Shown here piece by piece: positions 1-64,000 of a stretch of DNA of 64,000 bases. Made by a program: the position numbers and the translations under genes. The number at the start of each line of letters is the position of its first letter. The first letter of the stretch is position 1. The DNA is from Candidatus Bathyarchaeota archaeon (GTDB lineage: Archaea > Thermoproteota > Bathyarchaeia > 40CM-2-53-6). Where the stretch lies: contig CAWHWX010000016.1 in NCBI GenBank assembly GCA_963833125.1, positions 1 through 64,000 on the forward strand, in the 5' to 3' direction. The notes under the pieces were generated by a model. That model was given only the letters and a program-made list of their open reading frames with translations, was not told the DNA's origin and made no database searches.

Positions 1-225
1 CAAACCCATGATGGCCGCTGTCTGCGCGGGGTAGGGCCGGCGCAGGAGTTTTCCGACGAGCGGCGATGGCGCGTCATCAATCGAGTGTAACGGCGGGTAC
101 GATCCAAGGATTCTCTCACCGAGTTCCGAAGTGTAGGTTCTTAGATAAGTGGAAATATCAGGAGGCGCGGGCACAGTCTTCTCCTTTCAGTTCTTGTGAA
201 CGATTCTGTCTGGGCGGTGTTTGGT

Positions 226-390
226 TTACGAAGCTGTTTTCTGGAGGACGTCAGTTTTGTCGATGCCCGCTGCACTTTCGAGCACCAGCACAGGAATCTC
301 GGCAGTTGTTACGTGGAAATCGCAATGTTTAGGAATCGCCAGAAATGCAATCCCATCCTCGCCCACAACCATCTGCTCGCACTCGACAGC
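226..390 (-). pseudogene. C-terminal part of a hypothetical gene split by the RIT element
   Basis: Reads AVECEQMVVGEDGIAFLAIPKH...QKTAS*. Joins in frame with 3903-4242 when 391-3902 and one copy of CGACAGC are removed. Confidence 0.8.
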
Positions 391-411
391 TAATGTGTCG
401 CGACACATTAG
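390..411. repeat. 22-bp perfect palindrome at the left RIT end
   Basis: CTAATGTGTCG|CGACACATTAG; its arms share TAATGTG with the element ends. Confidence 0.9.
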
Positions 412-498
412 TCGTTTAATGTGGAGAGGTCGCTAATGTGGAGTTCTTGCCGTTGTCAACTTTAGGCATCGTGATCGTTGAATCTTCGACTCCACATT
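411..498. repeat. RIT left inverted repeat and recombinase-binding boxes
   Basis: GTCGTTTAATGTGGAG...TAATGTGGAGTT; AATGTGGAG boxes at 418 (+), 435 (+), 490 (-). Confidence 0.88.
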
Positions 499-555
499 TT
501 TGGGTAGCATCGGAGCGAGTGCCGAATGGCACTGACATCCCTTTAGGAGGCTCTG

Positions 556-1803
556 ATGCTTGCCACTCTTTCTCCCAAATCAGCACGACGCTATTTGTCG
601 CTCCCGTTGTTCGGCCCTGTCATTGATGATTTTGATTGTTGGCTATCCGAACAGGGCTACGCCCCCGGTTCGCGTCACAATCAACTTGTGATCGTTGCAC
701 AGCTAGACAGCTACCTGCGTCGGCGCGGTGTCCGCTGTATCCGGGAACTGACACCCGCGGTCTTCGATCGCTGTTGGCGTGTGTTCCATCGGCGTTTTTT
801 AACTCTGGCTGGAGCCGTGCATGTGCTGGAACGTTTCTTGGTAAGACAGAGATTAATCCGGCTCTCCCCCATCCCAGTTCCCAGCCCCATGAATCTCCAA
901 CTGCAGGCCTATTCGAACTATCTGCGCGAGGTGCGCGGATGTTCTCAGTCCACGCTTCAGAGCCATCTTCGCACTGCGACCCGGTTTCTGACCTTTCTCC
1001 GGGTTGATGAAAATCCGTCAGTGTTGGCACACGTCCAGGTTGGCCATCTTGAGGGGTTTGTGCGAAAGGAAAGCAAAGGTGTAAGTCGCGGAACTCTTCA
1101 GCACACGATTGCAGCATTGAGGGGCTTGCTGCGATTTCTGGCGGTCTCGGGTAGGGTCACTCCTGGGTTGGAGACCCAAATCGATACTCCGCTCCTTTAT
1201 AAAGAGGAACGACTCCCACGCGCTTTGCCTTGGGAGACGGTTCGGTCTTTCCTCCAATCGATTCCCCGGGCGACTCCGATGGGTCGCCGCGATCACGCCA
1301 TGTTTTTCCTCATTGCCACTTACGGCCTACGCGTTAGTGAAGTGGTGGCCCTAACACTGGATGACCTTGCCTGGCGATCCGCTCAGATTCGTATTTCCCA
1401 AGTGAAGATTCGCGGCGCGATGATTTTGCCCTTAATTGATGAAGTGGCGGCCGTGCTCGCGGACTATCTTAGACACGTACGGCGCCCCACGGGCTTGCGC
1501 CACCTTTTCTTTCGCGTTCGGGCGCCCTTCGGCCCACTTAAGCGGGCAGCTGTGTCCGAAGCCTTTCAGGCTTGGTCACGCCGCAGCGGATTGGATATTC
1601 CCTTTCAAGGTGCCCACTGTCTCCGCCATTCGTATGCCGTTCAACTGCTGCGCCATGGTACTTCGCTGAAGACGATTGGGGATATCCTCGGTCACCGGTC
1701 GCCGGAAAGTACTGCGCACTATTTGCGGCTTGCCACGGAAGATCTGCGCGAAGTCGGGCTGTCGGTGCCCCGGCCCAACTCCCAGATGGAGGTGCGGGCA
1801 TGA
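556..1803 (+). CDS. Tyrosine recombinase, RitA-like (415 aa)
   Basis: YGLRVSE, HCLRHSYA, LGHRSPESTAHY catalytic motifs. Confidence 0.92.
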   Translation: MLATLSPKSARRYLSLPLFGPVIDDFDCWLSEQGYAPGSRHNQLVIVAQLDSYLRRRGVRCIRELTPAVFDRCWRVFHRRFLTLAGAVHVLERFLVRQRLIRLSPIPVPSPMNLQLQAYSNYLREVRGCSQSTLQSHLRTATRFLTFLRVDENPSVLAHVQVGHLEGFVRKESKGVSRGTLQHTIAALRGLLRFLAVSGRVTPGLETQIDTPLLYKEERLPRALPWETVRSFLQSIPRATPMGRRDHAMFFLIATYGLRVSEVVALTLDDLAWRSAQIRISQVKIRGAMILPLIDEVAAVLADYLRHVRRPTGLRHLFFRVRAPFGPLKRAAVSEAFQAWSRRSGLDIPFQGAHCLRHSYAVQLLRHGTSLKTIGDILGHRSPESTAHYLRLATEDLREVGLSVPRPNSQMEVRA

Positions 1804-2798
1804 ACATCGCCTTCTCGTCATCTTTGGCTTTGCTCCTCCGACGTTACATTACCCTCAAACAGACTCTGGGACGAGAATATGTCAAGGAAACCAGAGTGTT
1901 GCTATCCCTCGACCAGTTCCTGGCCGATCCGAAGAACCCAGACCACAATCTCAATTTCGAAACCTTCCACCGGTGGTTTCAAAAAAAAGAAATACTTCGC
2001 CCTGGAACGCGAAGAACCGAAATGCGAATTGTGCGCAACTTCTGCCTCTATCGCCGCCGTAGTGAGCCCCAGTGCTTCGTGCCCGAGATCGCACTTTTTC
2101 CCCGACCCCATCAACCCCTCCAACCCTATATTTTCTCTCCAGCTGAAGTCCAGGAACTGCTTGCTCAGTGCTCGCGCCTGAGGCCCATACGCCATTCTCC
2201 CGCGCGGCCTCAAGTCTACCGCCTCGTCGTGGTGCTCCTGTTTACCACCGGAATGCGGTTGGGAGAACTGCTACGCCTGACCGTGGCAGACTACGACTCC
2301 CGACAGGGTACTTTGCTGATTCGGGCCTCCAAATTTCACAAGTCACGGCTTCTGCCTCTGCCCGACGATGTGCGGCGAGAGATCGAGGTCTATCTTGACG
2401 ATCGGCGGCGTCGCTCGCTGCCGATGACTCCTGATACCCCGTTCGTCTGGAACAGTTCGCACGGCGGACGCGCCTATGCGGCGTGTTCACTTTGGTGCGG
2501 GCTGCAACCACTCTTCAAGGGCGCGAAGATTCAGACTGCACAGGGCCGACACCCACGCATTCATGATTTTCGTCACAGTTTTGCTGTGAACGCCTTGGTA
2601 CGCTGGTACCAACAGGGCGCAGACGTTCAATCCAAGTTGCCGTTCCTGGCGGCTTATCTAGGGCATGCCACCCCCCTCTCGACCTACTATTACTTACATT
2701 TTGTCGAGCCCCTGCGGGCGCTGGCCAGCCAGCGCTTCGCCGAGCACTACGGGCGGTTGGTCAATCCCTACCTTCATCCGAAAGGAGGTGCTCGATGA
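1800..2798 (+). CDS. Tyrosine recombinase, RitB-like (332 aa)
   Basis: TGMRLGE, KFHKSR, HDFRHSFAV, YLGH..STYYY. Start moved to ATG 1800 (ATGA overlap with RitA). Confidence 0.92.
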   Translation: MNIAFSSSLALLLRRYITLKQTLGREYVKETRVLLSLDQFLADPKNPDHNLNFETFHRWFQKKEILRPGTRRTEMRIVRNFCLYRRRSEPQCFVPEIALFPRPHQPLQPYIFSPAEVQELLAQCSRLRPIRHSPARPQVYRLVVVLLFTTGMRLGELLRLTVADYDSRQGTLLIRASKFHKSRLLPLPDDVRREIEVYLDDRRRRSLPMTPDTPFVWNSSHGGRAYAACSLWCGLQPLFKGAKIQTAQGRHPRIHDFRHSFAVNALVRWYQQGADVQSKLPFLAAYLGHATPLSTYYYLHFVEPLRALASQRFAEHYGRLVNPYLHPKGGAR

Positions 2799-3808
2799 GC
2801 GTACCGCGCCCCAACCTACTGGCCACCTCCCTGCGGAACTTCTTTGGCGACTATCTACCCCGCCTCCGTGGCGTCAGTCCCCATACGATTCAGAGCTATC
2901 GTGACAGCCTTGTCCTGCTTCTGCGTTTCTTGGCTACCCAGGGGCACCGTGGGGTCGCCGATTTGGATCTTTCGGATCTCAACCCTACGGCAATGGTCGC
3001 CTTTCTGGCGCATTTGGAGCAGGAACGTAAGGTATGCATAGCAACGCGCAACGTCCGTTTGGCGGCTATTCACGCTTTCTTCCGCTTCTTCGCCGCCCAG
3101 CACCCCGATCAACTCGAAATGGCCCAGCGCATTTTGGGCATTCCCTTCAAACGTACTCCAAAACGCGGCGTGGAGTACCTCGAGGAGGAGGAAATCGAAG
3201 CCGTCCTTTCGGCCATCGACCGCTCCACTCGGGACGGACGACGCGATTACGTTTTGTTGGCAACCATGTTCAACTCAGGTGGCCGGGTCCAAGAAATTAT
3301 CGATCTTCGAGTTTGCGACCTTCAGTTGACTGCACCTTTTCAACTCCGACTTTTCGGTAAGGGTAGGAAGGAACGCTTCTGCCCTCTTTGGCCGCAAACG
3401 GCTCGGTTGTTGCGCGACTTTGCAAAGGAGCGACAGTTGGACATCCGGTCCGACACTCGCGTCTTCCTCAACCACCGCCAGCAGCCTTTAACGCGGTTCG
3501 GCGTCCGTTATATCCTGGCCAAGCATCTTCTCCGCGCGCGCCGCCAAGCGCCCAACCTCGCAAGGAAGAAACTTCATCCTCACAGCATCCGCCACAGCAA
3601 CGCCGTAGCCCTACTCAAGTCGGGCGTAGATCTTTCCACTATCAGTCAGTGGCTCGGACATGCCAGCCTAAATACCACCAACCACTATGCGACTGTCGAT
3701 TTGGAAATGAAGCGGCAGGCGATCGCACGCGTCCATCAAGTTCCGCGCAAGGGTGCGATTGCATGGCGGAAGAACCGTACGATTTTGGCGTGGCTGGAAG
3801 CGCTATAA
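2795..3808 (+). CDS. Tyrosine recombinase, RitC-like (337 aa)
   Basis: GGRVQE, GKGRKER, HSIRHS, WLGHASLNTTNHY; ATGA overlap with RitB. Confidence 0.92.
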   Translation: MSVPRPNLLATSLRNFFGDYLPRLRGVSPHTIQSYRDSLVLLLRFLATQGHRGVADLDLSDLNPTAMVAFLAHLEQERKVCIATRNVRLAAIHAFFRFFAAQHPDQLEMAQRILGIPFKRTPKRGVEYLEEEEIEAVLSAIDRSTRDGRRDYVLLATMFNSGGRVQEIIDLRVCDLQLTAPFQLRLFGKGRKERFCPLWPQTARLLRDFAKERQLDIRSDTRVFLNHRQQPLTRFGVRYILAKHLLRARRQAPNLARKKLHPHSIRHSNAVALLKSGVDLSTISQWLGHASLNTTNHYATVDLEMKRQAIARVHQVPRKGAIAWRKNRTILAWLEAL

Positions 3809-3818
3809 GACAGTTAGA

Positions 3819-3906
3819 AATGTGGAGTTGCTTTCGCTGTTAGCCTTGATTTCACGGGGCGCGGCGGGAGCAACTCCACGTTATTGAGACCTCCACATTA
3901 AACGAC
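3819..3906. repeat. RIT right inverted repeat and recombinase-binding boxes
   Basis: AACTCCACGTTA...CTCCACATTAAACGAC is the reverse complement of the left end; boxes at 3819 (+), 3874 (-), 3891 (-). Confidence 0.88.
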
Positions 3907-4242
3907 AGCAATTTGCTCTTCCACGGCGTGGAAGTCATCCGGTGCCGTGACGACTTCCAGCTTTTCGACCCCCAGAGCCTCCAGAATCTCGCCCACGGCC
4001 AGCATTGCGGTCTTCACATTTTCCGGCACGCCGCTGAAGTCGGCTCGTGGGCTGAGGTACTCTGCATGAAAATCCCAGTAATACGTCTCGTAGATCCATT
4101 CGTCAACCTTCTTGTAGTCCTTCAGGACCTGGATGCGTCGCAACGCGACATTCGCGAGTTCTCTCGTCAGTTCGACTAAAGCAAACTCGCACCCACCGTC
4201 GCAATACTGGTTACTACTCGAGACCCTCGGGAGCAGCGTCAT
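3903..4242 (-). pseudogene. N-terminal part of the hypothetical gene split by RIT (~165 aa when rejoined)
   Basis: ORF ends ...EEQIAVV* with the stop codon supplied by the RIT end. Confidence 0.8.
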
Positions 4243-5009
4243 GGATAGTCCTCCAAGCGAAACCTACGGATTGGCTTTTCTGGAGCGGCTTTGTTCGCCA
4301 GGTCGAGCGGCCAAGGCCCACCCTCTTCCTCCGGTTCCGACGAGACCACGCGCAGGAAATTCTTTGGGACCGTCCACGCAACAGGCCCGTTGTCGTCCGG
4401 AAACCGGATCTGCTCGCGCCTGAGAGCGTTGCCAATCCATTTCAGAAGAGTCTTCTTCGTTCCCAAGACGAGCGCGGGCGAGCACCCTACGCCTATCAGA
4501 GGTCGGATCGCATGCCGCCGCGTCAGTTCTTCCTTAAACCACCCCGCCCACTCCGGCGCCACGGGCAGTCCGAAGCGCTGGGCGATGCGATGCAGCACGA
4601 ACGTAGGATCATCGTCGCAAAGGACAGTGCGCTGGCCCTCCGGGTCCGCTCCGGGTCGCGTCTTCGCCAACTCTGCTGAAATCGCGACCAGATGTCGCAC
4701 CGGTCGCTTGCGACCGGGGAGATTCAGGGTTCCGCGAAAACACTCCGCCCCTTCGCCCAGCGTCACCGACATCGAGTCCAGACCGGGACCAGAAACCGTG
4801 AAGAATGCACCTTCGATGACCGCAGCCCACACCGCGGCTACATCCTGGTCACCTCCCACAACAGAGATCACATGCGCCTTCTCGGGATTGCGATCTTCCG
4901 TCGCAGGCTCGCCGATGAAGCGGTCGAGTTGAAGCCGGATGTCCGTGGTCGTGTCTTTCAACCTCTTGGTGAAGTGCAGGGTGCCGAACCGTTCGTAGGC
5001 GTTCTTCAT
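4239..5009 (-). CDS. Hypothetical protein (256 aa), backbone gene next to the DUF6094 methyltransferase
   Basis: Long ORF with GGAGG RBS; ATGA-coupled to the downstream gene. Confidence 0.75.
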   Translation of the reverse strand: MKNAYERFGTLHFTKRLKDTTTDIRLQLDRFIGEPATEDRNPEKAHVISVVGGDQDVAAVWAAVIEGAFFTVSGPGLDSMSVTLGEGAECFRGTLNLPGRKRPVRHLVAISAELAKTRPGADPEGQRTVLCDDDPTFVLHRIAQRFGLPVAPEWAGWFKEELTRRHAIRPLIGVGCSPALVLGTKKTLLKWIGNALRREQIRFPDDNGPVAWTVPKNFLRVVSSEPEEEGGPWPLDLANKAAPEKPIRRFRLEDYP

Positions 5010-5057
5010 CGTTTGCCTCCAAGCTCGTGCCCCAGAGCTGGGAAGAATTTGTCCAGC

Positions 5058-6087
5058 TCACTTCAGGATTGCAGTCTCGCCAGTTGTAAACACCAATGTG
5101 AGTTCGTTCGAAAACGACTCCTTCTCGTGTATTGTGATCGTCCCGTCCTCGTCTTCCTCTTCGCTTTTGTCAACGACTTTCACGGACTGCCAGAAAGAAA
5201 GGTGGCGGTTTTCCTTGGAGCCAAAATTTCCATTGAGGAGCCCGGCACAAGCTAAAATTCCCACGTGCCCGGCATGCAATGGGGTTAATGGCCGCCCGAT
5301 AATAGACGACTGCTCAGCGAACAAGATGCGCCCGGCCTGTCGGTACGCCGCCGAGCGCGGCAACAGATCCTCGATTTCATCGAGCGGCAGGCCGCGATGC
5401 ACAAGTTGCACCGGGCCACTTTCCGGCACACAGATATTGCGTTTCTGGCTCCGAAGGAAGAACGGGGAGCCGCGCCGCGTTTCTCGCTAAATTCGCAAAC
5501 TGAAGACGCGCGCGTGTGATGTCGCTGTCCTGAAGCCGTTCCCTCTCCCGCCGACTGCGGCGCACCGCAAACACGACCACCTGCTTATAGCGGACGCACT
5601 CCGTTTCGCTAAGACGGTACAAGCGAGTGTCACGGAACTGCACAGCCAGAGTGTGACTACACTCGGCGATGCGTTCACCGGGAATCACCAGCACCAGGAT
5701 GGCGCCCGGTTTGAGCCAGCGATAGATGTGAGCCAGGAAGACCGGCTCCACGCGTTCGCTTCGGCTCTCGCCAATGCTCCAGTCGTACGGCGGGTTGAGA
5801 TACAGCAGCGAAAAGGATTCGGCCGGGCAGTGCACGTCCAGGCAGCTTCCTTGCACAATCTGGTCCGCGACCCCTGATGCTTGCGCGGCGCGAAAAGAGT
5901 CCAACTCAATCCCATACCGTTGCACTGGCGCGTCCGCCGTAATGGCAGCAAGCGCCACGCTGTCGCCAATGCATGGATCCAAGGCGGCGCATGGTACTGC
6001 GGGGAACTGCAAGAATTTTCGGATACGCTGGGCCTCGGCTGATGGTAATGGGTAGAAGCCGAGCCGGCTTTTGCCCTGGAATCTCAA
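5058..6087 (-). CDS. DUF6094-type SAM-dependent DNA methyltransferase (frameshift ~5435)
   Basis: LGFYPLP, LDPCIGDS, YGIELD and LNPPY motifs in 5377-6087; C-terminal PLTPLHAGH..AGLLNG in 5058-5429. Confidence 0.78.
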
Positions 6088-6180
6088 GCAGGTGCTCCTC
6101 TCTCAGGAAGACTCGTCTGGAATTTTTTTGGCAGGTGCAAACCCCACCGACGTAAGTAAATGAAAACAGAATAGATAGCC

Positions 6181-6214
6181 GCCGTTTGACAGGCTCGCTG
6201 TTTCGCTCTAATTT
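6181..6214 (+). promoter_or_regulatory. Sigma70-like promoter with shared GCCGTTTGACAG motif
   Basis: TTGACA (6186), 17-nt spacer, TAATTT (6209); ATG at 6221. Confidence 0.6.
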
Positions 6215-6220
6215 GTGGCC

Positions 6221-7750
6221 ATGGCGGAAGCTGTGAGGCCAGCGGCGGCTCATCGGGCTGAGGTTTGCAACGTAAAGGAGAATGGCCAAAAGGTGGAGTG
6301 TGTCGTTCGAGACGGAGGCTCCGTGCTAGTGTCCAGGTTTCTCGGTGGCTACATTCTTCCCGGAGACACGATCGAGCTTGGTCTTCCCTCTGAATCCCCC
6401 GATGGCGGGACAGAAGTCCTCGTTCACAAGGGTTCCAGCTCGAAGTCGAAGGATGTCTACCAAGCTCCCATCGGCTCTGTAACCAAACCAAAAGAGGACA
6501 AGCGAGGCCAGATGTATTCCTTGGCTGAAGTCCGTGGAAACTCACTCGGAATATCCACTGTCCGGCTCAATTGCGATGTCGTGCGGAATTACTTTTATGT
6601 GCCGAGGTGGGCCTCCCGGCGCAATCAGGAGCAGCCAAACTTCTATCAGGTTCTCAAGGCGAGCCCGAGCGCCTCGCTCGCTGAACTGCGGTTGGCGTAC
6701 AGGCTTCGAGAGCTGGAACTCAGAACCGTGAGGGCGGGACGCGACGAACTCTCAACTGCCGAGCGAGCTTTCAACATCCTGGCTGAGCCTGAGTTGCGCG
6801 CCTGTTACGACGCTCTCCTGAGAGATCCTGAGATTCCCGTGGTTTTTCCTTACGGAGGATTCGGACCCTTGGTGGTGGAAGGCGAGCGCTCGCGGGACGG
6901 GAAGACGTTTTTCGCGCACCGCATTCTTGCTTTCTTGCCGGACCGCCGCAAGCGCCGCTTCAAGGCACCTCTGCGGAAGTTCCAGTTTTGTGCCGATCGG
7001 GCCATCTACCGCGACGCGCGCCGCAGGTTGGAGCTAGCGGTGGACCAAGCTGCATTACCTCTCCTTTGGGATCAAACCTGGAATCAGTGGAAACATCTGC
7101 TCGGCGTGAAGGTAGACGTTCAAGCCACATTTCTCCAGACCGGCGTGTATCGAATGAAGGGGAGTCAATGGAACCTGGTAAGCCGGGAGAAAGCTCTTCC
7201 CAGCCGCCTCCGCGTAGGATTACCCACGAACATCAACGAACAAATTGAGGCAGCGCGCCACACCCACCATCGGTTTGGGCAGTTTTCGGATTTCTTCGAG
7301 CGCCTCCGGGCCCGGATTGCGCGGGAGCCAGTCGCAATGTCAGAGATCGAGCGGTTGTGCGGAGAAGCAGGAATTCCCGGTAACTTTGACGCCGCTGAAA
7401 TTACGTGGCAACCGGATTTTGACCCCTTTTTCTATCGGCAGCTTCGCAATCGCGCGAGGCGATTTTATCTTTTCAGGAATGAGTACATCCTCGAACTGGA
7501 GAGTGCCATGGTCGTCGAAACGCCGCAGCTTGGCCACGCGACTTATCTCTTTGCAAAACCCAGCAGCATGGAGCAATTCCTCTCCGTCTACACTCGCATC
7601 ACGAAAGAGGACATCCGGCAGAACCGCGGCAATGTAGCCGAGAAGCTCGGCTTTGTGGGTCGGGTTATTCACGGCTCTAATCCGCGGTTGTGGCTGAAGA
7701 ATCTGAAGGCCCTTCTCGGCGAAGACTCTACGTCCCAATTCGAGATTTGA
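6221..7750 (+). CDS. Protein with a degenerate J-domain-like segment (509 aa)
   Basis: NFYQVLKASPSASLAELRLAYR...AERAFNILAEPELRACYD resembles a J domain but lacks HPD. Confidence 0.7.
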   Translation: MAEAVRPAAAHRAEVCNVKENGQKVECVVRDGGSVLVSRFLGGYILPGDTIELGLPSESPDGGTEVLVHKGSSSKSKDVYQAPIGSVTKPKEDKRGQMYSLAEVRGNSLGISTVRLNCDVVRNYFYVPRWASRRNQEQPNFYQVLKASPSASLAELRLAYRLRELELRTVRAGRDELSTAERAFNILAEPELRACYDALLRDPEIPVVFPYGGFGPLVVEGERSRDGKTFFAHRILAFLPDRRKRRFKAPLRKFQFCADRAIYRDARRRLELAVDQAALPLLWDQTWNQWKHLLGVKVDVQATFLQTGVYRMKGSQWNLVSREKALPSRLRVGLPTNINEQIEAARHTHHRFGQFSDFFERLRARIAREPVAMSEIERLCGEAGIPGNFDAAEITWQPDFDPFFYRQLRNRARRFYLFRNEYILELESAMVVETPQLGHATYLFAKPSSMEQFLSVYTRITKEDIRQNRGNVAEKLGFVGRVIHGSNPRLWLKNLKALLGEDSTSQFEI

Positions 7751-7913
7751 CTTCGGGTGCGGGATTGTCTACGGTTATGCCGCGATTGTCTATACCTTTG
7801 TTTTCCGCCCATCACTCTTTGACTGACCTCGCTCGCAGAACGGGAACAATTGCGGAGAGTTGTGGGCGTCAATCTCGTTTGGCGTGAGAAAGGCCTCGTC
7901 AGCACCGGGCAGC

Positions 7914-8042
7914 TCATACGTAGTCGAGAAGATGAGCAACGATATAGATTGCGCTTCCTACAGCAGCCGCCAGAAGCAAATAGCCGATGGCCTGCCACAT
8001 GAAACCGCGAAGACCTCTGAATTGGTTTTGGGGTTCAGACAT
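7914..8042 (-). CDS. Possible small membrane protein (42 aa)
   Basis: One hydrophobic helix (AIGYLLLAAAVGSAIYIVAHLL); upstream GGAGAG. Confidence 0.35.
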   Translation of the reverse strand: MSEPQNQFRGLRGFMWQAIGYLLLAAAVGSAIYIVAHLLDYV

Positions 8043-8295
8043 GTGGGCTCTCCAGTGCTGTATCAGGGGGTGCAAGCGATCTCGGCCGCTTGCGGCGCAT
8101 GATGGGCGCATCTCAGTTGAGTCACGAGTTGAAGGCGGTGCGACTCGGCAAGACGAAAAGAGTGTGAGAAAACCCGAGTTAGGTATGACCTTTGGCCGCG
8201 ATGGTGTCCGAGTCCATCAGGACATCGCCGCGAGGTAGGTTGAAAGAATCAAAAATATGAAAGTGAACTAATCGGGCGAGAAGCGGCGTGCGGTG

Positions 8296-8673
8296 TCATG
8301 CCCTGCTCCGAACACTCTTTGAACGCCTCCGGAGTCGTGTCCATAGTGAAGCGTCAATGGGCAGGCGACTGCTTACACCGGTTGAGAGGTTGATGAAACC
8401 GCCGTGGTAACAAACCATGCCATACCGGAACAACCGGGCCAGCAACGCCAGAGCGTGTTGCGCGAGGGTCGAGTTTACAAACGGTTCCTGCCGCTCCAAA
8501 GCCTCAGCCGCGCTGCAGCTCGGCTCGCCGTCGTCGTCGAGACTCGAATCCACTATCTCAGGAAAGAGCTCCGCCGCAGACCTCAGACGGAGTTTCGCCC
8601 TGCGGTTCCGCTCGTTGAGCGGTTCCCCAAGCACGAACTGTCCACTGTCGGCATTGTTGCCGATGTCGAGCCA
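8296..8673 (-). pseudogene. C-terminal half of the resident PRTRC ThiF/E1 gene, split by insertion
   Basis: Reads WLDIGNNADSGQFVLGEP...PSCSAAEALERQ...; in frame with 18145-18582. Confidence 0.92.
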
Positions 8674-8838
8674 TTATCTCAGCGGTTTTTCTTGTATGTT
8701 TGATTTGAATGACAGAGGTTTTCCAGGATCTGACCTTCCTTGAATCCAGACTTATATTCACCTACCCGGACTCATTCATTTCCTGGCTTTCGAGCGCAGT
8801 CTGCTAACCGACCGAGTTAGAGTTCGTCTCATGGCTGT

Positions 8839-9930
8839 ATGCACGTGTTCTTCGACTCGAACAGGCGACCGTTTCTTCTGGACTCCCAGATGAAGTGGGA
8901 AGTCGAGCCGAACGCCTTTTTGACAAGGATGAGCTTGGTCAGCGGCAAGACCAGTTCGCCACGAACCTGGAGGAGTTACGCCTATCAGATGGCGGATTGG
9001 TTGAGCTTCAGCGAGCGGACCAATTTAGATTGGAGGCACGCGAGCGAACTTAACCTGGCGACCTACCGGAATATTCTTGCAGCAGAGCCGAGTCCACAGA
9101 CCGCCCGGCCGCTGAAGCGAAGCTCCATCAATCACAAATTGACCGTGATCTGCCAATTCTACAAGTTCGCCCACCGCAAAGGCTGGGTCGATGGACTTCC
9201 CTTCGAACTGGAAGCAGCTCGAATTCCTCACAATGTCCAGGCCAATCTTTCCCTACAGACCCAGCCGATTTCTCGCTTGTGGCTTAGGAACAGCTTGAAG
9301 CTTCGGGATCTTCGGGAGGAATTATCAATTCCATCTCGACAAGAGGTGCGGCGATTCATAAAAAGCTTCCGGGCTTGGCGGGATCAACTGATAGCCGAGA
9401 TCATGTGGCTGACGGGGATGCGGTCTGCCGAGGTGTGCTCGCTGCCACTGAATGCACTTCCCGAAGCCCCGGGCTCATTGGAAAAGGAAACCGTAGCCAT
9501 CAAGATCACAGGTAAGGGACAGAAGCAGAGAGCGGTTCTCTTTCCGATCCGATTGCTTCGATCGATTGAGAAATACATTCACATGGAGCGTTGGCGTCGG
9601 GTGAAGAGCAATTGGGAAACCCCTGGCAGTGTGTTTGTGGGACGAACGGGAAAACCGCTCCGCACGTCCGCGATCAATCGTGTGTTCTCGACCAACTACA
9701 AACGGTCGGGCTTGCACATCTGGCCTCACTTGCTGCGCCACTGTTATGCCGTCGAGCGATTGGCTTACCTCGAAGATATTGGTGGCCCTAATCCGCTAAA
9801 GGTGGTGCAGATGGAACTGGGGCACGCGCACATGGCAACGACGGAAAAATATCTTCATCTCACCGAGCGAATGCGAAGCGAGATGATCGAAACCCACAAC
9901 AGCTTCGTGGACCGGCTGCTGGAAGGTTGA
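8839..9930 (+). CDS. Tyrosine recombinase, TnpA/IntA-like (363 aa)
   Basis: TGMRSAE, GKGQKQR, HLLRHCYA, LGHAHMATTEKY. Confidence 0.92.
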   Translation: MHVFFDSNRRPFLLDSQMKWEVEPNAFLTRMSLVSGKTSSPRTWRSYAYQMADWLSFSERTNLDWRHASELNLATYRNILAAEPSPQTARPLKRSSINHKLTVICQFYKFAHRKGWVDGLPFELEAARIPHNVQANLSLQTQPISRLWLRNSLKLRDLREELSIPSRQEVRRFIKSFRAWRDQLIAEIMWLTGMRSAEVCSLPLNALPEAPGSLEKETVAIKITGKGQKQRAVLFPIRLLRSIEKYIHMERWRRVKSNWETPGSVFVGRTGKPLRTSAINRVFSTNYKRSGLHIWPHLLRHCYAVERLAYLEDIGGPNPLKVVQMELGHAHMATTEKYLHLTERMRSEMIETHNSFVDRLLEG

Positions 9931-9966
9931 GCTACGCGAAAAGACGGCACTGGACGGCGATGGGCC

Positions 9967-11580
9967 TTGGCGGGTGAGGCGACGCTTCGGAGACACAATC
10001 TTGCCGAGTTGCGAGTCGAAAGTGCACCTCTGGTGCAGACCTTCGAGCCGCCGGGCAGGCGACCCTTCTCCGTGAATCTGACGTTTTTGTCTTCTCGTCC
10101 CGCTCTTGCCCATGTGTTGGCCAATAGCTTCTGGATGATCGGCCAACCTGGACTGCGTTGGGCGACCGCACGCCGAACAACGGGCACTCTGAGACTGTTC
10201 CACCGGTTTCTCAATTATCGCTCCCAAAGCCAGCCGGACGTGCAAGCTGCCAAAGATCTCACCACCGACTTGTTAAAGGAGTTTGCGGTCTGGCTGATCG
10301 CCGAACCCGGTCTGAAACGGAAGTCGGCCGCCGGCCTTTTTGCGGCGTGCTGCCGTTTCTTGCGCAGGTCGCGCCGGCTGTACCCCGAGGAGTTCAATGC
10401 CCTCCTCTCTACGCCGAGAAACCTCTTCGCGGGAGCAGATCATGATCGCACGGAATCGAGGGCCCTCTCACGGTCTGACTTCCAAAAACTCCTGGCTGCA
10501 GCGGGGGCCGACATCCGGCGAATCCAAGAGAACTACAAACAGGGAGAGGTCCCCACCAGCGCGCAACACCTGATCCCGTTCATGGTCATCATTGGGGCGC
10601 GCACGGGCATCAATGCGGAAGCGTTGTGTGGCCTCGACAGAGATTGTCTAAGGCCGCATGAGTTCGACGAAACCCTCTTCTACTGCGTGTGGGACAAAGC
10701 GCGAGCCGGTAAACAGCAAAAGCAGCTGCATCGTGCCGATCGTCGGAATCAGATGGGGGTGGTGGAACTGATTCAGTTCTTACGTCAGTTTACGGAGCCG
10801 CTGAGATCGGAGGCGGGTCCACTGGGATCGAAGAAACTCTTTCTCTACTTCAGCCGAGGCTCCAACCATATTCAATACAGGCTTGTCTCGCTGGGGATGC
10901 AAGCCCACACGGTCTCGAGGTACTTCCGCGAGTTTAGAAAGCGTCATAGGTTGCCCCGATGCACCCTGGCGAGCATCCGGCCAACGGCGGCGACGCAGCT
11001 TTATCTGGAAACCGGCGGAAATTTACGCAAAGTTCAGCAGTTTCTTCAACACATGGAGCTTCGCACGACGGTGAAGTATCTGCTCAACAGCATTACTGCG
11101 CCCTTCAACGCCCGCGTGATCCAGAGAGCGCAAGAACGCATGATTGAGCGGATCACCGTCATCCCCGAGAAGCGCGCTCAGGGCGTGGAACGACTGGACC
11201 TGCCGAAGGCGCAGGTGCTGAAGATTGTGACCGGACAATTCGACACCGGCTGTGGCACATGCCGCGATCCGTATGATTCGCCGCAGCCGGGCGAAGAGAA
11301 AGGATGCGCATGCACATCCTTCCATGCCTGCTTCAGTTGCCCGAATGGTCTTTGGTTCCTGGAGGACTTACCCCAAGTCATCGCCACACGCGATCGGCTT
11401 GTGTCATTGAAAAAAGAGATGAGGTCGGAGGAATGGGAGACGGTTTATGGAGCCAGTGTGCGGATCATCGAGGAGCAGATCATCGGCGCGTTTCGACCCG
11501 AACAGATCAAGGGCGCCGAAGTGAAAGCAAGGGTCCAGCAACGCCAACCGCTCTTGGTGGCCAAGGGGGTGCTGGCATGA
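9967..11580 (+). CDS. Tyrosine-recombinase-fold protein with degenerate HxxR and Cys-rich C-terminus (~537 aa)
   Basis: RTGIN, ASIR in place of HxxR, LQH...TTVKY; C-terminal CRDP..CTSFHACFSCPN. Start codon uncertain. Confidence 0.8.
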   Translation: MAGEATLRRHNLAELRVESAPLVQTFEPPGRRPFSVNLTFLSSRPALAHVLANSFWMIGQPGLRWATARRTTGTLRLFHRFLNYRSQSQPDVQAAKDLTTDLLKEFAVWLIAEPGLKRKSAAGLFAACCRFLRRSRRLYPEEFNALLSTPRNLFAGADHDRTESRALSRSDFQKLLAAAGADIRRIQENYKQGEVPTSAQHLIPFMVIIGARTGINAEALCGLDRDCLRPHEFDETLFYCVWDKARAGKQQKQLHRADRRNQMGVVELIQFLRQFTEPLRSEAGPLGSKKLFLYFSRGSNHIQYRLVSLGMQAHTVSRYFREFRKRHRLPRCTLASIRPTAATQLYLETGGNLRKVQQFLQHMELRTTVKYLLNSITAPFNARVIQRAQERMIERITVIPEKRAQGVERLDLPKAQVLKIVTGQFDTGCGTCRDPYDSPQPGEEKGCACTSFHACFSCPNGLWFLEDLPQVIATRDRLVSLKKEMRSEEWETVYGASVRIIEEQIIGAFRPEQIKGAEVKARVQQRQPLLVAKGVLA

Positions 11581-13451
11581 ACCAGCAACTGGCGCTCGCT
11601 TTGAGACGCGGTGCAGTCGAAACGCAGCTCACCGGTTCCCATGGCGACAACCCGCAGCTTTCCGCAGTCTCGCGATTCCATGACGACGTATGGGATTTCT
11701 CGCACGAAAATCAGAACCCAGCCAACGACAGGTCAATGAAGCGGATACGTTGGGCATTTAGGACACCGGACGGCGGCCTCTTCACCGACCCGCGATTCCG
11801 GAGTCTATTTACCGCGTTGAAACAGTTCATCTACGCCCTGCACTGGCATCCTCTCGACTCGGTGCCGTTTGCCGCAGGCACGTTGCCGGGCGCGTTCGGG
11901 CACGCGAAGCGATTCGTCGTCCATCTCTTGGGATATCCGTCTCCAATCCTTCGTTTTAAGGATGTGCTGCCCCACCACTGTGAGGATTACGTCGCGGAGT
12001 TGTTGGGTTCCCGTCTCAGTGTGGGCTACCAATACCACTGCGTGAGTATCCTTGAGAAGTTGGCGTTATACAGTCCCGCGATGCAGGAAGGGTTGGTGAT
12101 CGACCCGTTGAAAGGCGAGGCGGCCGGTGAGGTGGTTGGCTGGAGTAAGGCTTCGTTGCTCGAAGGCCAGACGGCAATTATTCCTGACGAAATCCTCGGG
12201 CCGCTTGTGCAGGGGGCGCTCGAATACGTGGATCGGTTTGCCGGTTACCTATTGGAAGCCAGCGACGCGGTCGAGGACATTCGTAAACAATGGCCTGACA
12301 GACGCGCCAGGATTGAGTACCGTTCGAGACGCTGGTTGCACGAACATCTTCCATCGGCCTACGGCCTCTCCGGAAGCAAGTTCGAGAATGGCTTGTCAGG
12401 CGTGTGCGAATTGAACAGGGAGCTGTGTTATCTCCAGAATGCCTGCTTTGTGCTGATCGCGTTCGCGACCGGCATGCGACTCAGTGAAATCCTGTCGCTC
12501 CAAGTAGGCTGTTGCGAAATTGAAAAGGAATCTGGTCAAGTGGACTTGGTTTGGCTGCGCAGCCGAGTGTTCAAAATGCAAGGAGTGCCCGAGGGTCGCA
12601 AAGCGAGGTGGTTGGGCGGACCCCTCTGCGCCCGTGCCGTGCGAGTCATGGAGCGGTTGACTCGACGGACGCGGCGGGAGACCAAAGTCCGATCTCTGTG
12701 GGTACCTATACCGTCTTTCGTTCGCAGGCCTCGCCCGGCTGGACCTCTCATCGGCGACACTATCAGGCGCCGGCTGGAAGCGTTCGCGACCATGCTCGTA
12801 GTCAAAGATGCTCAGGGCCGCCCCTTCCACCTCCACCCGCACATGTTTCGTCGGACCTTTGCCCGGCATGTCGTGAGGCACGATACCACGAACCTTCTGG
12901 CCTTAAAGGAGCACTTCAAGCACGTCTCCATTTCGATGACAGATTATTACGTCGGGAGCGACTTGGAACTGTGGGCGCTGATGGTGGAGGAGGAAGAGAA
13001 GTTGCTCTTTGAGAGTTTCGACAAAGCCCTGCGGGCCGAGCGCATGGCGGGCCCCGGCGGCGCCCGGCTAAAGAGAAAGATTGATGAGGCGATTGCCGAC
13101 GGCCGCCTGCCTGGGGAATTTCGAGGAGAGGCAGGTGCCCATCTGCGCAAGGACATGATCCGCGATCTGGTGGAGTCGGGGCAGCGCGTCTATCCTTGTG
13201 CGGCGTCGAATTACTGCTGGTTCCGCCCGGAATCGGCGCTCTGCACCCAGGGGAATCAGCCGCTGCTCAAACGCTGCAACCCCGGGGCCTGCACGAACTC
13301 GGTCATCACGCCGGAGCACAAGCCCCATTGGGAAAAGGTGCAACGCGACTGCGTGGAGCTGATGGAGTTGAAGCCACAGGCGGAGCCTTACCAGAAGGCG
13401 CTCCGGGATATCCACGCGGTCAGCAGCAAAATCCTGCGGGATCTGACATGA
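11577..13451 (+). CDS. Large tyrosine recombinase, TnpB/IntB-like (624 aa)
   Basis: TGMRLSE, HMFRRTFA, FKHVSISMTDYY; Cys-rich C-terminus. Start set at ATG 11577 (ATGA overlap). Confidence 0.9.
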   Translation: MNQQLALALRRGAVETQLTGSHGDNPQLSAVSRFHDDVWDFSHENQNPANDRSMKRIRWAFRTPDGGLFTDPRFRSLFTALKQFIYALHWHPLDSVPFAAGTLPGAFGHAKRFVVHLLGYPSPILRFKDVLPHHCEDYVAELLGSRLSVGYQYHCVSILEKLALYSPAMQEGLVIDPLKGEAAGEVVGWSKASLLEGQTAIIPDEILGPLVQGALEYVDRFAGYLLEASDAVEDIRKQWPDRRARIEYRSRRWLHEHLPSAYGLSGSKFENGLSGVCELNRELCYLQNACFVLIAFATGMRLSEILSLQVGCCEIEKESGQVDLVWLRSRVFKMQGVPEGRKARWLGGPLCARAVRVMERLTRRTRRETKVRSLWVPIPSFVRRPRPAGPLIGDTIRRRLEAFATMLVVKDAQGRPFHLHPHMFRRTFARHVVRHDTTNLLALKEHFKHVSISMTDYYVGSDLELWALMVEEEEKLLFESFDKALRAERMAGPGGARLKRKIDEAIADGRLPGEFRGEAGAHLRKDMIRDLVESGQRVYPCAASNYCWFRPESALCTQGNQPLLKRCNPGACTNSVITPEHKPHWEKVQRDCVELMELKPQAEPYQKALRDIHAVSSKILRDLT

Positions 13452-13969
13452 AGGCCTCGGCAAAGAAATTGGCCGGCCTGCGTCGTTACCATGCGGACCG
13501 TCCGGTCAAAACCCGTTTGAAACTGCTCGAAGCGCTCGATCGGATGGAGAGTGGTCACACGGTCGTGGTTGCGCCGGAATTTAAGTGGAGTAAGACGACG
13601 CTGGCACGAGAGGCAGGGATCAACATCAATACCCTCGTCCGGAAGCTTCCGAGCGGTGAATGGGCGTTCCCGGAGATCAACGACCGTTTCGAGGAGCTGA
13701 GAAACAAACGCCGACCGGTGGTGATTGGTTCCGATGCAAGAGAAGAGAAGAACGCCGAGCTGCGAATTGAAGTCGAAAGGTTGCGAGAGCAAAACCGGCT
13801 GCTGGCCCTGGAAATCAATCGCATCGGCCAGCAGATACTGGAGGAGAGGGAAAGAGCCGACCGGATGGCGGTTTATGAGCGGCAGAATGTCTCACTCCGT
13901 GAGGAGATCAGCCGGATACACGGCGGCGGACGCACTCCGTTGAAGGTGGTGGCCAGGCATGAAGGTTAG
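13448..13969 (+). CDS. TnpC-like HTH + coiled-coil accessory protein (173 aa)
   Basis: SKTTLAREAGININTL HTH-like segment, long coiled coil; ATGA overlap. Confidence 0.7.
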   Translation: MKASAKKLAGLRRYHADRPVKTRLKLLEALDRMESGHTVVVAPEFKWSKTTLAREAGININTLVRKLPSGEWAFPEINDRFEELRNKRRPVVIGSDAREEKNAELRIEVERLREQNRLLALEINRIGQQILEERERADRMAVYERQNVSLREEISRIHGGGRTPLKVVARHEG

Positions 13970-14393
13970 CCGATTATCCGGTCGCGAGCGGGGCGAAGAA
14001 AATCTGGCGCAGGTTCGCCGCTATCTTTCCGACCTGAAGACGACCGGCCAATCGCTGCCGTTCGAAGATGGCCGCCCGAACATCACCGCCATTGCCGAAG
14101 CTTCCGGCGTGCTCCGGAATGTCTTTTACACCAATGCCGGTGTGAAGCGCCTACTGGCTGAGTTTATCGGTGACTTTGGCGAATGCAACCAGGAGCCGAC
14201 CGGCACGGCCCGCGCCCAGCGACAACTCGACATCAAGGAACGCCGCATTCTCCAGCTTGAGCAGCAACTGGCGAGCATGAAGGCGGAGACCGAGGAACTG
14301 CGCCAGCGGCTGGCGGCAGCCGAGCAAAAGCTGACTCGTTACCGAGTGATTGAGGAGGAAGTTCTCCAAACGGGCCGGCGGGTGATCCCGTGA
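13959..14393 (+). CDS. Second TnpC-like HTH + coiled-coil protein (144 aa)
   Basis: NITAIAEASGVLRNVFY HTH-like segment followed by coiled coil. Confidence 0.7.
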   Translation: MKVSRLSGRERGEENLAQVRRYLSDLKTTGQSLPFEDGRPNITAIAEASGVLRNVFYTNAGVKRLLAEFIGDFGECNQEPTGTARAQRQLDIKERRILQLEQQLASMKAETEELRQRLAAAEQKLTRYRVIEEEVLQTGRRVIP

Positions 14394-16498
14394 GAATCTC
14401 GGCGGTGGCGACTATCACGACCGTCTATCCTGGCCCTCGCGGCGGCGCAATCTTTTCGGGGCGCGATACTGCGGGCAAGCATCTGCGCTTCGTTGCCGGC
14501 TACCATCATATCTTTCGGACTCCCGTGGTGGGAGAGACTTGGTCACTGACAGGTGAAGTCCGGCGGCACCCGCGATACGGAGACCAGGTCCATGTCGAAC
14601 AGGCTTCCCTGATCCAACCCCGCGGCCAGCTCATCATCGACTTCCTTTCCAAGCATCCGGCCTTTGCCGGTTTGGGCATTGGAAAAGCGAAGGCGACGCG
14701 ATTGTGGAAGAACTTTGGATCAGATCTGTATGAAGTGCTCAGCCAAGGGGATCTCGAAAAACTCACCTACGTGCTTTCGGAGGGCAGCGCACAGAGGCTC
14801 GTGGAGGCCTGGCAGACGGTCTCCGCCGAGGCTGACATCATCTCGTTTCTCGATACGCACGGCTTCGAGGCTCGCCTGGCTGGCAAGGTTCGTAAGATTT
14901 GGCGTGGGGATGCGCTGACCAAATTGAAGGAGAATCCATACCGGATGCTGGCCTTCGCAGGTTGGGAGAAAGTGGACCGAATGGCGCACTCTCTGGGTGT
15001 GACTCACGACGATCCGCGTCGGCAGGTCGCTGCCGTGGAAGCCTGCCTGTATAAACGGCTGGATGCCAAGCACACGCAAACGCCCCCGGCGATGCTCTTG
15101 GACGGCGTGTGCGCCGCGATGGGAATGTGCAGCACCGGCGTGGCGCGCGCGGCCCTGGACCGAGCGCTCGGCGAGCACGCGATCGTCGCCACTGGGAATG
15201 GTTACCAGCCTCTGGGCGCCGCCGTGATGGAAAAGACGATCACGAGCTATCTTCACGAGCTGCTGGCTGGCGCTCCCGGACCGGAACGGAACCTGTTCTC
15301 GCGCAAGCTCTCCGAGATCGTTGTCGAAGCGATAGCCAGCTTTGAGAAAGATGCGGGACTGCGCCTGAACATCGAGCAGCGACGGGGCGTGGAGATGGCA
15401 CTCCATCACCCGCTCAGTGTTCTTACGGGCGGAGCTGGAACTGGCAAGACGACCGTGCTTCAGGTCATCCACCGGGTCGCGGAGCAAGTCACTGTGCCGG
15501 TTTTGCAGATGGCTCTCAGCGGGCGCGCGGCCCAACGCCTCCGTGAGGCGACCGGGCGCCCGGCATCAACCATCGCCGCCTTTCTGCTTGCGGCCGAGCA
15601 AGGGAGCGTCAATCCGGAAAGCGAGCCGCTGGTCATCATCGATGAGTCCTCAATGCTCGACGTGCCTCTGATGTACAGCATTGTCCGGGCTCTGCCGACC
15701 CACGCTCGTCTACTCCTGGTTGGCGATCCGTACCAACTGCCGCCGATCGGCTTCGGTCTCGTCTTTCAGGTACTCGTCGCCAGCCCGAACATCCCGAAGA
15801 TCGAGCTTGTTGAGGTGCATCGGCAGACGCAATCGACCGGCATCCCCCAGATCGCACGCGACATCCGGCACGGCATTGTGCCGTCCCTGCTGCCATTCGC
15901 CGGTCTCTCCGCCGGCGTGAGCTTTATCAAGGCCAACGACGATGATGTTATGGATTACATCCTCGCTGTCCTCACCGACTGGCGTGGCTGTGAAGATACA
16001 CAAGCCCTCGGAGTGACCAAGCGAGGGACCAGCGGGACAAGGAGCATCAATGCCAGGCTGCACGCGACAACTTCTGCCACGAAGCCAAAGGTGGAAGGGT
16101 GGGGTTTCGCCGAGGGCGATCCCATCATTTATCTTGTGAACGATTACCAGAAAGAGTTGTGGAACGGCTCGCTGGGCAGGATCGAGAGCATCCTGAACTC
16201 GAACGGAAGACGCGCTCTGCTGTGCTCTCTCGATGGCACGCGGCACGAAATCCCGGAGGAAGACTTTCAGCGTATCGATCTGGCTTACGCGATCACCGTT
16301 CACAAAGCGCAGGGCAGCCAGTTCAAGCGAGTGCTCGTCCCCATCACCAGGAATCGGCTCTTGGACCGCACTCTCATCTACACGGCGTTGACCCGCGGGA
16401 TGGAACAGGTCGTCTTCATTGGAGACTGGGACGGGTTCGACGCTGCCGTCACTGCGCCGCCGCGTTCCCACGAGCGGCAGGTCGGCTTCTCCATCTGA
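14390..16498 (+). CDS. RecD2-like SF1B helicase (702 aa)
   Basis: GIGKAKA HhH, ENPY, GGAGTGKT, IIDESSM, GDPYQLPPIG, VHRQ, ITVHKAQGSQ, YTALTR. Confidence 0.92.
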   Translation: MRISAVATITTVYPGPRGGAIFSGRDTAGKHLRFVAGYHHIFRTPVVGETWSLTGEVRRHPRYGDQVHVEQASLIQPRGQLIIDFLSKHPAFAGLGIGKAKATRLWKNFGSDLYEVLSQGDLEKLTYVLSEGSAQRLVEAWQTVSAEADIISFLDTHGFEARLAGKVRKIWRGDALTKLKENPYRMLAFAGWEKVDRMAHSLGVTHDDPRRQVAAVEACLYKRLDAKHTQTPPAMLLDGVCAAMGMCSTGVARAALDRALGEHAIVATGNGYQPLGAAVMEKTITSYLHELLAGAPGPERNLFSRKLSEIVVEAIASFEKDAGLRLNIEQRRGVEMALHHPLSVLTGGAGTGKTTVLQVIHRVAEQVTVPVLQMALSGRAAQRLREATGRPASTIAAFLLAAEQGSVNPESEPLVIIDESSMLDVPLMYSIVRALPTHARLLLVGDPYQLPPIGFGLVFQVLVASPNIPKIELVEVHRQTQSTGIPQIARDIRHGIVPSLLPFAGLSAGVSFIKANDDDVMDYILAVLTDWRGCEDTQALGVTKRGTSGTRSINARLHATTSATKPKVEGWGFAEGDPIIYLVNDYQKELWNGSLGRIESILNSNGRRALLCSLDGTRHEIPEEDFQRIDLAYAITVHKAQGSQFKRVLVPITRNRLLDRTLIYTALTRGMEQVVFIGDWDGFDAAVTAPPRSHERQVGFSI

Positions 16499-16822
16499 AA
16501 GCCGGCTCTCTCTTGTTCTGACTTCCAGAGAGTTTTTTTGAGAGCCATCTTGGCATCAATGCGACAAATCCTGGGGGTCTTGGGGGCAAGCCCCCAAGCA
16601 AGGGAACTTCAGAAGCCCGAGTTGACGCCATCGGCGATCTGGCCTTTCACTCGCGCTTCCCTTAGACTGGAGACGGCCTGGGCGGAGGGTAGGGCAATGC
16701 TGGGAAGCAACCCGAGCGCCGGCCCAGGGGCCGAGATGGGGAGGGGCAGAGTACGGCTCTGCCCCTGCTGTCTGCTCGCCAAGTCGAATCCTCAGTAACC
16801 TAGCCTTGGCTCAGTCCAGTGG

Positions 16823-17608
16823 TTAAGCTGCGTTTCGTTGCCCCCGTTTCCTGACCCGACGCCACAGCAAGGGATCAACCGCAAGCGGTATGGCCCGCGA
16901 AGTCGCGACGTCCACGAAGGCGCCATGATAGGTGATTTCGCCGTATCGGAACAGCCGAGCGAGCAATGCAAGAGCGTGCTGCGCCAGCACGGAGTTGACG
17001 AAACAGTGTTGTCTGTCGAGCGCCTCAATCGCGCTGCAGCTCGGTTGGCCGTCGTTGTCGAGTGCCGCGTCGATAATCTCGGGGAACAGCTCAGCGGCTG
17101 TCCGCAGGCGGGTTCTCGACCTGCGGTTGACATTGTTCAGCGGCTCGCCCAGAACAAACTGGCCGCTCGACTCGCGGTTGCCGATGTCGATTGCATAATG
17201 GATCGCACTGTTGCCTGTGGTCTGACGTTCAATGACGGCCCGTGCGGCGCGCGTATCGACGCAACCAATGACGATGTGCATCGACCGGAGTTGATGATTC
17301 TCCGTCAGGCTCTTCGGCACCGCGTCCCAATCGAGCCCCCAGAAGATATTCAGCCTGTTAACCAGCACGATCGCCTTATTTAATCCCAGCTCTGCCCGAC
17401 TGAAAGGCTGGCGCACGCAATTGACGGGCGAGATCGTGTCCCCGTCCATCACGGTCACACGTAAGCCATAAGGGTGCCCCTGCGCGAGCATCGCCTGGTG
17501 GAGGTAGGGCAATCCCCCGATGATCGAACTCCCCGTCCCGCCGCATCCGACGACCAGCACCCGCACTTCGCGGCGCAACAATTCTCCGTGCAATCTATGT
17601 GTCTCCAT
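16823..17608 (-). CDS. Intact PRTRC ThiF/E1-family protein carried by the element (261 aa)
   Basis: VVGCGGTGS, DGD, NCVRQ, GCVD, GQFVLG, PSCS; collinear with the split resident copy. Confidence 0.92.
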   Translation of the reverse strand: METHRLHGELLRREVRVLVVGCGGTGSSIIGGLPYLHQAMLAQGHPYGLRVTVMDGDTISPVNCVRQPFSRAELGLNKAIVLVNRLNIFWGLDWDAVPKSLTENHQLRSMHIVIGCVDTRAARAVIERQTTGNSAIHYAIDIGNRESSGQFVLGEPLNNVNRRSRTRLRTAAELFPEIIDAALDNDGQPSCSAIEALDRQHCFVNSVLAQHALALLARLFRYGEITYHGAFVDVATSRAIPLAVDPLLWRRVRKRGQRNAA

Positions 17609-17761
17609 TCCATGCTCCACCGTGCTTCGACCAAACCCGCGAAAACGCCACCCGGGATCGATCTGCGTTTAGATCGACTGCCGCCAAAAGCAGTTCGCGA
17701 AGCGGCTGCGTTCTCCTCCGCCAGCGCTCTTCGCACTCTCTTGCGAACGAGACACGCTATT

Positions 17762-17986
17762 ATGGAATATGTGAAGCATCTGTCCCTTGAACTACTGGAG
17801 CGGTATGTCATGGAGGATATCTCCAGTCGTGACCGGCAACGGGTCGAACGGCACGTGATGCGCTGCCCGGAGTGCCTTGACCGGTTACACGCCGACGTCG
17901 GATGGGTGCTTGGAGTGCGCTCAATGGACAGGATCAGGAAAAAGCTTATAAACCCACCTGGAAAATCCCGCGCGAAGAATGAGTGA
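17762..17986 (+). CDS. Small zf-HC2 (anti-sigma-like zinc-binding) protein (74 aa)
   Basis: HLSLELLERYV...VERHVMRCPEC matches H-x3-C-x2-C. Confidence 0.65.
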   Translation: MEYVKHLSLELLERYVMEDISSRDRQRVERHVMRCPECLDRLHADVGWVLGVRSMDRIRKKLINPPGKSRAKNE

Positions 17987-18139
17987 GTGGGTGTGTGTCG
18001 GCCAACCTTGGTTCGCCAAAGTTCTCGTACGCGTGGCCGCGCTCCAACATGGACATATAGATTTTTCTTATGCAGATGAGCCAAAGGCTGCAATCGTGCG
18101 GGTCTGTATCATACACATACCTGCCATCGCCAATATAAC

Positions 18140-18582
18140 AGCCAGTACGAAACTGTGCTCCACTTGCTGACTGCATCGCGAATTGCAGCCCTTGCAGCGC
18201 GCGTGTCGACGCACCCCACAACGATGTGAGCACGGAGGTCGTCACCAGAGTAGCTGCGCGAGATGAAGGCTCCCGACCTCAAGTGAAGCGGGACAGCCTC
18301 CCACTTCATTCCCCAAAAAAGGTTGAGCCGGTTGACCAAAACAATCGCCTTGTTGAGGCCCACTTCCGATCGCGCAAATGGTTGGCGAACGCAGTTGGTG
18401 GGCGTGATCAAATCGCCGTCCAAGATAGTCACGTGCAGTCCGCCGGGGTGACCACGAGCCACGAGGGATTGATGCAGGTACGGCAGCCCCGCGACAAAGG
18501 CGCTACCGGTTCCTCCACAACCCACGACCAGCACACGAACCTGCCGTTCGAGAAGATCCGGATGAATACGATGAGTCTCCAT
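18140..18582 (-). pseudogene. N-terminal half of the resident PRTRC ThiF/E1 gene
   Basis: METHRIH...VVGCGGTGS...GCVD...SYWL, then element sequence; AAGGAG RBS. Confidence 0.92.
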
Positions 18583-18592
18583 GCGCGGCTCC

Positions 18593-19306
18593 TTAGCGGT
18601 CATCTCCGTGCGACACGAACTCCTGCAAGGCCTCCCCAGCATCGGTCAAGTGCCGCACCGGGAACCGCTTCCTGCCGGCAAGACATCTCCAAAGCCCGAT
18701 GAAACCTTCGGCGTGTTTGGTAAGGCGGACCGCGCCAGCGGCGTGGGTGAAGGCGGATTGAAAATATGAGTCTTCCCACTGTGAAATGGACGGAATTTCG
18801 GAACTCTCTGGCGCGCGCATTGTGCCCTGGCAGACCAAGCCTCGACTGTCCGTATTCCAGTAGGGAGCAGTTTTCAGGGGCGTCTCTGGGCTTGGCCGTG
18901 AGTTCGTTGCGAGAGCTCGTACGAAGAGATCTCGGCCCGCAACCTTGAAGACCAAAGGCGGATGAGGGAAGAGAAGGCCGTTGAGCTTCCGCGCTTCGTC
19001 GTCGGTTCCGCCGAAGAACATTACTTGCTGCCGTGGCCGCGTCCACCACACCACCAGCTCCGGGGTGCGCGCGAGGATGTTATCCGGAAAGACCTCCGGG
19101 TCGAGTTGAGTTCCGAGGCCACGAGCGAGCTTCCGCACGAACGCAGTGCTTACCGGTTCGCCCGGAGCGAGATAGGGACATCCATTCTGGTCCTGCTTTA
19201 CTTGGTGCAGGCTGGCGAATGCCCCCTCACCGCCGCCTCGATAAACGAGCACGGCTTCACTCAGCTTGAATTCGCAGTTCGCGCCAATGTTGACGTATGC
19301 TCGCAT
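18593..19306 (-). CDS. PRTRC system protein B (prokaryotic E2-like)
   Basis: VVWWT, PHPPLVF, APYWN...VCQG, WEDSYFQSAFTH; position between F and ThiF. Confidence 0.85.
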   Translation of the reverse strand: MRAYVNIGANCEFKLSEAVLVYRGGGEGAFASLHQVKQDQNGCPYLAPGEPVSTAFVRKLARGLGTQLDPEVFPDNILARTPELVVWWTRPRQQVMFFGGTDDEARKLNGLLFPHPPLVFKVAGRDLFVRALATNSRPSPETPLKTAPYWNTDSRGLVCQGTMRAPESSEIPSISQWEDSYFQSAFTHAAGAVRLTKHAEGFIGLWRCLAGRKRFPVRHLTDAGEALQEFVSHGDDR

Positions 19307-19311
19307 GGCTG

Positions 19312-20409
19312 TCACCTCGAAATGATCCACTTATCGTTGCCCTGCATCAGGTCAACTAGGCGAGTCGCAGCGGCCAATGTTTCGCAGGCCGCTCCGAATA
19401 CTTTGAAAGCACTGCGGACGCTTTCCGGTTCGCTGGGATCAAAAGGAATAATGAGGTTGGGTTCCGGCGTCACTTCCATCATTCCCTGGGCCTCTTCGTC
19501 AAAGCAGCCGGCAATCGCGTCGGACTCGGCGAACAGTGCCAGCAGGGTGGGGAGCGGAGGGTTGCAATCCGAAAGCAACGCCCCGATGTCTTCATTGATG
19601 TCCGGCCGTTCTGCATCGGCGGACAGTTGATCCAAACGGACTGCGCCCTCGATTAGCCGCTTTGCGAGTGGGTCGCGAATTTCGTTTGTAATTCGAAGAA
19701 GCTCGTTTCCCTCTAGTGCCTCCTGCTTCATGCACGGCGGAATGGAGCCGGCCACGTCTGGAAATTCGTACTGGCCAGCATCGGGCTCCTGGGCGACCCA
19801 CTCCCGCAAAGTCTCAGCTCGATCTTCAGCATCGCGAAAATCGTAGACCCGGCTCCAGCGATTCAAAGCTCCAACGAAGAGATGGAAAAATGTTGCTGGC
19901 AGCCGAGGGTGGACGCTCTCAAGCAACTGCAACGTTGGCCCAAGAACCACACAGCCACAACTTGACTCCGATGGCTCGACCGTCAAGAACAATTGATCGG
20001 ACTTGGCCTCGTCGGGCTCTGCCCACTCGCAGGGTGAGTTGCTGATCGCAGCGGCCAACAAGAAGCGACGGCGGATGGCCGGCCCGCCGTGCGCGTCGAT
20101 CCAGCGCTCAAGTGTGATCCTGATGTAAGACGTTGGATCGCACTCCGCCTTCTTCCAATCTTCAGAGACAGCAATGTCCAGCGTCAGGAGACATTCGGCC
20201 AGCGCAACCGCCAACCGGTCGTCCGCTATCAGGCGCTGTGTTATCGGAACGCCCGCCAGCCGGGGAAGCGAGAGAGTTCCTGCAGGTGCTATCAACTGAC
20301 CGGAGGAAGCCATCCGGGCGGGGCGTCGAGTGGAGTGCGGTTGTAAGTACGAGCGCTCGCCTCGACTGCGGCGGCGAAGAGGGCGGCGGCACGTTGCAGT
20401 TCCGGGCAT
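19312..20409 (-). CDS. PRTRC system protein F
   Basis: LSLPRL start region, LESVHPRL motif, size and synteny. Start uncertain; overlaps the upstream small ORF. Confidence 0.7.
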   Translation of the reverse strand: MPGTATCRRPLRRRSRGERSYLQPHSTRRPARMASSGQLIAPAGTLSLPRLAGVPITQRLIADDRLAVALAECLLTLDIAVSEDWKKAECDPTSYIRITLERWIDAHGGPAIRRRFLLAAAISNSPCEWAEPDEAKSDQLFLTVEPSESSCGCVVLGPTLQLLESVHPRLPATFFHLFVGALNRWSRVYDFRDAEDRAETLREWVAQEPDAGQYEFPDVAGSIPPCMKQEALEGNELLRITNEIRDPLAKRLIEGAVRLDQLSADAERPDINEDIGALLSDCNPPLPTLLALFAESDAIAGCFDEEAQGMMEVTPEPNLIIPFDPSEPESVRSAFKVFGAACETLAAATRLVDLMQGNDKWIISR

Positions 20410-20525
20410 CTCGCAAACCTCCCGACGAGTGTTTGGTAACGGGCGTGGCGGCCCTGGCGAAGATTGTCAAGTTCCGCCAGGACCGCCCGCTTCGTCACCT
20501 CCTTGCTTTTTGGATTTCGGCTCAT
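20292..20525 (-). CDS. Small hypothetical protein between PRTRC C and F (77 aa)
   Basis: ATG 4 nt after the PRTRC C stop; MSRNPKSKEV...LAELDNL. Confidence 0.5.
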   Translation of the reverse strand: MSRNPKSKEVTKRAVLAELDNLRQGRHARYQTLVGRFARCPELQRAAALFAAAVEASARTYNRTPLDAPPGWLPPVS

Positions 20526-20529
20526 CGCG

Positions 20530-20733
20530 TTACCCCTTCGAGCCGATGGCTCGCGTGAACTGGTAGCGCAGCTTGTCTCCGACAGCCTCCGGCCCGGTGA
20601 TCGACGCCGTGGCGATGTCTGGATAGTGGTGCGCGTACAGGTCACGGATTTCCTCCGGAGAAAGCTTTGAATTAATGTCTGGAAGCCGCACGCCATTAAA
20701 CTCAAAAATTCTTGAAAGTATCTGGCCTTCCAT
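20530..20733 (-). CDS. PRTRC system protein C (ubiquitin-like, 67 aa)
   Basis: RIFEFNGVRLPD...YPDIATASITGPE...FTRAIGSKG with C-terminal Gly. Confidence 0.9.
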   Translation of the reverse strand: MEGQILSRIFEFNGVRLPDINSKLSPEEIRDLYAHHYPDIATASITGPEAVGDKLRYQFTRAIGSKG

Positions 20734-21233
20734 CAGAGTGCGAGACCTCCTTTCGATTGAGTTGAAGCGGGTTCGGGTGTTTCGGTTGCGAACAGCCCGA
20801 GAGTGCCGACCGCCGCCGAAGAAGGCGCGGCGTCAGCAGGGCTTGCCGATGGGCAAGAGCACACTGAGGCGGGCTCAGCCCCCGTTGGAACGGTTCCCTT
20901 GTCGGGTGGCTTCTGAGTTGCCTTCTTGCGCTCCTCGGCTTTGCGCTTGGCCTCCTCCTGTACTGCCTTCGCGGCAGCATCCATAGTGGCTTTGGCCTCG
21001 GCCAGAGTGCTGGCGGTTTGCTGATGTGTTTGGACGTAGCCGGCCAAATTCTTGCCGAGTTCGGCGTCGAGTTCCTCTGGCGAGCTGGTGTAGGTGAGTG
21101 GAGTGGTTAGGGCCGGATTCTCGTTGGCCTTTCCATGGGGAACGACGTTGACGCGTAGCGTCTTATCATCCACCTTGGCCACTGTGATGAGCACAGTGCG
21201 GCCCGCAAGAAGCGGCATGAGTTCAACGAACAT
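20733..21233 (-). CDS. PRTRC system protein E
   Basis: MFVEL...VNVVP...LTTPL...PEELDAEL, low-complexity C-terminus; AAAGGAGG RBS. Confidence 0.88.
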   Translation of the reverse strand: MFVELMPLLAGRTVLITVAKVDDKTLRVNVVPHGKANENPALTTPLTYTSSPEELDAELGKNLAGYVQTHQQTASTLAEAKATMDAAAKAVQEEAKRKAEERKKATQKPPDKGTVPTGAEPASVCSCPSASPADAAPSSAAVGTLGLFATETPEPASTQSKGGLAL

Positions 21234-21558
21234 GTGACCTCCTTTCGCGGCGTGGGTTGATTTCTCGATCTTCAGCTCACGCCGAGTATGTTGTTATTTG
21301 GGAAAATCGGTTGGCGTGGTAGCGGTGTTTGGGCTTCAGAGTCACTCGGCAGAAAGCGGGCGCCAGGGTACGTTGCGAGATGGAAGAATACGGCCATGGG
21401 GGTGCATCCTGTGGCTGGGGCGCAGCAGGACGATTACTTCCGTCTTCGCGACGATCGGGACTGAACTGGCCCGACGCGATCTCGGGATGGCCAGGGAGCC
21501 GCTTCAACGGGTAGGCCGTAGTACGTCCGAGTAAACTGCAAAGGCCACGTGCTAAAAT

Positions 21559-21747
21559 GTGCGCGTGACCACTTTCGATCAAATCGTCTTTGAGAAGCCG
21601 GAGCTATACTGCGATGAGAGTGAAACTGTAGCGCTCAGCCAACCGCTTCTGGTCGTCGCTGGTTACTTGGCCTCGCGTGCGGATTGGGAAAAAGTTAACG
21701 ACCGCTGGAAGAAAGATCTTCGGTGGCACGATGTGATGGTCATGTGA
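21559..21747 (+). pseudogene. Truncated DUF3800-like fragment
   Basis: LYCDESE...VVAGYLA...W N-terminal signature, then early stop. Confidence 0.5.
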
Positions 21748-21849
21748 TTATGTCACAATGCGATGTTTGATTATCGAGAGAGCCCTCAGTCAGAAAGCAG
21801 CTGACTGTGGCTGGCTGCTTACGGTAGGAGATGTACATCAGGAGACGGT

Positions 21850-24321
21850 ATGCTCCAGATCGGCATTGATGGATTCATTTTCTCGCAAACCTCCGAGTTG
21901 GTGCGTCCAGTAAACGAAAGGTTACTCCATTCGTGTGCATATTCTTATCGCCGCTGTCTAGAAGACCTAGCCTTCGCTTTGGTTTACTCCGACAAAGTTT
22001 TAAAGTACGGGTCCCTCCGTCCGCCACTCGATTCAAACAAATACAGCGTACCAGATCTTCTGAATGCAATTAACGAAGCGGATGCTTGTATTTTGGGCGA
22101 CTTTCCTGTCGATAAGGATATCCATGGTGATCAACTCATTGCTGAACGCAGCCACAGCGAGGGCATCATCCGCGATCTACGGCTGCTTGAAGAATCTGTA
22201 AGGTCCGAATCTGACCAGGCACGGTTCAAGGAGTGGCTGGCGCGCGAGTCGGACATGTATTTCGGTTGGGACGAGTCCGTGTTTGAGGAGAAGAGGGACC
22301 CTGCCGAGTACCTATACGGCACCACCGTGCCCTATCACATGAACCGAAAAATCCAAGATTCCATTGCCGAGGATGTCATCAAGATCCTCGACTCAGCGCT
22401 GCAAAATGCCCCAAAGAACCTACCCGACCGCTACTCTGACGGAGCACGGCGGGAGTTCGTCACTCGCAATATGCTCACACTTGTGACGATTATGAGAGCA
22501 TACGAGCTTTCGGCATTTCGTAATGGCTTTTGGCGCATGCCGCATGTGACCCGGGTGATCATAGGCTTTCGGGATCTCAGGAAGCGAATTGGTCGGCAAC
22601 TCGACCTTCGGCGCATTATCGTTCGCTATACGCTTCATCAGGCATTGGCGGAGACGCCCAGCGACTCGCGCGAATCGGTTATTAAGAACCTTTGCGAGCT
22701 GAGGAATGAGAAATATCCTAAAGCTATCCGTGAGTTGCTAAGCACCGCAGACCTCTGTGTGCTGAACGCGGATGAGGCTCAGGAGGAAGCTGCAGGAACT
22801 CTCATCGCAGAGATCAATCGTTCTTCCATCCCGGTGCCAGAACCTGACCGGGACACTTTCGTGATCAAGAGGCAGTCTACCCTTCGGGAGCTTGGCGCTG
22901 TTAAATGGGCGACGCACGAAGATGAGCTTTTCCGTGTTTTTCCGGAGCTGAAGACGGATTACGACAACAAATATACCTTCGTATCGCCATCGAAACCCGA
23001 GAGCGATGCGGATGTTGACCGCCGTTTCGCAAATATGGCCATTGAGGAGGCGCGGAAGAGCGTTCCCGAGGATGACAGACCCCATCCGAAAGTGGGAGCG
23101 GTTGTCGTCAGGAACGGCATCGTCCTGAGCAAGGCTCACCGTGGAGAAAGCCCAAAGTCTCACGCGGAATATATCGCCTTAGAAGGCAAGCTGCCTGATG
23201 ATCTGGTCGCAGGGGCTACCGTTTACACCACACTTGAACCCTGCACTAGTAGAAAGCATCCAAAGATTCCCTGTGCTCAGCGGCTAGTGGAACGAAAAGT
23301 GGCCCGTGTTGTCATTGGGATGCTTGATCCGAATCCTGGCATTCGAGGACTGGGGGAGCAGCTACTAAGTGAAGCTGGCATCGAAACCCAACTGTTCCCG
23401 CGGGACCTGAGAGCGCAGGTTGAAGAAATGAACCGAGAGTTCATCAGGGCGCAGAAAATTAAACAACCGCGTTCCCTCCCGAACGGCAGTCCAGACAATG
23501 CAATAACAGTTGCCGCACGAGCACTAATCGACGGCCGCGACGAGGCTCATCTGAACATTGTACGCGGCGTTCGTCGGGCCGCGGAAGAACTCCTCAGCCC
23601 CGAGGGGCACCGATCTTGCCCAATTATTTTGAAAATACGCGAAATCTTCTACACAACAGAGTTTGACGGTGTCTTTGTCGGTGGGGAGTTGCAGAACCCG
23701 GCTGACATGAGTTACCAAGTCACCGACTGGGGTCTTTCCATCCCTGCCCTGAACGCATCTTTGAAACCGTACTTGACACCGTTCGGGACCGGGCGCTACA
23801 ACGGCCCAAGTTGGTGGCGCATGCCTCTCGACCTTCCGGGCAGGAAGATAACGACCGGCTCATTATTCTTTTCTTTCTCCGATGACCCAAGTTGGCGGGA
23901 ACGTATCTCCCGGGAGGAACCCCTGCACGCAAAAATCAGCGCCCACATATTCCCCGCCGGGCTGAGCGAGCAGCTTGTTGAAATTTGCAAGCTCAACACG
24001 CTGCGCAACAGAAATCAGTCGGCTAACCCCGTTGCCGGATTGTCCGAGCGGGAAACAAAGATACTTTCGTGCGCGGCGCAGGGCGACGGAAGCATCTTCG
24101 TCAGGGGATCCGAGCAGATCGCCGACCGATTCTTCGTACAAGCAGGGCCGTGTTCTCTACCTTATGAAAGCGGGGCTTTCCCGAAGGCTGATTTCGAACC
24201 CTGGATCGAAGCCGTGGACACCTTGATCGCTCGTGGGCTCATAAGACTCGAAAGTAAGACTCGTGACTCAGAGATTTACGTCCTCGCCCCTTTGGCCCGA
24301 GAAGTTATAAGAAGCACTTAA
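21850..24321 (+). CDS. Multidomain protein with central RibD-type Zn deaminase domain (823 aa)
   Basis: PKVGAVVV, HAE, YTTLEPC-x9-C, VVIGMLDPNP; flanking regions unrecognised; no reductase domain. Confidence 0.85.
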   Translation: MLQIGIDGFIFSQTSELVRPVNERLLHSCAYSYRRCLEDLAFALVYSDKVLKYGSLRPPLDSNKYSVPDLLNAINEADACILGDFPVDKDIHGDQLIAERSHSEGIIRDLRLLEESVRSESDQARFKEWLARESDMYFGWDESVFEEKRDPAEYLYGTTVPYHMNRKIQDSIAEDVIKILDSALQNAPKNLPDRYSDGARREFVTRNMLTLVTIMRAYELSAFRNGFWRMPHVTRVIIGFRDLRKRIGRQLDLRRIIVRYTLHQALAETPSDSRESVIKNLCELRNEKYPKAIRELLSTADLCVLNADEAQEEAAGTLIAEINRSSIPVPEPDRDTFVIKRQSTLRELGAVKWATHEDELFRVFPELKTDYDNKYTFVSPSKPESDADVDRRFANMAIEEARKSVPEDDRPHPKVGAVVVRNGIVLSKAHRGESPKSHAEYIALEGKLPDDLVAGATVYTTLEPCTSRKHPKIPCAQRLVERKVARVVIGMLDPNPGIRGLGEQLLSEAGIETQLFPRDLRAQVEEMNREFIRAQKIKQPRSLPNGSPDNAITVAARALIDGRDEAHLNIVRGVRRAAEELLSPEGHRSCPIILKIREIFYTTEFDGVFVGGELQNPADMSYQVTDWGLSIPALNASLKPYLTPFGTGRYNGPSWWRMPLDLPGRKITTGSLFFSFSDDPSWRERISREEPLHAKISAHIFPAGLSEQLVEICKLNTLRNRNQSANPVAGLSERETKILSCAAQGDGSIFVRGSEQIADRFFVQAGPCSLPYESGAFPKADFEPWIEAVDTLIARGLIRLESKTRDSEIYVLAPLAREVIRST

Positions 24322-24818
24322 ACAATGCAGCGGGAGGATTCGTGCATCCGTTCGCTACTAGCGGCCTAAGGGCTCGAGTCTCGGTCAGGTGACAGATAAA
24401 ATGAGAAGAAAGCATCACCATTATGTTTCTCGCTTCCACTCGCGGAATCTTCTCAGCGCCTTGCACATAGACGGCATACGCCCTAGCGGCCGACGCGCCC
24501 TACGACAGATTACCCCCATCAACGCCGCAGCGTAGGGCGGCGCACTTCAACTCCTGGTTCGTCGCCTACTCGTGAACAATCCCAGTGCGTTGCGGCTCCT
24601 CATGTAACCCCGGTGGTCACTTGGTTGTATCGGCGCCAAACCTGGATGTGGTCTGCGCTGCCATTTCTGACGTTGCGCTTGGATGACGACACGCGGAAAG
24701 TACTCACCCAATCTTAAAACGTCTTACTTATCGCGGCGGCTCCGCTAGGCGATGCGGCGCACCAAATTTCCAATTTGAACAATGTCGAGCGAAAACGAAC
24801 ACAAAGAAAAACCATACC

Positions 24819-25274
24819 TCAGAAGGGTATTTCCTGCTCCGTGCTTTCGCCGTCTGCCCCATTGAACGGGTTGTCACGCTCGTCCGCAGGCTCCGCGGCC
24901 TTTGATGGTTCAGTTGGCTGTGCGCCATTCCCGTTCTCTGGTGCTCGATCCAAAATCTTCATCTGGTTGGCCACGACCTCGACCGTGGTTCGCTTTTCGC
25001 CTCCGCGGTCTTCCCATTTCCGGGTCTGCAACCTGCCCTCAAGGTACACATGGCGGCCCTTGTCAAGATACTGACCGCAGACCTCCGCCAAACGGCCGAA
25101 GCAGACGATTCGGAACCACTCGACCCGTTCCTGTTTCGTGCCCTGCGCGTCCTTCCAACTCTCGTTGACGGCCACACTGAACTTGCCGACGGGCTTGCCT
25201 TGCTGGCTGAATCTGATTTCAGGTGCCTCACCCAGGAACCCGATCAAAATAACTTTGTTCATACTTTGAGACAT
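24819..25274 (-). CDS. ssb: Single-stranded DNA-binding protein
   Basis: NKVILIG, EWFRIV, YLEGRLQTRKW, acidic tail ending EIPF. Confidence 0.95.
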   Translation of the reverse strand: MSQSMNKVILIGFLGEAPEIRFSQQGKPVGKFSVAVNESWKDAQGTKQERVEWFRIVCFGRLAEVCGQYLDKGRHVYLEGRLQTRKWEDRGGEKRTTVEVVANQMKILDRAPENGNGAQPTEPSKAAEPADERDNPFNGADGESTEQEIPF

Positions 25275-25354
25275 GTTTGCGTTCTCCCTTCCGTGAGAGC
25301 CTTCTGGAGGCTCCCTCGTTGCGCCGAATGAAAAAGCACTGACCGATGGACCGC

Positions 25355-26275
25355 TCACTGCTCATCGAACCGGAATTTGCGGCTGATCCGATCAGTAGCG
25401 AGCGAGTCGATTTGAGCGGCGACCGCGGCCATGCCTTCCCGCACCCGACTGCGAACAAATGGCATGTTGCGTAAGGCATCGGTGCTCACTCCTTCGAGCA
25501 ATGCCCGCGCCTTCTCGACCTGCTCCTTCAGCTCTTGGTCATTCACCACATTGCGCAAGATCGAACGTGACCAGGAAATCGCGGAGCTTCTGGAGGGTCG
25601 ATTCACGCAGCCGCTGCGGCTGGCCGTCCGGCTGGTCGGCCAGCCGATCGCGCAGGTGGCTGACCAGTTCGAGCAGGGAGGCTCGCATCACCTGCTGAAT
25701 CTCGGAGCATGCTTCCGACATTGTCACGACAGCCTTTTCGCGCTCTTCCTGAAACATTTGGGCCGAGATTTCTCGAAGTTGTTCCGGCACGCCGTAGCTG
25801 ACATACTGCCAACTGAAGGTGAAGCGAGAGCGCACCTCTTCCACTGGCGGATAATCAGCCGGATTGTGAAGCGTGCGCAGTCGCCCAGCAGCTTCCTGGC
25901 ACAGCCGCGGATAGGCGCTGAGGAAGGTCTCCACCAGCTCACCGCGCTTCTCCTTGAACTCGCGCAATTTCTCATCGACGGTCTCCACCAAGCCGAGGGG
26001 CAGAAGATGAATGCCAACCTCGAACGGGAGGCTCATGTCGTAGAGGAAATGGCGGACGTCGCCATCGAGCGAGCGGATTGCCTGAAGCTCTGGCGAGTCG
26101 AGCAAATTCTTCGAGACCCGGATCAGTGCCTTGTCAGCGTCCACTTCGACTTGGGACGAACTGACCTTTCGGCTGTTGCCGAGCAAGCCCGAGATGAACT
26201 TTGATGAAGACCGTTTGCTTGGCAAGATCATTTTCCGAGTTCTCGAATGTCTAGGATTGGCACTGCTGTTGCCAT
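25355..26275 (-). CDS. DUF3150-like protein (2-3 single-base frameshifts)
   Basis: Fragments join as MATAVP...GNSRKV...SKNLLDSPEL...DYPP...RNVVNDQEL...RKFRF; AAGGAGG RBS; synteny with the AAA/DUF1257 module. Confidence 0.6.
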
Positions 26276-26393
26276 ACTGACCTCCTTGGAATTGAGAGTC
26301 CTACTCCGGCACTCTGCATGGCCAGGACCACGTATCAGCGCTCGTTACAGAAAAACTCCAATTGCGATCGCTGCACAGTCTAGCGAGGGATAT

Positions 26394-27933
26394 TTAGACC
26401 TCTGATTTCGAGGGTGGCAAGACGGTGAGGGGCCGGCCTAAGTCCCGAATGACGCGCCGCCGCGGCGCGGGCTGGTTTTCTTCGAACTGGAAGACGCCAG
26501 GCATCGAGGCGCTAAGAAACTTGCCGGACGCCATTTGGCGAAGCGCCTTGATCTGCTCACCAGCAGATCGTGAAACCGGCACGATGTAGCGTGAGGCCTG
26601 GGCAAGAGTCATCCTCAGCCGGTGCGCCTTCCGGCAGCACTCTTTGATTTCCGCGCCAGTCCAGCCTTCGTCGTCGGGAAGCTCGCCTGAAACTTCGTAC
26701 TTTACTCAGATAGATTTTCCAGATGGCCTCGCGCTCCTCGGCGGTCGGCAAATCAAAGAAGAAAGTGCCGAGCGTAAACCGTCGACGCAGCTCAGGAGGC
26801 AAGCTCGTGATGGAATTGCAAGTCGCAACAAACAACATTCGCCCTTGCGAGACCGCGTCGATGATCGTGAGCGCCGTGCGCAGCCGCTCGGTTGAAGCAC
26901 CTACCAGAGAGCTCTCCATGGCCGCCAGGTCAAAAGCAATCGTGGGAATTCCTGCCGTACCGCCGGTGGCCTTGGCCGTCGCGCTCTTGGCGCTACCAGG
27001 CGGGCCGATAAACACAACACCGTCTGCCTCGCGGTCCTGCATGTACGTCAGGATAGTTCCAGTCATCTCCGTCTTGACGCCGGAGAGGTCGGTGCCCGTT
27101 CCTGCAAACGCCTTTTCAATCTCATCGATGAACACGATGACGCGCGGAGGATTGATGCCTGCGAGCACTGCTCGTAGGAAATCCTTGACGTGGCCGACCC
27201 CACCAATGTCTTCAAAGGTCTCGCCACCTCGCCACACCGAGAGGCCCGGGGTCTGCTCGATGATTTGACGTTTGCTCTCCCAAAGGTCCTCCGTGTCGAG
27301 ATCGCGCTTGACCAACGACATCGCTAGCGCCTGCTCTGCCGGGAAGGCAGCCAAGCCGATCAGGGCATCTACTGCCTTGCCGAGCACGCAGGGTTCAGGC
27401 TCATCCAGTTCGGCCGCATTGAAAGTCTCTCGGACGATTCGCTCCAGGTGACTCACTGAAGGCAGAGGCTCGTCAAGGACGAGGACGTCCTGCCCCAGTT
27501 CCGGTGGCAACGTCGCACCAGGCACGGTGAGGAGAATCAGTGTCCGGCCTGTCGCTTTGAACGCATCACGCAGGTTCCAGATCCCCTGCATCACTCCAGG
27601 ATCATTCCAGAAGCGGTGAGCATTTGAGTAGAGTAGAAGCCCGTCCTCGCAAAGCTGCTGCCCCAGAAACAGGGCGTCGGCCGGCCCGACCGTCGCAGCC
27701 TGACGGTCGCCCAGCACACGTGCCAGCTCTTCGCCGCTGTCCCGGCTAGCAGCATATAGGCCCCGGATTACATCCCAGCCGAGCAACGGTGGAAGCTCAC
27801 GGCTTTGACTGAGAGTCTCGATTACGAAATGCGTCGTGCTCGCGGGGTCGGCAGTACGTACCGCCACGAGCGGAGTCGAGACACACCGCGCGGCAAGGAA
27901 GGCCGACGCAAACTCCTCCACTGAACGAATCAT
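26394..27933 (-). CDS. Ycf46-like AAA+ ATPase (frameshift ~26700)
   Basis: IDEIEKA, GPPGSAKS, ATCN..LPPEL.RR, FFFDLP; C-terminus continues in 26394-26612. Confidence 0.82.
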
Positions 27934-28001
27934 GACGGGTGCTCCTTTCGGGGAAGAATCTCAAGGGGAATCGAAAGCAATGAGGCAAACTGAGGCGGGC
28001 T

Positions 28002-28607
28002 CTACCACGGCAAACCGCGAATGGGAAATCCTGTGACTACTGCTCGGCCGCCTTCGCGAATACTGACCTCAATCAGCTCTTCCGTGAAATCGGCGGGAGT
28101 ATAGCGGCCGCTGAATAGTCGCAAAACCTGATTGCGAGTTGTGCGCAGCGGTAGACTTCCTGGCTGAGCCGCGTTGAAACGCCCGAGGATGGCGAAGTCG
28201 AGGCAGGCACAGGTTTCTTCCCACAGACGTTTCCGGCGTTGTTCCGAAGAACCTTCGCCCCAGGTCCAGTAGCGCCCTTCGGCGAGTTCGCGCTCTGTGT
28301 AGCCGCTAAACATGCCGAAGCTTAGCTCCGATGCTTGCCGGCGCACGCTGTGTATCAATGCCAGCAAGGTGTCTGCCTGCTGCATGGGCTCACCGCCCGA
28401 GAAGGTGACACCTTCTAGCGTATGGTTTTCGTGCACCCGCAGAAGTTTTTGCACTACCTCATCAACCGTGACTTCTTCGCCCCGAAACTGATGTGTCTGA
28501 GGATTCCAGCATCCAAGACAGCCGAGCGTGCAACCCTGGAAAAATGCCACGGCGCGTAATCCTGGCCCATTAGCACGGCTGGCGGGAATCAACGCATGAA
28601 GCAGCAT
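28002..28607 (-). CDS. Radical SAM protein, NrdG/activase-like
   Basis: NGPGLR, CTLGCLGC (Cx3Cx2C), GVTFSGGEP, FSGYT. Confidence 0.9.
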   Translation of the reverse strand: MLLHALIPASRANGPGLRAVAFFQGCTLGCLGCWNPQTHQFRGEEVTVDEVVQKLLRVHENHTLEGVTFSGGEPMQQADTLLALIHSVRRQASELSFGMFSGYTERELAEGRYWTWGEGSSEQRRKRLWEETCACLDFAILGRFNAAQPGSLPLRTTRNQVLRLFSGRYTPADFTEELIEVSIREGGRAVVTGFPIRGLPW

Positions 28608-28619
28608 GTCAGGCCTCCT

Positions 28620-28811
28620 TCAGCGTCGGCTCGTTTCGCGCTCGGTCTGCTGGCCGGTGAAATAGACAGGCTTCTTCCGCTCGATTTTCACGTTGTCCCC
28701 GCCACGGAAGTCATCAAAGACCTTCTCGCAGCCCTGTCCTGCGAAGCCCTCCAGATCGAGGGTCGAATTTCCTTGCTGGTCGATGGTGATCGTGATCGTT
28801 TTCTCCTGCAT
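28620..28811 (-). CDS. DUF2997-family protein (63 aa)
   Basis: ITITIDQQG...EGFAGQGC...KPVYF pattern; coupled to DUF1257. Confidence 0.75.
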   Translation of the reverse strand: MQEKTITITIDQQGNSTLDLEGFAGQGCEKVFDDFRGGDNVKIERKKPVYFTGQQTERETSRR

Positions 28812-28817
28812 CGTCGC

Positions 28818-29234
28818 CTACCTCCGCACAACAAATTGCAGTTTCACCTGCTCACCTTCTGAGGTCTCAATCACCTCGCGGCTTTTTAGGGTGTAACCCT
28901 TCGCCCGCGCCATGGCCAAGGTCTGCTTCTCTTTGTAGAGTTGCTGGATGCGGCCAAGCCACTTGGCTCCATAACCGCGGTGCTCGTCGAGTTCATCCTT
29001 GATTATTCCGAACCGGCCGTCGGGCTGGCGTGCGAATCCAATATCGCCGTAGGCGCCTCGAAGTTGGTTCCGGCGGATAATAATGTTCGCGGTTTTTGCC
29101 TCCTGGTCGGAGTAGTAAGAGTTCAGTCTTGCAACCCCCGGATGAACCTCAACTTCGTAGCCCATCTCTTTGAGAACTTCCACCAGGTATTGTTCCTCGC
29201 GCAAAACTGTTTGGGTCTCGCCGTATTTCGACAC
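28818..29234 (-). CDS. DUF1257 (Ycf35-like) protein (138 aa)
   Basis: LVEVLKEMGY...DIGF...IQQLY...ARAKGY...VKLQF; GTG start with AAAGGAGA RBS. Confidence 0.78.
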   Translation of the reverse strand: MSKYGETQTVLREEQYLVEVLKEMGYEVEVHPGVARLNSYYSDQEAKTANIIIRRNQLRGAYGDIGFARQPDGRFGIIKDELDEHRGYGAKWLGRIQQLYKEKQTLAMARAKGYTLKSREVIETSEGEQVKLQFVVRR

Positions 29235-29273
29235 GGGGTGTCTCCTTTCCTTGTACTTTGGGCTGTTGTGTAA

Positions 29274-29801
29274 TTGAAACCATAAATTGGCCAGAGCGGA
29301 CACTTTATGGTTTCAACGTGGTATGTAACCTCAAGCGTGAGTTGGCCGTTTCTAAAGCATCAGTTTGGCCGACATTACCAGCCGCAAGTCGTTTATTGTC
29401 AGTGAAAGGCGCCATGCGCCGCCTCTCCCCACGTTGACAACGCGGCTGAGAATCTCTCGCCGCAGCTGGCGCTGCCGAAAAAATGGGCGGTAAGGTCTCG
29501 GTCAAGGTACGGTCTACGTTTTAGCAACGCGTCGCCCCCAATATTGCAAGCCGATGTGCAAAGTGATGGATCTGCGGCCATTTTATGGTTTAATTCCGGC
29601 CAACTTATGCTTGAAGGGTCATGGTCGCGCCTGCGGGGCAACATCGCACTTGCGGCCACGTTATGCTTTCATTCAGCATTTTCGGCCACATTATGGTTGC
29701 AATTGCCCGAGGGTCCCAAGGTTCGGCCACTAAAAACAAAACCTTTCTGCTCGTTCCCCGGACACTATACGGTTTCAACCGCGGCCAAGATATGGTTTCA
29801 A
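29274..29801. repeat. Iteron-like array, ~10 copies of a 20-bp motif CGG(C/A)CAnnTTATG(G/C)TTTCAA
   Basis: Plus-strand copies at 29297, 29575, 29597, 29653, 29683, 29759, 29782; minus-strand copies at 29274, 29331, 29353. Confidence 0.85.
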
Positions 29802-29861
29802 TCACATGTTGCTGTGATTTGGCTGGACGGCGTTCTTAATTATCAAAGGGCAGACACCATT

Positions 29862-30834
29862 CTACCTGGTGGGCTGCCGGTCGAGTTGAGCAAGCATGGC
29901 CAGCACAACTCGCCCTACCATCGCCAGCGTGTCCGGGCTGCACACGTCAGCCGTGTCGCGCTCCGTATGGTGATAGCCGTTCAAGAAAGGGGCAAAGTCG
30001 ATGATGTCCACAGCGGGCAGGCCAGCAGCGAGGAACGGCAAGTGGTCGTCCTCGACGGGCAATGGACTTGCTGTTGGGAACCTTTCCTCATAACCCAGCC
30101 GCCACGCGGTCGTGACCATTAGAGTTCGAAGCCATTGCGTAGAATTTGCCTCGGGTCTGAACTGTGGTTCCCAGCCAGCGACCATATCCAAGAGAACCAC
30201 GACACGAACTTGACGGAGTCTGTCGCCCTTCCGCAGCGTCTCGACAAAGTGCCGGCTCCCATAGAGGCTATCACTCTGTGACCAATGGTTCAGTGCCTCC
30301 TCGCCATCAAAGAAGACAATCCAGTAAGTCGATGCGTGGCGCCGTTTTGCCAACACGCGCGCCAACTCGAGTAGCCCAGCCGCACTCGACCCACCGTCAT
30401 TCGCTCCGACAAAGCGGATACCAGGAAGGCGCGCCGTGTCGTAATGGCCGGCGATGATGACAACTTCAGACCGATCTCCGGGGAGCTTCGCGATGATATT
30501 GAGCATCCCGAGCTTTCCGACTGGTGTCGTAGCCACGAACGAATCGTAAGTGACATCGACTCCCGCATCGCCCAATTGTTCCGTAATGTATTTCCGGGCT
30601 TGGTCGAGAGCCGGTGAATCGGGTGGCCTTGGCCCAAGCGCGACGAGAACGTCGCAAATCTTCGGACGCTCGCCTGCCGTCAAATCCTTCGGCAGCAGCG
30701 GCTAGTCTGCTCTGTTCGAAATAGTGTGCCCCGGCCGCAGCGAGAAGAACGGCTAAACCAGCAAGTGCCACCGCCACGACCTGCCGCTTTCCTTTAGACA
30801 TGCTCCCAATCTTCGCGCGCTTGCTGCTGCTCAT
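29862..30834 (-). CDS. M28 peptidase / glutaminyl cyclase-like exported protein (frameshift ~30680)
   Basis: AGHYDT, GANDGGS, FDGEEA, LLDMV, EDDHLPF, YHHT; N-terminal signal/TM segment in 30466-30834. Confidence 0.85.
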
Positions 30835-30912
30835 CCCGCTCGTGCGTCTCGCCTGCCTGAGCCCTGCTGGATCGGTACTATCGATTCGCCATCCGTCAAA
30901 GCCGGAACTGCC

Positions 30913-31485
30913 CTACGAACATCCGCTCGTGCTTCCACAGTTTCCGCAGCGATAGCAAGACCCGCTGCGAGTCATAATTGCCCCGCAGTCTTTGCACGCC
31001 GGCGCATCCCCATGGTTGCCATTGTCCTCGGCCAAAGCGGCGGAAGCCGGAGCCGGACTCTGGTCCAAGCTCCGGCTGCCAGCTTCAGAAGGAGAAGGCG
31101 AAGAATCTTCTGGGAGAAACTTCAGGCTGAGCCAACGAAAGAGATAGTCCATCAAGGACTTTGCATAGCCGATGTCTGGGTTTCCCGACCATCCGCTCGG
31201 CTCGAATCGTGTGTGGCTGAACTTATCGCAGAGAACCTTGAGAGACACGCCGTACTGAAGCGCCAACGAAACCGCCGTGGCGAAGCAGTCCATCAAACCT
31301 GAAACCGTCGAGCCTTCCTTCGCCGCCGTGATGAAGATCTCGCCTGGTCGACCGTCCTCATAGAATCCAACGGTCAGATATCCCTCAAATCCGCCCACGT
31401 TGAAGTGATGGACAATTGCTTCCCGCTCGTCAGGGAGGCGCCGACGAATGGGAAACGCTCCGACGCTCTGTTCCTTGGCATCCAT
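30913..31485 (-). CDS. Stand-alone C-terminal (TSCPD + Zn ribbon) domain of class II ribonucleotide reductase
   Basis: RRRLPDER, GRPGEIF, KEGSTVSG, SLALQYGV, RFEPSG, CKDCG..CYRCGNCGSTSGCS. Confidence 0.88.
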   Translation of the reverse strand: MDAKEQSVGAFPIRRRLPDEREAIVHHFNVGGFEGYLTVGFYEDGRPGEIFITAAKEGSTVSGLMDCFATAVSLALQYGVSLKVLCDKFSHTRFEPSGWSGNPDIGYAKSLMDYLFRWLSLKFLPEDSSPSPSEAGSRSLDQSPAPASAALAEDNGNHGDAPACKDCGAIMTRSGSCYRCGNCGSTSGCS

Positions 31486-31535
31486 AAACCCTCGCCGTTT
31501 CGACTTTCAGGGATCTATTCAAAATGATCCCGTGG

Positions 31536-32135
31536 TCAGTCTCTCGATTCACAGGCCTGGCCTTGCACTCGCCCGCTGCGAACGACTGTCCAGCGATCGG
31601 CACCGCCATTCCGATGCCGCTCGACCCAGCGGCTCGTGTAGCTCTTGAGCCCTTCCAGCCACACGCGCGGGTCGGAAGAGTGAAGCAGGATCAACTCCGT
31701 CTCGCTGAACCTTTCGCCTGACTGGCGAGTGGCGGCTACGCGCATGTACTCCCAAAGTTCCCCACTCATATGAGCCATAGGGAGGTAAAGCCATGCGGGC
31801 GTCAAGACGAACGCGAGCTTGTCCGCCAGGCAGAGCTTTGAGTACCTTTTCCCAACCCGCTTTGCCCAGTGCCGCGAATGGCACATCACGAAGTCTCGCC
31901 ATTCTGAACCGAAGAACCAGCCCATGAGGCGACCACCGAGGATCACGTGGTCCTGGCCGTCAACACTTTCCATTTCGCGCTTTCCGGCATAGCCAACGTC
32001 ATGCAAAAAGCAGGCTAACCAGATCCTGAGGTCCCACGGAAAACCGTACAATTTCCACCACGCCCAGGCGACGAAGAACGGATGAATCAGGATGCAATGC
32101 ACGCCAAAAATCACACTCTTGGTTCCCACTTTCAT
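31536..32135 (-). CDS. HD-like hypothetical protein of a phage/MGE family
   Basis: GTKSVIFGVH..HP, LHDVGY, HSR, LADK (H..HD..H..D pattern). Confidence 0.7.
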   Translation of the reverse strand: MKVGTKSVIFGVHCILIHPFFVAWAWWKLYGFPWDLRIWLACFLHDVGYAGKREMESVDGQDHVILGGRLMGWFFGSEWRDFVMCHSRHWAKRVGKRYSKLCLADKLAFVLTPAWLYLPMAHMSGELWEYMRVAATRQSGERFSETELILLHSSDPRVWLEGLKSYTSRWVERHRNGGADRWTVVRSGRVQGQACESRD

Positions 32136-32314
32136 GGCTCGATACTCACTTTGCTCTCAATCAGACTGGCGCCCGCGTCGTGTTCTGTCGCAGGGACCTT
32201 TTCAACCGCCCAGAGCAGGACCGTTTGCGCGTCCCCGAGCGCGCGCATTAGTTCCCGCCAGGTCGCGCATTCGGCCCCGAACTGCGACGCGGAATACCAG
32301 CTCAAGCTCGACAT
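32132..32314 (-). CDS. Small hypothetical protein (60 aa)
   Basis: Fills the operon gap; ATGA overlap with the downstream gene. Confidence 0.45.
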   Translation of the reverse strand: MSSLSWYSASQFGAECATWRELMRALGDAQTVLLWAVEKVPATEHDAGASLIESKVSIEP

Positions 32315-32326
32315 CGCCGATGGGAG

Positions 32327-32980
32327 TCACGTTTGCGCCTCGGAAACTGTCGTCTCAGTCTTTCGCTCATCGTCCTCGGGTCTACGGAGGTAGTGAGCAT
32401 GCACACAGCCGACGCAGTTCGTCGCTCCGGTAAGAGCCTTTACAACTGTCTCTAATTCCGACGGAACAGTTAGCGCTTCGCCCGCCCGAGACAAGAAGGC
32501 CGGTATGACTGAGCCTCGTTTCTCCCTGTGCTGCTTCACCAGGTCCAAAGCAAGGTAGCCTTCGTGCGCCCGGAACAGGATTTTGCTTTCCAATGACGGT
32601 CGCTTTCCGTCTTGTGCGGCTCCGGGAGCGTGGTGAGTAATCAGGAGGCTGTAGGTGTGGCCCGTCCGGAACATCTCTACGCGAACGAAGCTCGGAGCAA
32701 TCACCAAGGCATGAACGCCATTGAAGCCCACCGAGTCGAGTGGATGGATCCATCCGAGCCGTTCGCCCCCTTCACCGCAAAAGGTCACGTAATGCCCGAA
32801 TTGTTCGACCGCGCCACCGGACTCGATCCCCCGAACTACATAGCGATTCGCCAAGTGCTGGTGTTCGAGACTCACCGCAGGCCGTGCGGAGATTCCAACT
32901 TCCATCAACCGTCGCAGCCCACGCCGCGGAAGGGTTAATCCCTGGCGAGCCTCGTCGCGCCCTTTGGTGCTACTCCTCAT
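32327..32980 (-). CDS. Hypothetical protein (217 aa) with C-terminal CxxCxHxH
   Basis: AAGGAGG RBS; CVGCVHAH motif. Confidence 0.7.
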   Translation of the reverse strand: MRSSTKGRDEARQGLTLPRRGLRRLMEVGISARPAVSLEHQHLANRYVVRGIESGGAVEQFGHYVTFCGEGGERLGWIHPLDSVGFNGVHALVIAPSFVRVEMFRTGHTYSLLITHHAPGAAQDGKRPSLESKILFRAHEGYLALDLVKQHREKRGSVIPAFLSRAGEALTVPSELETVVKALTGATNCVGCVHAHYLRRPEDDERKTETTVSEAQT

Positions 32981-33025
32981 GCTTACCTCCTTGCAGCGGA
33001 CTGAACTCCCAGTGCCGATCCGCTG

Positions 33026-33289
33026 TCACGCGGTCGGCTGTAATGTCTCTAATTCCCTCACTCGATCCAGCTCAGCCATGGCATCTGCGGGAGTGAGGCC
33101 GTCGGGGTCGGAGCCGCGCTGGTAGCACCGGCCTTCGGAATCCAGCCGCAGATACTGACGCGTGCGGATGTGCTTGTAGAACTCAACCCCTGCCTCGCGC
33201 CACATCCACATAAACTCGTGACACCCATCGGTCCCGACGAGTAGTTCAAGCGGTTTCCAGTTCGGATTTTCAAATGTCTTCTCAGCCAT
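33026..33289 (-). CDS. Hypothetical protein (87 aa)
   Basis: GAGGAG RBS; PNWKPLE..FMWM..YKHIRTRQYL; overlaps the primase stop. Confidence 0.65.
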   Translation of the reverse strand: MAEKTFENPNWKPLELLVGTDGCHEFMWMWREAGVEFYKHIRTRQYLRLDSEGRCYQRGSDPDGLTPADAMAELDRVRELETLQPTA

Positions 33290-34268
33290 GGTCTCCTCGC
33301 TGTACGACATCGGTGTTCGGCCTGGGGCATCCCACCGAAGTCCTGATCATGTCTTTCGTGCATCCAGCCCAACATATGTACTTGCGCGGGTCGTCGATCG
33401 AGATCGACAGGTTGTCACCGCTGCGGTCATGGCCGCCTTCGGCACACGACGGGCACTGAGTCACGTAGTTCCGCCCCACACGACGGAGCTTGGTTGAGAT
33501 GTGGTCAAGAATCCGAAACTCCGGTCCTCCCGTCCTGGGCCTGAACTCGGGTTCCGGCTTCGGTGGCGCAAGTTGAGGCGGAATCGCCTTCCCCACAATC
33601 AGCTTGGCGAGTTGTTCGCCTGAAACCTTCGCGAGCGAAGTGAGGTAATGCATCTGGTTTTCGAGCACGTAGTCAGCGCCGTAAAACCAGAAGCGCTTAG
33701 CTGCTCCTCGGTGAATGCCGAGCGGCCCGCGGATAGCATTGCCGTATTCGCCTGGCTTCAGCTCGTCGTGCTTGGGAAAGATCTCGATACCCTCGCGCAA
33801 CCCGGCGCCCTTCACGGGCATGCCAAGTCGCAGGGCAAGGTCATATACGTAGATCCGGCAATCTCGGGCCGGCAAGGGTTCCTGCATGAAGATCCAGAGA
33901 TGCCCGCCGCGATTGCTTTTCTCGAACGCCGAATCAACGCCGTCCTGCTTGAGGTAGTAGGCCAGCTTGATGAGGTCTGCCATCGCCTCTTTGTAGTCGG
34001 CGTCGATTGCTACCCACTTGCACCGCTGAGTGGAGGGATTGATGGCATAAAGGCCAATGGTGATGTCGCCCTCGATGTGGCGCTGGATGGTATCGAGCGT
34101 CAGGCCGAGCCCCTCGCCGGTTTTCTTGTCGGTAGGGCGGTAATAATAATGACGGTTGCTTTCCGGCTGCGGTCGGTCGGACTGCATGGTGAAGGCGCGC
34201 CGGTTAACGAAAAGGCGGGAGTAGTCCGCCGCAACGCCAGCGGGCGCTTTGAGACGGTATCTCCGCAT
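33282..34268 (-). CDS. Archaeo-eukaryotic primase (TOTE-type AEP) with C-terminal Zn finger
   Basis: WVAIDAD, EKSNRGGHLWIF, EIFPK, GNAIRGPL; CPSC...H...C..GC. Start probably 34268 (GGGAGGA RBS). Confidence 0.82.
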   Translation of the reverse strand: MRRYRLKAPAGVAADYSRLFVNRRAFTMQSDRPQPESNRHYYYRPTDKKTGEGLGLTLDTIQRHIEGDITIGLYAINPSTQRCKWVAIDADYKEAMADLIKLAYYLKQDGVDSAFEKSNRGGHLWIFMQEPLPARDCRIYVYDLALRLGMPVKGAGLREGIEIFPKHDELKPGEYGNAIRGPLGIHRGAAKRFWFYGADYVLENQMHYLTSLAKVSGEQLAKLIVGKAIPPQLAPPKPEPEFRPRTGGPEFRILDHISTKLRRVGRNYVTQCPSCAEGGHDRSGDNLSISIDDPRKYICWAGCTKDMIRTSVGCPRPNTDVVQRGDHG

Positions 34269-34313
34269 CATTTCCTCCCGATAGTCTGGTGGTCGCCACT
34301 TCTCCATAGTGGC

Positions 34314-34348
34314 TGTGGTAAAACGAGAAATATTTTCTGTCAAACGGC
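34314..34348 (-). promoter_or_regulatory. Promoter with shared GCCGTTTGACAG motif upstream of the primase
   Basis: TTGACA, 17 nt, TACCAC on the minus strand. Confidence 0.5.
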
Positions 34349-34471
34349 CGACAGGCGATTGGATAGAGGGCGTGTTTTCAGTTGGTTACGGCGAGCCCCT
34401 GGAAAGAGGCCCCAATCACCGATTAGAAAATCGCTTCTCAGGAGGAGTACACGCGGGTGGCTTGGGGCGGC

Positions 34472-34828
34472 TTATCCGGCCCCACCCACCAAATTCGTTG
34501 GCTGGCGAAATAGCGCCGGGCTTCCCACCAATCTGAAAAAGTGGCACTGGTTGGTGAGAACGTCGAACTCGTCCGCACTGTACCCACCGTAGTTCTGATC
34601 CTCAAAATCCACCCACAGCCAGGCACAGCGTTTCCGGTCGTACACGTATACCGCTCCCCCATCGGGAGAGTCTTCGTGCGCAACAAGAACCACCAAAGCC
34701 GCTGGGAACTGGAACCAGCGAAGGACCTTTGGAAAGTCTGCGAACTCCAAGAGTCGCGCAACTGCTTGGTCGAGCGTTTCCTTCTTGCTTAGTTCGAACA
34801 ACTGACTGATTTGCACTTGGCCGAACAT
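34472..34828 (-). CDS. Hypothetical protein (118 aa)
   Basis: AAGGAGA RBS; aromatic-rich globular ORF. Confidence 0.65.
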   Translation of the reverse strand: MFGQVQISQLFELSKKETLDQAVARLLEFADFPKVLRWFQFPAALVVLVAHEDSPDGGAVYVYDRKRCAWLWVDFEDQNYGGYSADEFDVLTNQCHFFRLVGSPALFRQPTNLVGGAG

Positions 34829-34961
34829 TTTTTGTTCTCCTTTTCAATTTCAGGATTCGTCATACTGCCAAGACCGATTAGCGCTCTTCCTCAGCCACCC
34901 TGCCGTGATTTCATGCCCGGAGAGAGCGCTGGGTTCACGGATGAACTGAAATAGAGAGGGA

Positions 34962-35019
34962 CTGGAGCGCCGACAAACGTGCGCCGGTCCAAAGCGCACG
35001 GGTTCAGTCGGCGCTCCAG
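34962..35019. other. Nested intergenic hairpin
   Basis: CTGGAGCGCCGAC/GTCGGCGCTCCAG 13-bp stem enclosing CGTGCGC/GCGCACG. Confidence 0.7.
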
Positions 35020-35087
35020 CGTGGGGTAGGATTTGAGGCAGGGCGTACAGCGGGGTACTTGAGGTTTCAGTGTGAAGAAGGTCGGTG

Positions 35088-36337
35088 TTAGTGAGCCGGT
35101 TCGCCAGCGGACGAGGTCATCAATTCGACAGCCGCGCGCAGCTTGGGTGTGTCGGCCTCCGTGAGCCGGCCGATGTCGCCGTACTTGAAGGTGCCCTTAC
35201 TCGCCTGTTCAACCACATGACCGATCGGCCGATTTGTCGCTGTGGCCATGCGACGCGCCGCCGTCAGGAACTCATTCCGCAATTGGTTGAACCCAACAGC
35301 GGGAGCCGATCCGTTGCCATTGCTTTTCGCAGCAGGCGCAGTGGGCTGGTCACGTTTCCCTGATCCATTGCCGTTAGCTCCCACATCGGGATTTGACGGG
35401 GGCGTGGATCTTGATTCCGCTTCCGATCCCGACACAACAGTGGACTTGACACCATCAGGCGTTGTACCAACGGAAGCTCCGTTTCCACCATTGGCTTGTT
35501 CGGTCGAAGCGCCATTCGCCGATCCGGGGTAGAACTCTCCTGCAATCTCCGGCGCCTGCTCTTGTTCATCCTCGACGACTTCAAGAATCTTGCCGCCAGA
35601 CCCGAGCAGCTTGCGAGTCTCGGCAAACAGCCGGGCGTTCTCGGTAAGGTTGGCGATGAGTTTCTGCATGTCATCGCCTTCGACTTCCAGGCTCAGAGCC
35701 CAGATGGAAGTTGTCTTCTTCCGCTTTTCCTTGCGGTCGAAATAAGAGACCTCCTCCGGACGAACGGTGAGTTTGCCGGTGATTCCGGCGAGCCGCCCGC
35801 CTGTGAAGGTTTGGATCTCTTGCAAGGCGGAGTGGATTTGCCGGATGGAACGGTAGGAGTCGTGTGAATGCGGCAGACACTCCCTAACCGAGGGAAGTCG
35901 GCCAGCACAAAGCGCAGGTCACCACTCGGCTTGCACTGGCCTGCGGCAAGCTCTGGACATCCGTTGCCGCATGGAGTCCACGGCTGCCCGCCGGGCTTCT
36001 CGGACGTGCGCCGGATTGCCGAGGCACCGTCACCCGAACACTTCCGCTCGGTGGCCGTCCACCAGGCGTAGGAACTCAGGAAGACGTTCTCAATGTCATC
36101 GTCAATCAGCATGATGTGAAGCTCCCGGCACTGCTCGCCATAGTGCTGGATAAGTTCGGGGTCAGGCTCCCACTCGACTCCACCGGCCGTCTTCCTTTTG
36201 CGCAGGAAGACAAAGTGGTCGAGTTTGGTGGGATGGTTGCGATCACCATTCGGCGGCAGGCCGATGGAGACCTTGGTTGAAACCGACAGCCGCTGAACAA
36301 CACGGCCATCCTGGTCGTGAGTGACACCAATGATCAT
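35088..36337 (-). CDS. Gp3-like / recombination-directionality-factor-like protein (frameshift ~35860)
   Basis: KVSIG..HPTKLDHF, KCSGDG, C..GC.....CKPSGDLRF, GSVCRIHTT; low-complexity C-terminus. Confidence 0.68.
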
Positions 36338-36479
36338 GTGAATTCCTCCTTTTCAAATACACCTGCGAGGCCAAGGGTCAGCCCCAATCTACCCATAGCT
36401 AATCTTCTCTAATATCCGTTCCAGTTGTCTGCGGGCATCTTGTCCTGTGTGAGAAATAGGCATGGCTTGCATTTTCCTC

Positions 36480-36508
36480 TTGTAGTAGATGATCTATGGG
36501 AGTATAAG
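36480..36508 (+). promoter_or_regulatory. padR promoter with palindromic operator
   Basis: TTGTAG, 17 nt, TATAAG; TAGAT-G-ATCTA palindrome (36486-36496) in the spacer; ATG at 36514. Confidence 0.5.
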
Positions 36509-36513
36509 GGCAC

Positions 36514-36869
36514 ATGCCAAAGAAAGGTTCACCTCCGCTGGAAGGCGAGCTGCTCCAGGGCACGCTCGACCTGTTGATTCTGCAAACGCTGGTGCTGGGT
36601 CCCGCGCACGGGCACACCATCGCCTACGCCATCGAACACCGCTCCGAAGATGTCCTGCAAGTCGAGCACGGCTCGCTCTATCCCGCACTGCACCGGCTGG
36701 AGGACCGCGGCTGGATTGCCTCGTTCTGGGGCACTTCGGAAAACAACCGCCGGGCGCGCTACTACCGGCTGACGCCCGCGGGCCGCAAGCAATTGGCCCA
36801 TCAAACCAGCCGCTGGGAAGAAATGGTGCGCGCCATCAACCGCGTGCCTGCGGTCCGGCAGAGGAATAG
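36514..36869 (+). CDS. PadR-family regulator, acidobacterial type (frameshift ~36847)
   Basis: [37 protein letters not shown]. Confidence 0.9.
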
Positions 36870-36872
36870 AAC

Positions 36873-39504
36873 GTGGAATTTGATTTTCTTCGACGCTTCC
36901 GCCGTTTCTTTCGCCGCACGTATTGGGATAAGGAGCGAGCGCGTGAGCTCGAAGCCTATCTCGAAATCGAGACCGACGAGAACATCGCGCGAGGCATGTC
37001 GCCGGAAGAGGCGCGCTACGCTGCGCACCGCAAGCTGGGCAACACCACATTGATCCGAGAGGAGATCTTTCAGATGAACAGCCTCGGTTGGCTTGAAACC
37101 CTGCTGCAGGACCTTCAGCTTCGGGTTACGTCAGTTGCGCCGCAATCCCGGCTTAACCGCCGTGGCCGTCATCACGCTGGCGCTCGGCATTGGCGGGAAC
37201 ACGGCGATGTTCAGCGTGATTGAGGCGGTATTGCTGCGGCCGTTGCCATATAGCCACGCTAGGGAGCTTGCGCGCGTGGCTTCGACATGGGAGCGGGACG
37301 GGGTCACGACAACTTACTCCTCATCGCCGCCTGACTTCTTCGACTGGCGCGATCAAAACCGGTCCTTCTCGTCGATGTTTGCGTACTACATCGGCGAATA
37401 CGCTCTGACGGGACAGGGCGAAACGAAGCGGGTGCGCGCTGTGCTCGCAACCACCGGGTTATTTTCCACACTCGAAGCGCATCCACTCGTGGGACGCGAA
37501 TTCATGGCGGACGAGAATCGCAAAGGCGCAAATCACGTGGTGGTGTTGAGCTACGGATTGTGGCAAGCGGATTTTGGCGGCATGCCCGACGCCATCGGAA
37601 AAACGATCCAACTGGATAGCGAACCTTACACCGTGATCGGCGTCATGCCAGCCGAGTTCGGATTTCCTCTGCAAACCGGTGATCTTTTTATGCCTATTGG
37701 GTTCGACGACAAAGTGATGACGCAACGGGGCGCCCATTACGTGCGCGTGCTGGGACGGCTCAAAAGCGGAGTCTCGCTGGCCCAGGCGAATGACGATCTG
37801 GCGGGAATCATGGCGCAACTCCGGAAGCTATATCCCGATAAGGATGAGAAATGGGGCGTGCGCGCTGAACTTTGGAGCAGCGCCCTGGTGGGCGAAATTC
37901 GTCCCGCGTTGCTTATGCTCCTCGGGGCGGTGGGCGTGCTGGCGCTGGTTGCCTGCGCGAACGTCTCCAACTTGCTCCTGGCACGCGCGGCTGCGCGACA
38001 TCGGGAATTTGCTCTGCGGATCGCACTGGGAGCGCGGCGCTCGCGGCTGGTTTGCCAGACGCTGACCGAGGGACTGTTGCTGGCGCTGCTGGCCACGGCG
38101 GCGAGCCTGCTGGCGGCGCACTGGGCGCTGATGGCGATCGTGCGCTTTGGGCCGAAAGACATCCCGCGGCTGTCGAGTGCCGGGCTGAACCCCGAGGTGC
38201 TGGTGTTTACCATGGGCGTTGCGGTGGCGAGCGCGATGTTCTTCGGGTTGATTCCGGCGTTGCGGTCATCGGGGACGGGCATCAGCGGCCTGCTGAAGAT
38301 TTCCGCTTCTTCGCAAGAGGCGGGACACGCTCGCAGCGCGCTCCTGATTGCGGAAGTAGGCCTGTCGATGACTCTCCTGGCAGGCGCGGGCTTGCTGGTT
38401 CGCAGCTTCGTTCGACTGAGTTCACTCGACCCGGGCTTTAACGCCAAGGACGTATTGACTCTGGACATCACGGTGCCCGACGCCCATTACAAGAACAGCC
38501 TTGCGCTCCAAAACTACTGGGACCAGGTGTTGGGCAAGCTGCGAGGTGTGCCAGGCGTAGCTTCAGTCGGTGTGGTGACACCTTTGCCCTTGTCCGGCGA
38601 CGACTTCAGCAGCAGCTTCCGGGTGGAGGGTACAAGCGTACCTGAGAAGGATGAGCCGTCGGGAGACGTGCGCTTCGCCAGTCCCGATTATTTCCGCACC
38701 ATGGACATTCCGTTGCGGCGGGGTCGTGTGTTTACAGATGCCGACCGTGTGGGAGCGGTCCGGGTTGTGCTGATCAGCGAGACTGCCGCGCGGAAGTTTT
38801 TCCCCGCGGGTGACGCAATCGGACACAAGGTCATATTTGGCGCGAGCGGCGGATACGAAAAAAATCAGGGAGAGATCGTAGGCATTGTCGGCGATGTGCG
38901 TCATTTTGGACTGGATGCGCCAATCCCGCCAATCTTCTATGTGCCTCTGGCGCAGGCGGGGATGGATGGTGCGACGGTTGTGCTGCGCGCCCATCAGTCG
39001 CCGGCCGGGCTGGGTCAACCGGCGCGGAGACTGGTACAAGCCATCGACCGTAACGCGCTGGTGGGGGAGCCGGTCCTGCTGGAGACACTAGCTGCCGAAT
39101 CGCTGGGGAAGCGGCGGTTCTATATGCTGCTACTCGGCGCATTCGCCGCCTTGGCCCTGACCTTGGCGGCGGTCGGGCTTTTTGGTGTCGTCTCGTACTC
39201 TGTGGCGCAAAGAACCCGGGAGATCGGCATCCGCGTGGCGCTGGGCGCGACGCGCCGGGAAATACTGTCGATGGTGATGGGCCAGGGACTGCGATTGGCA
39301 GGCTTTGGGTTGGCCGCGGGGCTGCTGCTGGCGCTGGTTCTGAACCGCACCATAAAAGGACTATTGGTTGGCGTGAGTACGACCGATCCGTTGACGTTGG
39401 CTCTTACAGCGATCATGCTGCTTTTGGTGTCGCTGTTGGCAAGCTATATCCCCGCCCGCCGGGCGACGAAGGTCGATCCCATGGTGGCGCTGCGGTATGA
39501 ATAA
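36873..39504 (+). CDS. ADOP / MacB-like duplicated orphan ABC permease (frameshift ~37120)
   Basis: [52 protein letters not shown]. Confidence 0.93.
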
Positions 39505-39776
39505 TGGCTAGTGGTTGACGCAAGCTACGTTGGCCAACTTTCGCGGCGCTTCACAAGTTCAACAAGGGCCCCGCGGAACACGTTCGCTCTAATGGACGTC
39601 GCGATCACTCTCTTGTAGGGCTTCTCTCTGCTGCCTACGCCTCCGGATTCATACATGGCCCAGCGGTACACTCCCTGCATCAGCTCGGCGTACTCTCCAA
39701 TGATCCCCGCAACATCATCTCACGGGAAGTCACAGCATCGGACTTTCCGAGATTCTCTTAAATGCCACTCAGGCGA

Positions 39777-39808
39777 GCGTGTCGTTTTTCAGCAGAAAAA
39801 CGACACGC
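39777..39808. other. Perfect 14-bp inverted repeat, candidate oriT
   Basis: GCGTGTCGTTTTTC-AGCA-GAAAAACGACACGC, ~120 bp past the relaxase stop; no following T tract. Confidence 0.5.
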
Positions 39809-39924
39809 GGTCGGTACTAGTCAAGGCCCAACCGATTGGTTCGACAGGACATATCAGGCGGTTTGTGAAGGCAAGGTCATCGCAACGTCAAGGCAATGTC
39901 GCGGCAATACCCGCTCTGGATCGA

Positions 39925-40689
39925 TTACCTAAGCGCTTCTCGGAGGGTTGAATTTCGCTCGGTATGGGGGTTCAACACAGGCATGTCCAAAAGCTTTTCA
40001 TGCCACGACTGTGCGAGTCCGAAGAATAGGGGTAACTCAACACGCCAGAAGAAGCCGGCCACGAAACTCAACAGGTCGCGGTTGGGAACGAGGTAGAGTA
40101 TCCGTTCAACGGCGCGCTCGCTCTCAAGCCTCTTCGCGATCTCCGTGTAGTGTCTCCGGCTTTTCGGCGTGCGCTCGTACTCCAGGGCAAAGCGAGCCGA
40201 TCGGCCATCGAGTGCCACCGTCACCAGGGCATCGTAGTCCTTGGCGAACCCGAAGGGCGTGAGCTCGTTCCGGGAGCGGATCTCTGTTTCGCCGACCCAG
40301 AGAATCTCCATGCCTGCTCGCAGAAGCTGGAGGCGGAGGTCATTGAGCTCGACGGCGTGCATCACCTTGAGCTCGCGGTCGCGCGCGCCGCGCGGGGATG
40401 GAAGTGGCACGAAGCACTCCCCTGAGCCTTGGAGGAAGAGACTTCCACTCGGGGAGATCGTGTAGATGGACTCCGCGCGTAGGGCTGCGGTCTCGAGTTT
40501 AACCACCACGCCGTGATTCACGAGGCGCCGGAGCCTCCAGTCGAACACCCTGCGGTCACGCTCGTATCCGCCGCGCCTCATGAACTCGAACAGTTGTGAG
40601 TGCGTGACGAACTGTGAGCGGACGACCTGCTGGAGAAGAGGAAAGTCATGTGCCTGGCCGAGAGCGATCGCTCCCTTTGAGTAGCGCAT
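39925..40689 (-). CDS. Replication-relaxation (MOBC-like PD-(D/E)xK) relaxase
   Basis: N-terminal wHTH; D-x16-EYERTPK-x4-Y; near VirD4. Confidence 0.8.
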   Translation of the reverse strand: MRYSKGAIALGQAHDFPLLQQVVRSQFVTHSQLFEFMRRGGYERDRRVFDWRLRRLVNHGVVVKLETAALRAESIYTISPSGSLFLQGSGECFVPLPSPRGARDRELKVMHAVELNDLRLQLLRAGMEILWVGETEIRSRNELTPFGFAKDYDALVTVALDGRSARFALEYERTPKSRRHYTEIAKRLESERAVERILYLVPNRDLLSFVAGFFWRVELPLFFGLAQSWHEKLLDMPVLNPHTERNSTLREALR

Positions 40690-40693
40690 CCGC

Positions 40694-41236
40694 CTATGCC
40701 TCACAGTTGACCGCGAGTTCGAGCCGAGCCCGGCACGGCTCTCCGGCCACGGGCTCAAGGCTGTACGTCCCCACCGAGGTTCGGACCCTGCCATGTCCTG
40801 CCATGAGCATCATGGCCTCTTGATCGTCTCGCCACCCGCTCAAGGCGATGACCCAAACGTCGGGCGTGCTCCAGTCCGGCTCGCCAACCTGAAGGCGACC
40901 CACGTCGCGTGACCTCAGCACCACGAGGTAGCGATCGGGCTCAGCCCCGAAGGGAAGCAAGGTCTTGAAGAGGATCTTGTTCTGGCCCTGCCATACGCAG
41001 GGCTCCCCACATTCGAATACACGGCCGATCATCCTCTGTGGGGAGTTGGGATCGAACCCACCCATGCCATTGAACCGCACATGGCCGAGAATGCGAGGCC
41101 GGGTGCGCAGGGCGCCGTTGACCATCACGCCAGTCGTGTTGTAGTAGGCGGTGCGCGCGAACCGCCTCGGATCACGAGGGTCGTTCCTCACCCGCCGCCT
41201 CCACACACTCCCAAACGCCAGAACGCTCACGACCAT
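40694..41236 (-). CDS. Hypothetical transfer-region protein (180 aa)
   Basis: Tightly packed in the operon; GGAGG RBS. Confidence 0.7.
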   Translation of the reverse strand: MVVSVLAFGSVWRRRVRNDPRDPRRFARTAYYNTTGVMVNGALRTRPRILGHVRFNGMGGFDPNSPQRMIGRVFECGEPCVWQGQNKILFKTLLPFGAEPDRYLVVLRSRDVGRLQVGEPDWSTPDVWVIALSGWRDDQEAMMLMAGHGRVRTSVGTYSLEPVAGEPCRARLELAVNCEA

Positions 41237-41239
41237 GGC

Positions 41240-42052
41240 TCAGACTCCTCCCTTCAGGCGCTTGTTCTTCTCCCGCTCCGCGTGGAGTTGTTGTTGGAGG
41301 CTATTGATGTGCCGGACCAGCTCGGTCGGGGAAGTGGGCTGGACATCGGGAGGGGCGGAACCCTGTCCGTTCCCGCCTAATCGGCCGCTCAGTGCATCGA
41401 TGCGAAGGGAGAGGTCGGTGACCAACGCCGCTTTCTGAGCGAGCTCATCCTCGAGCCTTTTCTTATCGGCTCCTAGCGCGCTGATCTGGCCCTTGGCCTC
41501 GTCGAGGTCCATGCGGAGGCTCGAAGCTTCGGAATTCCCTCCCAGCGCCGAGGACTCGCCGGCACCCGAAGCCTCGATAGCCCGGTTGCAAAGCTCGATG
41601 TGCTCGTTGTATTGGCGGATCGCTTCTCGCGCCACCTGCCGGGAGGAAGCGTCGTGCGCCCGGACCTGGTCCATCTGCTCGCCCATGATCCGCTTCTCCC
41701 GCTTCCGGTCATATCGGGACTTTACGTAGGCCGCGAAAGAGAGGAGAGCTGCGAGCGAGACCCAAAGGCTGTACCAGAAGAAAGGACTCTCGACGGACGC
41801 ATTGACGAAGGCTTCACGCCGGGTCCGGTACCAGGAACCTAAGTCCACGTCGCGTGGGTTGAGTTCGTGGAACATGAACTCGTACCAGGTCTGGCCGCGC
41901 TCATAGAGAGGACGAGGTGACGGAGAAGCTCGGCGCAAAGACGCCCGTGCCGCGTTTGGATCACCTGCACGCGGGGGCTTGTGCTGCCCAAGAGCCGGCG
42001 CACTGACGACGCAGACAAAAAGGATAATTCGGAGCGCTCGGGTCATGGCCAC
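41240..42052 (-). CDS. Membrane-anchored coiled-coil protein (270 aa)
   Basis: Signal peptide, one TM segment, coiled coil; overlaps the VirD4 stop. Confidence 0.7.
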   Translation of the reverse strand: MAMTRALRIILFVCVVSAPALGQHKPPRAGDPNAARASLRRASPSPRPLYERGQTWYEFMFHELNPRDVDLGSWYRTRREAFVNASVESPFFWYSLWVSLAALLSFAAYVKSRYDRKREKRIMGEQMDQVRAHDASSRQVAREAIRQYNEHIELCNRAIEASGAGESSALGGNSEASSLRMDLDEAKGQISALGADKKRLEDELAQKAALVTDLSLRIDALSGRLGGNGQGSAPPDVQPTSPTELVRHINSLQQQLHAEREKNKRLKGGV

Positions 42053-43857
42053 CTTCCTCCCAATCGCCTTCCATGCTTTCTTACCAGCTCGTTATTTTTG
42101 AAGCGGAGGTTGGCGCCGACCGACTGAGCGCGAGAGTGCCGGAGCTGAGGGTAGAGTTCCGGTCTGAACCCTGGAATGCGGATGTCGCTCGGCGCCCGCA
42201 CATGAAGCAGGGTGTGCAAGGTGCCTTGGCTCTCGTCCGTCATGAGCATTTCGACCTGAGCCTTGGGGAGGTTCTTGATGTGGAAGTCGGCGGCCCGGGT
42301 CTCGAGTTGCTCGGTCTCGGTTACCTTCCCCGTTGGCTCGTAGTGTTCGTGGCCGAACATCCGCCAACCCTCGAGTGCAACACTGCGCCGGGGCACCCGG
42401 TGCAGCGCCGAGGCCTGGAGAAAGTAGCGGGCTGTGTCCTCGTTCTGAGTCTTGAAAAGAATCGTGGTGTTGGGAGCGGAGGTCACATCCTCCTGGAAGC
42501 CGCGCCCAACCTTCAGCAACTGCGGGATGCTCTGTAGGGAGAAGAGAAAGGCGGTGTTGGTTCCCCGGGCCGTGTTCAGGATGTGGGCGAAGTTCTGGTA
42601 GCCGAAGGGCGAGAATTCGTCGAGGACGACGCTGAAGATCGGATCGCCGGCTCCCGAGTCATCGTGGCCAGGCAGGTTTTCGGAGGGCATCGCTCTCTCG
42701 TATCTCTTGCCAACGACGAGCTGGAGGTTTTGGAGGAGCATCTTGCCCAGTGCCCGGACCGGCTCCGTGTTCTTGTTCACGTTCAGGCTGACGAACAGAA
42801 TCAAGTCCTGGTCAATCACCTCGTCGATCGACAACAGGTCTTCATACGGACCGGTGATGACCGACAGCTCGTCGTCCAGGAAAGTCATGCACTCGTTCAG
42901 GAGGCCTTGGATCTTCGGGACTCGCTCCCGGTCGTCGAGGGACTTGTAAAGATTCTTGACCGACATCTCGAAGTTGAGCCGGCGCTGGGTTGTGACGGAG
43001 GAATCGCGGGCGATGGCAGCCCGTGACTTGTCAACCTGCTCTTTCAGCACCTCTTCGTCCAGGGCCATCACCATCACGTCGTAGAAGTTGAATTTCGCCC
43101 CGGTGTATACCAGCACCCGCACAATATCGGACAGGTAGTTCAACTGGTGCTTGGCGAAGAACTCGTCGTGAAGGTTGAACGAGCCAAATACCATGTTGAC
43201 CACAGCCGAGTAGTCGTCGTGAGAACAGTGAAAGGGATTGTAGAGGACCGAGATGTCGGGCCGGGCGGGGCAAAGCAGGCGGAGCTGATGGAGTCTGCCG
43301 GCGCGGTGGAAGTACGGCAGCAAGTCGTAGAAGAACTTCATGTCTCCTTTGCCGTCGAAGATGACCATGGGGATGCGGCGCGGACCTCCTGGAGTCTGAA
43401 TGACCCGAGCAAGGTCCTGGCTGATGATGTTCGAGAGCAAAGTAGTCTTGCCCATACCGGTCTTGCCCAGGATGATCCCTTGCATCACACGAATGCGATC
43501 GGGCCAGAGAAAGGGACTGCCATGGATGTCGTAACCGAGGACCACCGAGTTGTCGGCCCAGGCTTTCCGACAATGTTCGTTGTCGATGTCTGGTGTGATC
43601 ACAAGCGGGGGGTGCGGCCACTGTTTCTCCCGTCTCGATCTCGCCGCCGCGGGGAACCAAATCGCGAAGAAGACTCCAAGGGCCAGAAGCACCCCGTATC
43701 CGTCGATTTCTATCATCTGCCGGCGGGAGAAGTGGAAAGCGTGGACGCCGACGTAGGAGACGCCGAGTATTAAGACCATGAGTGCAAACACGGCCTGAAC
43801 TTCGGGGCTGAATTCAAGTGGTGAGCGCTGGCGGGGAACTTCCCAGGCGGGTCTCAT
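42043..43857 (-). CDS. virD4: Type IV coupling protein, VirD4/TraD-like
   Basis: Two N-terminal TM segments, GKTGMGKT, FDGKGD, YNPF, VVLDEF, ARG..QS..QL. Confidence 0.88.
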   Translation of the reverse strand: MRPAWEVPRQRSPLEFSPEVQAVFALMVLILGVSYVGVHAFHFSRRQMIEIDGYGVLLALGVFFAIWFPAAARSRREKQWPHPPLVITPDIDNEHCRKAWADNSVVLGYDIHGSPFLWPDRIRVMQGIILGKTGMGKTTLLSNIISQDLARVIQTPGGPRRIPMVIFDGKGDMKFFYDLLPYFHRAGRLHQLRLLCPARPDISVLYNPFHCSHDDYSAVVNMVFGSFNLHDEFFAKHQLNYLSDIVRVLVYTGAKFNFYDVMVMALDEEVLKEQVDKSRAAIARDSSVTTQRRLNFEMSVKNLYKSLDDRERVPKIQGLLNECMTFLDDELSVITGPYEDLLSIDEVIDQDLILFVSLNVNKNTEPVRALGKMLLQNLQLVVGKRYERAMPSENLPGHDDSGAGDPIFSVVLDEFSPFGYQNFAHILNTARGTNTAFLFSLQSIPQLLKVGRGFQEDVTSAPNTTILFKTQNEDTARYFLQASALHRVPRRSVALEGWRMFGHEHYEPTGKVTETEQLETRAADFHIKNLPKAQVEMLMTDESQGTLHTLLHVRAPSDIRIPGFRPELYPQLRHSRAQSVGANLRFKNNELVRKHGRRLGGRWP

Positions 43858-44194
43858 GACAGTTGCAGGGCTCCTAAGCCGGCAAGAACAAGCCCCAACG
43901 CAACGAGAGACAATGACAGGTAGTGTTCGCTCCAAGCGGGCGTTCGGATTGTGGAGAAAGCCGCTCCAATGCATCCGACAGGATCGGCAGCGAGTGAGGC
44001 AGACCATCCCTCAGCAACGAAATCACCGGCCAGATGAGGAGGGCAATACACAGAAGAAAGTGAAAGATGGACCAGGGAGTGATGGAGACTGGTGTCACCG
44101 GTCTGTCGTCTACCGTTGCAAATTGGAAGACATCCTCCGGCTTGGTGACTCTCGCGTCTATTTGGTGGGGCAGCGTTGTCGGTAGTCCGGCCAT
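43854..44194 (-). CDS. Small membrane protein (frameshift ~43930)
   Basis: Two hydrophobic helices split across ORFs 43874-44497 and 43854-44051; ATGA overlap with VirD4. Confidence 0.5.
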
Positions 44195-44213
44195 AACGAA
44201 ACCTGAACTTCCT

Positions 44214-44456
44214 TCACCGTGGCAGGCTGAAGTAGATGAACCAAGCGACCGCCACGACCGGGAGGAGCATCGTTGCCACAAATCCCTTCTTGAATTTCCT
44301 ACGCTCCCATGGTTTGAACGGATCCCGCGGCTGAAGTGCCAGGTCGAGCAGCATGTTGGCAAACCCGATGTCGTTCCGTGCCTTGAAATACAAAGAAAAG
44401 AGCGCGCAGGAATTCGGGTGCTTACTTCGATCTTGAGATTCCACTTTCGTCGCCAC
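44214..44456 (-). CDS. Small membrane protein (80 aa)
   Basis: C-terminal TM helix; GAGGAG RBS. Confidence 0.55.
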   Translation of the reverse strand: MATKVESQDRSKHPNSCALFSLYFKARNDIGFANMLLDLALQPRDPFKPWERRKFKKGFVATMLLPVVAVAWFIYFSLPR

Positions 44457-44477
44457 GAAACTTGACTCCTCTTTTCT

Positions 44478-45335
44478 TTAGAGCACAAGTGTGGCACTCA
44501 CTTCGCCGCGGTAGTCGTTCGCCAGCTCAAAACGGAGCACCTGCGGTGCGGACGAAGAGCGAGTGAGCCTGACCCCGACTACGCCGATGGTCGCCTCACC
44601 CGGACCCAGCTTGGTTTTCGGCAGCTTCTGGGCAGCCACATCCAAGGAGGTTCGAGCTTGGATTTTCAGCCGGCGCGCCTCCGCCTGGCTCAACTGCGAA
44701 TTCTGACGGGACAGCAGTGTGCGTGATGAACGCACGTCACTCAGCAGGAAGATCTTCGGTGAGCTGGGAGTGTAAACGTGAGTTGTGTCGTTTCGAATCT
44801 CGTATCGGATGAAAATCATGTCCTTGTCCTGGAAGAGATCATCCAGACGAACGGCCACGCGATGGTTGGACGATTGGTCTTGCTCGGCTCGCACCATTTG
44901 GTCTTCGACCATCGAATCCATGTGCGAAGGGCCAGCCGGAAGACTTGGTGAGACGCTTGCCGTCAGCTTGGTGGGATTCGTTGCGAGTGCCGGCTTCGGA
45001 TGGTCAATGGCAAAGTCCATTCCTTCGACTGGTCCGGCCGGGCTCAATTCATAACTGAACCGGCTTGAAGCTGTCCAAATGAAAAGGTTGGTCGATACGT
45101 TAGGCGCCGTAGGTTCTACGAAAACCTTATTGTCTCGCCATTCAATCTTGAAGGCAGGGCTTCCAGCGGCGACCGACACAACGGGCTCGCCCACCTCGAT
45201 GACGGTGAGGTGATCGAGGGCCGTCTGGACATGAATGATCCGATCACGGTTGGGTGACTCCGTCTCAACCTTCTGTCCCCAGGACGGGACCGTCAGCAAC
45301 AAAACCGCTAATCCAATAAGAAAACGTCGCATCAT
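44478..45335 (-). CDS. VirB9/TrbG-like T4SS protein (285 aa)
   Basis: Signal peptide, LDHLTVIEVGEPV, NKVFVEP, TNLFIWT; AAGGAGA RBS. Confidence 0.72.
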   Translation of the reverse strand: MMRRFLIGLAVLLLTVPSWGQKVETESPNRDRIIHVQTALDHLTVIEVGEPVVSVAAGSPAFKIEWRDNKVFVEPTAPNVSTNLFIWTASSRFSYELSPAGPVEGMDFAIDHPKPALATNPTKLTASVSPSLPAGPSHMDSMVEDQMVRAEQDQSSNHRVAVRLDDLFQDKDMIFIRYEIRNDTTHVYTPSSPKIFLLSDVRSSRTLLSRQNSQLSQAEARRLKIQARTSLDVAAQKLPKTKLGPGEATIGVVGVRLTRSSSAPQVLRFELANDYRGEVSATLVL

Positions 45336-45415
45336 AATTGTTCTCCTTCGTCTCGCCAATTCTTGAATTACTGGCCCCAGGAGGTCTAAAGGCAGACCTC
45401 CTGGGGGTTGTGGTT

Positions 45416-48183
45416 TCAGTGGACCTTGCGAACCGGAACGGCTGGGCGCTGGGCAGTGCCGGGCATGACCACCATGCCGTTTCGGATTTCGCTTCGGCCG
45501 GGAATGACCTTGAACGGACGTACCTTCTCGACCAGGACTGGCCGTCCGTGGTTGTAGTCCATGAAAAGGTCGCCATCCTCCGTGACATGACAGTAGAGGA
45601 TTCGCCTTTCCTGGATGTCGCCATCGAGACCCGCGAACCGGCTGACCAGGAAGACTTCGCCGTCCTGACCGATTTCGACTTCGCCATCGGCCAAGTCGGG
45701 AACCCGGACCATGATGGGCCGGCCTCCCGTGCGTTCCACAATCCCGTCCACCAATTCCTGGGGAAAGGCGTAAAACACAGTCGAGCCGATTCCGTGGCCT
45801 TGGCACACCTTGCTGTGCAAGGCCTGGAGCCAGCCACGCCGGTTGTCGGTTTTGCGCTCAGCCCACTTCCGCACAAGACAGATGGCGGTCTTCATCTCGT
45901 GGCGAGATTTCTCACGCTCGAAGAAACGCAGAGCCGCCCTGGCCTGCTTAAGCCGGAAGAGGGCCTCTTTCCGGGCGCGAGCGTTGTCCTTGACACGCTC
46001 GAATCCGGCTTCAGCTTCCTTCGCAGCCTGTTCGTAGGCCGTTTGTTTCTTCCGTGTGCGGCCGATCATGCGGGCATAGATTCGGTTGAGCTTGGTGACT
46101 TCCTCGAACATCTTCTCGTTGAACTCGCTCCCGGCGATGAGTCCACCGAAGGATGAAAGAGGAAGCGTTTCCTCGTTGGAAAGGAACGAGTGAATCTCCT
46201 TTCTCACCGAGTTGTAGAGTTGTCCGACGACATCGCTGGGCGCGACGCCATCGAAGTGAAGGGGCAGCTCCTCGATGCGCCTAGCCAACTTGCACTTCAG
46301 CCACGGCGCCGCTGAGCCGACTTCCTTGCGAATTGCTGCGATGCGTTCCCGATCCGGCTCGGTTCCGTGCTTGAGCTGGTCGAGTGCCGCCTGAAGCTCG
46401 ACCGCCAACTCCTCAGCAAGCTCCGGCCTCCCGGCAGCCTGGGCAATCGTCTTCAGGTCTGTGATCGCACCGATCGAGTTTCCCTTGGCAGACATGGCCA
46501 CCTGAGGAAGGTTCCACCACGGCGAGCGCTTCTTCGAACGTTTCTTCTTCTGGTTCGAGAAACGCTCCTCGTACCTGAACCGGTCATCGATCCAGCGAGG
46601 AAACTTCTCCGACTCGACCACGCAGATATAGTCGAAGTCGAAGTCCCCGCCGTTTCGCTTGGCGGTTTCAGAATGCATGGTGAAGGTCCCGCGCAAGAGA
46701 AGCTGCGCGTCGATGATCCGATCAAGTGCCTCTTTCTCCGCCATGGAGCAACCTGACTTGTCCAGGCGTTTCATGAGGAGATCAAGGGTTTCGGGCACCG
46801 CAAGGCGCGTGATGGGCAAAAGGTCTTCCTTGGTGCGAATCGGATACCGAACCGAAAGCATCCGGCTCGAAGCCAGGCTGACCAAGCCCCGGTCGGGCGG
46901 AATCCAGTCTGACCCGGAGTATATTTCGCCATTGTGTTCGACGAGAAAGCCATCGTCCGCGAGAGCGAACGCCGGTAAGCGCAATCCGCCAGGCGGTCGA
47001 GACCTTGTAGGCCCATCGAGTGAGCATGCGGTCCACCTGCGAGTGGATCCACGGGTGCTTGAGCATGAAACCCGTAGGATCGGCTTTGAGCACGGCTTCG
47101 ATGATAGTGTGCTCGATGCCGGTGTACTCGGAATCGAACGACTGGTCGCTGTCTTCGTCAATGACAGCTTGGGCTTCGGAGGTCCCGAGCAGCTCGAGAA
47201 GCGCTTCAAAGTTTCGTCCCTCGAATGCTGCCTTGACCTTCTCGATCTGATCGAGCGCGTATGGTTTGATTTCCAGCTCGATGGAGTCTGTCGGAGCGTG
47301 CTCGACCAGGCTGTAGCTGGCCCGGAATTCCAGGTTCCGCGAGACGTCACGGATGCCAAGAACTACCGGACCACGGAAGGTGCGGGCAGAGCCAGTGAGC
47401 CATTTGATGAGCGTTGGCTTACCCTTGTATTCAGGTTTGACCGATGACGCCGGCAAGACTATGTCGGCATCGAGGATTTCGGCTACCGCGTTCCGTCATC
47501 ACCTTGAACGATCCCTTCGCTTGGGTCCGTTCGAAGGCGAGCCGGAACTGGTAGAAGGCGCCGGGCGAGATAACGGAATGGCGGACGTTTCTTTCTGCCG
47601 CTGAGTTGATTTCTGCTACACCCAGGTTGGGATGGATTTTCGCGAGCCGCTGGACTTCCCGCTTGAGCAAACCGGTCCGGTGGCCAGCTTGCAACTCACG
47701 GAAGAGCGCCTCGGAGATCCAGCCTCTTGAATCGTTGGTCCCTAGCTCGTGATCGTCAACCACCAGAACCCGGCACTCAGGCTTCGCGATGCGTACGATG
47801 CAGTCTGAAACCAAAATGCCAAAGTAGGTCATGGCGGCTTCGGGCCAGTTTCCAAAGCGCGAAGCAATCTCCCGCTCGTGCTTCGGATCAACGGCGTAAA
47901 ACTTCCCGTTCTTTGCTGACCCGCTGGCCCCGATTAACGCGAACTTCTGTTTCTCCCACTCCAGCCGAACCAGCGCCTGCTCGACCGTAGCGCGCTCGAA
48001 AGGCGAGAGCTCCTCCTGAGGGACGTCCACCGTGGCCACAGCAATGCCAGGGTAGAGTCCTTCAAGAATCGTGTTCCTGAGTTCGTGTTCCCGATCCAAC
48101 GGATTCAACTTCTTTTGAACCTCACCGTTTCGATTGATTTCGAGGGCAAGCACCGGCGCCGCCCCGTTTATCCCGTAGTTCAT
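45416..48183 (-). CDS. Single-subunit two-barrel (YonO / cellular RdRP-like) RNA polymerase, ~920 aa (two +1 frameshifts)
   Basis: Collinear motifs NDSRGWIS, YQFR..QAKGSF, DIVLPASSVK, LKHPWI, GGLRLP..ADD, VRYP, GGDFDFD (46631-46645), IGAITD. Frameshifts at ~47493 and ~46991. Confidence 0.78.
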
Positions 48184-48204
48184 TGGTCTCCTCCTGTTTT
48201 GGAT

Positions 48205-48430
48205 TTAATCGGGCACAAAAAAGCAAGGAGGCCGTCGCCGGTCTCTTCGCCGTTTAGTGCCGAAAGGTGATTGGTCTTTCGGCTCTTCGGGCGAAGAGCC
48301 GTCTTTCGTGTCTATCTGCCTCTCTCTCGGATAGAAAGAAAGGTTTCTCGGCCCTGCGTCAGAAACGCAGAGTCGAAACTCTTCCGCGAAAATGGCTCAC
48401 GGTTAGCCTTTGTTCAAATGAAACCGGTAT
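48205..48430 (-). ncRNA. Candidate structured leader / ncRNA upstream of the polymerase gene
   Basis: Several stems, some mutually exclusive (CTCTTCGCC/GGCGAAGAG, GCCGAAAG/CTTTCGGC, GGCTCTTC/GAAGAGCC, TCTATC/GATAGA, CTGCGT/ACGCAG), then a T6 tract and AGGAGG RBS. Confidence 0.45.
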
Positions 48431-48433
48431 GAA

Positions 48434-48742
48434 TTAAGGATTCCTTTTCACTACCTCCTTTTTGAAAGTGGGCTGTTTACCACTGCAGTCGACAAGGGCG
48501 CGGTATTCGATGACGGCGTAGTAGCTCACGCCGGCTTTGAAAGCCTCCGCCATCGCCTCTGCCTCGGATGCAAATTCCCGCTCGAACTCGGGCGTGCGGG
48601 AATTCGTTCCCGGCCGCGCGAGGAAGAACCTCCCTTGGGGCGTCGTAGCCTGCGCCGCAGCAGCTTCCTTAGCCATCTGTGGACCCCGACTCGAAGCTTG
48701 CAGTCCTTTTCCCTCGACAACTTCTGAAGCGCTTCCTGCCAT
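48434..48742 (-). CDS. Hypothetical protein (102 aa)
   Basis: AAGGAGGA RBS; lies between VirB8 and the structured leader. Confidence 0.65.
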   Translation of the reverse strand: MAGSASEVVEGKGLQASSRGPQMAKEAAAAQATTPQGRFFLARPGTNSRTPEFEREFASEAEAMAEAFKAGVSYYAVIEYRALVDCSGKQPTFKKEVVKRNP

Positions 48743-48770
48743 GATTCCTCCTTCTTTCAAGCTTCGGTTT

Positions 48771-49493
48771 TTACTGTTGTCCCTGTCCGGGTGACCGAGT
48801 CTCAAGGTCGCTGTGCTGGATGAGACCCGTATCCCGATCACCGACCATCTGTTGTTCCTTGTATTCCGCCACCAGCAACCCGCTTGGGTTGTCGTCGGAC
48901 CTTCGGTCTTCAACCAGTCGGACTGTGTAACGACCTACTATTCGGTCCGTGGCTTCCGTTCCTTTGCGGACTTGATGGACTTCCTTCACACCGAACGCAA
49001 GATAAGTCCAGGGTGTTGCCTTCAGATGTTCAATCGACTTGATCTCGAAGTCGGAAATGATGCGGTCCTCGGCGATTTTTCCCACGGTGTCTGAATCGCG
49101 GAGTTGATTCATGGTGTAGGTCCGCAGATTCACGGTCATCATGTTGAGGGCTTCCGAAAGGTTGCGATCGACCGAATCCGGCGTATAGCTGAGGTACCGC
49201 TCAAGAAAGTGTTTTACGACCGCCCGTCCTTCGAGGTCGGTTGGCGCCGCTTCTTTTGCCGCCTCGGCCGAGAGCGAGAATAGTCTCTGCGCTCCAAGTC
49301 GAGCGGACCCGACAACGGTTGCATTTCCGTCTTTATCGACGCGGATGACGGTGGGCGGCTGCAGCCGGACATAGATGGCGAAGCCCAGTGAGGTCAAGGC
49401 TATCAGTCCGAAGATCGTCGCCAACAACATCGAGCGGTTGGCGTATGCGCGGAGCATCCCATCGTGCTCGTAGTACTTCGTGTAGGAGCTCAT
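48771..49493 (-). CDS. VirB8/TrbF-like protein
   Basis: N-terminal TM, PTVIRVD, FLERYLSY, DNPSGLLV NTF2-like ending. Confidence 0.8.
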   Translation of the reverse strand: MSSYTKYYEHDGMLRAYANRSMLLATIFGLIALTSLGFAIYVRLQPPTVIRVDKDGNATVVGSARLGAQRLFSLSAEAAKEAAPTDLEGRAVVKHFLERYLSYTPDSVDRNLSEALNMMTVNLRTYTMNQLRDSDTVGKIAEDRIISDFEIKSIEHLKATPWTYLAFGVKEVHQVRKGTEATDRIVGRYTVRLVEDRRSDDNPSGLLVAEYKEQQMVGDRDTGLIQHSDLETRSPGQGQQ

Positions 49494-49548
49494 GCTATCT
49501 CTGCCGGTTTCCGAACTAGATCTCTTGATGATCAAAGTTCTTGCTCCT

Positions 49549-50397
49549 CTACTTTGGAATCATCTTTGAAGGCAAAATGGCGGAACGAACGATGACCATG
49601 ACCGTGCTTCCCACGTCGCCCTTGATGATTCGGTCGGCCAGAAACGGAATCAGCGCGATACATATCGAGAAGAGGATGCTGGCCAGGGCCAGCAACAAGT
49701 CCTGGCTCGCGTTCTGGAAGAAACCCGCCACTCCACCCGAATTCAGAACGTTACTGACGCTGTTCACATTCAAGACCACGGCCAGCGCGGCGAAGATCGC
49801 GTAGAGTAATCCCCATGCCTGGAAGATCAGCATGTTCACGAGATAAGTCCGGGCGAGCTGCCCAACTCCGTTGGCGGGCAGCAGCGCCAGGACGAACGGC
49901 CCGGTAATATAAAGGATCGAACCGTAGAGTGAATAGAACAGCGCAAAGAGCGCGTAGGCGATGGGCATAACAATGAAGGCTACGATGATCAGCAGGGCGT
50001 CGAGAAGACCCGAGAGGCTCGCCCCCACCCCTCCTATAATCGACCACAGCGATTCGGTTCCATTCGTGCTCCAGTACTGCTGCAACTGGGTCATCCAATC
50101 GCTGAACATGTCTGTGCCGCCGACGAGGCTGATGATCGACTGCGCCACAGAATTGAACATTCCATTAACGTCGCGAAAAATCATGGGGTAGCTTGCGAAT
50201 ACCAAGCCCAGGATCAAATACTTGATCCCGGAAATTCCCAAAGCTCGCACGTCTCCTCCAGCGGCAAAGGCCTGATAAGCCCCGTAAAGAAAGCTCAAGA
50301 TCAGAATGGTGCTCGCGATGCCCACCACGCCCGTCGTGATGTTCGAGCTGTCGATTCCATCCAAAGCGTTCAGAAACATCTGTTGGAAATAAAACAT
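49549..50397 (-). CDS. VirB6/TrbL-like polytopic membrane protein
   Basis: Six or more TM segments, LYITGPFVLAL; position between VirB5 and VirB8. Confidence 0.75.
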   Translation of the reverse strand: MFYFQQMFLNALDGIDSSNITTGVVGIASTILILSFLYGAYQAFAAGGDVRALGISGIKYLILGLVFASYPMIFRDVNGMFNSVAQSIISLVGGTDMFSDWMTQLQQYWSTNGTESLWSIIGGVGASLSGLLDALLIIVAFIVMPIAYALFALFYSLYGSILYITGPFVLALLPANGVGQLARTYLVNMLIFQAWGLLYAIFAALAVVLNVNSVSNVLNSGGVAGFFQNASQDLLLALASILFSICIALIPFLADRIIKGDVGSTVMVIVRSAILPSKMIPK

Positions 50398-50400
50398 GGT

Positions 50401-51244
50401 TCACCTGGGCTGAAGCATCTGTTGGATCTTCTGCTGCAGACCGGACGCATTGGTGGCGCCCATTTTCAACGTCGGCTCCGGCGTTGGCCAGGTCGATGGC
50501 GCGGACTCGCATCAAGTCTGCCATCGCTGCCTGCGTGTAGGCGTTGGCTCTCACAAGCCAAGCATCCGCTTGCGCCTCGATGATTGGGGCGCTGCCGGGC
50601 GCCGCGGTCTGAATGCTCTGGTTGATTTGGTTTGCAGCCTGGATTTCGAGATCGGCCAAGTTGTCGATCTCGATGGCGCGTTTCATGGCATCCTGCGCTA
50701 CCGCGTCGCTCATGTCGATGACGTTTCGCACATTCTGTGGCGCCGAAGTCTGGTCGGGAACCGGCCCATAGACGGTCGTGTAGTTCGAGCTTGTGTTGCC
50801 GATTTGGCCGGAATCGGCTGAGAGAAGGATGCTCTCAAGCTGCTGGGTGCTCGGCAGTGTGGCGCTCGCAACCGGGATATGGATAACGGTTTGGATTTGA
50901 GAAAAGACGCCCTGGAGGTTTCCAACGAGTGTCTGGGCCTGAGTGATTAATTGCTGCGGCCAGACGACCGTCTGCTCGAAGTTTCCGATCGTTTGGTCCA
51001 CTGACAGGATGGAATTGAGGCCGCCACCGACAACACTGGTTAGGGCGCTGGAGATCGAGGCAAGCCCCGCTTCGAGAATCAGACAGCATGGGTCGAGGAA
51101 GATGCCCTTCACCGGCCGCGGCATGAGCAGGATGAACACCACTGCCAGGGCCGTCGCTCTTAACATGTGCGACCGGACCCAGCCGGCGCCCAAGGATATT
51201 GAACGCCGCGACCACTTTCCGAACTTTTCGAGTCTGTCTTTCAT
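50401..51244 (-). CDS. VirB5/TrbJ-like protein, paralog 1 (frameshift ~50465)
   Basis: Signal peptide, Q/A-rich helices, VWP..LI, AAPGSAP; ends QMLQPR*. Confidence 0.6.
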
Positions 51245-51266
51245 GATGATATCTCCCTTCGAAGAA

Positions 51267-52139
51267 TTACCTGGGCTGAAGCATTTTCTGAATCGACCCA
51301 CTGAACGCGCTCACGTGCGCCGCTCCCCGTTTCCGCAGGGCATTCGAGTGTGCAAGGCGTGCCGCCTCTTGCCGCAGCTCGGCGGCAAGCATTTTCTGGG
51401 TTAAAGCCTGGCTCTGAATGCTCGCCGCGACGGCAGTCGCCGTAAGGAAAGGGGCAGAACCCGGCGCCGCCTGGCTTGATGTGTCTTCAATCTGGTCCGC
51501 GATGCCGAGCGTTGTCTGGCCGGCGTCGTCGGTCTCCTTGAGCGTCTTCAGATTGTCCTTGGCGAGGGCATCGTCCATGTCAGTCGTGGCCCGGTCTTCG
51601 GGACTTATGGCTGCCGAGCCTGGCAGCGGGCCGTAAACGTTGTCGTAATTCGTGCTCAAAGTCGTGAAGTCACCGACCTGCTGGTTCCGAATCACACTCT
51701 CGAGCGCCTGCGTCGCCGGCTGCAATGCGCTCGTCAGGTTGATGTTGAAGATGCCCTGCATCGGTACGCGGTATTGAGCGGTCATTTGAGTCACTTGACC
51801 CTGGGCTTGGTTGATAAGCTGGGTCGGCCAGGCCGTGGTCTGGTAAAAATCGCTAATGGCGGTGCGGACGCTGGTGATCCCACTGAGCCCCGAGTTGATG
51901 ACGCCGTTGATCGCATTGAGGACGGCCTCGATTGCCCCGATGATGCTGAAGGCAAATGCTCGCGATGGCTGGATCACCATCACCGCCGTCGTCGTCCCCA
52001 CAAGAGCCAGCGCGATGACCTGGCGTTTCGATTTGGCTCTCACAATGCACCATGAAAACAAGAGAAAAAAGATTGCTGTCATTTGCTGACCTCCGCACAA
52101 GATACTTATGAGCGTTTCTTCAATACATCGTTCAGTCAA
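51267..52139 (-). CDS. VirB5/TrbJ-like protein, paralog 2
   Basis: Shares AWP.QLI, VYGP, DMDDA, AAPGSAP and MLQPR* with paralog 1; start may be 52082. Confidence 0.6.
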   Translation of the reverse strand: MTERCIEETLISILCGGQQMTAIFFLLFSWCIVRAKSKRQVIALALVGTTTAVMVIQPSRAFAFSIIGAIEAVLNAINGVINSGLSGITSVRTAISDFYQTTAWPTQLINQAQGQVTQMTAQYRVPMQGIFNINLTSALQPATQALESVIRNQQVGDFTTLSTNYDNVYGPLPGSAAISPEDRATTDMDDALAKDNLKTLKETDDAGQTTLGIADQIEDTSSQAAPGSAPFLTATAVAASIQSQALTQKMLAAELRQEAARLAHSNALRKRGAAHVSAFSGSIQKMLQPR

Positions 52140-54790
52140 CCGTCACTGCCTCGCGGATCTCACCTACCGACTCCTCAGGCAGCGGCGGCACATCCGCCAG
52201 TCCCTGCGGGAACTTCTTTGCCAACTCCTGGTAGCACTCAAGGAGCGGGCGGCCTTCGTTTCGGCCCAACAACCACTTGCGATACCGCCTTTCTCGGGGA
52301 AATGTCGTCGAGATCCAGTAATCGAGAGCGGTTGGTACGAGCCGAATTGTCTGCGTCGTTTCCGCTTTTTCTCCCAGCACCATCAGCGCCTGCGCATACT
52401 GCCCCTTTCGCGGCGCGCTGAATTCCTTCACTTCGTTGACTGCGGCAGGATTCGAGTGAAAGGTGCTTGACCAGCGCAGTCGTGTCCCCAGGCTGTTGCC
52501 CGATGATTTTCGTGGTCGCGTTCTTGAGAATTCCAGGGCCGTGCTCGCGAGGCTTGCCTTCGGTCCCGACGAAATCTTCCGGTGTCTGGCTGATGCCCCA
52601 CACGCTTCCGTAACGCTTGCGCGCCGTGCGAAACAGTTGTACGACCTCCGGGGCCAGGCTCGGGGAATCAAGCAGCGCCCAGCATTCGTCGAGCACCGTG
52701 ATCGAAGGCTGGCCGGTCTTCCCCGAGGCGCGCTCGGCCACGGCATTTGCAATCACCATGCTCATCGCAGTCTCAAGCAAGGGGTCCGAACTCAAGCCTT
52801 CGACGTTGAAGAAGACCCAGCCGGCATCGAGGCGCATGGTTGTGGGCCGATCGAAGAGGTTCGCGTATACTCCCTTTTCACCCGTCCACAACCGGAGCTT
52901 GATCGAAGCGAGCTTCGCTTCATCGATCGTGCGCTCGATCCGCTCTTCGTCCCGCCAGTTCGCAAGCTCTTCTTTGAGGTCGTTGAACGTCGGAATGGGA
53001 TTCGAGAACCGGGCGCGGCACCGCTTGTAGGTACGCGCGATGGCGTCGCTCAGAAGGTTATCGAGGAGGGTGTCGTCCGACCGGCGATTTTGCCCAATCA
53101 TGTGAAGGGTCAGGTTTTTGAGAAAGGCGATTTTGTCCTTGGTAGGCTCTGAAACGCCCACCGGCAGGTCCCAGGGATTCAACGTTTCTGTCCCTTCAAG
53201 ATCCACAGCAATCGATCGTCCGCCCATCAGTTCGACCAGAGGCTCGTACGAGTCGCCTCTTTCGAGAATCGAAATGAAGGGATTGGCCCTGGCCAGCATC
53301 AACAGAAACATCTGGGCCATGAACGTCTTCCCGGCGCCGCTCTTGGCCATAATCAGCATGTTGGCGTCTCCGAGCGAAGGGTCGAAAGGCGAGAAAGGAA
53401 TCAACTGTCGCTGCGGGGTCTCGAAGAGCATCACGGGTGATTGCGGCGTGCCGCGCCAGGGAACTTCGACGGGCATAAGATCGGCGGCATGTAGCGTGAG
53501 TTGGGGCAGTTCACGCTTATTCTCACCGCCCATGGCTGGGAGGCTCGCGAAATACAACCGCTTCTGGGCCAACATTTCCGGGACCCCGCGCGCGCCGTTC
53601 ATCCGCCCGAGTGCGTGGAGAACGCGCTGGCGCCGATCGGCAAGCGTCCGCGCTGCCTCCTCGCGCTCGAAATCATTCCAGATCGGCTTTGAGGTTCGGA
53701 CGCCGATAATCATGCTAGCTTCACAGACCTTGAGCGAGCTCGAGATCACTTGTTTCAGGACGTCGATCAACTGCTCTTCGGCAACCTGGGCGTCAACGTT
53801 CATCCGGAAGCCGCCGTGCATGTCGCGCTGCGCCGCCATCATCTTCCGCAGGCGCGACTTGAACTGCTTCTGGACCTTGGCTTGGTCGGGCAGATTAACT
53901 TCTACGTTCGCGACCAGTGGGAAAGACAAGCTCAATAGCTCGCGCAACATCCCAGGAAACGTGGCGTCCGGAAGGTCCTTGACGCTCACGAACGAGTACA
54001 ACAAACCGCCGATCTTCAAGTAGTCGTCGGCTTCGTTCTCGAAGTTGACGTTGGCTGCCTGAGAACGAGCGCTCTCATAGTCGAGCATCAGCTCGGGCGG
54101 TCTGAAGGGAAGAGCGTCTTCGCGCAGTGGGTCGAGCGCCCGCTTGATTTCAAGGAACAACTCCTGATGCGTCATCCTGCGAACACCCATCCCGGTCGAA
54201 TGCAGCGTGGTCTCAAGGCCCGACATGAGGCTGGTGAACTCGGCCCGGAGATCCTCATGCTCCCTCCGAGTCCGCTCGATGCACTTGGTTGCCGATGGGC
54301 TCCAACCGCCTCGCCGGCTCGATTTCATCTTCCGCTTCCACTCGAAGTCGGGCGACTGGTGGTGGATTCGCGGGTTCCAGATGAAGTAGGCATGAAGCAG
54401 GTGGCGGAGATAGCGGCCGGCGGCATCGTACGCTCGCCAGGCCGTGACACGCTCTTGATCGATCGTCTGCAGGATAGAGTTGGGGTTTCGCTGCTCACGG
54501 TTGTAGCGGCCAAGCAAGCCGCCCACGCCTTCCGCGATTTCGAATCGAATCTGCATCCGCATCGACCGCTCCGGAAGCGATCGCAGCAAGGCTTCGAGCG
54601 CCTGCTTGTTGCGGTTGCGTTCGTCGTCGCTCGCGTAGAGCGATGCGAGGCCGCTCAACTCGTAGCCCGCGACGAGGGATCCATCAACCTGGATGGCAAC
54701 GTCGTCCAGCAGGTCGCGGATTCTCAGTTGCTCGCACAGCGAAGCGGCGGTAAGAGAGCGCTCGTAATCTTCCAAAGTAATGGGCATCAC
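52132..54790 (-). CDS. virB4: VirB4-family ATPase (frameshift ~52455)
   Basis: AKSGAGKT, LNPWD, VLDECW, RTARK..G..ISQ. Confidence 0.9.
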
Positions 54791-55125
54791 CTGTCTCCGT
54801 AATTGAGATAAGGTTTAGTCAGTTGGTTATCGGGTTCCAGCGCTGAATAGAGATGAGGCTTGGTGTGGAACTCGACCCAATCGAGCAAGTACCCGCGTTG
54901 CTTGCCGTATTTGAAGAGCATTAAGGCCGGGACGCTGAGCAATGGCACGAGGTATTGAATGACCATGTTCATGGGGAGCCCGAACATTTCCCGGTGAAGG
55001 AAGCGTCCCAAAATATTAGCGACAATCGCCACAGCGAGAATCGCGAACAGGTCCTCGGCCTCAAGACCCAGAAAAGTGACTCGCGTCCGTAAGTTTCTGT
55101 GTACCGCAGTGACTTCGAGCGCCAT
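54787..55125 (-). CDS. VirB3/PrgI-like membrane protein
   Basis: Two TM segments, FLGLEAEDL; overlaps the VirB4 start. Confidence 0.7.
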   Translation of the reverse strand: MALEVTAVHRNLRTRVTFLGLEAEDLFAILAVAIVANILGRFLHREMFGLPMNMVIQYLVPLLSVPALMLFKYGKQRGYLLDWVEFHTKPHLYSALEPDNQLTKPYLNYGDR

Positions 55126-55163
55126 AGATAACTCCGTTTCTCAAACTCGTTTCTGCCGGGTCC

Positions 55164-55616
55164 TCACGCGACTCCTTGGGTTCCTTGGGCAACAAAGAAC
55201 TCGGCCAGGCGCAGAAGCCCCGAAAGAAGCAGGCTCAGACCTGCCGCGAGGAAGTGCCGCTGCCAACCACTGGTGTGGTGAATGCGCATGCCCGAGACCA
55301 ATGACAGTCCACCCGCGGCTACTTCAAGCGCCGCGTAGAGCGGCATGATGACGTTGCACGTCCAGTCAACGAGCGTCACGATGGACATCCAATAGACGTC
55401 GGGATCGTTCCAGCTCTTCTGTGAAGCGAAAGTCTCAAGCGCCCGCAGCAACCCCGAACCCAGCAGACACAGAAGGCCCGCATACATCGGCTGGGAGTAG
55501 GCGAGGCCGCGGGAGAAGCGAACAACGGCGAGGGCGAAAAGAAGCCCGGCCAGCGTAGGCAGGATGACGTTACCGGTCCAGTTCGTCAGGTTCAAAATGC
55601 CGTTGTAGAAAGACAT
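55164..55616 (-). CDS. Membrane protein with two pilin-like (VirB2-like) units (150 aa)
   Basis: NWTGNVILP / DWTCNVIMP and GLLR repeated, similar to the 56404 pilin. Confidence 0.55.
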   Translation of the reverse strand: MSFYNGILNLTNWTGNVILPTLAGLLFALAVVRFSRGLAYSQPMYAGLLCLLGSGLLRALETFASQKSWNDPDVYWMSIVTLVDWTCNVIMPLYAALEVAAGGLSLVSGMRIHHTSGWQRHFLAAGLSLLLSGLLRLAEFFVAQGTQGVA

Positions 55617-55629
55617 GGTTCGCCTCTCC

Positions 55630-56295
55630 CTATTGCGCCATGGCTTCGACGAGATACCACAGGCCCGAAACACAAAGCATGGCGAGCGACACGCCAACCA
55701 GCCGCATCGCCGGCTTGCCGGCGGCGAATCGGATGATTGCTCCGAAGATTCCGAGACCAGCTGCGATGGGCATGATGACGCTCGCGAGATAAGTCCAAAG
55801 GCTGTCGAGCACGTCGACGGTCGCGTACTGGGTCCCGGTGTTGTACTGCTGGATCAGCGTGTAAGTCGTCTGTGCACCCAGCAGGAACAGGGCCGCAAAC
55901 ACAGAGGGCAGGGGATTGCCGCCTTCCGCTGTGTCCAGGATCGACCGCAAAACCATGAACGCGGCCAGAACCGGCACCATGCGCCCCATGACGAAGCTTT
56001 GGACGAAGCTCGAAACGTCACTCTCGAAGCTCGCCAGCCACCAGGAGGTGATGCTCCCTCCGAGCGGCGGCATGGTCACTCCAAAGCTGCTAAACCAAGT
56101 GAGCAGCCCAGGCAGAGTTAGGAACATCACGGCCCAGAACATCCACTTCGTGAATCCACCCCCGATGACGAAACTCACTCCGCCTGTCTCGCGCCGCAGG
56201 CTGATACCGGCGAGGACCAGCGAGACGAGCGCGGCTGAAGGGGCGAGCTGTAACAGCAGGTTCGCAATGTCTGTCAGCAGGTGAGGTGTCTGCAT
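55630..56295 (-). CDS. Polytopic membrane protein with pilin-like units (221 aa)
   Basis: About six TM segments; YLASVIMPIAAG...VSGLW resembles the adjacent pilin-like genes. Confidence 0.55.
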   Translation of the reverse strand: MQTPHLLTDIANLLLQLAPSAALVSLVLAGISLRRETGGVSFVIGGGFTKWMFWAVMFLTLPGLLTWFSSFGVTMPPLGGSITSWWLASFESDVSSFVQSFVMGRMVPVLAAFMVLRSILDTAEGGNPLPSVFAALFLLGAQTTYTLIQQYNTGTQYATVDVLDSLWTYLASVIMPIAAGLGIFGAIIRFAAGKPAMRLVGVSLAMLCVSGLWYLVEAMAQ

Positions 56296-56403
56296 ACTCT
56301 CTTTCCTTGCATAAGCTCGGTTGTGGGCAGGCAGCTTGGACCGTGCGCCAGCGTCGGTCCGGAGCTGCCCGCCCGGGTTGATGTGACGGGACTCTCGCTC
56401 CTT

Positions 56404-56770
56404 CTAAGGAACTCCTCCTGTGCCGTTCGCGATCCAGAATTCGATCAGTCGCGTCACGCCCGACACAAGAAGCAGCGCTGCGGCCGCAAAGAGCCAGCGG
56501 CCGAACCCTCGTCCGGTCAGCCAGGAGACGATGGCGCCGACTACTGCGCCACCGGCTCCGACCGGCGCGATCACGTTGCCGATCCAGTTGATGAAATTCA
56601 GAAACGTCCCTTCCGGCTGCGCTCCGGTTTCACCCTGGACGGCAACGTTGGTCTGCGGGGCCGCGCCGAGGTTCTGCGCTTGAACGTAGGTGCCAAACAG
56701 CATCAACGCGATTCCCGCCACTGCCAGGGGCCGCTTCCAGCCGTCGGCCCTCTGAGCCTCTGTAGGTCAT
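56404..56770 (-). CDS. VirB2/TrbC-like pilin (probable frameshift ~56725)
   Basis: Signal peptide plus two TM segments (NWIGNVIAPVGAG...VSGVTRLIEF); AAGGAGG RBS before ATG 56770. Confidence 0.62.
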
Positions 56771-56823
56771 GGATCCCTCCTTTCTGGCTGGGCCGCGAAT
56801 CGAGTCTTCGGCCCAACCGCGAT

Positions 56824-56858
56824 TGTTGTGCAATGAGATATTTTTTCTGTCAAACGGC
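56824..56858 (-). promoter_or_regulatory. Promoter with shared GCCGTTTGACAG motif upstream of the pilin gene
   Basis: 16-bp identity with the primase promoter; weak -10. Confidence 0.5.
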
Positions 56859-56986
56859 TCGCACGGAGAGTGAAGGTAGACGCATGGGGCGCGAGACTCA
56901 TAAAGGGTTGTCGATCTTCCCGGCCTCGCAACCCGACTGAGGCCGCGACGTTCTTGGCACAGAAAAGGAAATACGAGCGCCGCAAC

Positions 56987-57094
56987 GAGTCCCGGAATCC
57001 CCGAGGGAGGTTCCCTTTCGGGGCACTGTTCGTGCCCCTTAAGGGAACCTTTTTGAGGTGGGAATGAATCAGGGGATGTTCTATGGCGGGACTC
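56987..57094. other. ~110-nt long stem-loop after VirB10
   Basis: Nested stems GAGTCCCG/CGGGACTC, ATCCCC/GGGGAT, AGGTTCCCTT/AAGGGAACCT, GGGGCAC/GTGCCCC. Confidence 0.7.
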
Positions 57095-57102
57095 AATGTT
57101 GT

Positions 57103-58637
57103 TCAACCTACTGTTGCTGCTGGTTGTCGCTCGAAGCAGGTTTTTCCGTGGGTTCTTCGTTGAGAGAGCTGGCTCAACTCCTGCCTCAACTGCAATAGTT
57201 GTCTAAGCTCTTCGAAGCTGGGCGCGTCTTGTCCATCGCCCATTGCGCGCGAAGCGTCATTTCCATGGCCGGAGGATCGAGCTTTCCCGGCGGAATCGGT
57301 GGTCTTTTGAAGAACGACGTAAAATCGAGTATTGCCGGGAACCGTCACCACAATGTCTTGATTGAACGCAACCTGATTTAATTCGTTCTGTCCGGCAATT
57401 CCTACGTTGTCAGCCATTCGCTCTCTTAACAGCACGCTACCCGAGATCGGGCCGTTGATGTTATTTGCCCCTACCAAATAAGCCGCCGCGGTGCCCAACC
57501 CGGTCAGCGTCTGCACGAGAAATCGTGTGCCTCTTTTCTTGCCTGCAACGAGACCTTTGAGCGGCTCGAAGTCCAGACCCATCGACGTACCGTCAATCTT
57601 TTCCGTGGTTCCGTCCGGTAACTCAATCGTGTCGAAATGCAGCGAGACGAACCCGGAGGAGTTGGCTTGCAGCAGCCTTCCCAGAACCTTTGAGCCCGCC
57701 GGAATCACAATCTCGCCATCGCGTTCGTAGTTGTACTCAATCGCCGCCACAACTGGGGCCGAAACCGCCGTGCTGGCCGCCGACTCGAGTCGTGCAACCA
57801 AACAGTACCCGGCGGCAGAAGTGAATCGAGCAAAGTGGCTTCGGCGAGTGATTTGTCGGCGCGGAAACTCTCGCCATTTGCATGTGAAACGGCGGAAGCC
57901 AGACTGGAGCTTGCTTCAGTGTTTCTCACGAAAACGAGCGACGGCTTCTTGAGGTCATTCTCAGAAGCGAGTGTGATTGGTAAACCATGCGAGGCTGCCG
58001 GGAGGCTCTGGTTTCCGCCGAATCCGGCCTTCGCGTACTCCTTCTGCAAGTCCGGGTCGGAAAAGTCGATTTGGCCGAGCTCGTAGTTTTGGCCCAAGCG
58101 ATTCTTTGTCTTCGGATCGGCATGCGCGACTGTTGCGGGTGGAATCAAAGTGCTGGTGGTCGTGTTTGGCTTCGCAACTGCACTTTGAACGCCCGCGTGC
58201 GAAGTTCGGTTGATGTCATCTGGGGTTACCTGATCGCCTGTCGAGTGATTCTCTTCACGGGTGTCAGCACTCAGTAACGGCGTCGTCGAACCTGCTTCCC
58301 GCTGTTCTTGTCCCGGTGTGACCCTCCGGCCGAGGTCAGGCTTCCCCTTGCTCGAAGCATCTCGTCGCTTTGGTCTCTGGGGTGAGGAGAATAAAGCCAG
58401 GAAAACCAGCAGGCCAAGGACAGCCGCGGCCACCAGAATGAAGAACGACTTTGACTTGTCCTTGCCAAGCTCCGTGCGGGTTGTTGAGGATGGGCGCTTG
58501 GCAGCTTGAAAGGGCAGCTTGAGCGCCTTGAGCATTCGTTCGAGGGGAGTCTGCGGAGTTTCCGGCTCTTCGTCCTCGAGCAGGTGCAACTGCTCACTCG
58601 GAGTTGCGGCCTTACCTTCCTGTGTTCGATCGATCAT
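57103..58637 (-). CDS. VirB10/TrbI-like protein (frameshift ~57803)
   Basis: TM segment, P/S/T-rich linker, LLPPGT..ARL, PVVA, IPAGSKVLG, F..IELPDG, VTVPGNTRFYV. Confidence 0.82.
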
Positions 58638-59673
58638 GATTTTCCTCCTCAGAGACGTTGATCCCAAAGCCGATGGGAGCGAGAGCCGGCCGGTTAATCG
58701 CGCCGGCTTCCGCAACCTGCAAAAACAACGTTTCACTGGATTGCTTGTAGGGTGGGCGCTCGAAAAGCACCACGCCGTCAGCTCGTTCTCCCGGAGCAAG
58801 GCGCCGCTTGCTCAGCCGGTAGTCCATCACCGGCAATTGCTCGGCAGTCGTCCACTTTGAATGCTTAATGAATTTCCCTTGCTTCGTCTTGCCTCCCAAC
58901 TGGACCTGCGGCGGCATCATCAGGATGTCCCGATCCTGCGGGTTGACGACTGAAAACAACACGATCACTTCCTGCCCGCCGTCAATGACTTGACCGACCC
59001 CGGCGCGAATTCTCTCAGCTCCCGACGATTCGCTCTTCGGAACGCTCGCCATATAGTTCCGGCAGCGTGGCAGACTCTTGGAAGCGAAGAAGTTCGTCGA
59101 GGGTCTTTCGCCGAACTGACACGGGGGTCGCTGGTGTCGCCGGGGAAACAGTGAGAGACACGTGGCTTGGCGAAGCTGACGGCGAATCTGGTGGAGAATT
59201 ACGGTCAGCCCCGGCCGGAACTTCGGACGGCGACAGTGGAACCGTTTGTGAGACCGCAAGCGTCGAACCTGCCGGCTCGATGACAAAACTTTTTTCCGGC
59301 CGATAATTGACCAGGAAATCTACACTTGTGCCCGGTTGCTCCCCCGGGCTTCGCACGAGGACGCTCAATTGATGCCCCTTGGTCGTCGAAATCAGCAGAT
59401 TAGTCTGGGCGGCCTTGGTCGTAAGGACTTTCACGAACACCAGTTGCGGCTCGCGGTCGGAGTGCTCCACCTGGAAAAGCGCTGGGTCTCCAACAACCAC
59501 CGAGCTTACCGGCTCGGGAACCCTGATGGCCGTAACAAAGTGCGCCGCTACCTCGGCCACGGTCACCTGATCAGTGAAGCCGGAAAGGGTCGCAATCCGA
59601 GGCTGGAGCTGAGTCGTTTGACCATGGGCACAGGCAATACAGGCGACGAGCGCCGCAGCACAAAATATTCTGG

Positions 59674-59677
<4 letters not shown>
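58612..59677 (-). CDS. Second VirB9/TraK-like secretion protein (frameshift ~59040)
   Basis: Signal peptide, FVTAIRVPEPVSSVVVGDP, TNLLIST; C-terminal domain in the 58612 frame. Confidence 0.65.
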
Positions 59678-61119
<1,442 letters not shown>

Positions 61120-61292
61120 CTAACTTGGCATTTTTTCTTCCGCATCATGCTGAAATGCGGAAATCGGGCTACGGAAGGCGGCGGCAGTCGGGATGAGAAG
61201 CATCATTTGTTGTGAAGCAATGACTGGAATAGACTGGCAAAGCAGAGGCTTACAGAGGAACGCAGGAGTCGCGCCGCTTCTGGAACACTTTT

Positions 61293-61500
61293 TGTGCCAA
61301 AGATTTTTTGCTGGTCGAATTATTTCACAAGGAGAAGCGGCTCGCGGCGGGAGTCAATTTGGCAGGTCTAGTCAGGCAAATCTTGTGCCAAATAAATTTT
61401 GCTGGTCGAGAAATTTCTCAAGATTTGGTGACGGCGGTCCATGGTCTTCCCCGCGTCTTATCGTTAGCAATCCATGTGCCAAAGAAAATTTGCTGGTCGA
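61293..61500 (-). repeat. Three 26-bp direct repeats at exact 91-bp period overlapping sigma54 -24/-12 boxes
   Basis: TGTGCCAAA.A...TTTGCTGGTCGA at 61293, 61384, 61475. Minus strand reads TGGCAC-AAGAT-TTGC and TGGCAC-ATGGA-TTGCT for copies 2 and 3. Confidence 0.85.
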
Positions 61501-61768
61501 TTTGCTTCAATTCCTCTTGACTAGGATCAAGACGTTGGTCGGACCCTGGCCTAAGCAAAGGATTGAGATAAAGGGTATTACGCTAACGGAGTCGCCGACG
61601 ACATTAGCGGCACTCTTGCTAAACAGCGGCGCGTGTGCGCGAGCGCCTCTCGGGCGCCTCGTCTACCTTGCGTTGAAGAAGCTTCAGCGCAATAATTCTT
61701 TCCGGCAGGCCTGGATTACTTTTCAGCGAACAATGGCTCTCGGTCCATGCAAGAGGAAGAATTTCGCC

Positions 61769-64000
61769 ATGACCATTTCATCCTTGATCCCCGATTCAGC
61801 AGCCCTCCTTGCGCTTAGACGGGAGCAACTGGGCTGTCCATTGCTGAAAGTTATCAACTCCCTGCCTGATGGGCAACGCAACCGGTACAACTATCTGATC
61901 TCGCCAGATTCGACGTTTGGCTATCCCCAGAACCATCATGAGCGCATCAAGGAAGCACAGAACGAAGCTTGGGAGTGGCTTCGCTCGGAGGGTTACGTTG
62001 CGCCTCGCCCAGGGAGTTCAAATCGCGATTTCGTATACGTCACCCAAAAGGGACGCGAATACTTGAAGACCTGCTCAGACCAGGTTAGCACGTCAGCGCC
62101 AACGAGCCCTCAAGGTCAGGAAACGACCGAAACAGACGCCGGAGTGCTGTCTCAACAAGAATCTCTCCCTAGCGAAGACTTGGCCAACCTCCCCCCTTGG
62201 CAGCGCGCCGCATTAGCTGCGCGCTGTGTTATGCGCGTCGCTCCTCTATTCGTGCCGACCGCAAGCCGTCCCATCCCGGATGCGAAGGCGGACCTCATCG
62301 CGATAGAGGTTTGTTGGATGGTCGCGGCACTCGCCGGCCTAGGCAAGGCCTCTAACCATGACATGGTGGGAAGAGTGGTCGGTGCGGCACTGAGAGCGCG
62401 CGATGCTGTCGGCGGTTCGCCGCCGTGGGGATTCGACGCCGCAAATGCCGCATGGGCTGCTGCTCATGTGGCTTGGAATTCTGATTCCGCACCACAGAAT
62501 CTTGTAGAGGAAGCTGAGCGGTCCCACGAGCCCGCTTTCGCCAAATACAGTGCAAGCGCCAGTGGTCTGATAACCATCAGTAGTAAGGCGACAGCCTGTC
62601 TCTCCAAAGATTTTATCGCACTACGTGAGCTCGTCCTTGGACCGGAGCCTGACACTGTTGTTATGCCAGCTTTCTTTGAGCGTTCGCTATGGTTCGGCGA
62701 GCTTAATCCGTTGGAGTTCCTGAGTCCGTTGCTAGGTCCCTGGCGAATCAAACTTTACGAACTCGGTCTCAAGGACGTCTACGAACGCCACGTTCGAATG
62801 CTTCACGGTGGTGGAATCGATTGGGAGGATGCGGAGCGACGTATCCAAGGATGGGCTGCTGAAAACAGTCTTGTGCCAGTCGCGCAGACGGGCATGGATT
62901 ATGTTCGCGTCGCAGCGAATATTCAATCTCCAAAGATCCCAGCCGGCCGCCCCAGTTTGCGCATGTTGGCAGATACACCCTTGACTGACGATGACGCCGA
63001 CCGACTTGATTTTAAGCCCTACGCAGACGCGCTGGCCGGATTGATTGACAGCCCAAATACCGCTACCCCGCTCACGCTCGCGATCAACGCGCCATGGGGC
63101 GCCGGTAAGACGACTCTATCTATGATGATTAAGAGGCGTCTGGAACAGAAGCTCGCGGCCGACGAGTACCTTCCGCATGCAACCTGTTGGTTTAATGCGT
63201 GGATGCATGACGACGCTTCTCACCTAGCTTCAGCATTCGCCGCTTACGTTGCGCACTGCGCTAACCATTTCCGGTCGCCCGTGAGTTGACTGGTCCGGCC
63301 TCTCCCCGACGGGCTCCTGGGCTCGAAAGAGCGTACGCGCCGCTACATCGGCGTGGTCGGGGTAATTCTCCTTTCCGCAGTCTCGTTAGTTATACGCTTG
63401 TCGCCTTTCGCTCCGAGCGTGGTGCAAGGGTGGCGAGACTATTTTAAGGTTACCTATCCGGGAACCATCGGTTTATGGATTCTGCTGTTTATCATGATCA
63501 TCAATGCGCTTCAGATTGTAATGCCTGCTGCGAAAACTGTGTCCGAGTTTGTAAAAGATCCGAAAGGAGTGGCTGCAACGGCCTCGATGCAGGAAGTCAG
63601 TAAGCAATTGGGGCGACTGATCAAGCAGGCAACGCACGGGCGCAGGAAATTCGTGATTTTTGTGGATGATTTGGAACGATGTCGACCTCCGCGGCCAGTT
63701 GATGTGTTGGAAGTTGTAAATCAACTTCTGAATCAAGAAGGAGTAGTAACGGTCGTTGCTGCTGATATGCCTGCAGTCGCGGCGTCTGCCGACCTGAAAT
63801 ATCAGAGTCTGGCTCAATTCTACGCTCCAACCGGATCGAACGCGTCTGGAAACGCTAGCGGAGATTTTGGGCGTACTTTCCTCCAAAAGATAATACAGCT
63901 TCAGTTTGACATACCTGCCCATTCGACGACGAAAATAAGAGGCTTAGTGGAAGCGTTAGCTAGCCAGATTGACCAACCTCCAAAGACAGCTACGAACACG
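61769..64000 (+). CDS. KAP-family P-loop NTPase with N-terminal extra domains; in-frame TGA at 63287; runs off the window
   Basis: DRLDF..YA, APWGAGKT, WFNAW; after the TGA the same frame gives two TM segments, FVDDLERC, FLQKIIQLQFDIP. Confidence 0.85.

Follow-up and report, generated by a model that had tools for sequence, protein, structure and literature searches.

A PRTRC thiF gene in the window, i.e. the whole 64,000-nucleotide stretch of DNA that was analysed, is cut in two by a 9,465-bp insert which itself carries a complete thiF. The best explanation, and in our judgement a probable one, is that a site-specific element of the SE/Tn554/GInt kind entered the thiF of a conjugative-type island, with its own thiF replacing the split gene. 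The features are listed in Table 1.

Table 1. Features of the insertion and its surroundings (window coordinates; curated cut-off of TIGR03736, 144.75 bits)
Feature	Position	Strand	Evidence
Resident thiF 3′ part (DIGN... to stop) with attL spacer	8296..8673	-	TIGR03736 positions 137-244, 108.8 bits
Inserted element, 9,465 bp	8674..18138	+	Shared end motifs
intA, tyrosine recombinase, 363 aa	8839..9930	+	PF00589, 71 bits
Middle recombinase-fold gene (Tfp/GinB position), 537 aa	9967..11580	+	PF00589, 27.4 bits, profile positions 104-166 only
intB, large tyrosine recombinase, 624 aa	11577..13451	+	PF00589, 53 bits
orfX, small helix-turn-helix and coiled-coil protein, 173 aa	13448..13969	+	tblastn map
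DUF6262/VPA1267-like small protein, accessory	13959..14393	+	PF19776, 31.4 bits
RecD2-like SF1B helicase, 702 aa, accessory	14390..16498	+	TIGR01448, 420.6 bits (below the cut-off of 500); AAA_30, 136 bits
Complete cargo PRTRC thiF, 261 aa	16823..17608	-	TIGR03736, 275 bits, full profile 1-245
Small zf-HC2 (anti-sigma-like zinc finger) ORF	17762..17986	+	PF13490, 28.2 bits (cut-off 22.2)
Resident thiF 5′ part (M1 to ...SY) with attR spacer	18139..18582	-	TIGR03736 positions 1-138, 142.2 bits
PRTRC system protein B, host operon, directly upstream of the split thiF	18593..19330	-	TIGR03737, 174.8 bits

Both pieces of the resident thiF, which is encoded on the minus strand, are still intact. When the insert and one 6-bp spacer were taken out, an open frame of 271 aa reading ...SYWLDIGNN... 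was obtained. The insertion lies in the middle of the gene, at codon 147 out of 271, with the Y codon of YWLD on one side and the D codon on the other. The 5′ part proper runs from 18582 to 18145 and ends in ...GTT TCG TAC, its frame entering the element and reaching a stop after 11 codons; the 3′ part (8673 to 8296) opens with TGG CTC GAC ATC GGC AAC. The element begins with TTATCTCAGCG (8674-8684) and ends with CGCCAATATAA (18128-18138), which is an imperfect inverted repeat (11 bp) of the left end. In thiF sense the attL spacer is TGGCTC (8668-8673) and differs from the attR spacer, TGGCTG (18139-18144), and each junction is more aptly seen as a 6-bp spacer adjoining an inverted end. A preliminary description of this DNA had reported a split resident thiF and a complete thiF in the same orientation inside the insert, and both were confirmed by the profile matches and the rejoined open frame. 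Its rejoined product of 271 aa with an open SYWLDIGNN frame was likewise correct, but its fragment ranges overlap by TGGCT and are out of frame when joined as written.

The element occurs in one copy only in the genome. That genome is a metagenome bin with 7% contamination, and several related contigs end exactly at the element ends, as might be the case if the contig had misjoined two thiF-bearing molecules through a repeat. Such an artefact is extremely improbable, however, as the two parts of thiF join exactly, to the nucleotide, in one open frame, and junctions of this structure were found in dozens of contigs belonging to different data sets and in an isolate genome titled Edaphobacter modestus DSM 18101, in which matching CGTCAG spacers lie on both sides. 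The presence of the same architecture in many independent contigs argues that the element is not an accident of assembly.

Within the recombinase genes, IntA showed conserved R195, H297-x-x-R300 and Y338 (57 sequences). The middle protein, in spite of its partial Pfam match, showed conservation of R212, R338, H362 and Y371 in 97% or more of 63 sequences and has a Cys-rich C-terminus. IntB has invariant R301, R425, H449 and Y458 and also a Cys-rich C-terminus; its homologs (n = 101) were mostly 58-87% identical. The orfX product gave no Pfam match above cut-off, and the nearest Atlas feature clusters were KfrA-N, VPA1267 and DUF6262 (0.91-0.94). A tblastn search found orfX in every relative whose contig covers the region downstream of intB, and its product is likely to be the counterpart of Srap, GinD and TnpC. 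The DUF6262 gene travels with the helicase gene and is missing from relatives that have no helicase. No relaxase domain was found in the element; the RecD2-like gene matched the TraA-type profile TIGR02768 only over the helicase part (positions 355-720). The zf-HC2 ORF, possibly a regulator, is divergent from the cargo thiF and is conserved in the related locus L008 (80% DNA identity over 1,304 nt).

The cargo thiF lies 530 bp inside the right end of the element, directly downstream of the truncated resident gene and co-oriented with it. It stands alone inside the element and has a promoter-like site. The cargo and resident genes are 62% identical, with 61% overall DNA identity. At the position of the resident cut site the cargo reads HYAIDIGN, in which YAID is encoded by TAT-GCA-ATC-GAC at 17186-17197. 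Two occurrences of TCGACATCGGCAAC, at 8656-8669 and 17177-17190, were found in the window, where none would be expected by chance. The 14-nt identity following the site, to which the preliminary description had drawn attention, is not singular, since a 15-nt identical run is found at the PSCSA motif. In a tree, the cargo thiFs (n = 25) formed two cargo-only clades (14 rows, SH-aLRT 97, and 11 rows, 98), while resident copies were scattered; the window's cargo gene falls in a cargo-only clade. The dN/dS values of cargo thiFs were 0.081-0.165 (28 pairs, 8 copies). At the sequence level, these comparisons showed the window's cargo thiF to be a member of an element-borne thiF lineage under purifying selection.

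A set of 106 related loci was fetched, mostly from Acidobacteriota and mostly on short metagenome contigs, with several rows being copies of one element. At least one recognisable end was present in 57 of the 107 sequences scanned, and the spacers fell into the classes thiF_A (8), thiF_B (17, plus L094 with a truncated 5-nt spacer), methylase xPPY (19), helicase (10) and other (2). The IntB tree (78 rows) consists of four clades, and all rows with a known target within a clade have the same target, namely the thiF W-L codons, the thiF R-Q codons, the xPPY motif of a DUF6094 methylase or the YPDRP motif of a helicase. Target labels changed 22 times on this tree, compared with a mean of 43.3 after shuffling, and none of 200 shuffles gave so low a number. 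The junctions of the W-L relatives read ...TAC-TGGCTN-TTATAT... and ...GATAA-TGGCTN-GAY, matching those of the window at the same codons, so that the site specificity previously proposed held. The survey of recombinase relatives that had been suggested with it did show the thiF W-L site to recur, but a second thiF site and the methylase and helicase targets had been overlooked. YWLD also proved normal in ordinary ThiF, as had been expected, being present in all eight resident thiFs of known context that were not selected on the site.

A 10,117-bp element was 99.93-100% identical in five contigs (L011 and L054-L057). L011 and L055 share a flank, and across the four contexts the flanks were 72-92% identical; near-identity amid such diverged flanks is indicative of recent mobility. 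The attL and attR spacers differed in many loci, and in L043, L044 and L047 the same site was occupied with different attR spacers. No circle or empty site was seen among these short Logan contigs.

Both ends could be mapped in 27 elements, 26 of which had a usable flank, and a complete paralog of the flanking split gene was present inside 18 of these 26. The cargo paralogs are complete genes for thiF, the DUF6094 methylase or a ResIII/Helicase_C helicase, and cargo and target were co-oriented in the checked examples of all four classes. The flank paralog was absent from eight of the 26 elements (L013, L043, L044, L045, L047, L062 and L067/L068): L043, L044, L045 and L047 carry an IS66-family transposase as cargo, and L062 and L067/L068 carry a DUF6094 methylase, although the methylase gene whose xPPY motif they occupy is unrelated. 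Counted once for each clade, the cargo-target match comes to only some four independent associations. In most relatives the cargo region has the core genes on one side and the right end on the other, and GInts are reported to take up varied neighbouring DNA as cargo (PMC5385486, in the part available), both of which would suit a target copy that is a functionless passenger, picked up with neighbouring DNA by imprecise excision or recombination. This is very unlikely, as the copies are complete genes and not an adjacent fragment, in most loci share no more than 51-66% identity with the flanks of their own element (46-83% over all loci), form cargo-only clades, are under purifying selection and are retained in sub-families that have lost the helicase module or carry the copy at the left end. 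Compensation by a whole cargo gene, which had been put forward for the window's element, appears from the 18 of 26 elements, the cargo-only clades and the low dN/dS to be a family-wide rule and is well supported by comparison.

The cargo copy had also been said to lack the target. In the W-L clade, the cargo differed from its own target 6-mer in all six cargo types, YWLD being replaced by YAID, YIL, YML or YWF, and the altered codons GCA ATC may keep the window's cargo thiF from being a target. Methylase-class cargo, however, keeps the motif (NPPY in L065, L075 and L067), as does helicase-class cargo (YPDRPY), so that the idea of cargo immunity fits the thiF W-L clade but is not general. Changes of one base cannot confer immunity, since different spacers occur at the insertions of a single element type (L011 group, 96.7-100% identical). 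An element of the L043 type, which has no cargo copy, was inserted in a helicase gene 80-83% identical at the DNA level to the cargo-type helicase of L050.

The resident thiF belongs to a PRTRC cassette, with PRTRC_B (174.8 bits) and PRTRC_E (62.2 bits) upstream; the PRTRC_F match was weak (26.9 bits) and below cut-off. The host had been described as a conjugative element, and a T4CP-like gene, a VirB4/TraG-like gene and the PRTRC B/E/F genes agree with a conjugative-type island. Its GC content, 0.578, exceeds the 0.50 of the genome. PRTRC ThiF was found in only two of the 401 genomes searched of the same phylum (the window's genome, G000, included), and the island is for this reason regarded as foreign to the genome. 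A chimeric join may be present at about 64-72 kb. A classical-looking trio of recombinases (415, 408 and 337 aa) was observed elsewhere in the window, at 556-3808.

If the insert is a site-specific element with a replacement thiF, its recombinases would make 6-bp staggered exchanges, with an attL spacer that belongs to the target itself and an attR spacer carried along as a footprint of the previous site, as in SEs and Tn554. The cargo thiF would supply the E1 function that the PRTRC cassette has lost, and the host conjugative island would remain fit and carry the element along. PRTRC E1 activity would then matter for the spread of the host element; speaking of compensation assumes that the cassette matters to the island. 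This would be a recurring way for a mobile element to ride within another without crippling it, the relatives adding three other target sites. The resident gene could instead be destroyed so that two diverged versions do not interfere, or so that the island becomes dependent, through addiction or control, on the element's allele, as Rapa et al. proposed for the Vibrio recA island (PMC4405046, in the part available); the cargo would then be the selected payload and the insertion site would serve it. That the cargo thiFs are old element-borne lineages and not recent copies of the target, and that the cargo has its own divergent zf-HC2 gene and promoter-like site, agree with this proposal. SE-type elements are reported not to restore the empty site (PMC10214605, in the part available), and if the same applies here, loss of the resident gene would be permanent. 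Some relatives, however, persist after losing the cargo copy, and we consider such a take-over unlikely. Poisoning by paralogs is not known for ThiF-type E1s. Replacement and take-over make the same sequence predictions, so that the data cannot separate them.

A wider reading, offered tentatively and less probable than its negation, is that these elements form a family of hitchhikers which has diversified on conjugative elements by gene replacement, with co-switching of specificity and cargo, escape alleles and a separable targeting part. On at least three occasions recombinase specificity and cargo would have changed in concert, with every clade hitting the codons of a conserved motif and supplying its own allele; some of these motifs (E1 YWLD and ERQ, methylase xPPY, helicase YPDRP) are presumably catalytic. 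Where the code leaves no silent escape, as with the one codon of tryptophan, the cargo protein would have been changed so as no longer to be a target, while cargo alleles that keep the motif would themselves be open to insertion, as suggested by the L043-type element and the L050 helicase. The arms of the four target sites showed no obvious likeness to the inverted repeats, and the target is therefore probably not recognised through likeness to the element ends; under the hitchhiker reading, a separable and evolvable targeting part must then exist.

By gene order and ends, the element resembles SEs as described (PMC10214605). The SE order intA-tfp-intB-srap corresponds to the 363-, 537- and 624-aa recombinase-fold genes followed by the 173-aa DNA-binding protein, and imperfect terminal inverted repeats, 6-bp spacers and target specificity are described for both. 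In SEs, a copy of the left flank's 6 bp is found on the right at the next site (PMC10214605, 2023). SEs are reported only from Gammaproteobacteria, their Tfp is described without the catalytic RHRY motif, whereas the element's middle protein has conserved R, R, H and Y, and target-copy cargo, carried by the window's element, is not mentioned in the available part of that report. The DUF6262 and RecD2 module is extra relative to SEs as described there. RITs proper, with three adjacent recombinases of about 315-410 aa that each have a catalytic tyrosine (PMC10214605, in the part available), were excluded by the sizes of 363, 537 and 624 aa and the conserved fourth gene. GInts (Bardaji et al. 2017, PMC5385486), in the available account, share three integrase-like genes and a small protein at the 5′ end, variable cargo, a short conserved 3′ end, site-specific insertion and inferred 6-nt staggered cuts. 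They insert at gene ends (an ABC transporter gene at its 5′ end, ssb at its 3′ end) and leave the product unaltered, whereas the window's insertion is in mid-gene; they have direct imperfect repeats of 10-17 nt instead of inverted ends with a 6-bp spacer, and their third protein is non-catalytic and lacks the first arginine, unlike IntB with R301, R425, H449 and Y458. Their cargo is described as adaptive genes unrelated to the target, with one case beside a duplicated nrd gene. Classification as a GInt proper was excluded by the complete IntB residue set, the mid-gene insertion and the inverted terminal repeats.

Whole-gene compensation is not new in principle, with precedents in the Vibrio recA island and Tn552-II that the preliminary description had overlooked. 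The RME of Vibrio cholerae S24 (Rapa et al. 2014, PMC4405046) is described, in the part available, as an island at a specific site inside recA, and resembles the window's element in its short inverted ends, recombinases at one end and a complete, diverged copy of the split gene at the other. Its recA copy is 23% divergent and was shown to be functional, and experiments demonstrated that the island is excised as a circle and targets the same site again. It differs in its target, a chromosomal housekeeping gene and not a gene of a conjugative element, in its 9-bp inverted repeats and both insertion orientations, and in its 33 kb with one phage-type integrase and a XerS-like gene. Site-specific insertion within a gene together with a complete diverged homolog inside was found for the window's element and 18 of 26 relatives. 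Tn552-II of Staphylococcus aureus (Tn554 family; Wan et al. 2025, PMC12486829), likened to the window's element by description, also has tyrosine recombinases with a small third/fourth protein and inserts within coding sequence. A short donor-site spacer is carried to the right end of the new insertion, and a 'target-gene-like' (tgl) cargo homologous to the split gene is suggested by the authors as a possible target rescue. Tn552-II has tnpA, tnpB and tnpC and a 7-bp att, compared with three recombinase-fold genes and 6-bp spacers here, and is one element in a Firmicute host, with one target family; a match of recombinase clade, target and cargo across the family is not reported in the available part of that study. 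The Tn554 family proper (TnpA, TnpB, TnpC and no third recombinase-fold gene) was excluded, as the element has three such genes.

Small elements landing in genes of conjugative elements are likewise described for Firmicute IMEs in conserved genes of Tn5252-type ICEs (Guedon et al. 2017, PMC5704250, in the part available), where they are called 'hunters' of ICEs and target Maff2, an SNF2 helicase gene and two sites in traG. These IMEs use serine recombinases, unlike the tyrosine recombinases of the element, and their target stays disrupted, the proposed remedy being excision before transfer and not a replacement gene. Two sites within one gene are thus used in both groups, in traG by the IMEs and in thiF by the family of the window's element.

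The resident PRTRC thiF gene was precisely split in frame by the insert (see table). In thiF sense, with the 6-bp spacers set off by hyphens, the upstream junction read ...GTT TCG TAC-TGGCTG-TTATATTGGCG... and the downstream junction read ...CGCTGAGATAA-TGGCTC-GAC ATC GGC AAC. Rejoining both pieces with a single spacer yielded an open frame of 271 aa (...SYWLDIGNN...). The fragment ranges of the preliminary description, when joined as given, doubled TGGC and broke the frame. The split gene with a complete paralog inside the insert, as reported there, is real; the pieces rejoin in frame and the copy within the element (cargo thiF) is full length. Between cargo and resident thiF, identity was 62% at the protein level and 61% at the DNA level; at 17186-17197 the cargo read TAT GCA ATC GAC. 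The next 14 nt were the same in both genes. A special signal in this stretch was considered and rejected, since an identical run of 15 nt was found at another conserved thiF motif.

The element was present once in the genome. Its ends were formed by 11-bp imperfect inverted repeats, each beside a 6-bp spacer. The R..HxxR..Y set was present in IntA and IntB; in the middle 537-aa protein, R212, R338, H362 and Y371 were conserved. A paralogous relationship between orfX and the DUF6262 protein was considered and rejected (BLASTP E=30). Gene order, inverted ends and unequal spacers agreed with the descriptions of SE and Tn554. The element works like these two, the likeness to SE being one of layout, but it departs from GInt, Tn554 and RIT elements in features that define them.

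Features of the element, the split gene and the surrounding island
Feature	Coordinates	Strand	Remarks
Insert	8674-18138		9,465 bp
Resident thiF, 5' piece	18582-18145	minus	TIGR03736 positions 1-138
Resident thiF, 3' piece	8673-8296	minus	TIGR03736 positions 137-244
intA	8839-9930	plus	363-aa tyrosine recombinase
Recombinase-fold protein	9967-11580	plus	537 aa
intB	11577-13451	plus	624-aa tyrosine recombinase
orfX	13448-13969	plus	173-aa helix-turn-helix/coiled-coil protein
DUF6262 protein	13959-14393	plus	
RecD2-like helicase	14390-16498	plus	
Cargo thiF	17608-16823	minus, same as resident	complete, 261 aa; TIGR03736 275 bits (cut-off 144.75)
Weak promoter-like site	17786-17759		
Small zf-HC2 ORF	17762-17986	plus	
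Helicase homolog	1-156	minus	contig opens within it; 48% identity over 52 aa
Second recombinase trio	556-3808	plus	adjacent tyrosine recombinases, 415, 408, 337 aa; all strong PF00589
DUF6094-type methylase	5061-6099	minus	frameshift near 5430-5467
Deaminase-domain protein	21850-24321	plus	823 aa; RibD/TadA-like domain
AEP-TOTE primase-domain protein	33282-34343	minus	
KAP-family NTPase	61193-63289	plus	

A large protein collection contained 101 homologs of IntB, mostly 58-87% identical, 40 of which were aligned. Loci were fetched from genomes (26) and metagenomes (80 of 123), the named records among them being mostly Acidobacteriota. A tblastn search of a plasmid collection revealed no close relatives of IntB (253 records hit, all below 60% identity and the best at about 29%). 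Relatives were mapped by tblastn and by a scan for the end motif, and recognisable element ends could be observed in 57 of 107 sequences. Their junctions fell into four classes. Two lay in thiF: site A, the W-L codons (TAC-TGGCTN-GAY, 8 sequences), and site B, the R-Q codons about 60 residues downstream (GAA-CGGCAG-GAG, 17 sequences and L094, a locus whose spacer is cut by the contig start). The third hit a DUF6094 methylase at its xPPY motif (AAY-CCNCCN-TAY GAY, 19 sequences) and the fourth a ResIII/Helicase_C helicase at YPD-RP-Y/F (10 sequences); two sequences had spacers outside these classes. In a tree of 78 IntB rows the target classes corresponded to four clades, and all rows of known target matched their clade. 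Site-specific insertion, as previously proposed, was thus borne out by the mapped homologs: the same sites recur and each IntB clade has one target.

Three methylase-clade elements (L062, L067 and L068) had inserted at xPPY codons in methylase genes unrelated to the usual target, in L067/L068 a type ISP/N6_Mtase gene (example reading IIGNPPYNV); recognition therefore seems to be centred on the short stretch encoding the motif. Two R-Q-site elements were found in the genome of the cultured Edaphobacter modestus DSM 18101 (loci L021, L022 and L147). The CGTCAG spacers of one of them matched at both junctions, of which one lay at either end of the 6.12-Mb contig C1.

Both ends could be mapped for 27 elements, 26 of which had a usable flank. 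Of these 26, 18 contained in their interior a complete gene paralogous to the flanking one, namely thiF in the two thiF clades, a methylase in the clade that targets methylases, and the helicase in L050 and L010. Compensation by a whole cargo gene, as the preliminary description had it, is strongly supported by comparison. The copy was kept in layout variants, some without the DUF6262-helicase module and with thiF directly after orfX, others with thiF ahead of intA at the left end. The eight elements without such a paralog were L013; L043, L044, L045 and L047, a single element type whose cargo had no helicase copy but did include an IS66-family transposase and a PRiA4_ORF3-like gene; and L062 and L067/L068, which carried a DUF6094 methylase but lay in the xPPY motif of an unrelated methylase gene. 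Phylogenetic analysis placed 25 cargo thiF genes in two cargo-only clades (SH-aLRT 97 and 98), with resident and uninterrupted copies outside. Pairwise dN/dS of eight cargo thiF copies was 0.08-0.17, reflecting purifying selection, and cargo and target were co-oriented in the examples checked from every class. At the level of sequence, these three observations are evidence for a functional cargo lineage of long standing. Integration guided by homology to the cargo copy was rejected, as the junctions were exact at the inverted ends, no hybrid genes were present and DNA identity was about 61%.

The preliminary description had also claimed that the cargo allele cannot be hit and had asked whether W-L is conserved except in element-borne ThiF. 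Searches of whole genomes in two phyla gave too few PRTRC ThiF for a background at the DNA level; they yielded two uninterrupted thiF genes in PRTRC context (L116 and L146) and one of unassigned context (L145). Resident or uninterrupted thiF genes not selected on site A read YWLD in 8 of 8 cases; the 120 nearest ThiF proteins, in which cargo and resident copies are unsorted, included 61 with YWLD, 69 with W at this position and 21 with YAID. The cargo of site-A elements read YAI, YWF, YIL or YML, an alteration that is suggestive of immunity of the cargo allele in this clade only. Not all element-borne copies were altered: the L038 cargo retained YWL, the L038 target itself reading CACCTC/TACCTG, and in the shared cargo clade the cargo of site-B elements retained TGGCTS in 4 of 4 lineages. 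Tryptophan has no synonymous codon. The reciprocal pattern of site-A and site-B cargo fits selection against self-targeting, as judged from small numbers and related lineages. Against it, both element types of cargo clade 2 were altered at site A.

In the R-Q clade, the cargo 6-mers at site B were never CGGCAG, which was present in 2 of 5 thiF genes not selected on this site, and junction spacers included CGTCAG, AGGCAG and CGACAG. Immunity at the R-Q site was set aside as uninformative, the background being as variable as the cargo and the junction spacers varying as well. The general form of the claim did not hold for the other targets, since methylase cargo retained NPPY in 3 of 4 types (the L011 type reads NSPF) and helicase cargo retained YPDRPY. 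In L043, L044 and L047 the cargo-less element lay within a helicase gene whose DNA was 80-83% identical to that of the L050 cargo helicase; the flanks of L045 differed. These insertions may represent an element nested in a motif-retaining cargo gene of another element; no outer element was found around them.

A methylase-type element of 10,117 bp was 99.93-100% identical across five contigs (L011, L054, L055, L056 and L057), and a copy in L053 was 96.7% identical. The five contigs represented about four flank contexts, one shared by L011 and L055, with target genes 72-92% identical. The near-identical copies are a sign of very recent spread, and this spread has reached diverged alleles. Spacers differed among insertions of a single element type, which speaks against the claimed immunity. 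The attR spacers of three contigs with one shared site differed as well, a further sign of recent movement. The contigs of L008, L055, L057, L094 and L015 began or ended 0-12 nt from an element end, that of L008 comprising 10,011 nt for an element of 10,000 bp; such breaks are expected if the element has several contexts or a circle in the sample. Part of the window's element was present in 20 sequencing runs, none with at least half of its words. Among the short, low-depth Logan contigs of X1-X4, none spanned a junction, and neither a circle nor an empty-site joint was observed; the two joints listed there (8520/8630 and 16596/16674) were single contigs with 90% likeness. The bins 18238-19400 were uncovered in all runs, which carries no weight either way.

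Integration would proceed by a 6-bp staggered exchange, the attR spacer being the probable footprint of the donor. The cargo thiF might be expressed either from a promoter of its own or through transcription that continues out of the PRTRC operon. Between the truncated and the cargo thiF, no terminator-like site was found, and one weak promoter-like site could be observed at 17786-17759. Its product would replace the E1 function, from which the host island would presumably benefit.

Replacement genes have precedents. The Vibrio cholerae recA island carries a replacement gene, and function, excision and retargeting were shown for this island; a Clostridium difficile thyA insert is cited alongside it (PMC4405046). 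In Tn552-II, the tgl gene has been proposed to play such a role (PMC12486829), and serine-recombinase IMEs of Firmicutes are described as landing in conserved ICE genes with no replacement gene (PMC5704250). The literature searched yielded these precedents, but no account of PRTRC thiF, of Acidobacteriota or of a match between target and cargo throughout a family; supplementary target lists for GInt and SE may add cases of target-like cargo. As far as searched, the family, its PRTRC-island targets, the use of two sites within a single gene and the joint change of target and cargo from clade to clade are new. Isolated reports, such as the recA island and the staphylococcal transposon with a 'target-gene-like' gene, are thereby extended to a rule across a whole family. 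A mobile element could rely, as a landing pad, on the codons best conserved in the genes of another, provided that it pays with a replacement gene. By the same argument, conjugative islands of largely unknown function would have reason to retain their PRTRC E1, DUF6094 methylase and helicase. The related recombinase sets with four mapped targets offer material on what sets target choice in elements of SE/Tn554 type, and the cultured E. modestus makes these questions testable at the bench.

PRTRC genes of the B, F-like and E types precede the split thiF on its upstream side, and the window also encodes a T4CP-like gene, a VirB4/TraG-like ATPase, SSB and an AEP-type primase. Tetranucleotide use in the window was atypical and its GC content was 0.578, against 0.50 in the genome and in the remainder of the 520-kb contig. 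Given this shift and the PRTRC and conjugation-type genes, the split thiF belongs to a foreign island of conjugative type. PRTRC ThiF was detected in 2 of 401 genomes of the window's phylum, this genome included (E<=1e-20), and above the cut-off in 3 of 401 genomes of the phylum of E. modestus. For the window and contig C16 to about 72 kb, the GC contrast, the rarity of PRTRC ThiF in the phylum and the mostly Acidobacteriota-titled relatives of the element point to cross-phylum transfer of the island or a chimeric join. The methylase of the island itself, although broken by a frameshift, shared 56-67% identity with cargo methylases carried by relatives and retained LYLNPPYDW, the target motif of methylase-clade elements. 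The contig opens within a homolog of the target helicase of the helicase clade, so that all three target gene families are found on one island. The second trio of recombinases, flanked by the helicase fragment at the contig start and by the resident methylase, looks like a classical recombinase-in-trio element. The deaminase-, AEP-TOTE- and KAP-type genes of the island are possible candidates for conflict-system genes.

Follow-up and report, generated by a model that had tools for sequence, protein, structure and literature searches.

A conserved RNA polymerase relative in a putative conjugation cluster of soil Acidobacteria points to an undescribed step of conjugation

Introduction

The first RNA on a strand transferred by conjugation is made by conjugative primases, such as Sog (IncI) and TraC (IncP), or by the host RNA polymerase (RNAP) at single-strand promoters such as Frpo of F. 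The genes of these primases lie in transfer regions, and some of the enzymes are carried over into the recipient. To our knowledge, conjugation has been dissected almost exclusively in Proteobacteria and Firmicutes.

Eight positions that are invariant in all two-barrel RNAPs are listed in PMC2919709. YonO of the Bacillus prophage SPbeta is a processive DNA-dependent RNAP that transcribes late genes of the element carrying it, and the crAss-like gp66 uses single-stranded DNA as a template for transcription and comes into the cell along with the DNA. Structures 8H2M and 8H2N are of the virion RNAP of phage P23-45 (PMC10770324). QDE-1-type enzymes are described in 10.1101/2020.03.07.982082 as transcribing single-stranded DNA better than RNA, and PMC7824862 mentions 'transposon relatives' of RNA-dependent RNA polymerases (RdRPs).

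The present report concerns a polymerase-like gene inside a type IV secretion system (T4SS) operon. No RdRP/YonO-like polymerase in such an operon was described in the full-text literature searched, in keeping with an earlier note on this DNA, whose author knew of no characterised conjugation system with this component; Iyer 2003, Iyer & Aravind 2012 and the crAss/P23-45 supplements may contain the family.

Materials and methods

The stretch of DNA analysed, 64,000 nucleotides in length, is referred to as the window. Open reading frames were taken from a six-frame translation, and two intact homologues served as alignment references, P0003 with 922 aa and P0006 with 921 aa. The T4SS-linked family was represented by an alignment of 42 sequences with identity down to 28% (A2). 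A second alignment held the sister family from Pseudanabaena plasmids and relatives (A3); A2 and A3 were merged to give A4, and the YonO family was aligned as A5. Gene order was surveyed in 80 metagenome loci, each denominator being the number of loci with enough flank. Logan contigs were taken from three public soil or peat runs (X1, X2 and X6).

Results

Gene structure and frame breaks

The minus strand of positions 45416-48183 was resolved into three open reading-frame pieces (Table 1), which together cover P0003 and P0006 end to end with identities to P0003 of 79, 85 and 83%. An AGGAGG-like site precedes the ATG at 48183. When the locus was aligned with its relatives using blastn, the first break fell at 47488-47491 in all eight alignments and the second at 46991 in eight of nine (46983 in the ninth), while all other gaps were multiples of three or compensated. 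The Logan contigs of X1, X2 and X6 had one base fewer exactly at 47491 and 46991. Positions 45416-48183 are one gene for a single-chain protein of about 921 aa. The earlier note had joined the three fragments into one protein of about 920 aa by removing extra bases at about 47493 and 46991; the tiling of the 921-922-aa homologues agrees with that reconstruction, the bases themselves lie at 47491 and 46991, and all eight motifs that it quoted were found in the order claimed.

Table 1. Features of the polymerase-like gene, its T4SS neighbours and the surrounding block (window coordinates).
Feature	Position	Strand	Remarks
Piece A, residues 1 to ~230	47434..48183	-	start ATG 48181-48183; open piece 47434-48183, 250 aa counted from ATG at 48183; N-terminal 'GASGSAKNGKFY' block; NDSRGWIS; YQFR..AKGSFK
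Piece B, residues ~231-397, +1 frame	46989..47495	-	open piece 46785-47495 (frame+1); DIVLPASSVK (invariant Lys), HPWI
Piece C, residues ~398-921 + stop, third frame	45416..47017	-	open piece 45419-47362 (frame+2), stop codon 45416-45418; GGLRLP, VRYP (R-x-P), NGGDFDFDY, GNSIGAITD; helical region, C-terminal beta-rich domain
Frame break 1, one extra base	47488..47491	-	absent from all relatives compared
Frame break 2, one extra base	46991	-	centre of G+C-rich palindrome; absent from all relatives compared
Motif NDSRGWIS (fourth catalytic Asp)	47713-47736	-	piece A
Motif YQFR..AKG	47503-47553	-	piece A
Motif DIVLPASSVK	47436-47465	-	piece B
Motif HPWI	47046-47057	-	piece B
Motif GGLRLP	46973-46990	-	piece C
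Motif VRYP	46835-46852	-	piece C
Motif NGGDFDFDY (Asp triad)	46628-46654	-	piece C
Motif IGAITD	within 46457-46483	-	piece C
Hairpin, 13-bp, G+C-rich	45375..45406	.	directly 3' of stop codon of polymerase-like gene; no T-run on coding strand
Hairpin in upstream intergenic region	48280-48301		
Small conserved ORF between virB8 and polymerase-like gene	48434..48913	-	tblastn matches in many relatives' loci; no family match (Pfam, NCBIfam, PHROGs)
VirB8 homologue, upstream neighbour	48771..49535	-	PF04335, E 4.9e-7, 30.2 bits, cut-off 23.2
VirB9/CagX-like, downstream neighbour	44478..45335	-	PF03524, E 3.4e-7, 30.7 bits, below cut-off 34.2; likely start ATG at 45335, 80 nt past polymerase stop
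VirD4/TraG-type coupling protein	42043..44007	-	PF12696 28.7 bits; PF10412 21.5 bits
VirB4-type ATPase	52132..54790	-	PF19044, E 3e-15; split by frame change near residue 779, both pieces contiguous and in one frame in L002
TrbI/VirB10-like, two overlapping frames	57103..58799	-	PF03743, E 7.5e-6, 26.4 bits, below cut-off 35
MobC/replication-relaxation-like, last conserved gene of cluster	39925..40794	-	NF041423, E 8.7e-9, 35 bits, cut-off 200; position conserved in relatives
AEP-type primase domain protein, same GC-rich block	33282-34343		

Both breaks are probably indel errors of an error-prone assembly and not the result of gene decay. Essential archaeal genes of the same assembly are frame-broken, which makes assembly error the likelier cause: rpoB on contig C14 is broken at precisely profile position 686/687 of NF006335, its pieces matching positions 11-687 and 686-1042 in different frames, and rpoA'' ends in another frame. 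The KAP NTPase and VirB4 genes of the window are split too. Of 69 metagenome loci with full coverage, 68 carry the polymerase-like gene without interruption, and it is also unbroken in the loci L002, L003, L004, L005, L007, L008 and L009. It is unlikely that this copy is a real pseudogene, its insertions genuine and its element decaying or immobilised, whatever the family does elsewhere. Two breaks within 2.8 kb, the broken VirB4 and the absence of a recognised relaxase from the window would fit such decay, as would a relative that ends prematurely after piece B (L056), a metagenome copy with an internal stop (L091), and X3 contigs that match the window exactly and cover neither break site. 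Decay cannot, however, account for the damage to the essential rpoB and rpoA; moreover, bar the two bases, the pieces match P0003 at 79-85%, much as the intact P0006 does (81%), the neighbouring T4SS genes match L002 at the same level of similarity (76-85%), and the remaining gaps respect the frame. Programmed ribosomal frameshifting joining the three frames, to which two +1-type frame changes within one gene might point, was rejected since the relatives (68 of 69 metagenome copies and seven genome loci) are single open reading frames; the sites are neither shared nor conserved among them. Assemblies with long, indel-rich contigs hide such genes as 'three ORFs'.

Protein family and active-site residues

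Among 8000 candidates scored, 1095 homologues were found at E<=1e-3, far beyond chance, and the family is large and unnamed, with 643 representative clusters. Ten residues (Q212, R214, K223, K227, K249, R445, P447, D513, D515 and D517) occur in all 42 sequences of A2, and D151 in all 41 that have a residue at that position. In order, the invariant set reads D, QxR..K, K, RxP, DxDxD, and it agrees with the eight invariant positions given in PMC2919709. The Asp triad of the beta'-like barrel (D513, D515, D517) aligns with DFDGD of A3. Upstream of it, R445 and P447 occupy the Arg-x-Pro positions (Rpb1 R446/P448 in the same source) and align, through A3, with 'TKNP' of RDR2 and 'LRSP' of YonO. The fourth catalytic Asp of the beta-like part (Rpb2 D837, QDE-1 D709) corresponds to D151, whose equivalent in A3, 'gDChGkIS', aligns with 'sDGiGKIS' of RDR2. 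K223, K227 and K249 stand in the right order to be candidates for the two invariant Lys of the beta-like barrel (Rpb2 K979/K987) and lie outside the span of the solved-structure alignments. The Gly of DxDGD is replaced by Phe or Tyr in 34 of the 42 members and the canonical DxDGD is kept in the other eight.

As judged from these alignments, the family appears to retain the complete set of residues by which the active site of two-barrel RNAPs is defined. The motif order of double-psi beta-barrel enzymes of the RdRP/YonO type, which the earlier note had read from the single gene, is thereby extended to a residue set invariant across the family, and the loss of the three Asp residues in homologues, which would have told against that reading, was seen in none of the 42 sequences.

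Profile and database links to known polymerases

Neither the pieces in the window nor P0003, their closest intact homologue, had a Pfam match, and P0003 gave no match in NCBIfam, PHROGs or, with phmmer, PDB sequences. The commonest Pfam match of family members was PF05183 (RdRP), found in five of 42 with a best E of 8.8e-4 and falling on profile positions 429-560, the catalytic part; a sister-family member (L014) reached 22.4 bits. All these scores are below the gathering cut-off of 23.8 bits, and the link to known polymerases is therefore a transitive chain together with the motifs. A PF05183 search of the genome to which the window belongs missed the locus and gave only an unrelated match (E 0.17) on contig C17.

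The first step of the chain, A2 against A3 in hhalign, had a probability of 100% and an E of 5.1e-64 over 648 columns, with DYDFD placed on DFDGD. Used against PDB sequences with hmmsearch, A2 returned coiled-coil noise only. The top matches of A3 were RDR2 entries (7roz, 7eu0; E 0.0026) in three co-linear stretches that include DG.GKIS/FQxR and R/K-x-P...DxDGD; next came the RdRP 7w82 (E 0.017), 8h2n/8h2m (E 0.03-0.08), where the triad region alone aligns, and QDE-1 (E 0.84). Against the YonO family, A3 had a probability of 87% and an E of 4e-6 over 322 columns (hhalign), and A2 was not significant with either the single YonO sequence or the profile A5 (E 0.26). The merged A4 gave weak matches only (E 0.02-0.4), sensitivity being lower, not higher, after merging. 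The earlier note had proposed a comparison with QDE-1, YonO and phi14:2 gp66; against PDB sequences and YonO, A2 gave no significant match, while A3 reached RDR2, P23-45 and YonO. The note's identification of an RNA polymerase stands on motifs and transitive profile links, and formal membership of PF05183 or the YonO family was not obtained.

The protein P0292 matched phrog_4291, 'RNA-dependent RNA polymerase', with an E of 2.6e-10. ESM Atlas held no model for P0003 or P0120 and returned feature look-alikes only, namely unnamed acidobacterial clusters, one of them with PF05183 in 15% of its members. No phage relatives of the T4SS-linked family were found in 50,697 phage records (tblastn) or in IMG/VR, and no Toprim or AEP catalytic domain was detected in the protein with Pfam or NCBIfam.

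Gene neighbourhood and distribution

The window, GC-rich and bacterial in type, forms one end of a contig that is archaeal elsewhere; bacterial rpoB and rpoC models match only weakly because the bin is archaeal. VirB4, the coupling protein, VirB8, VirB9 and VirB10 all lie in one cluster of VirB/VirD4 type (MPF-T-like), with VirB4, VirD4 and VirB8 scoring above the Pfam cut-offs and CagX/VirB9 and TrbI/VirB10 below them. No relaxase, the component required before a T4SS can be called conjugative, was recognised among 50 window ORFs with Pfam or five ORFs with NCBIfam, and the sole candidate is the weak MobC/replication-relaxation-like match. The context described in the earlier note was accordingly borne out by Pfam for VirB8, VirB9 and VirD4, VirB4 (52238-54790) being confirmed as well, and the relaxase that it placed beside virD4 was not identified. 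No tRNA integration site was found in C16:1-80000.

Gene order was kept in all eight close loci and in 7/7 loci from a sample of 401 Acidobacteriota genomes (36-50% identity, one truncated). In the metagenome loci VirB8 lay upstream in 45 of 47 and VirB4 in 25 of 26; downstream, VirB9 was present in 65 of 65 and VirD4 in 43 of 44. The polymerase-like gene is a fixed, co-oriented core gene between virB8 and virB9-virD4. This near-absolute synteny removes the objection, raised in advance by the earlier note, that homologues might not be linked to T4SS genes. The VirB/MPF-T-like, presumably conjugative T4SS cluster is sporadic in Acidobacteriota, and the element is present across divergent hosts. 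None of the runs listed as carrying the sequence was an RNA data set. Among 400 other genomes of the archaeal phylum of the window's bin none carried the gene, a result that is uninformative on Acidobacteria.

Discussion

The conservation of the catalytic residues and the profile links indicate that the protein very probably has catalytic activity and belongs to the single-subunit RdRP/YonO/crAss clade of two-barrel polymerases. As a mechanism we tentatively prefer that it acts as a sigma-independent RNA polymerase on the single strand of conjugation. The enzyme would make RNA without a sigma factor on the single-stranded DNA handled in conjugation, and the product would prime synthesis of the complementary strand, express early genes of the incoming element, or both. 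It might act at the mating channel, or in the recipient after transfer, and would fill the role that elsewhere belongs to Sog/TraC primases or to host RNAP at single-strand promoters. Transcription of tra genes, priming and co-transfer had been put forward in the earlier note as possible roles. The properties of gp66 and of QDE-1-type enzymes, as given in the sources cited above, are consistent with such a template. Counted against this mechanism are the AEP-type primase domain protein in the same GC-rich block and the sister family on Pseudanabaena plasmids, which has no adjoining T4SS genes. No support for a C-terminal transfer signal came from the tail, whose net charge over the last 25 residues reaches >=+3 in 20 of 42 members, as compared with 33% of 135 control ORFs, and is neither distinctive nor unusually basic. 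A bolder form of the proposal, which we regard as doubtful, is that an RdRP-clade two-barrel polymerase is an integral part of the conjugation machine, exported through or working at the type IV channel and making the first RNA (primer and/or early messages) on the transferred strand.

A role in the donor is also conceivable, though on balance unlikely: the protein could be the element's own promoter-specific, sigma-independent DNA-dependent RNAP, working on double-stranded DNA for the T4SS/transfer operon or other genes of the element. YonO, as the transcriber of late genes of its own element, offers a precedent. The operon that might be driven contains the gene itself, which possesses a strong ribosome-binding site of its own and is preceded by an intergenic region of 250 nt holding a hairpin; autonomy from host RNAP could help an element found in divergent hosts. 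The family is, however, not closer to YonO than to RdRPs, the comparison with YonO being not significant, and a polymerase gene in mid-operon cannot launch the operon's first transcription. One sigma-70-like site was found in 5.2 kb, as many as shuffled sequence would give, and the scan for promoters and terminators as a whole yielded counts equal to the shuffled expectation.

An improbable alternative is a function in conflict, in which antisense or double-stranded RNA would be made from incoming or resident nucleic acid for exclusion, defence or anti-defence, by analogy with RdRPs in RNA silencing and not for DNA transfer as such. The nearest characterised homologues by profile are the RNA-silencing RdRPs, large helicase and methyltransferase genes surround the sister family on plasmids, and the block is rich in genes of conflict type (a prokaryotic E1/E2 pair, a deaminase-domain protein, a KAP NTPase and an AEP-TOTE domain). 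As a rule, genes for defence are cargo that varies, whereas this one is fixed at a single position between structural T4SS genes across 36-95% identity; nor was an Argonaute- or Dicer-like partner found in the conserved cluster with Pfam or NCBIfam. Still less credible is that the protein is not a polymerase at all but a structural or scaffold component of the secretion machine, its motifs being convergent or relict. No curated family was matched above threshold and the triad Gly is replaced in most members, but ten catalytic-type residues do not vary among 42 sequences down to 28% identity, co-linear profile matches reach two-barrel polymerases only, eight members keep the canonical DxDGD, crAss-like RNAPs function with DFDID, and no signal peptide or membrane feature was seen when the translation was inspected by eye.

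That a polymerase keeps its place in the operon as firmly as VirB8 or VirB9 implies a step that is absent from the textbook systems or left there to the host, and that step would be RNA synthesis coupled to DNA transfer. If it is priming or early transcription, establishment in distant hosts could be explained without recognition by the host RNAP. Judged by its sequence, the family may offer a compact (~900 aa), sigma-independent two-barrel enzyme for studies of the minimal RNAP core. The debate on where RNA-silencing RdRPs came from also gains a lineage outside phages, and for these RdRPs conjugative elements would, were the polymerase indeed part of the conjugation machine, be a possible reservoir besides phages.

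Comparison with known systems

The enzymes that elsewhere make the first RNA on the transferred strand are Toprim or AEP primases and the multisubunit host RNAP, fold classes unrelated to the present family, and no homology to conjugative primases was detected. The eukaryotic RdRPs (QDE-1, RDR2; PF05183) are likewise single chains in which beta-like motifs (D-G/C-x-G-x-IS, F/YQxR, Lys) precede beta'-like ones (R/K-x-P, DxDxD), and an N-terminal 'FS/AS-G/S...F' block of theirs also occurs in the family. Unlike them, the family sits in a bacterial conjugation operon and not in RNA silencing, its triad is mostly D[YF]D[FY]D, and its protein falls short of the solved RdRPs compared by about 100-500 residues. 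YonO is a bacterial mobile-element protein of the same clade and of similar size (~840-920 aa), and its R-x-P, DxDGD and N-x-IG motifs align through the sister family A3; YonO is phage-borne, however, whereas the searches found no phage relatives of the T4SS-linked family.

The Pseudanabaena-plasmid sister family (A3; phrog_34895) shares 22% identity over 85% of the length (tblastn E 2e-18) and the same motifs, and its element is also mobile. It differs in its canonical DFDGD triad, in its neighbours (large helicase and methyltransferase genes, a Rho-N domain protein and ParA) and in having phage relatives. The virion RNAPs phi14:2 gp66 and P23-45 gp96 are two-barrel enzymes of the RdRP-like clade that travel with DNA into another cell and transcribe it; gp66 uses single-stranded DNA and carries a non-Gly triad (DFDID), as most of the family does, and 8h2m/8h2n are among the top PDB matches of the sister family. 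In contrast to the family, these enzymes are delivered in a phage particle and are fused to or embedded in very large proteins. Should the polymerase prove to be exported through or to work at the type IV channel, it would stand among plasmids as the equivalent of the virion RNAPs that crAss-like and P23-45 phages inject.

Gene structure and the two frame breaks

The polymerase-like gene (45416-48183) was found as pieces A, B and C in three frames. By alignment these tile residues 1-230, 231-397 and 398-921 of the closest intact homologues, P0003 (922 aa) and P0006 (921 aa), without loss. The pieces are 79, 85 and 83% identical to P0003, and P0006 is 81% identical to it. The proposal in the earlier note that the fragments form a single protein was therefore borne out, and all of the motifs it quoted were found in the order stated. 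When the gene was compared with nine relatives' loci by blastn, the first extra base was placed at 47488-47491 in all eight spanning alignments, and the second at 46991 in eight of nine (46983 in the ninth); remaining gaps were multiples of three or compensated pairs.

Logan contigs of four public sequencing runs were compared over 45300-48300. Soil or peat runs X1, X2 and X6 (two studies) contained relatives approximately 90-99% alike, in which the sole indels were single bases left out at 45336, 46991 and 47491. The difference at 45336 falls between the ribosome-binding site and the virB9-like start codon, immediately 5' of the latter. Programmed frameshifting was rejected since relatives' copies are uninterrupted (in 68 of the 69 metagenome loci that cover the gene completely).

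The source assembly (39 contigs, 87.8% complete, 7% contamination) has further breaks. In the region 88128-95308 of contig C14, archaeal rpoB lies in two frames, the change falling precisely at position 686/687 of profile NF006335, and the last third of rpoA'' is in another frame than the preceding 1157-aa ORF. The VirB4 of the window is split near residue 779, both pieces being contiguous and in one frame in a relative's locus, L002. A KAP-family P-loop NTPase extends over two consecutive ORFs (window 61193-63289 and C16:63353-64855, C16 being the contig of the window); the first ends with profile positions 1-73 and the second contains positions 130-250, a split that is probably another assembly indel. 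Locus L006 (contig C11 of genome G402, another long-contig bin) places the same cluster right at one end of a 446-kb contig, and several of its T4SS genes change frame; fragments of the polymerase-like gene occur on four G402 contigs besides C11.

Frame breaks in essential archaeal genes mark the whole assembly as prone to indel errors. Because rpoB, rpoA'', VirB4 and the KAP NTPase are also frame-broken, the two breaks are, on this indirect evidence, probably assembly errors. A real, very recent inactivation of the gene is unlikely: run X3 leaves room for it, since its four small contigs match the window perfectly but reach neither break site, yet the same assembly is frame-broken in genes for which decay is out of the question.

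Protein family and conserved residues

Using the largest piece as query in a word-indexed search, 1095 proteins were obtained at E≤1e-3 among 8000 candidates scored. Full-length homologues are nearly all 860-933 aa, and all are labelled 'hypothetical', without a precomputed Pfam domain; the few that are named derive from Bryobacteraceae/Terriglobia metagenome bins. The contig carrying the homologue P0039 measures 5.4 Mb and resembles a complete genome. When P0003 was used as query in an exhaustive HMMER search, 643 representative clusters were obtained at E≤1e-3, of which 417 reached ≤1e-10 and 125 reached ≤1e-30.

Forty-two full-length members, with identity down to 28%, were aligned (alignment A2). 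Residues Q212, R214, K223, K227, P244, K249, R445, P447, D513, D515 and D517 are invariant, and D151 occurs in each of the 41 sequences covering its region; the Asp triad, tested for conservation, thus held throughout. Eight residues are given as invariant in all two-barrel RNA polymerases, an Asp and two Lys in the beta-like part and an Arg, a Pro and the Asp triad in the beta'-like part (PMC2919709). As judged from the alignment, the family's invariant residues match these eight in class and order, with K223, K227 and K249 as the candidates for the two Lys. Between the second and third Asp, 32 of the 42 members have Phe, 2 have Tyr and 8 have the canonical Gly; crAss-like phage RNAPs function with DFDID (10.1101/2020.03.07.982082). 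In metagenome loci the triad reads GDFDFD in 47 and GDYDFD in 22, counts that are biased because the triad was one of the scan's two search patterns; the synteny counts are unaffected.

Homology to known polymerases

The window pieces and P0003 had no Pfam, NCBIfam or PHROG family match and no PDB sequence match. In a Pfam scan of the 42 members the commonest family was PF05183 (cellular RdRP; 5/42, best E 8.8e-4), all matches being below its 23.8-bit cut-off and the three inspected falling on profile positions 429-560 of 582. By tblastn against 72,556 plasmids, five Pseudanabaena plasmids were found to encode a 787-aa relative (best E 2e-18; 22% identical to P0003 over 85% of P0003), which carries the triad DFDGD and scores 22.4 bits against PF05183.

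This protein and 20 of its relatives were aligned (A3). A2 and A3 matched by hhalign with a probability of 100% (E 5.1e-64, 648 columns), DYDFD being aligned on DFDGD. Against all PDB sequences the A3 profile detected eight at E≤10: the top two were Arabidopsis RDR2 (E 0.0026), matched over three stretches in co-linear order, among them DG.GKIS...FQxR and xxNP...DxDGD, followed by another plant RdRP (0.017), the P23-45 virion RNAP 8h2n and 8h2m (0.03-0.08; PMC10770324), the unrelated YacP (0.13), and QDE-1 and a related fungal RdRP (0.84-0.85). A3 also matched a YonO-family alignment (probability 87%, E 4e-6, 322 columns), and one A3 member matched phrog_4291 'RNA-dependent RNA polymerase' (E 2.6e-10). 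A2 gave no significant match to YonO as single sequence or profile, and only coiled-coil noise against PDB; a merged A2+A3 profile was weaker than A3 alone.

The stronger link to known polymerases runs transitively through A3, direct matches being weak, and the family very probably belongs to the two-barrel RNA polymerase superfamily. The polymerase type proposed earlier is supported by motifs and transitive homology; formally the family belongs to neither PF05183 nor the YonO family.

Gene order in the T4SS cluster

Features of the window

Feature	Position	Remarks
Tyrosine-recombinase group 1	556-1803, 1572-2798, 2795-3808	adjacent genes
Tyrosine-recombinase group 2	8839-9930, 9967-11580, 11304-13451	adjacent genes
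RecD2/TraI-helicase-like superfamily-1 helicase	14390-16498	AAA_30, HHH_RecD2, weak TraI_hel_assoc_N
ThiF/E1-like gene	16823-17620	part of 16823-20409 module
Prokaryotic E2 family D gene	18593-19330	part of 16823-20409 module
823-aa protein, cytidine/deoxycytidylate deaminase domain mid-protein	21850-24321	PF00383; weaker AID/APOBEC-like, MafB19-like
AEP primase domain, TOTE type	33282-34343	same GC-rich block
Recombination-directionality-factor-like gene	35693-36337	same GC-rich block
MobC/replication-relaxation-like protein	39925-40794	co-oriented*, last in order
VirD4-type coupling protein (before a coiled-coil protein and a gene without assigned family)	42043-44007	co-oriented
CagX/VirB9	44478-45335	co-oriented, downstream of polymerase-like gene
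Polymerase-like gene, open stretches	47434-48183; 46785-47495; 45419-47362	minus strand, three different frames
Small conserved ORF	48434-48913	co-oriented, between VirB8 and polymerase-like gene
VirB8	48771-49535	co-oriented, upstream of polymerase-like gene
VirB6-like membrane protein	49549-50397	co-oriented
Two paralogous genes, no family	51267-52139; 50165-51301	co-oriented, between virB4 and virB6-like gene
VirB4	52132-54790	co-oriented, after small genes
TrbI/VirB10-like gene (before small genes)	57103-58799	co-oriented
*with the polymerase-like gene, here and below

The co-oriented VirB8, VirB9 and VirD4 neighbours named in the earlier note were confirmed; its relaxase was not, no relaxase family being recognised among 50 window ORFs scanned with Pfam. 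In each relative's locus the two members of the paralogous pair (50165-52139) cross-match at 31-38% identity.

Linkage of homologues to T4SS genes was also verified. Gene order is kept in all eight close loci from species-representative genomes and in 7/7 loci from a 401-genome sample of the phylum of the genome containing L002. Seven of these 401 genomes carry the gene, including the centre genome with two copies; the proteins are 36-50% identical to that of the window, and one of the copies stops short after piece B. The best 80 of 447 metagenome relatives, counted where the flank was long enough, agree with this order. Upstream, VirB8 was seen in 45 of 47 loci (flank of 1.5 kb or more) and VirB4 in 25 of 26 (7 kb or more); downstream, VirB9 was seen in 65 of 65 (1 kb or more) and VirD4 in 43 of 44 (3 kb or more). 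The genome of L002 (G401) holds two copies of the whole cluster (C152:9168-11930 and C7:23433-26036). From how closely each resembles the protein of the window, they would be about 50% identical to each other, so that two diverged elements would coexist in one genome.

Host and other genes of the block

The bin is archaeal by rpoB, rpoA and L30e (contig C14), and the body of C16 carries archaeal-type 4-hydroxybutyrate-CoA ligase, V-type ATPase subunit I, LonB, SMC and KaiC. The window (C16:1-64000) lies in a block of 0.56-0.61 GC forming the first ~68-72 kb of this 520-kb contig, the remaining 450 kb being at 0.50 GC. The block carries bacterial (Acidobacteria-like) genes, among them an ECF sigma factor just beyond the window's end. 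Every bin with a close relative of the cluster is labelled Acidobacteriota or Terriglobia, and the polymerase-like gene was found in none of 400 other genomes of the bin's archaeal phylum. A chimeric contig, with its junction near C16:68000-72000, is the ordinary explanation; alternatively, a bacterial-type conjugative element may have been inserted in an archaeal chromosome.

Tyrosine-recombinase triplets are typical of integrative elements; some genes of the two groups overlap in different frames. On the helicase at 14390-16498 no relaxase domain was detected. The ThiF/E1-like and E2 genes adjoin a 365-aa ORF without assigned function, and the region forms a ubiquitin-like conjugation module such as conflict systems contain.

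Proposed role and comparison with known systems

A conserved polymerase gene of two-barrel type, whose product appears to be catalytic, has travelled with this secretion-system gene set over long divergence. Conjugation delivers a single strand, and priming and expression are needed in a cell perhaps blind to the element's promoters. The enzymes nearest by profile need no sigma factor. By analogy, the model tentatively preferred is that the polymerase would copy the transferred strand into RNA serving as primers and/or early messages. Single-stranded DNA is used well by QDE-1-type enzymes and by gp66 (10.1101/2020.03.07.982082), and two phage cases are described in which the enzyme enters the target cell with the DNA and makes the first transcripts. 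The C-terminal tail of the polymerase-like protein is not distinctive.

The main rival to this model, in which a YonO-like enzyme would transcribe element genes on the donor side, is rather doubtful. A conflict role is improbable and a non-enzymatic role more improbable still, as both are harder to reconcile with the fixed position and with catalytic residues that do not vary.

The Pseudanabaena plasmid sister family differs in its setting: it sits among helicase and methyltransferase genes of very large size, along with a Rho-N domain protein and ParA, with no adjacent T4SS genes. For the window's own family, relatives were found neither in phage records nor in IMG/VR. A full-text literature search, with key family surveys and supplements beyond its reach, returned no paper with such an enzyme inside a T4SS operon or with a role in conjugation. 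As a class, two-barrel RdRP-like enzymes are already known from phages, plasmids and 'transposons'; on this search, the present family would be a case of that class in a new functional setting, the T4SS operon.
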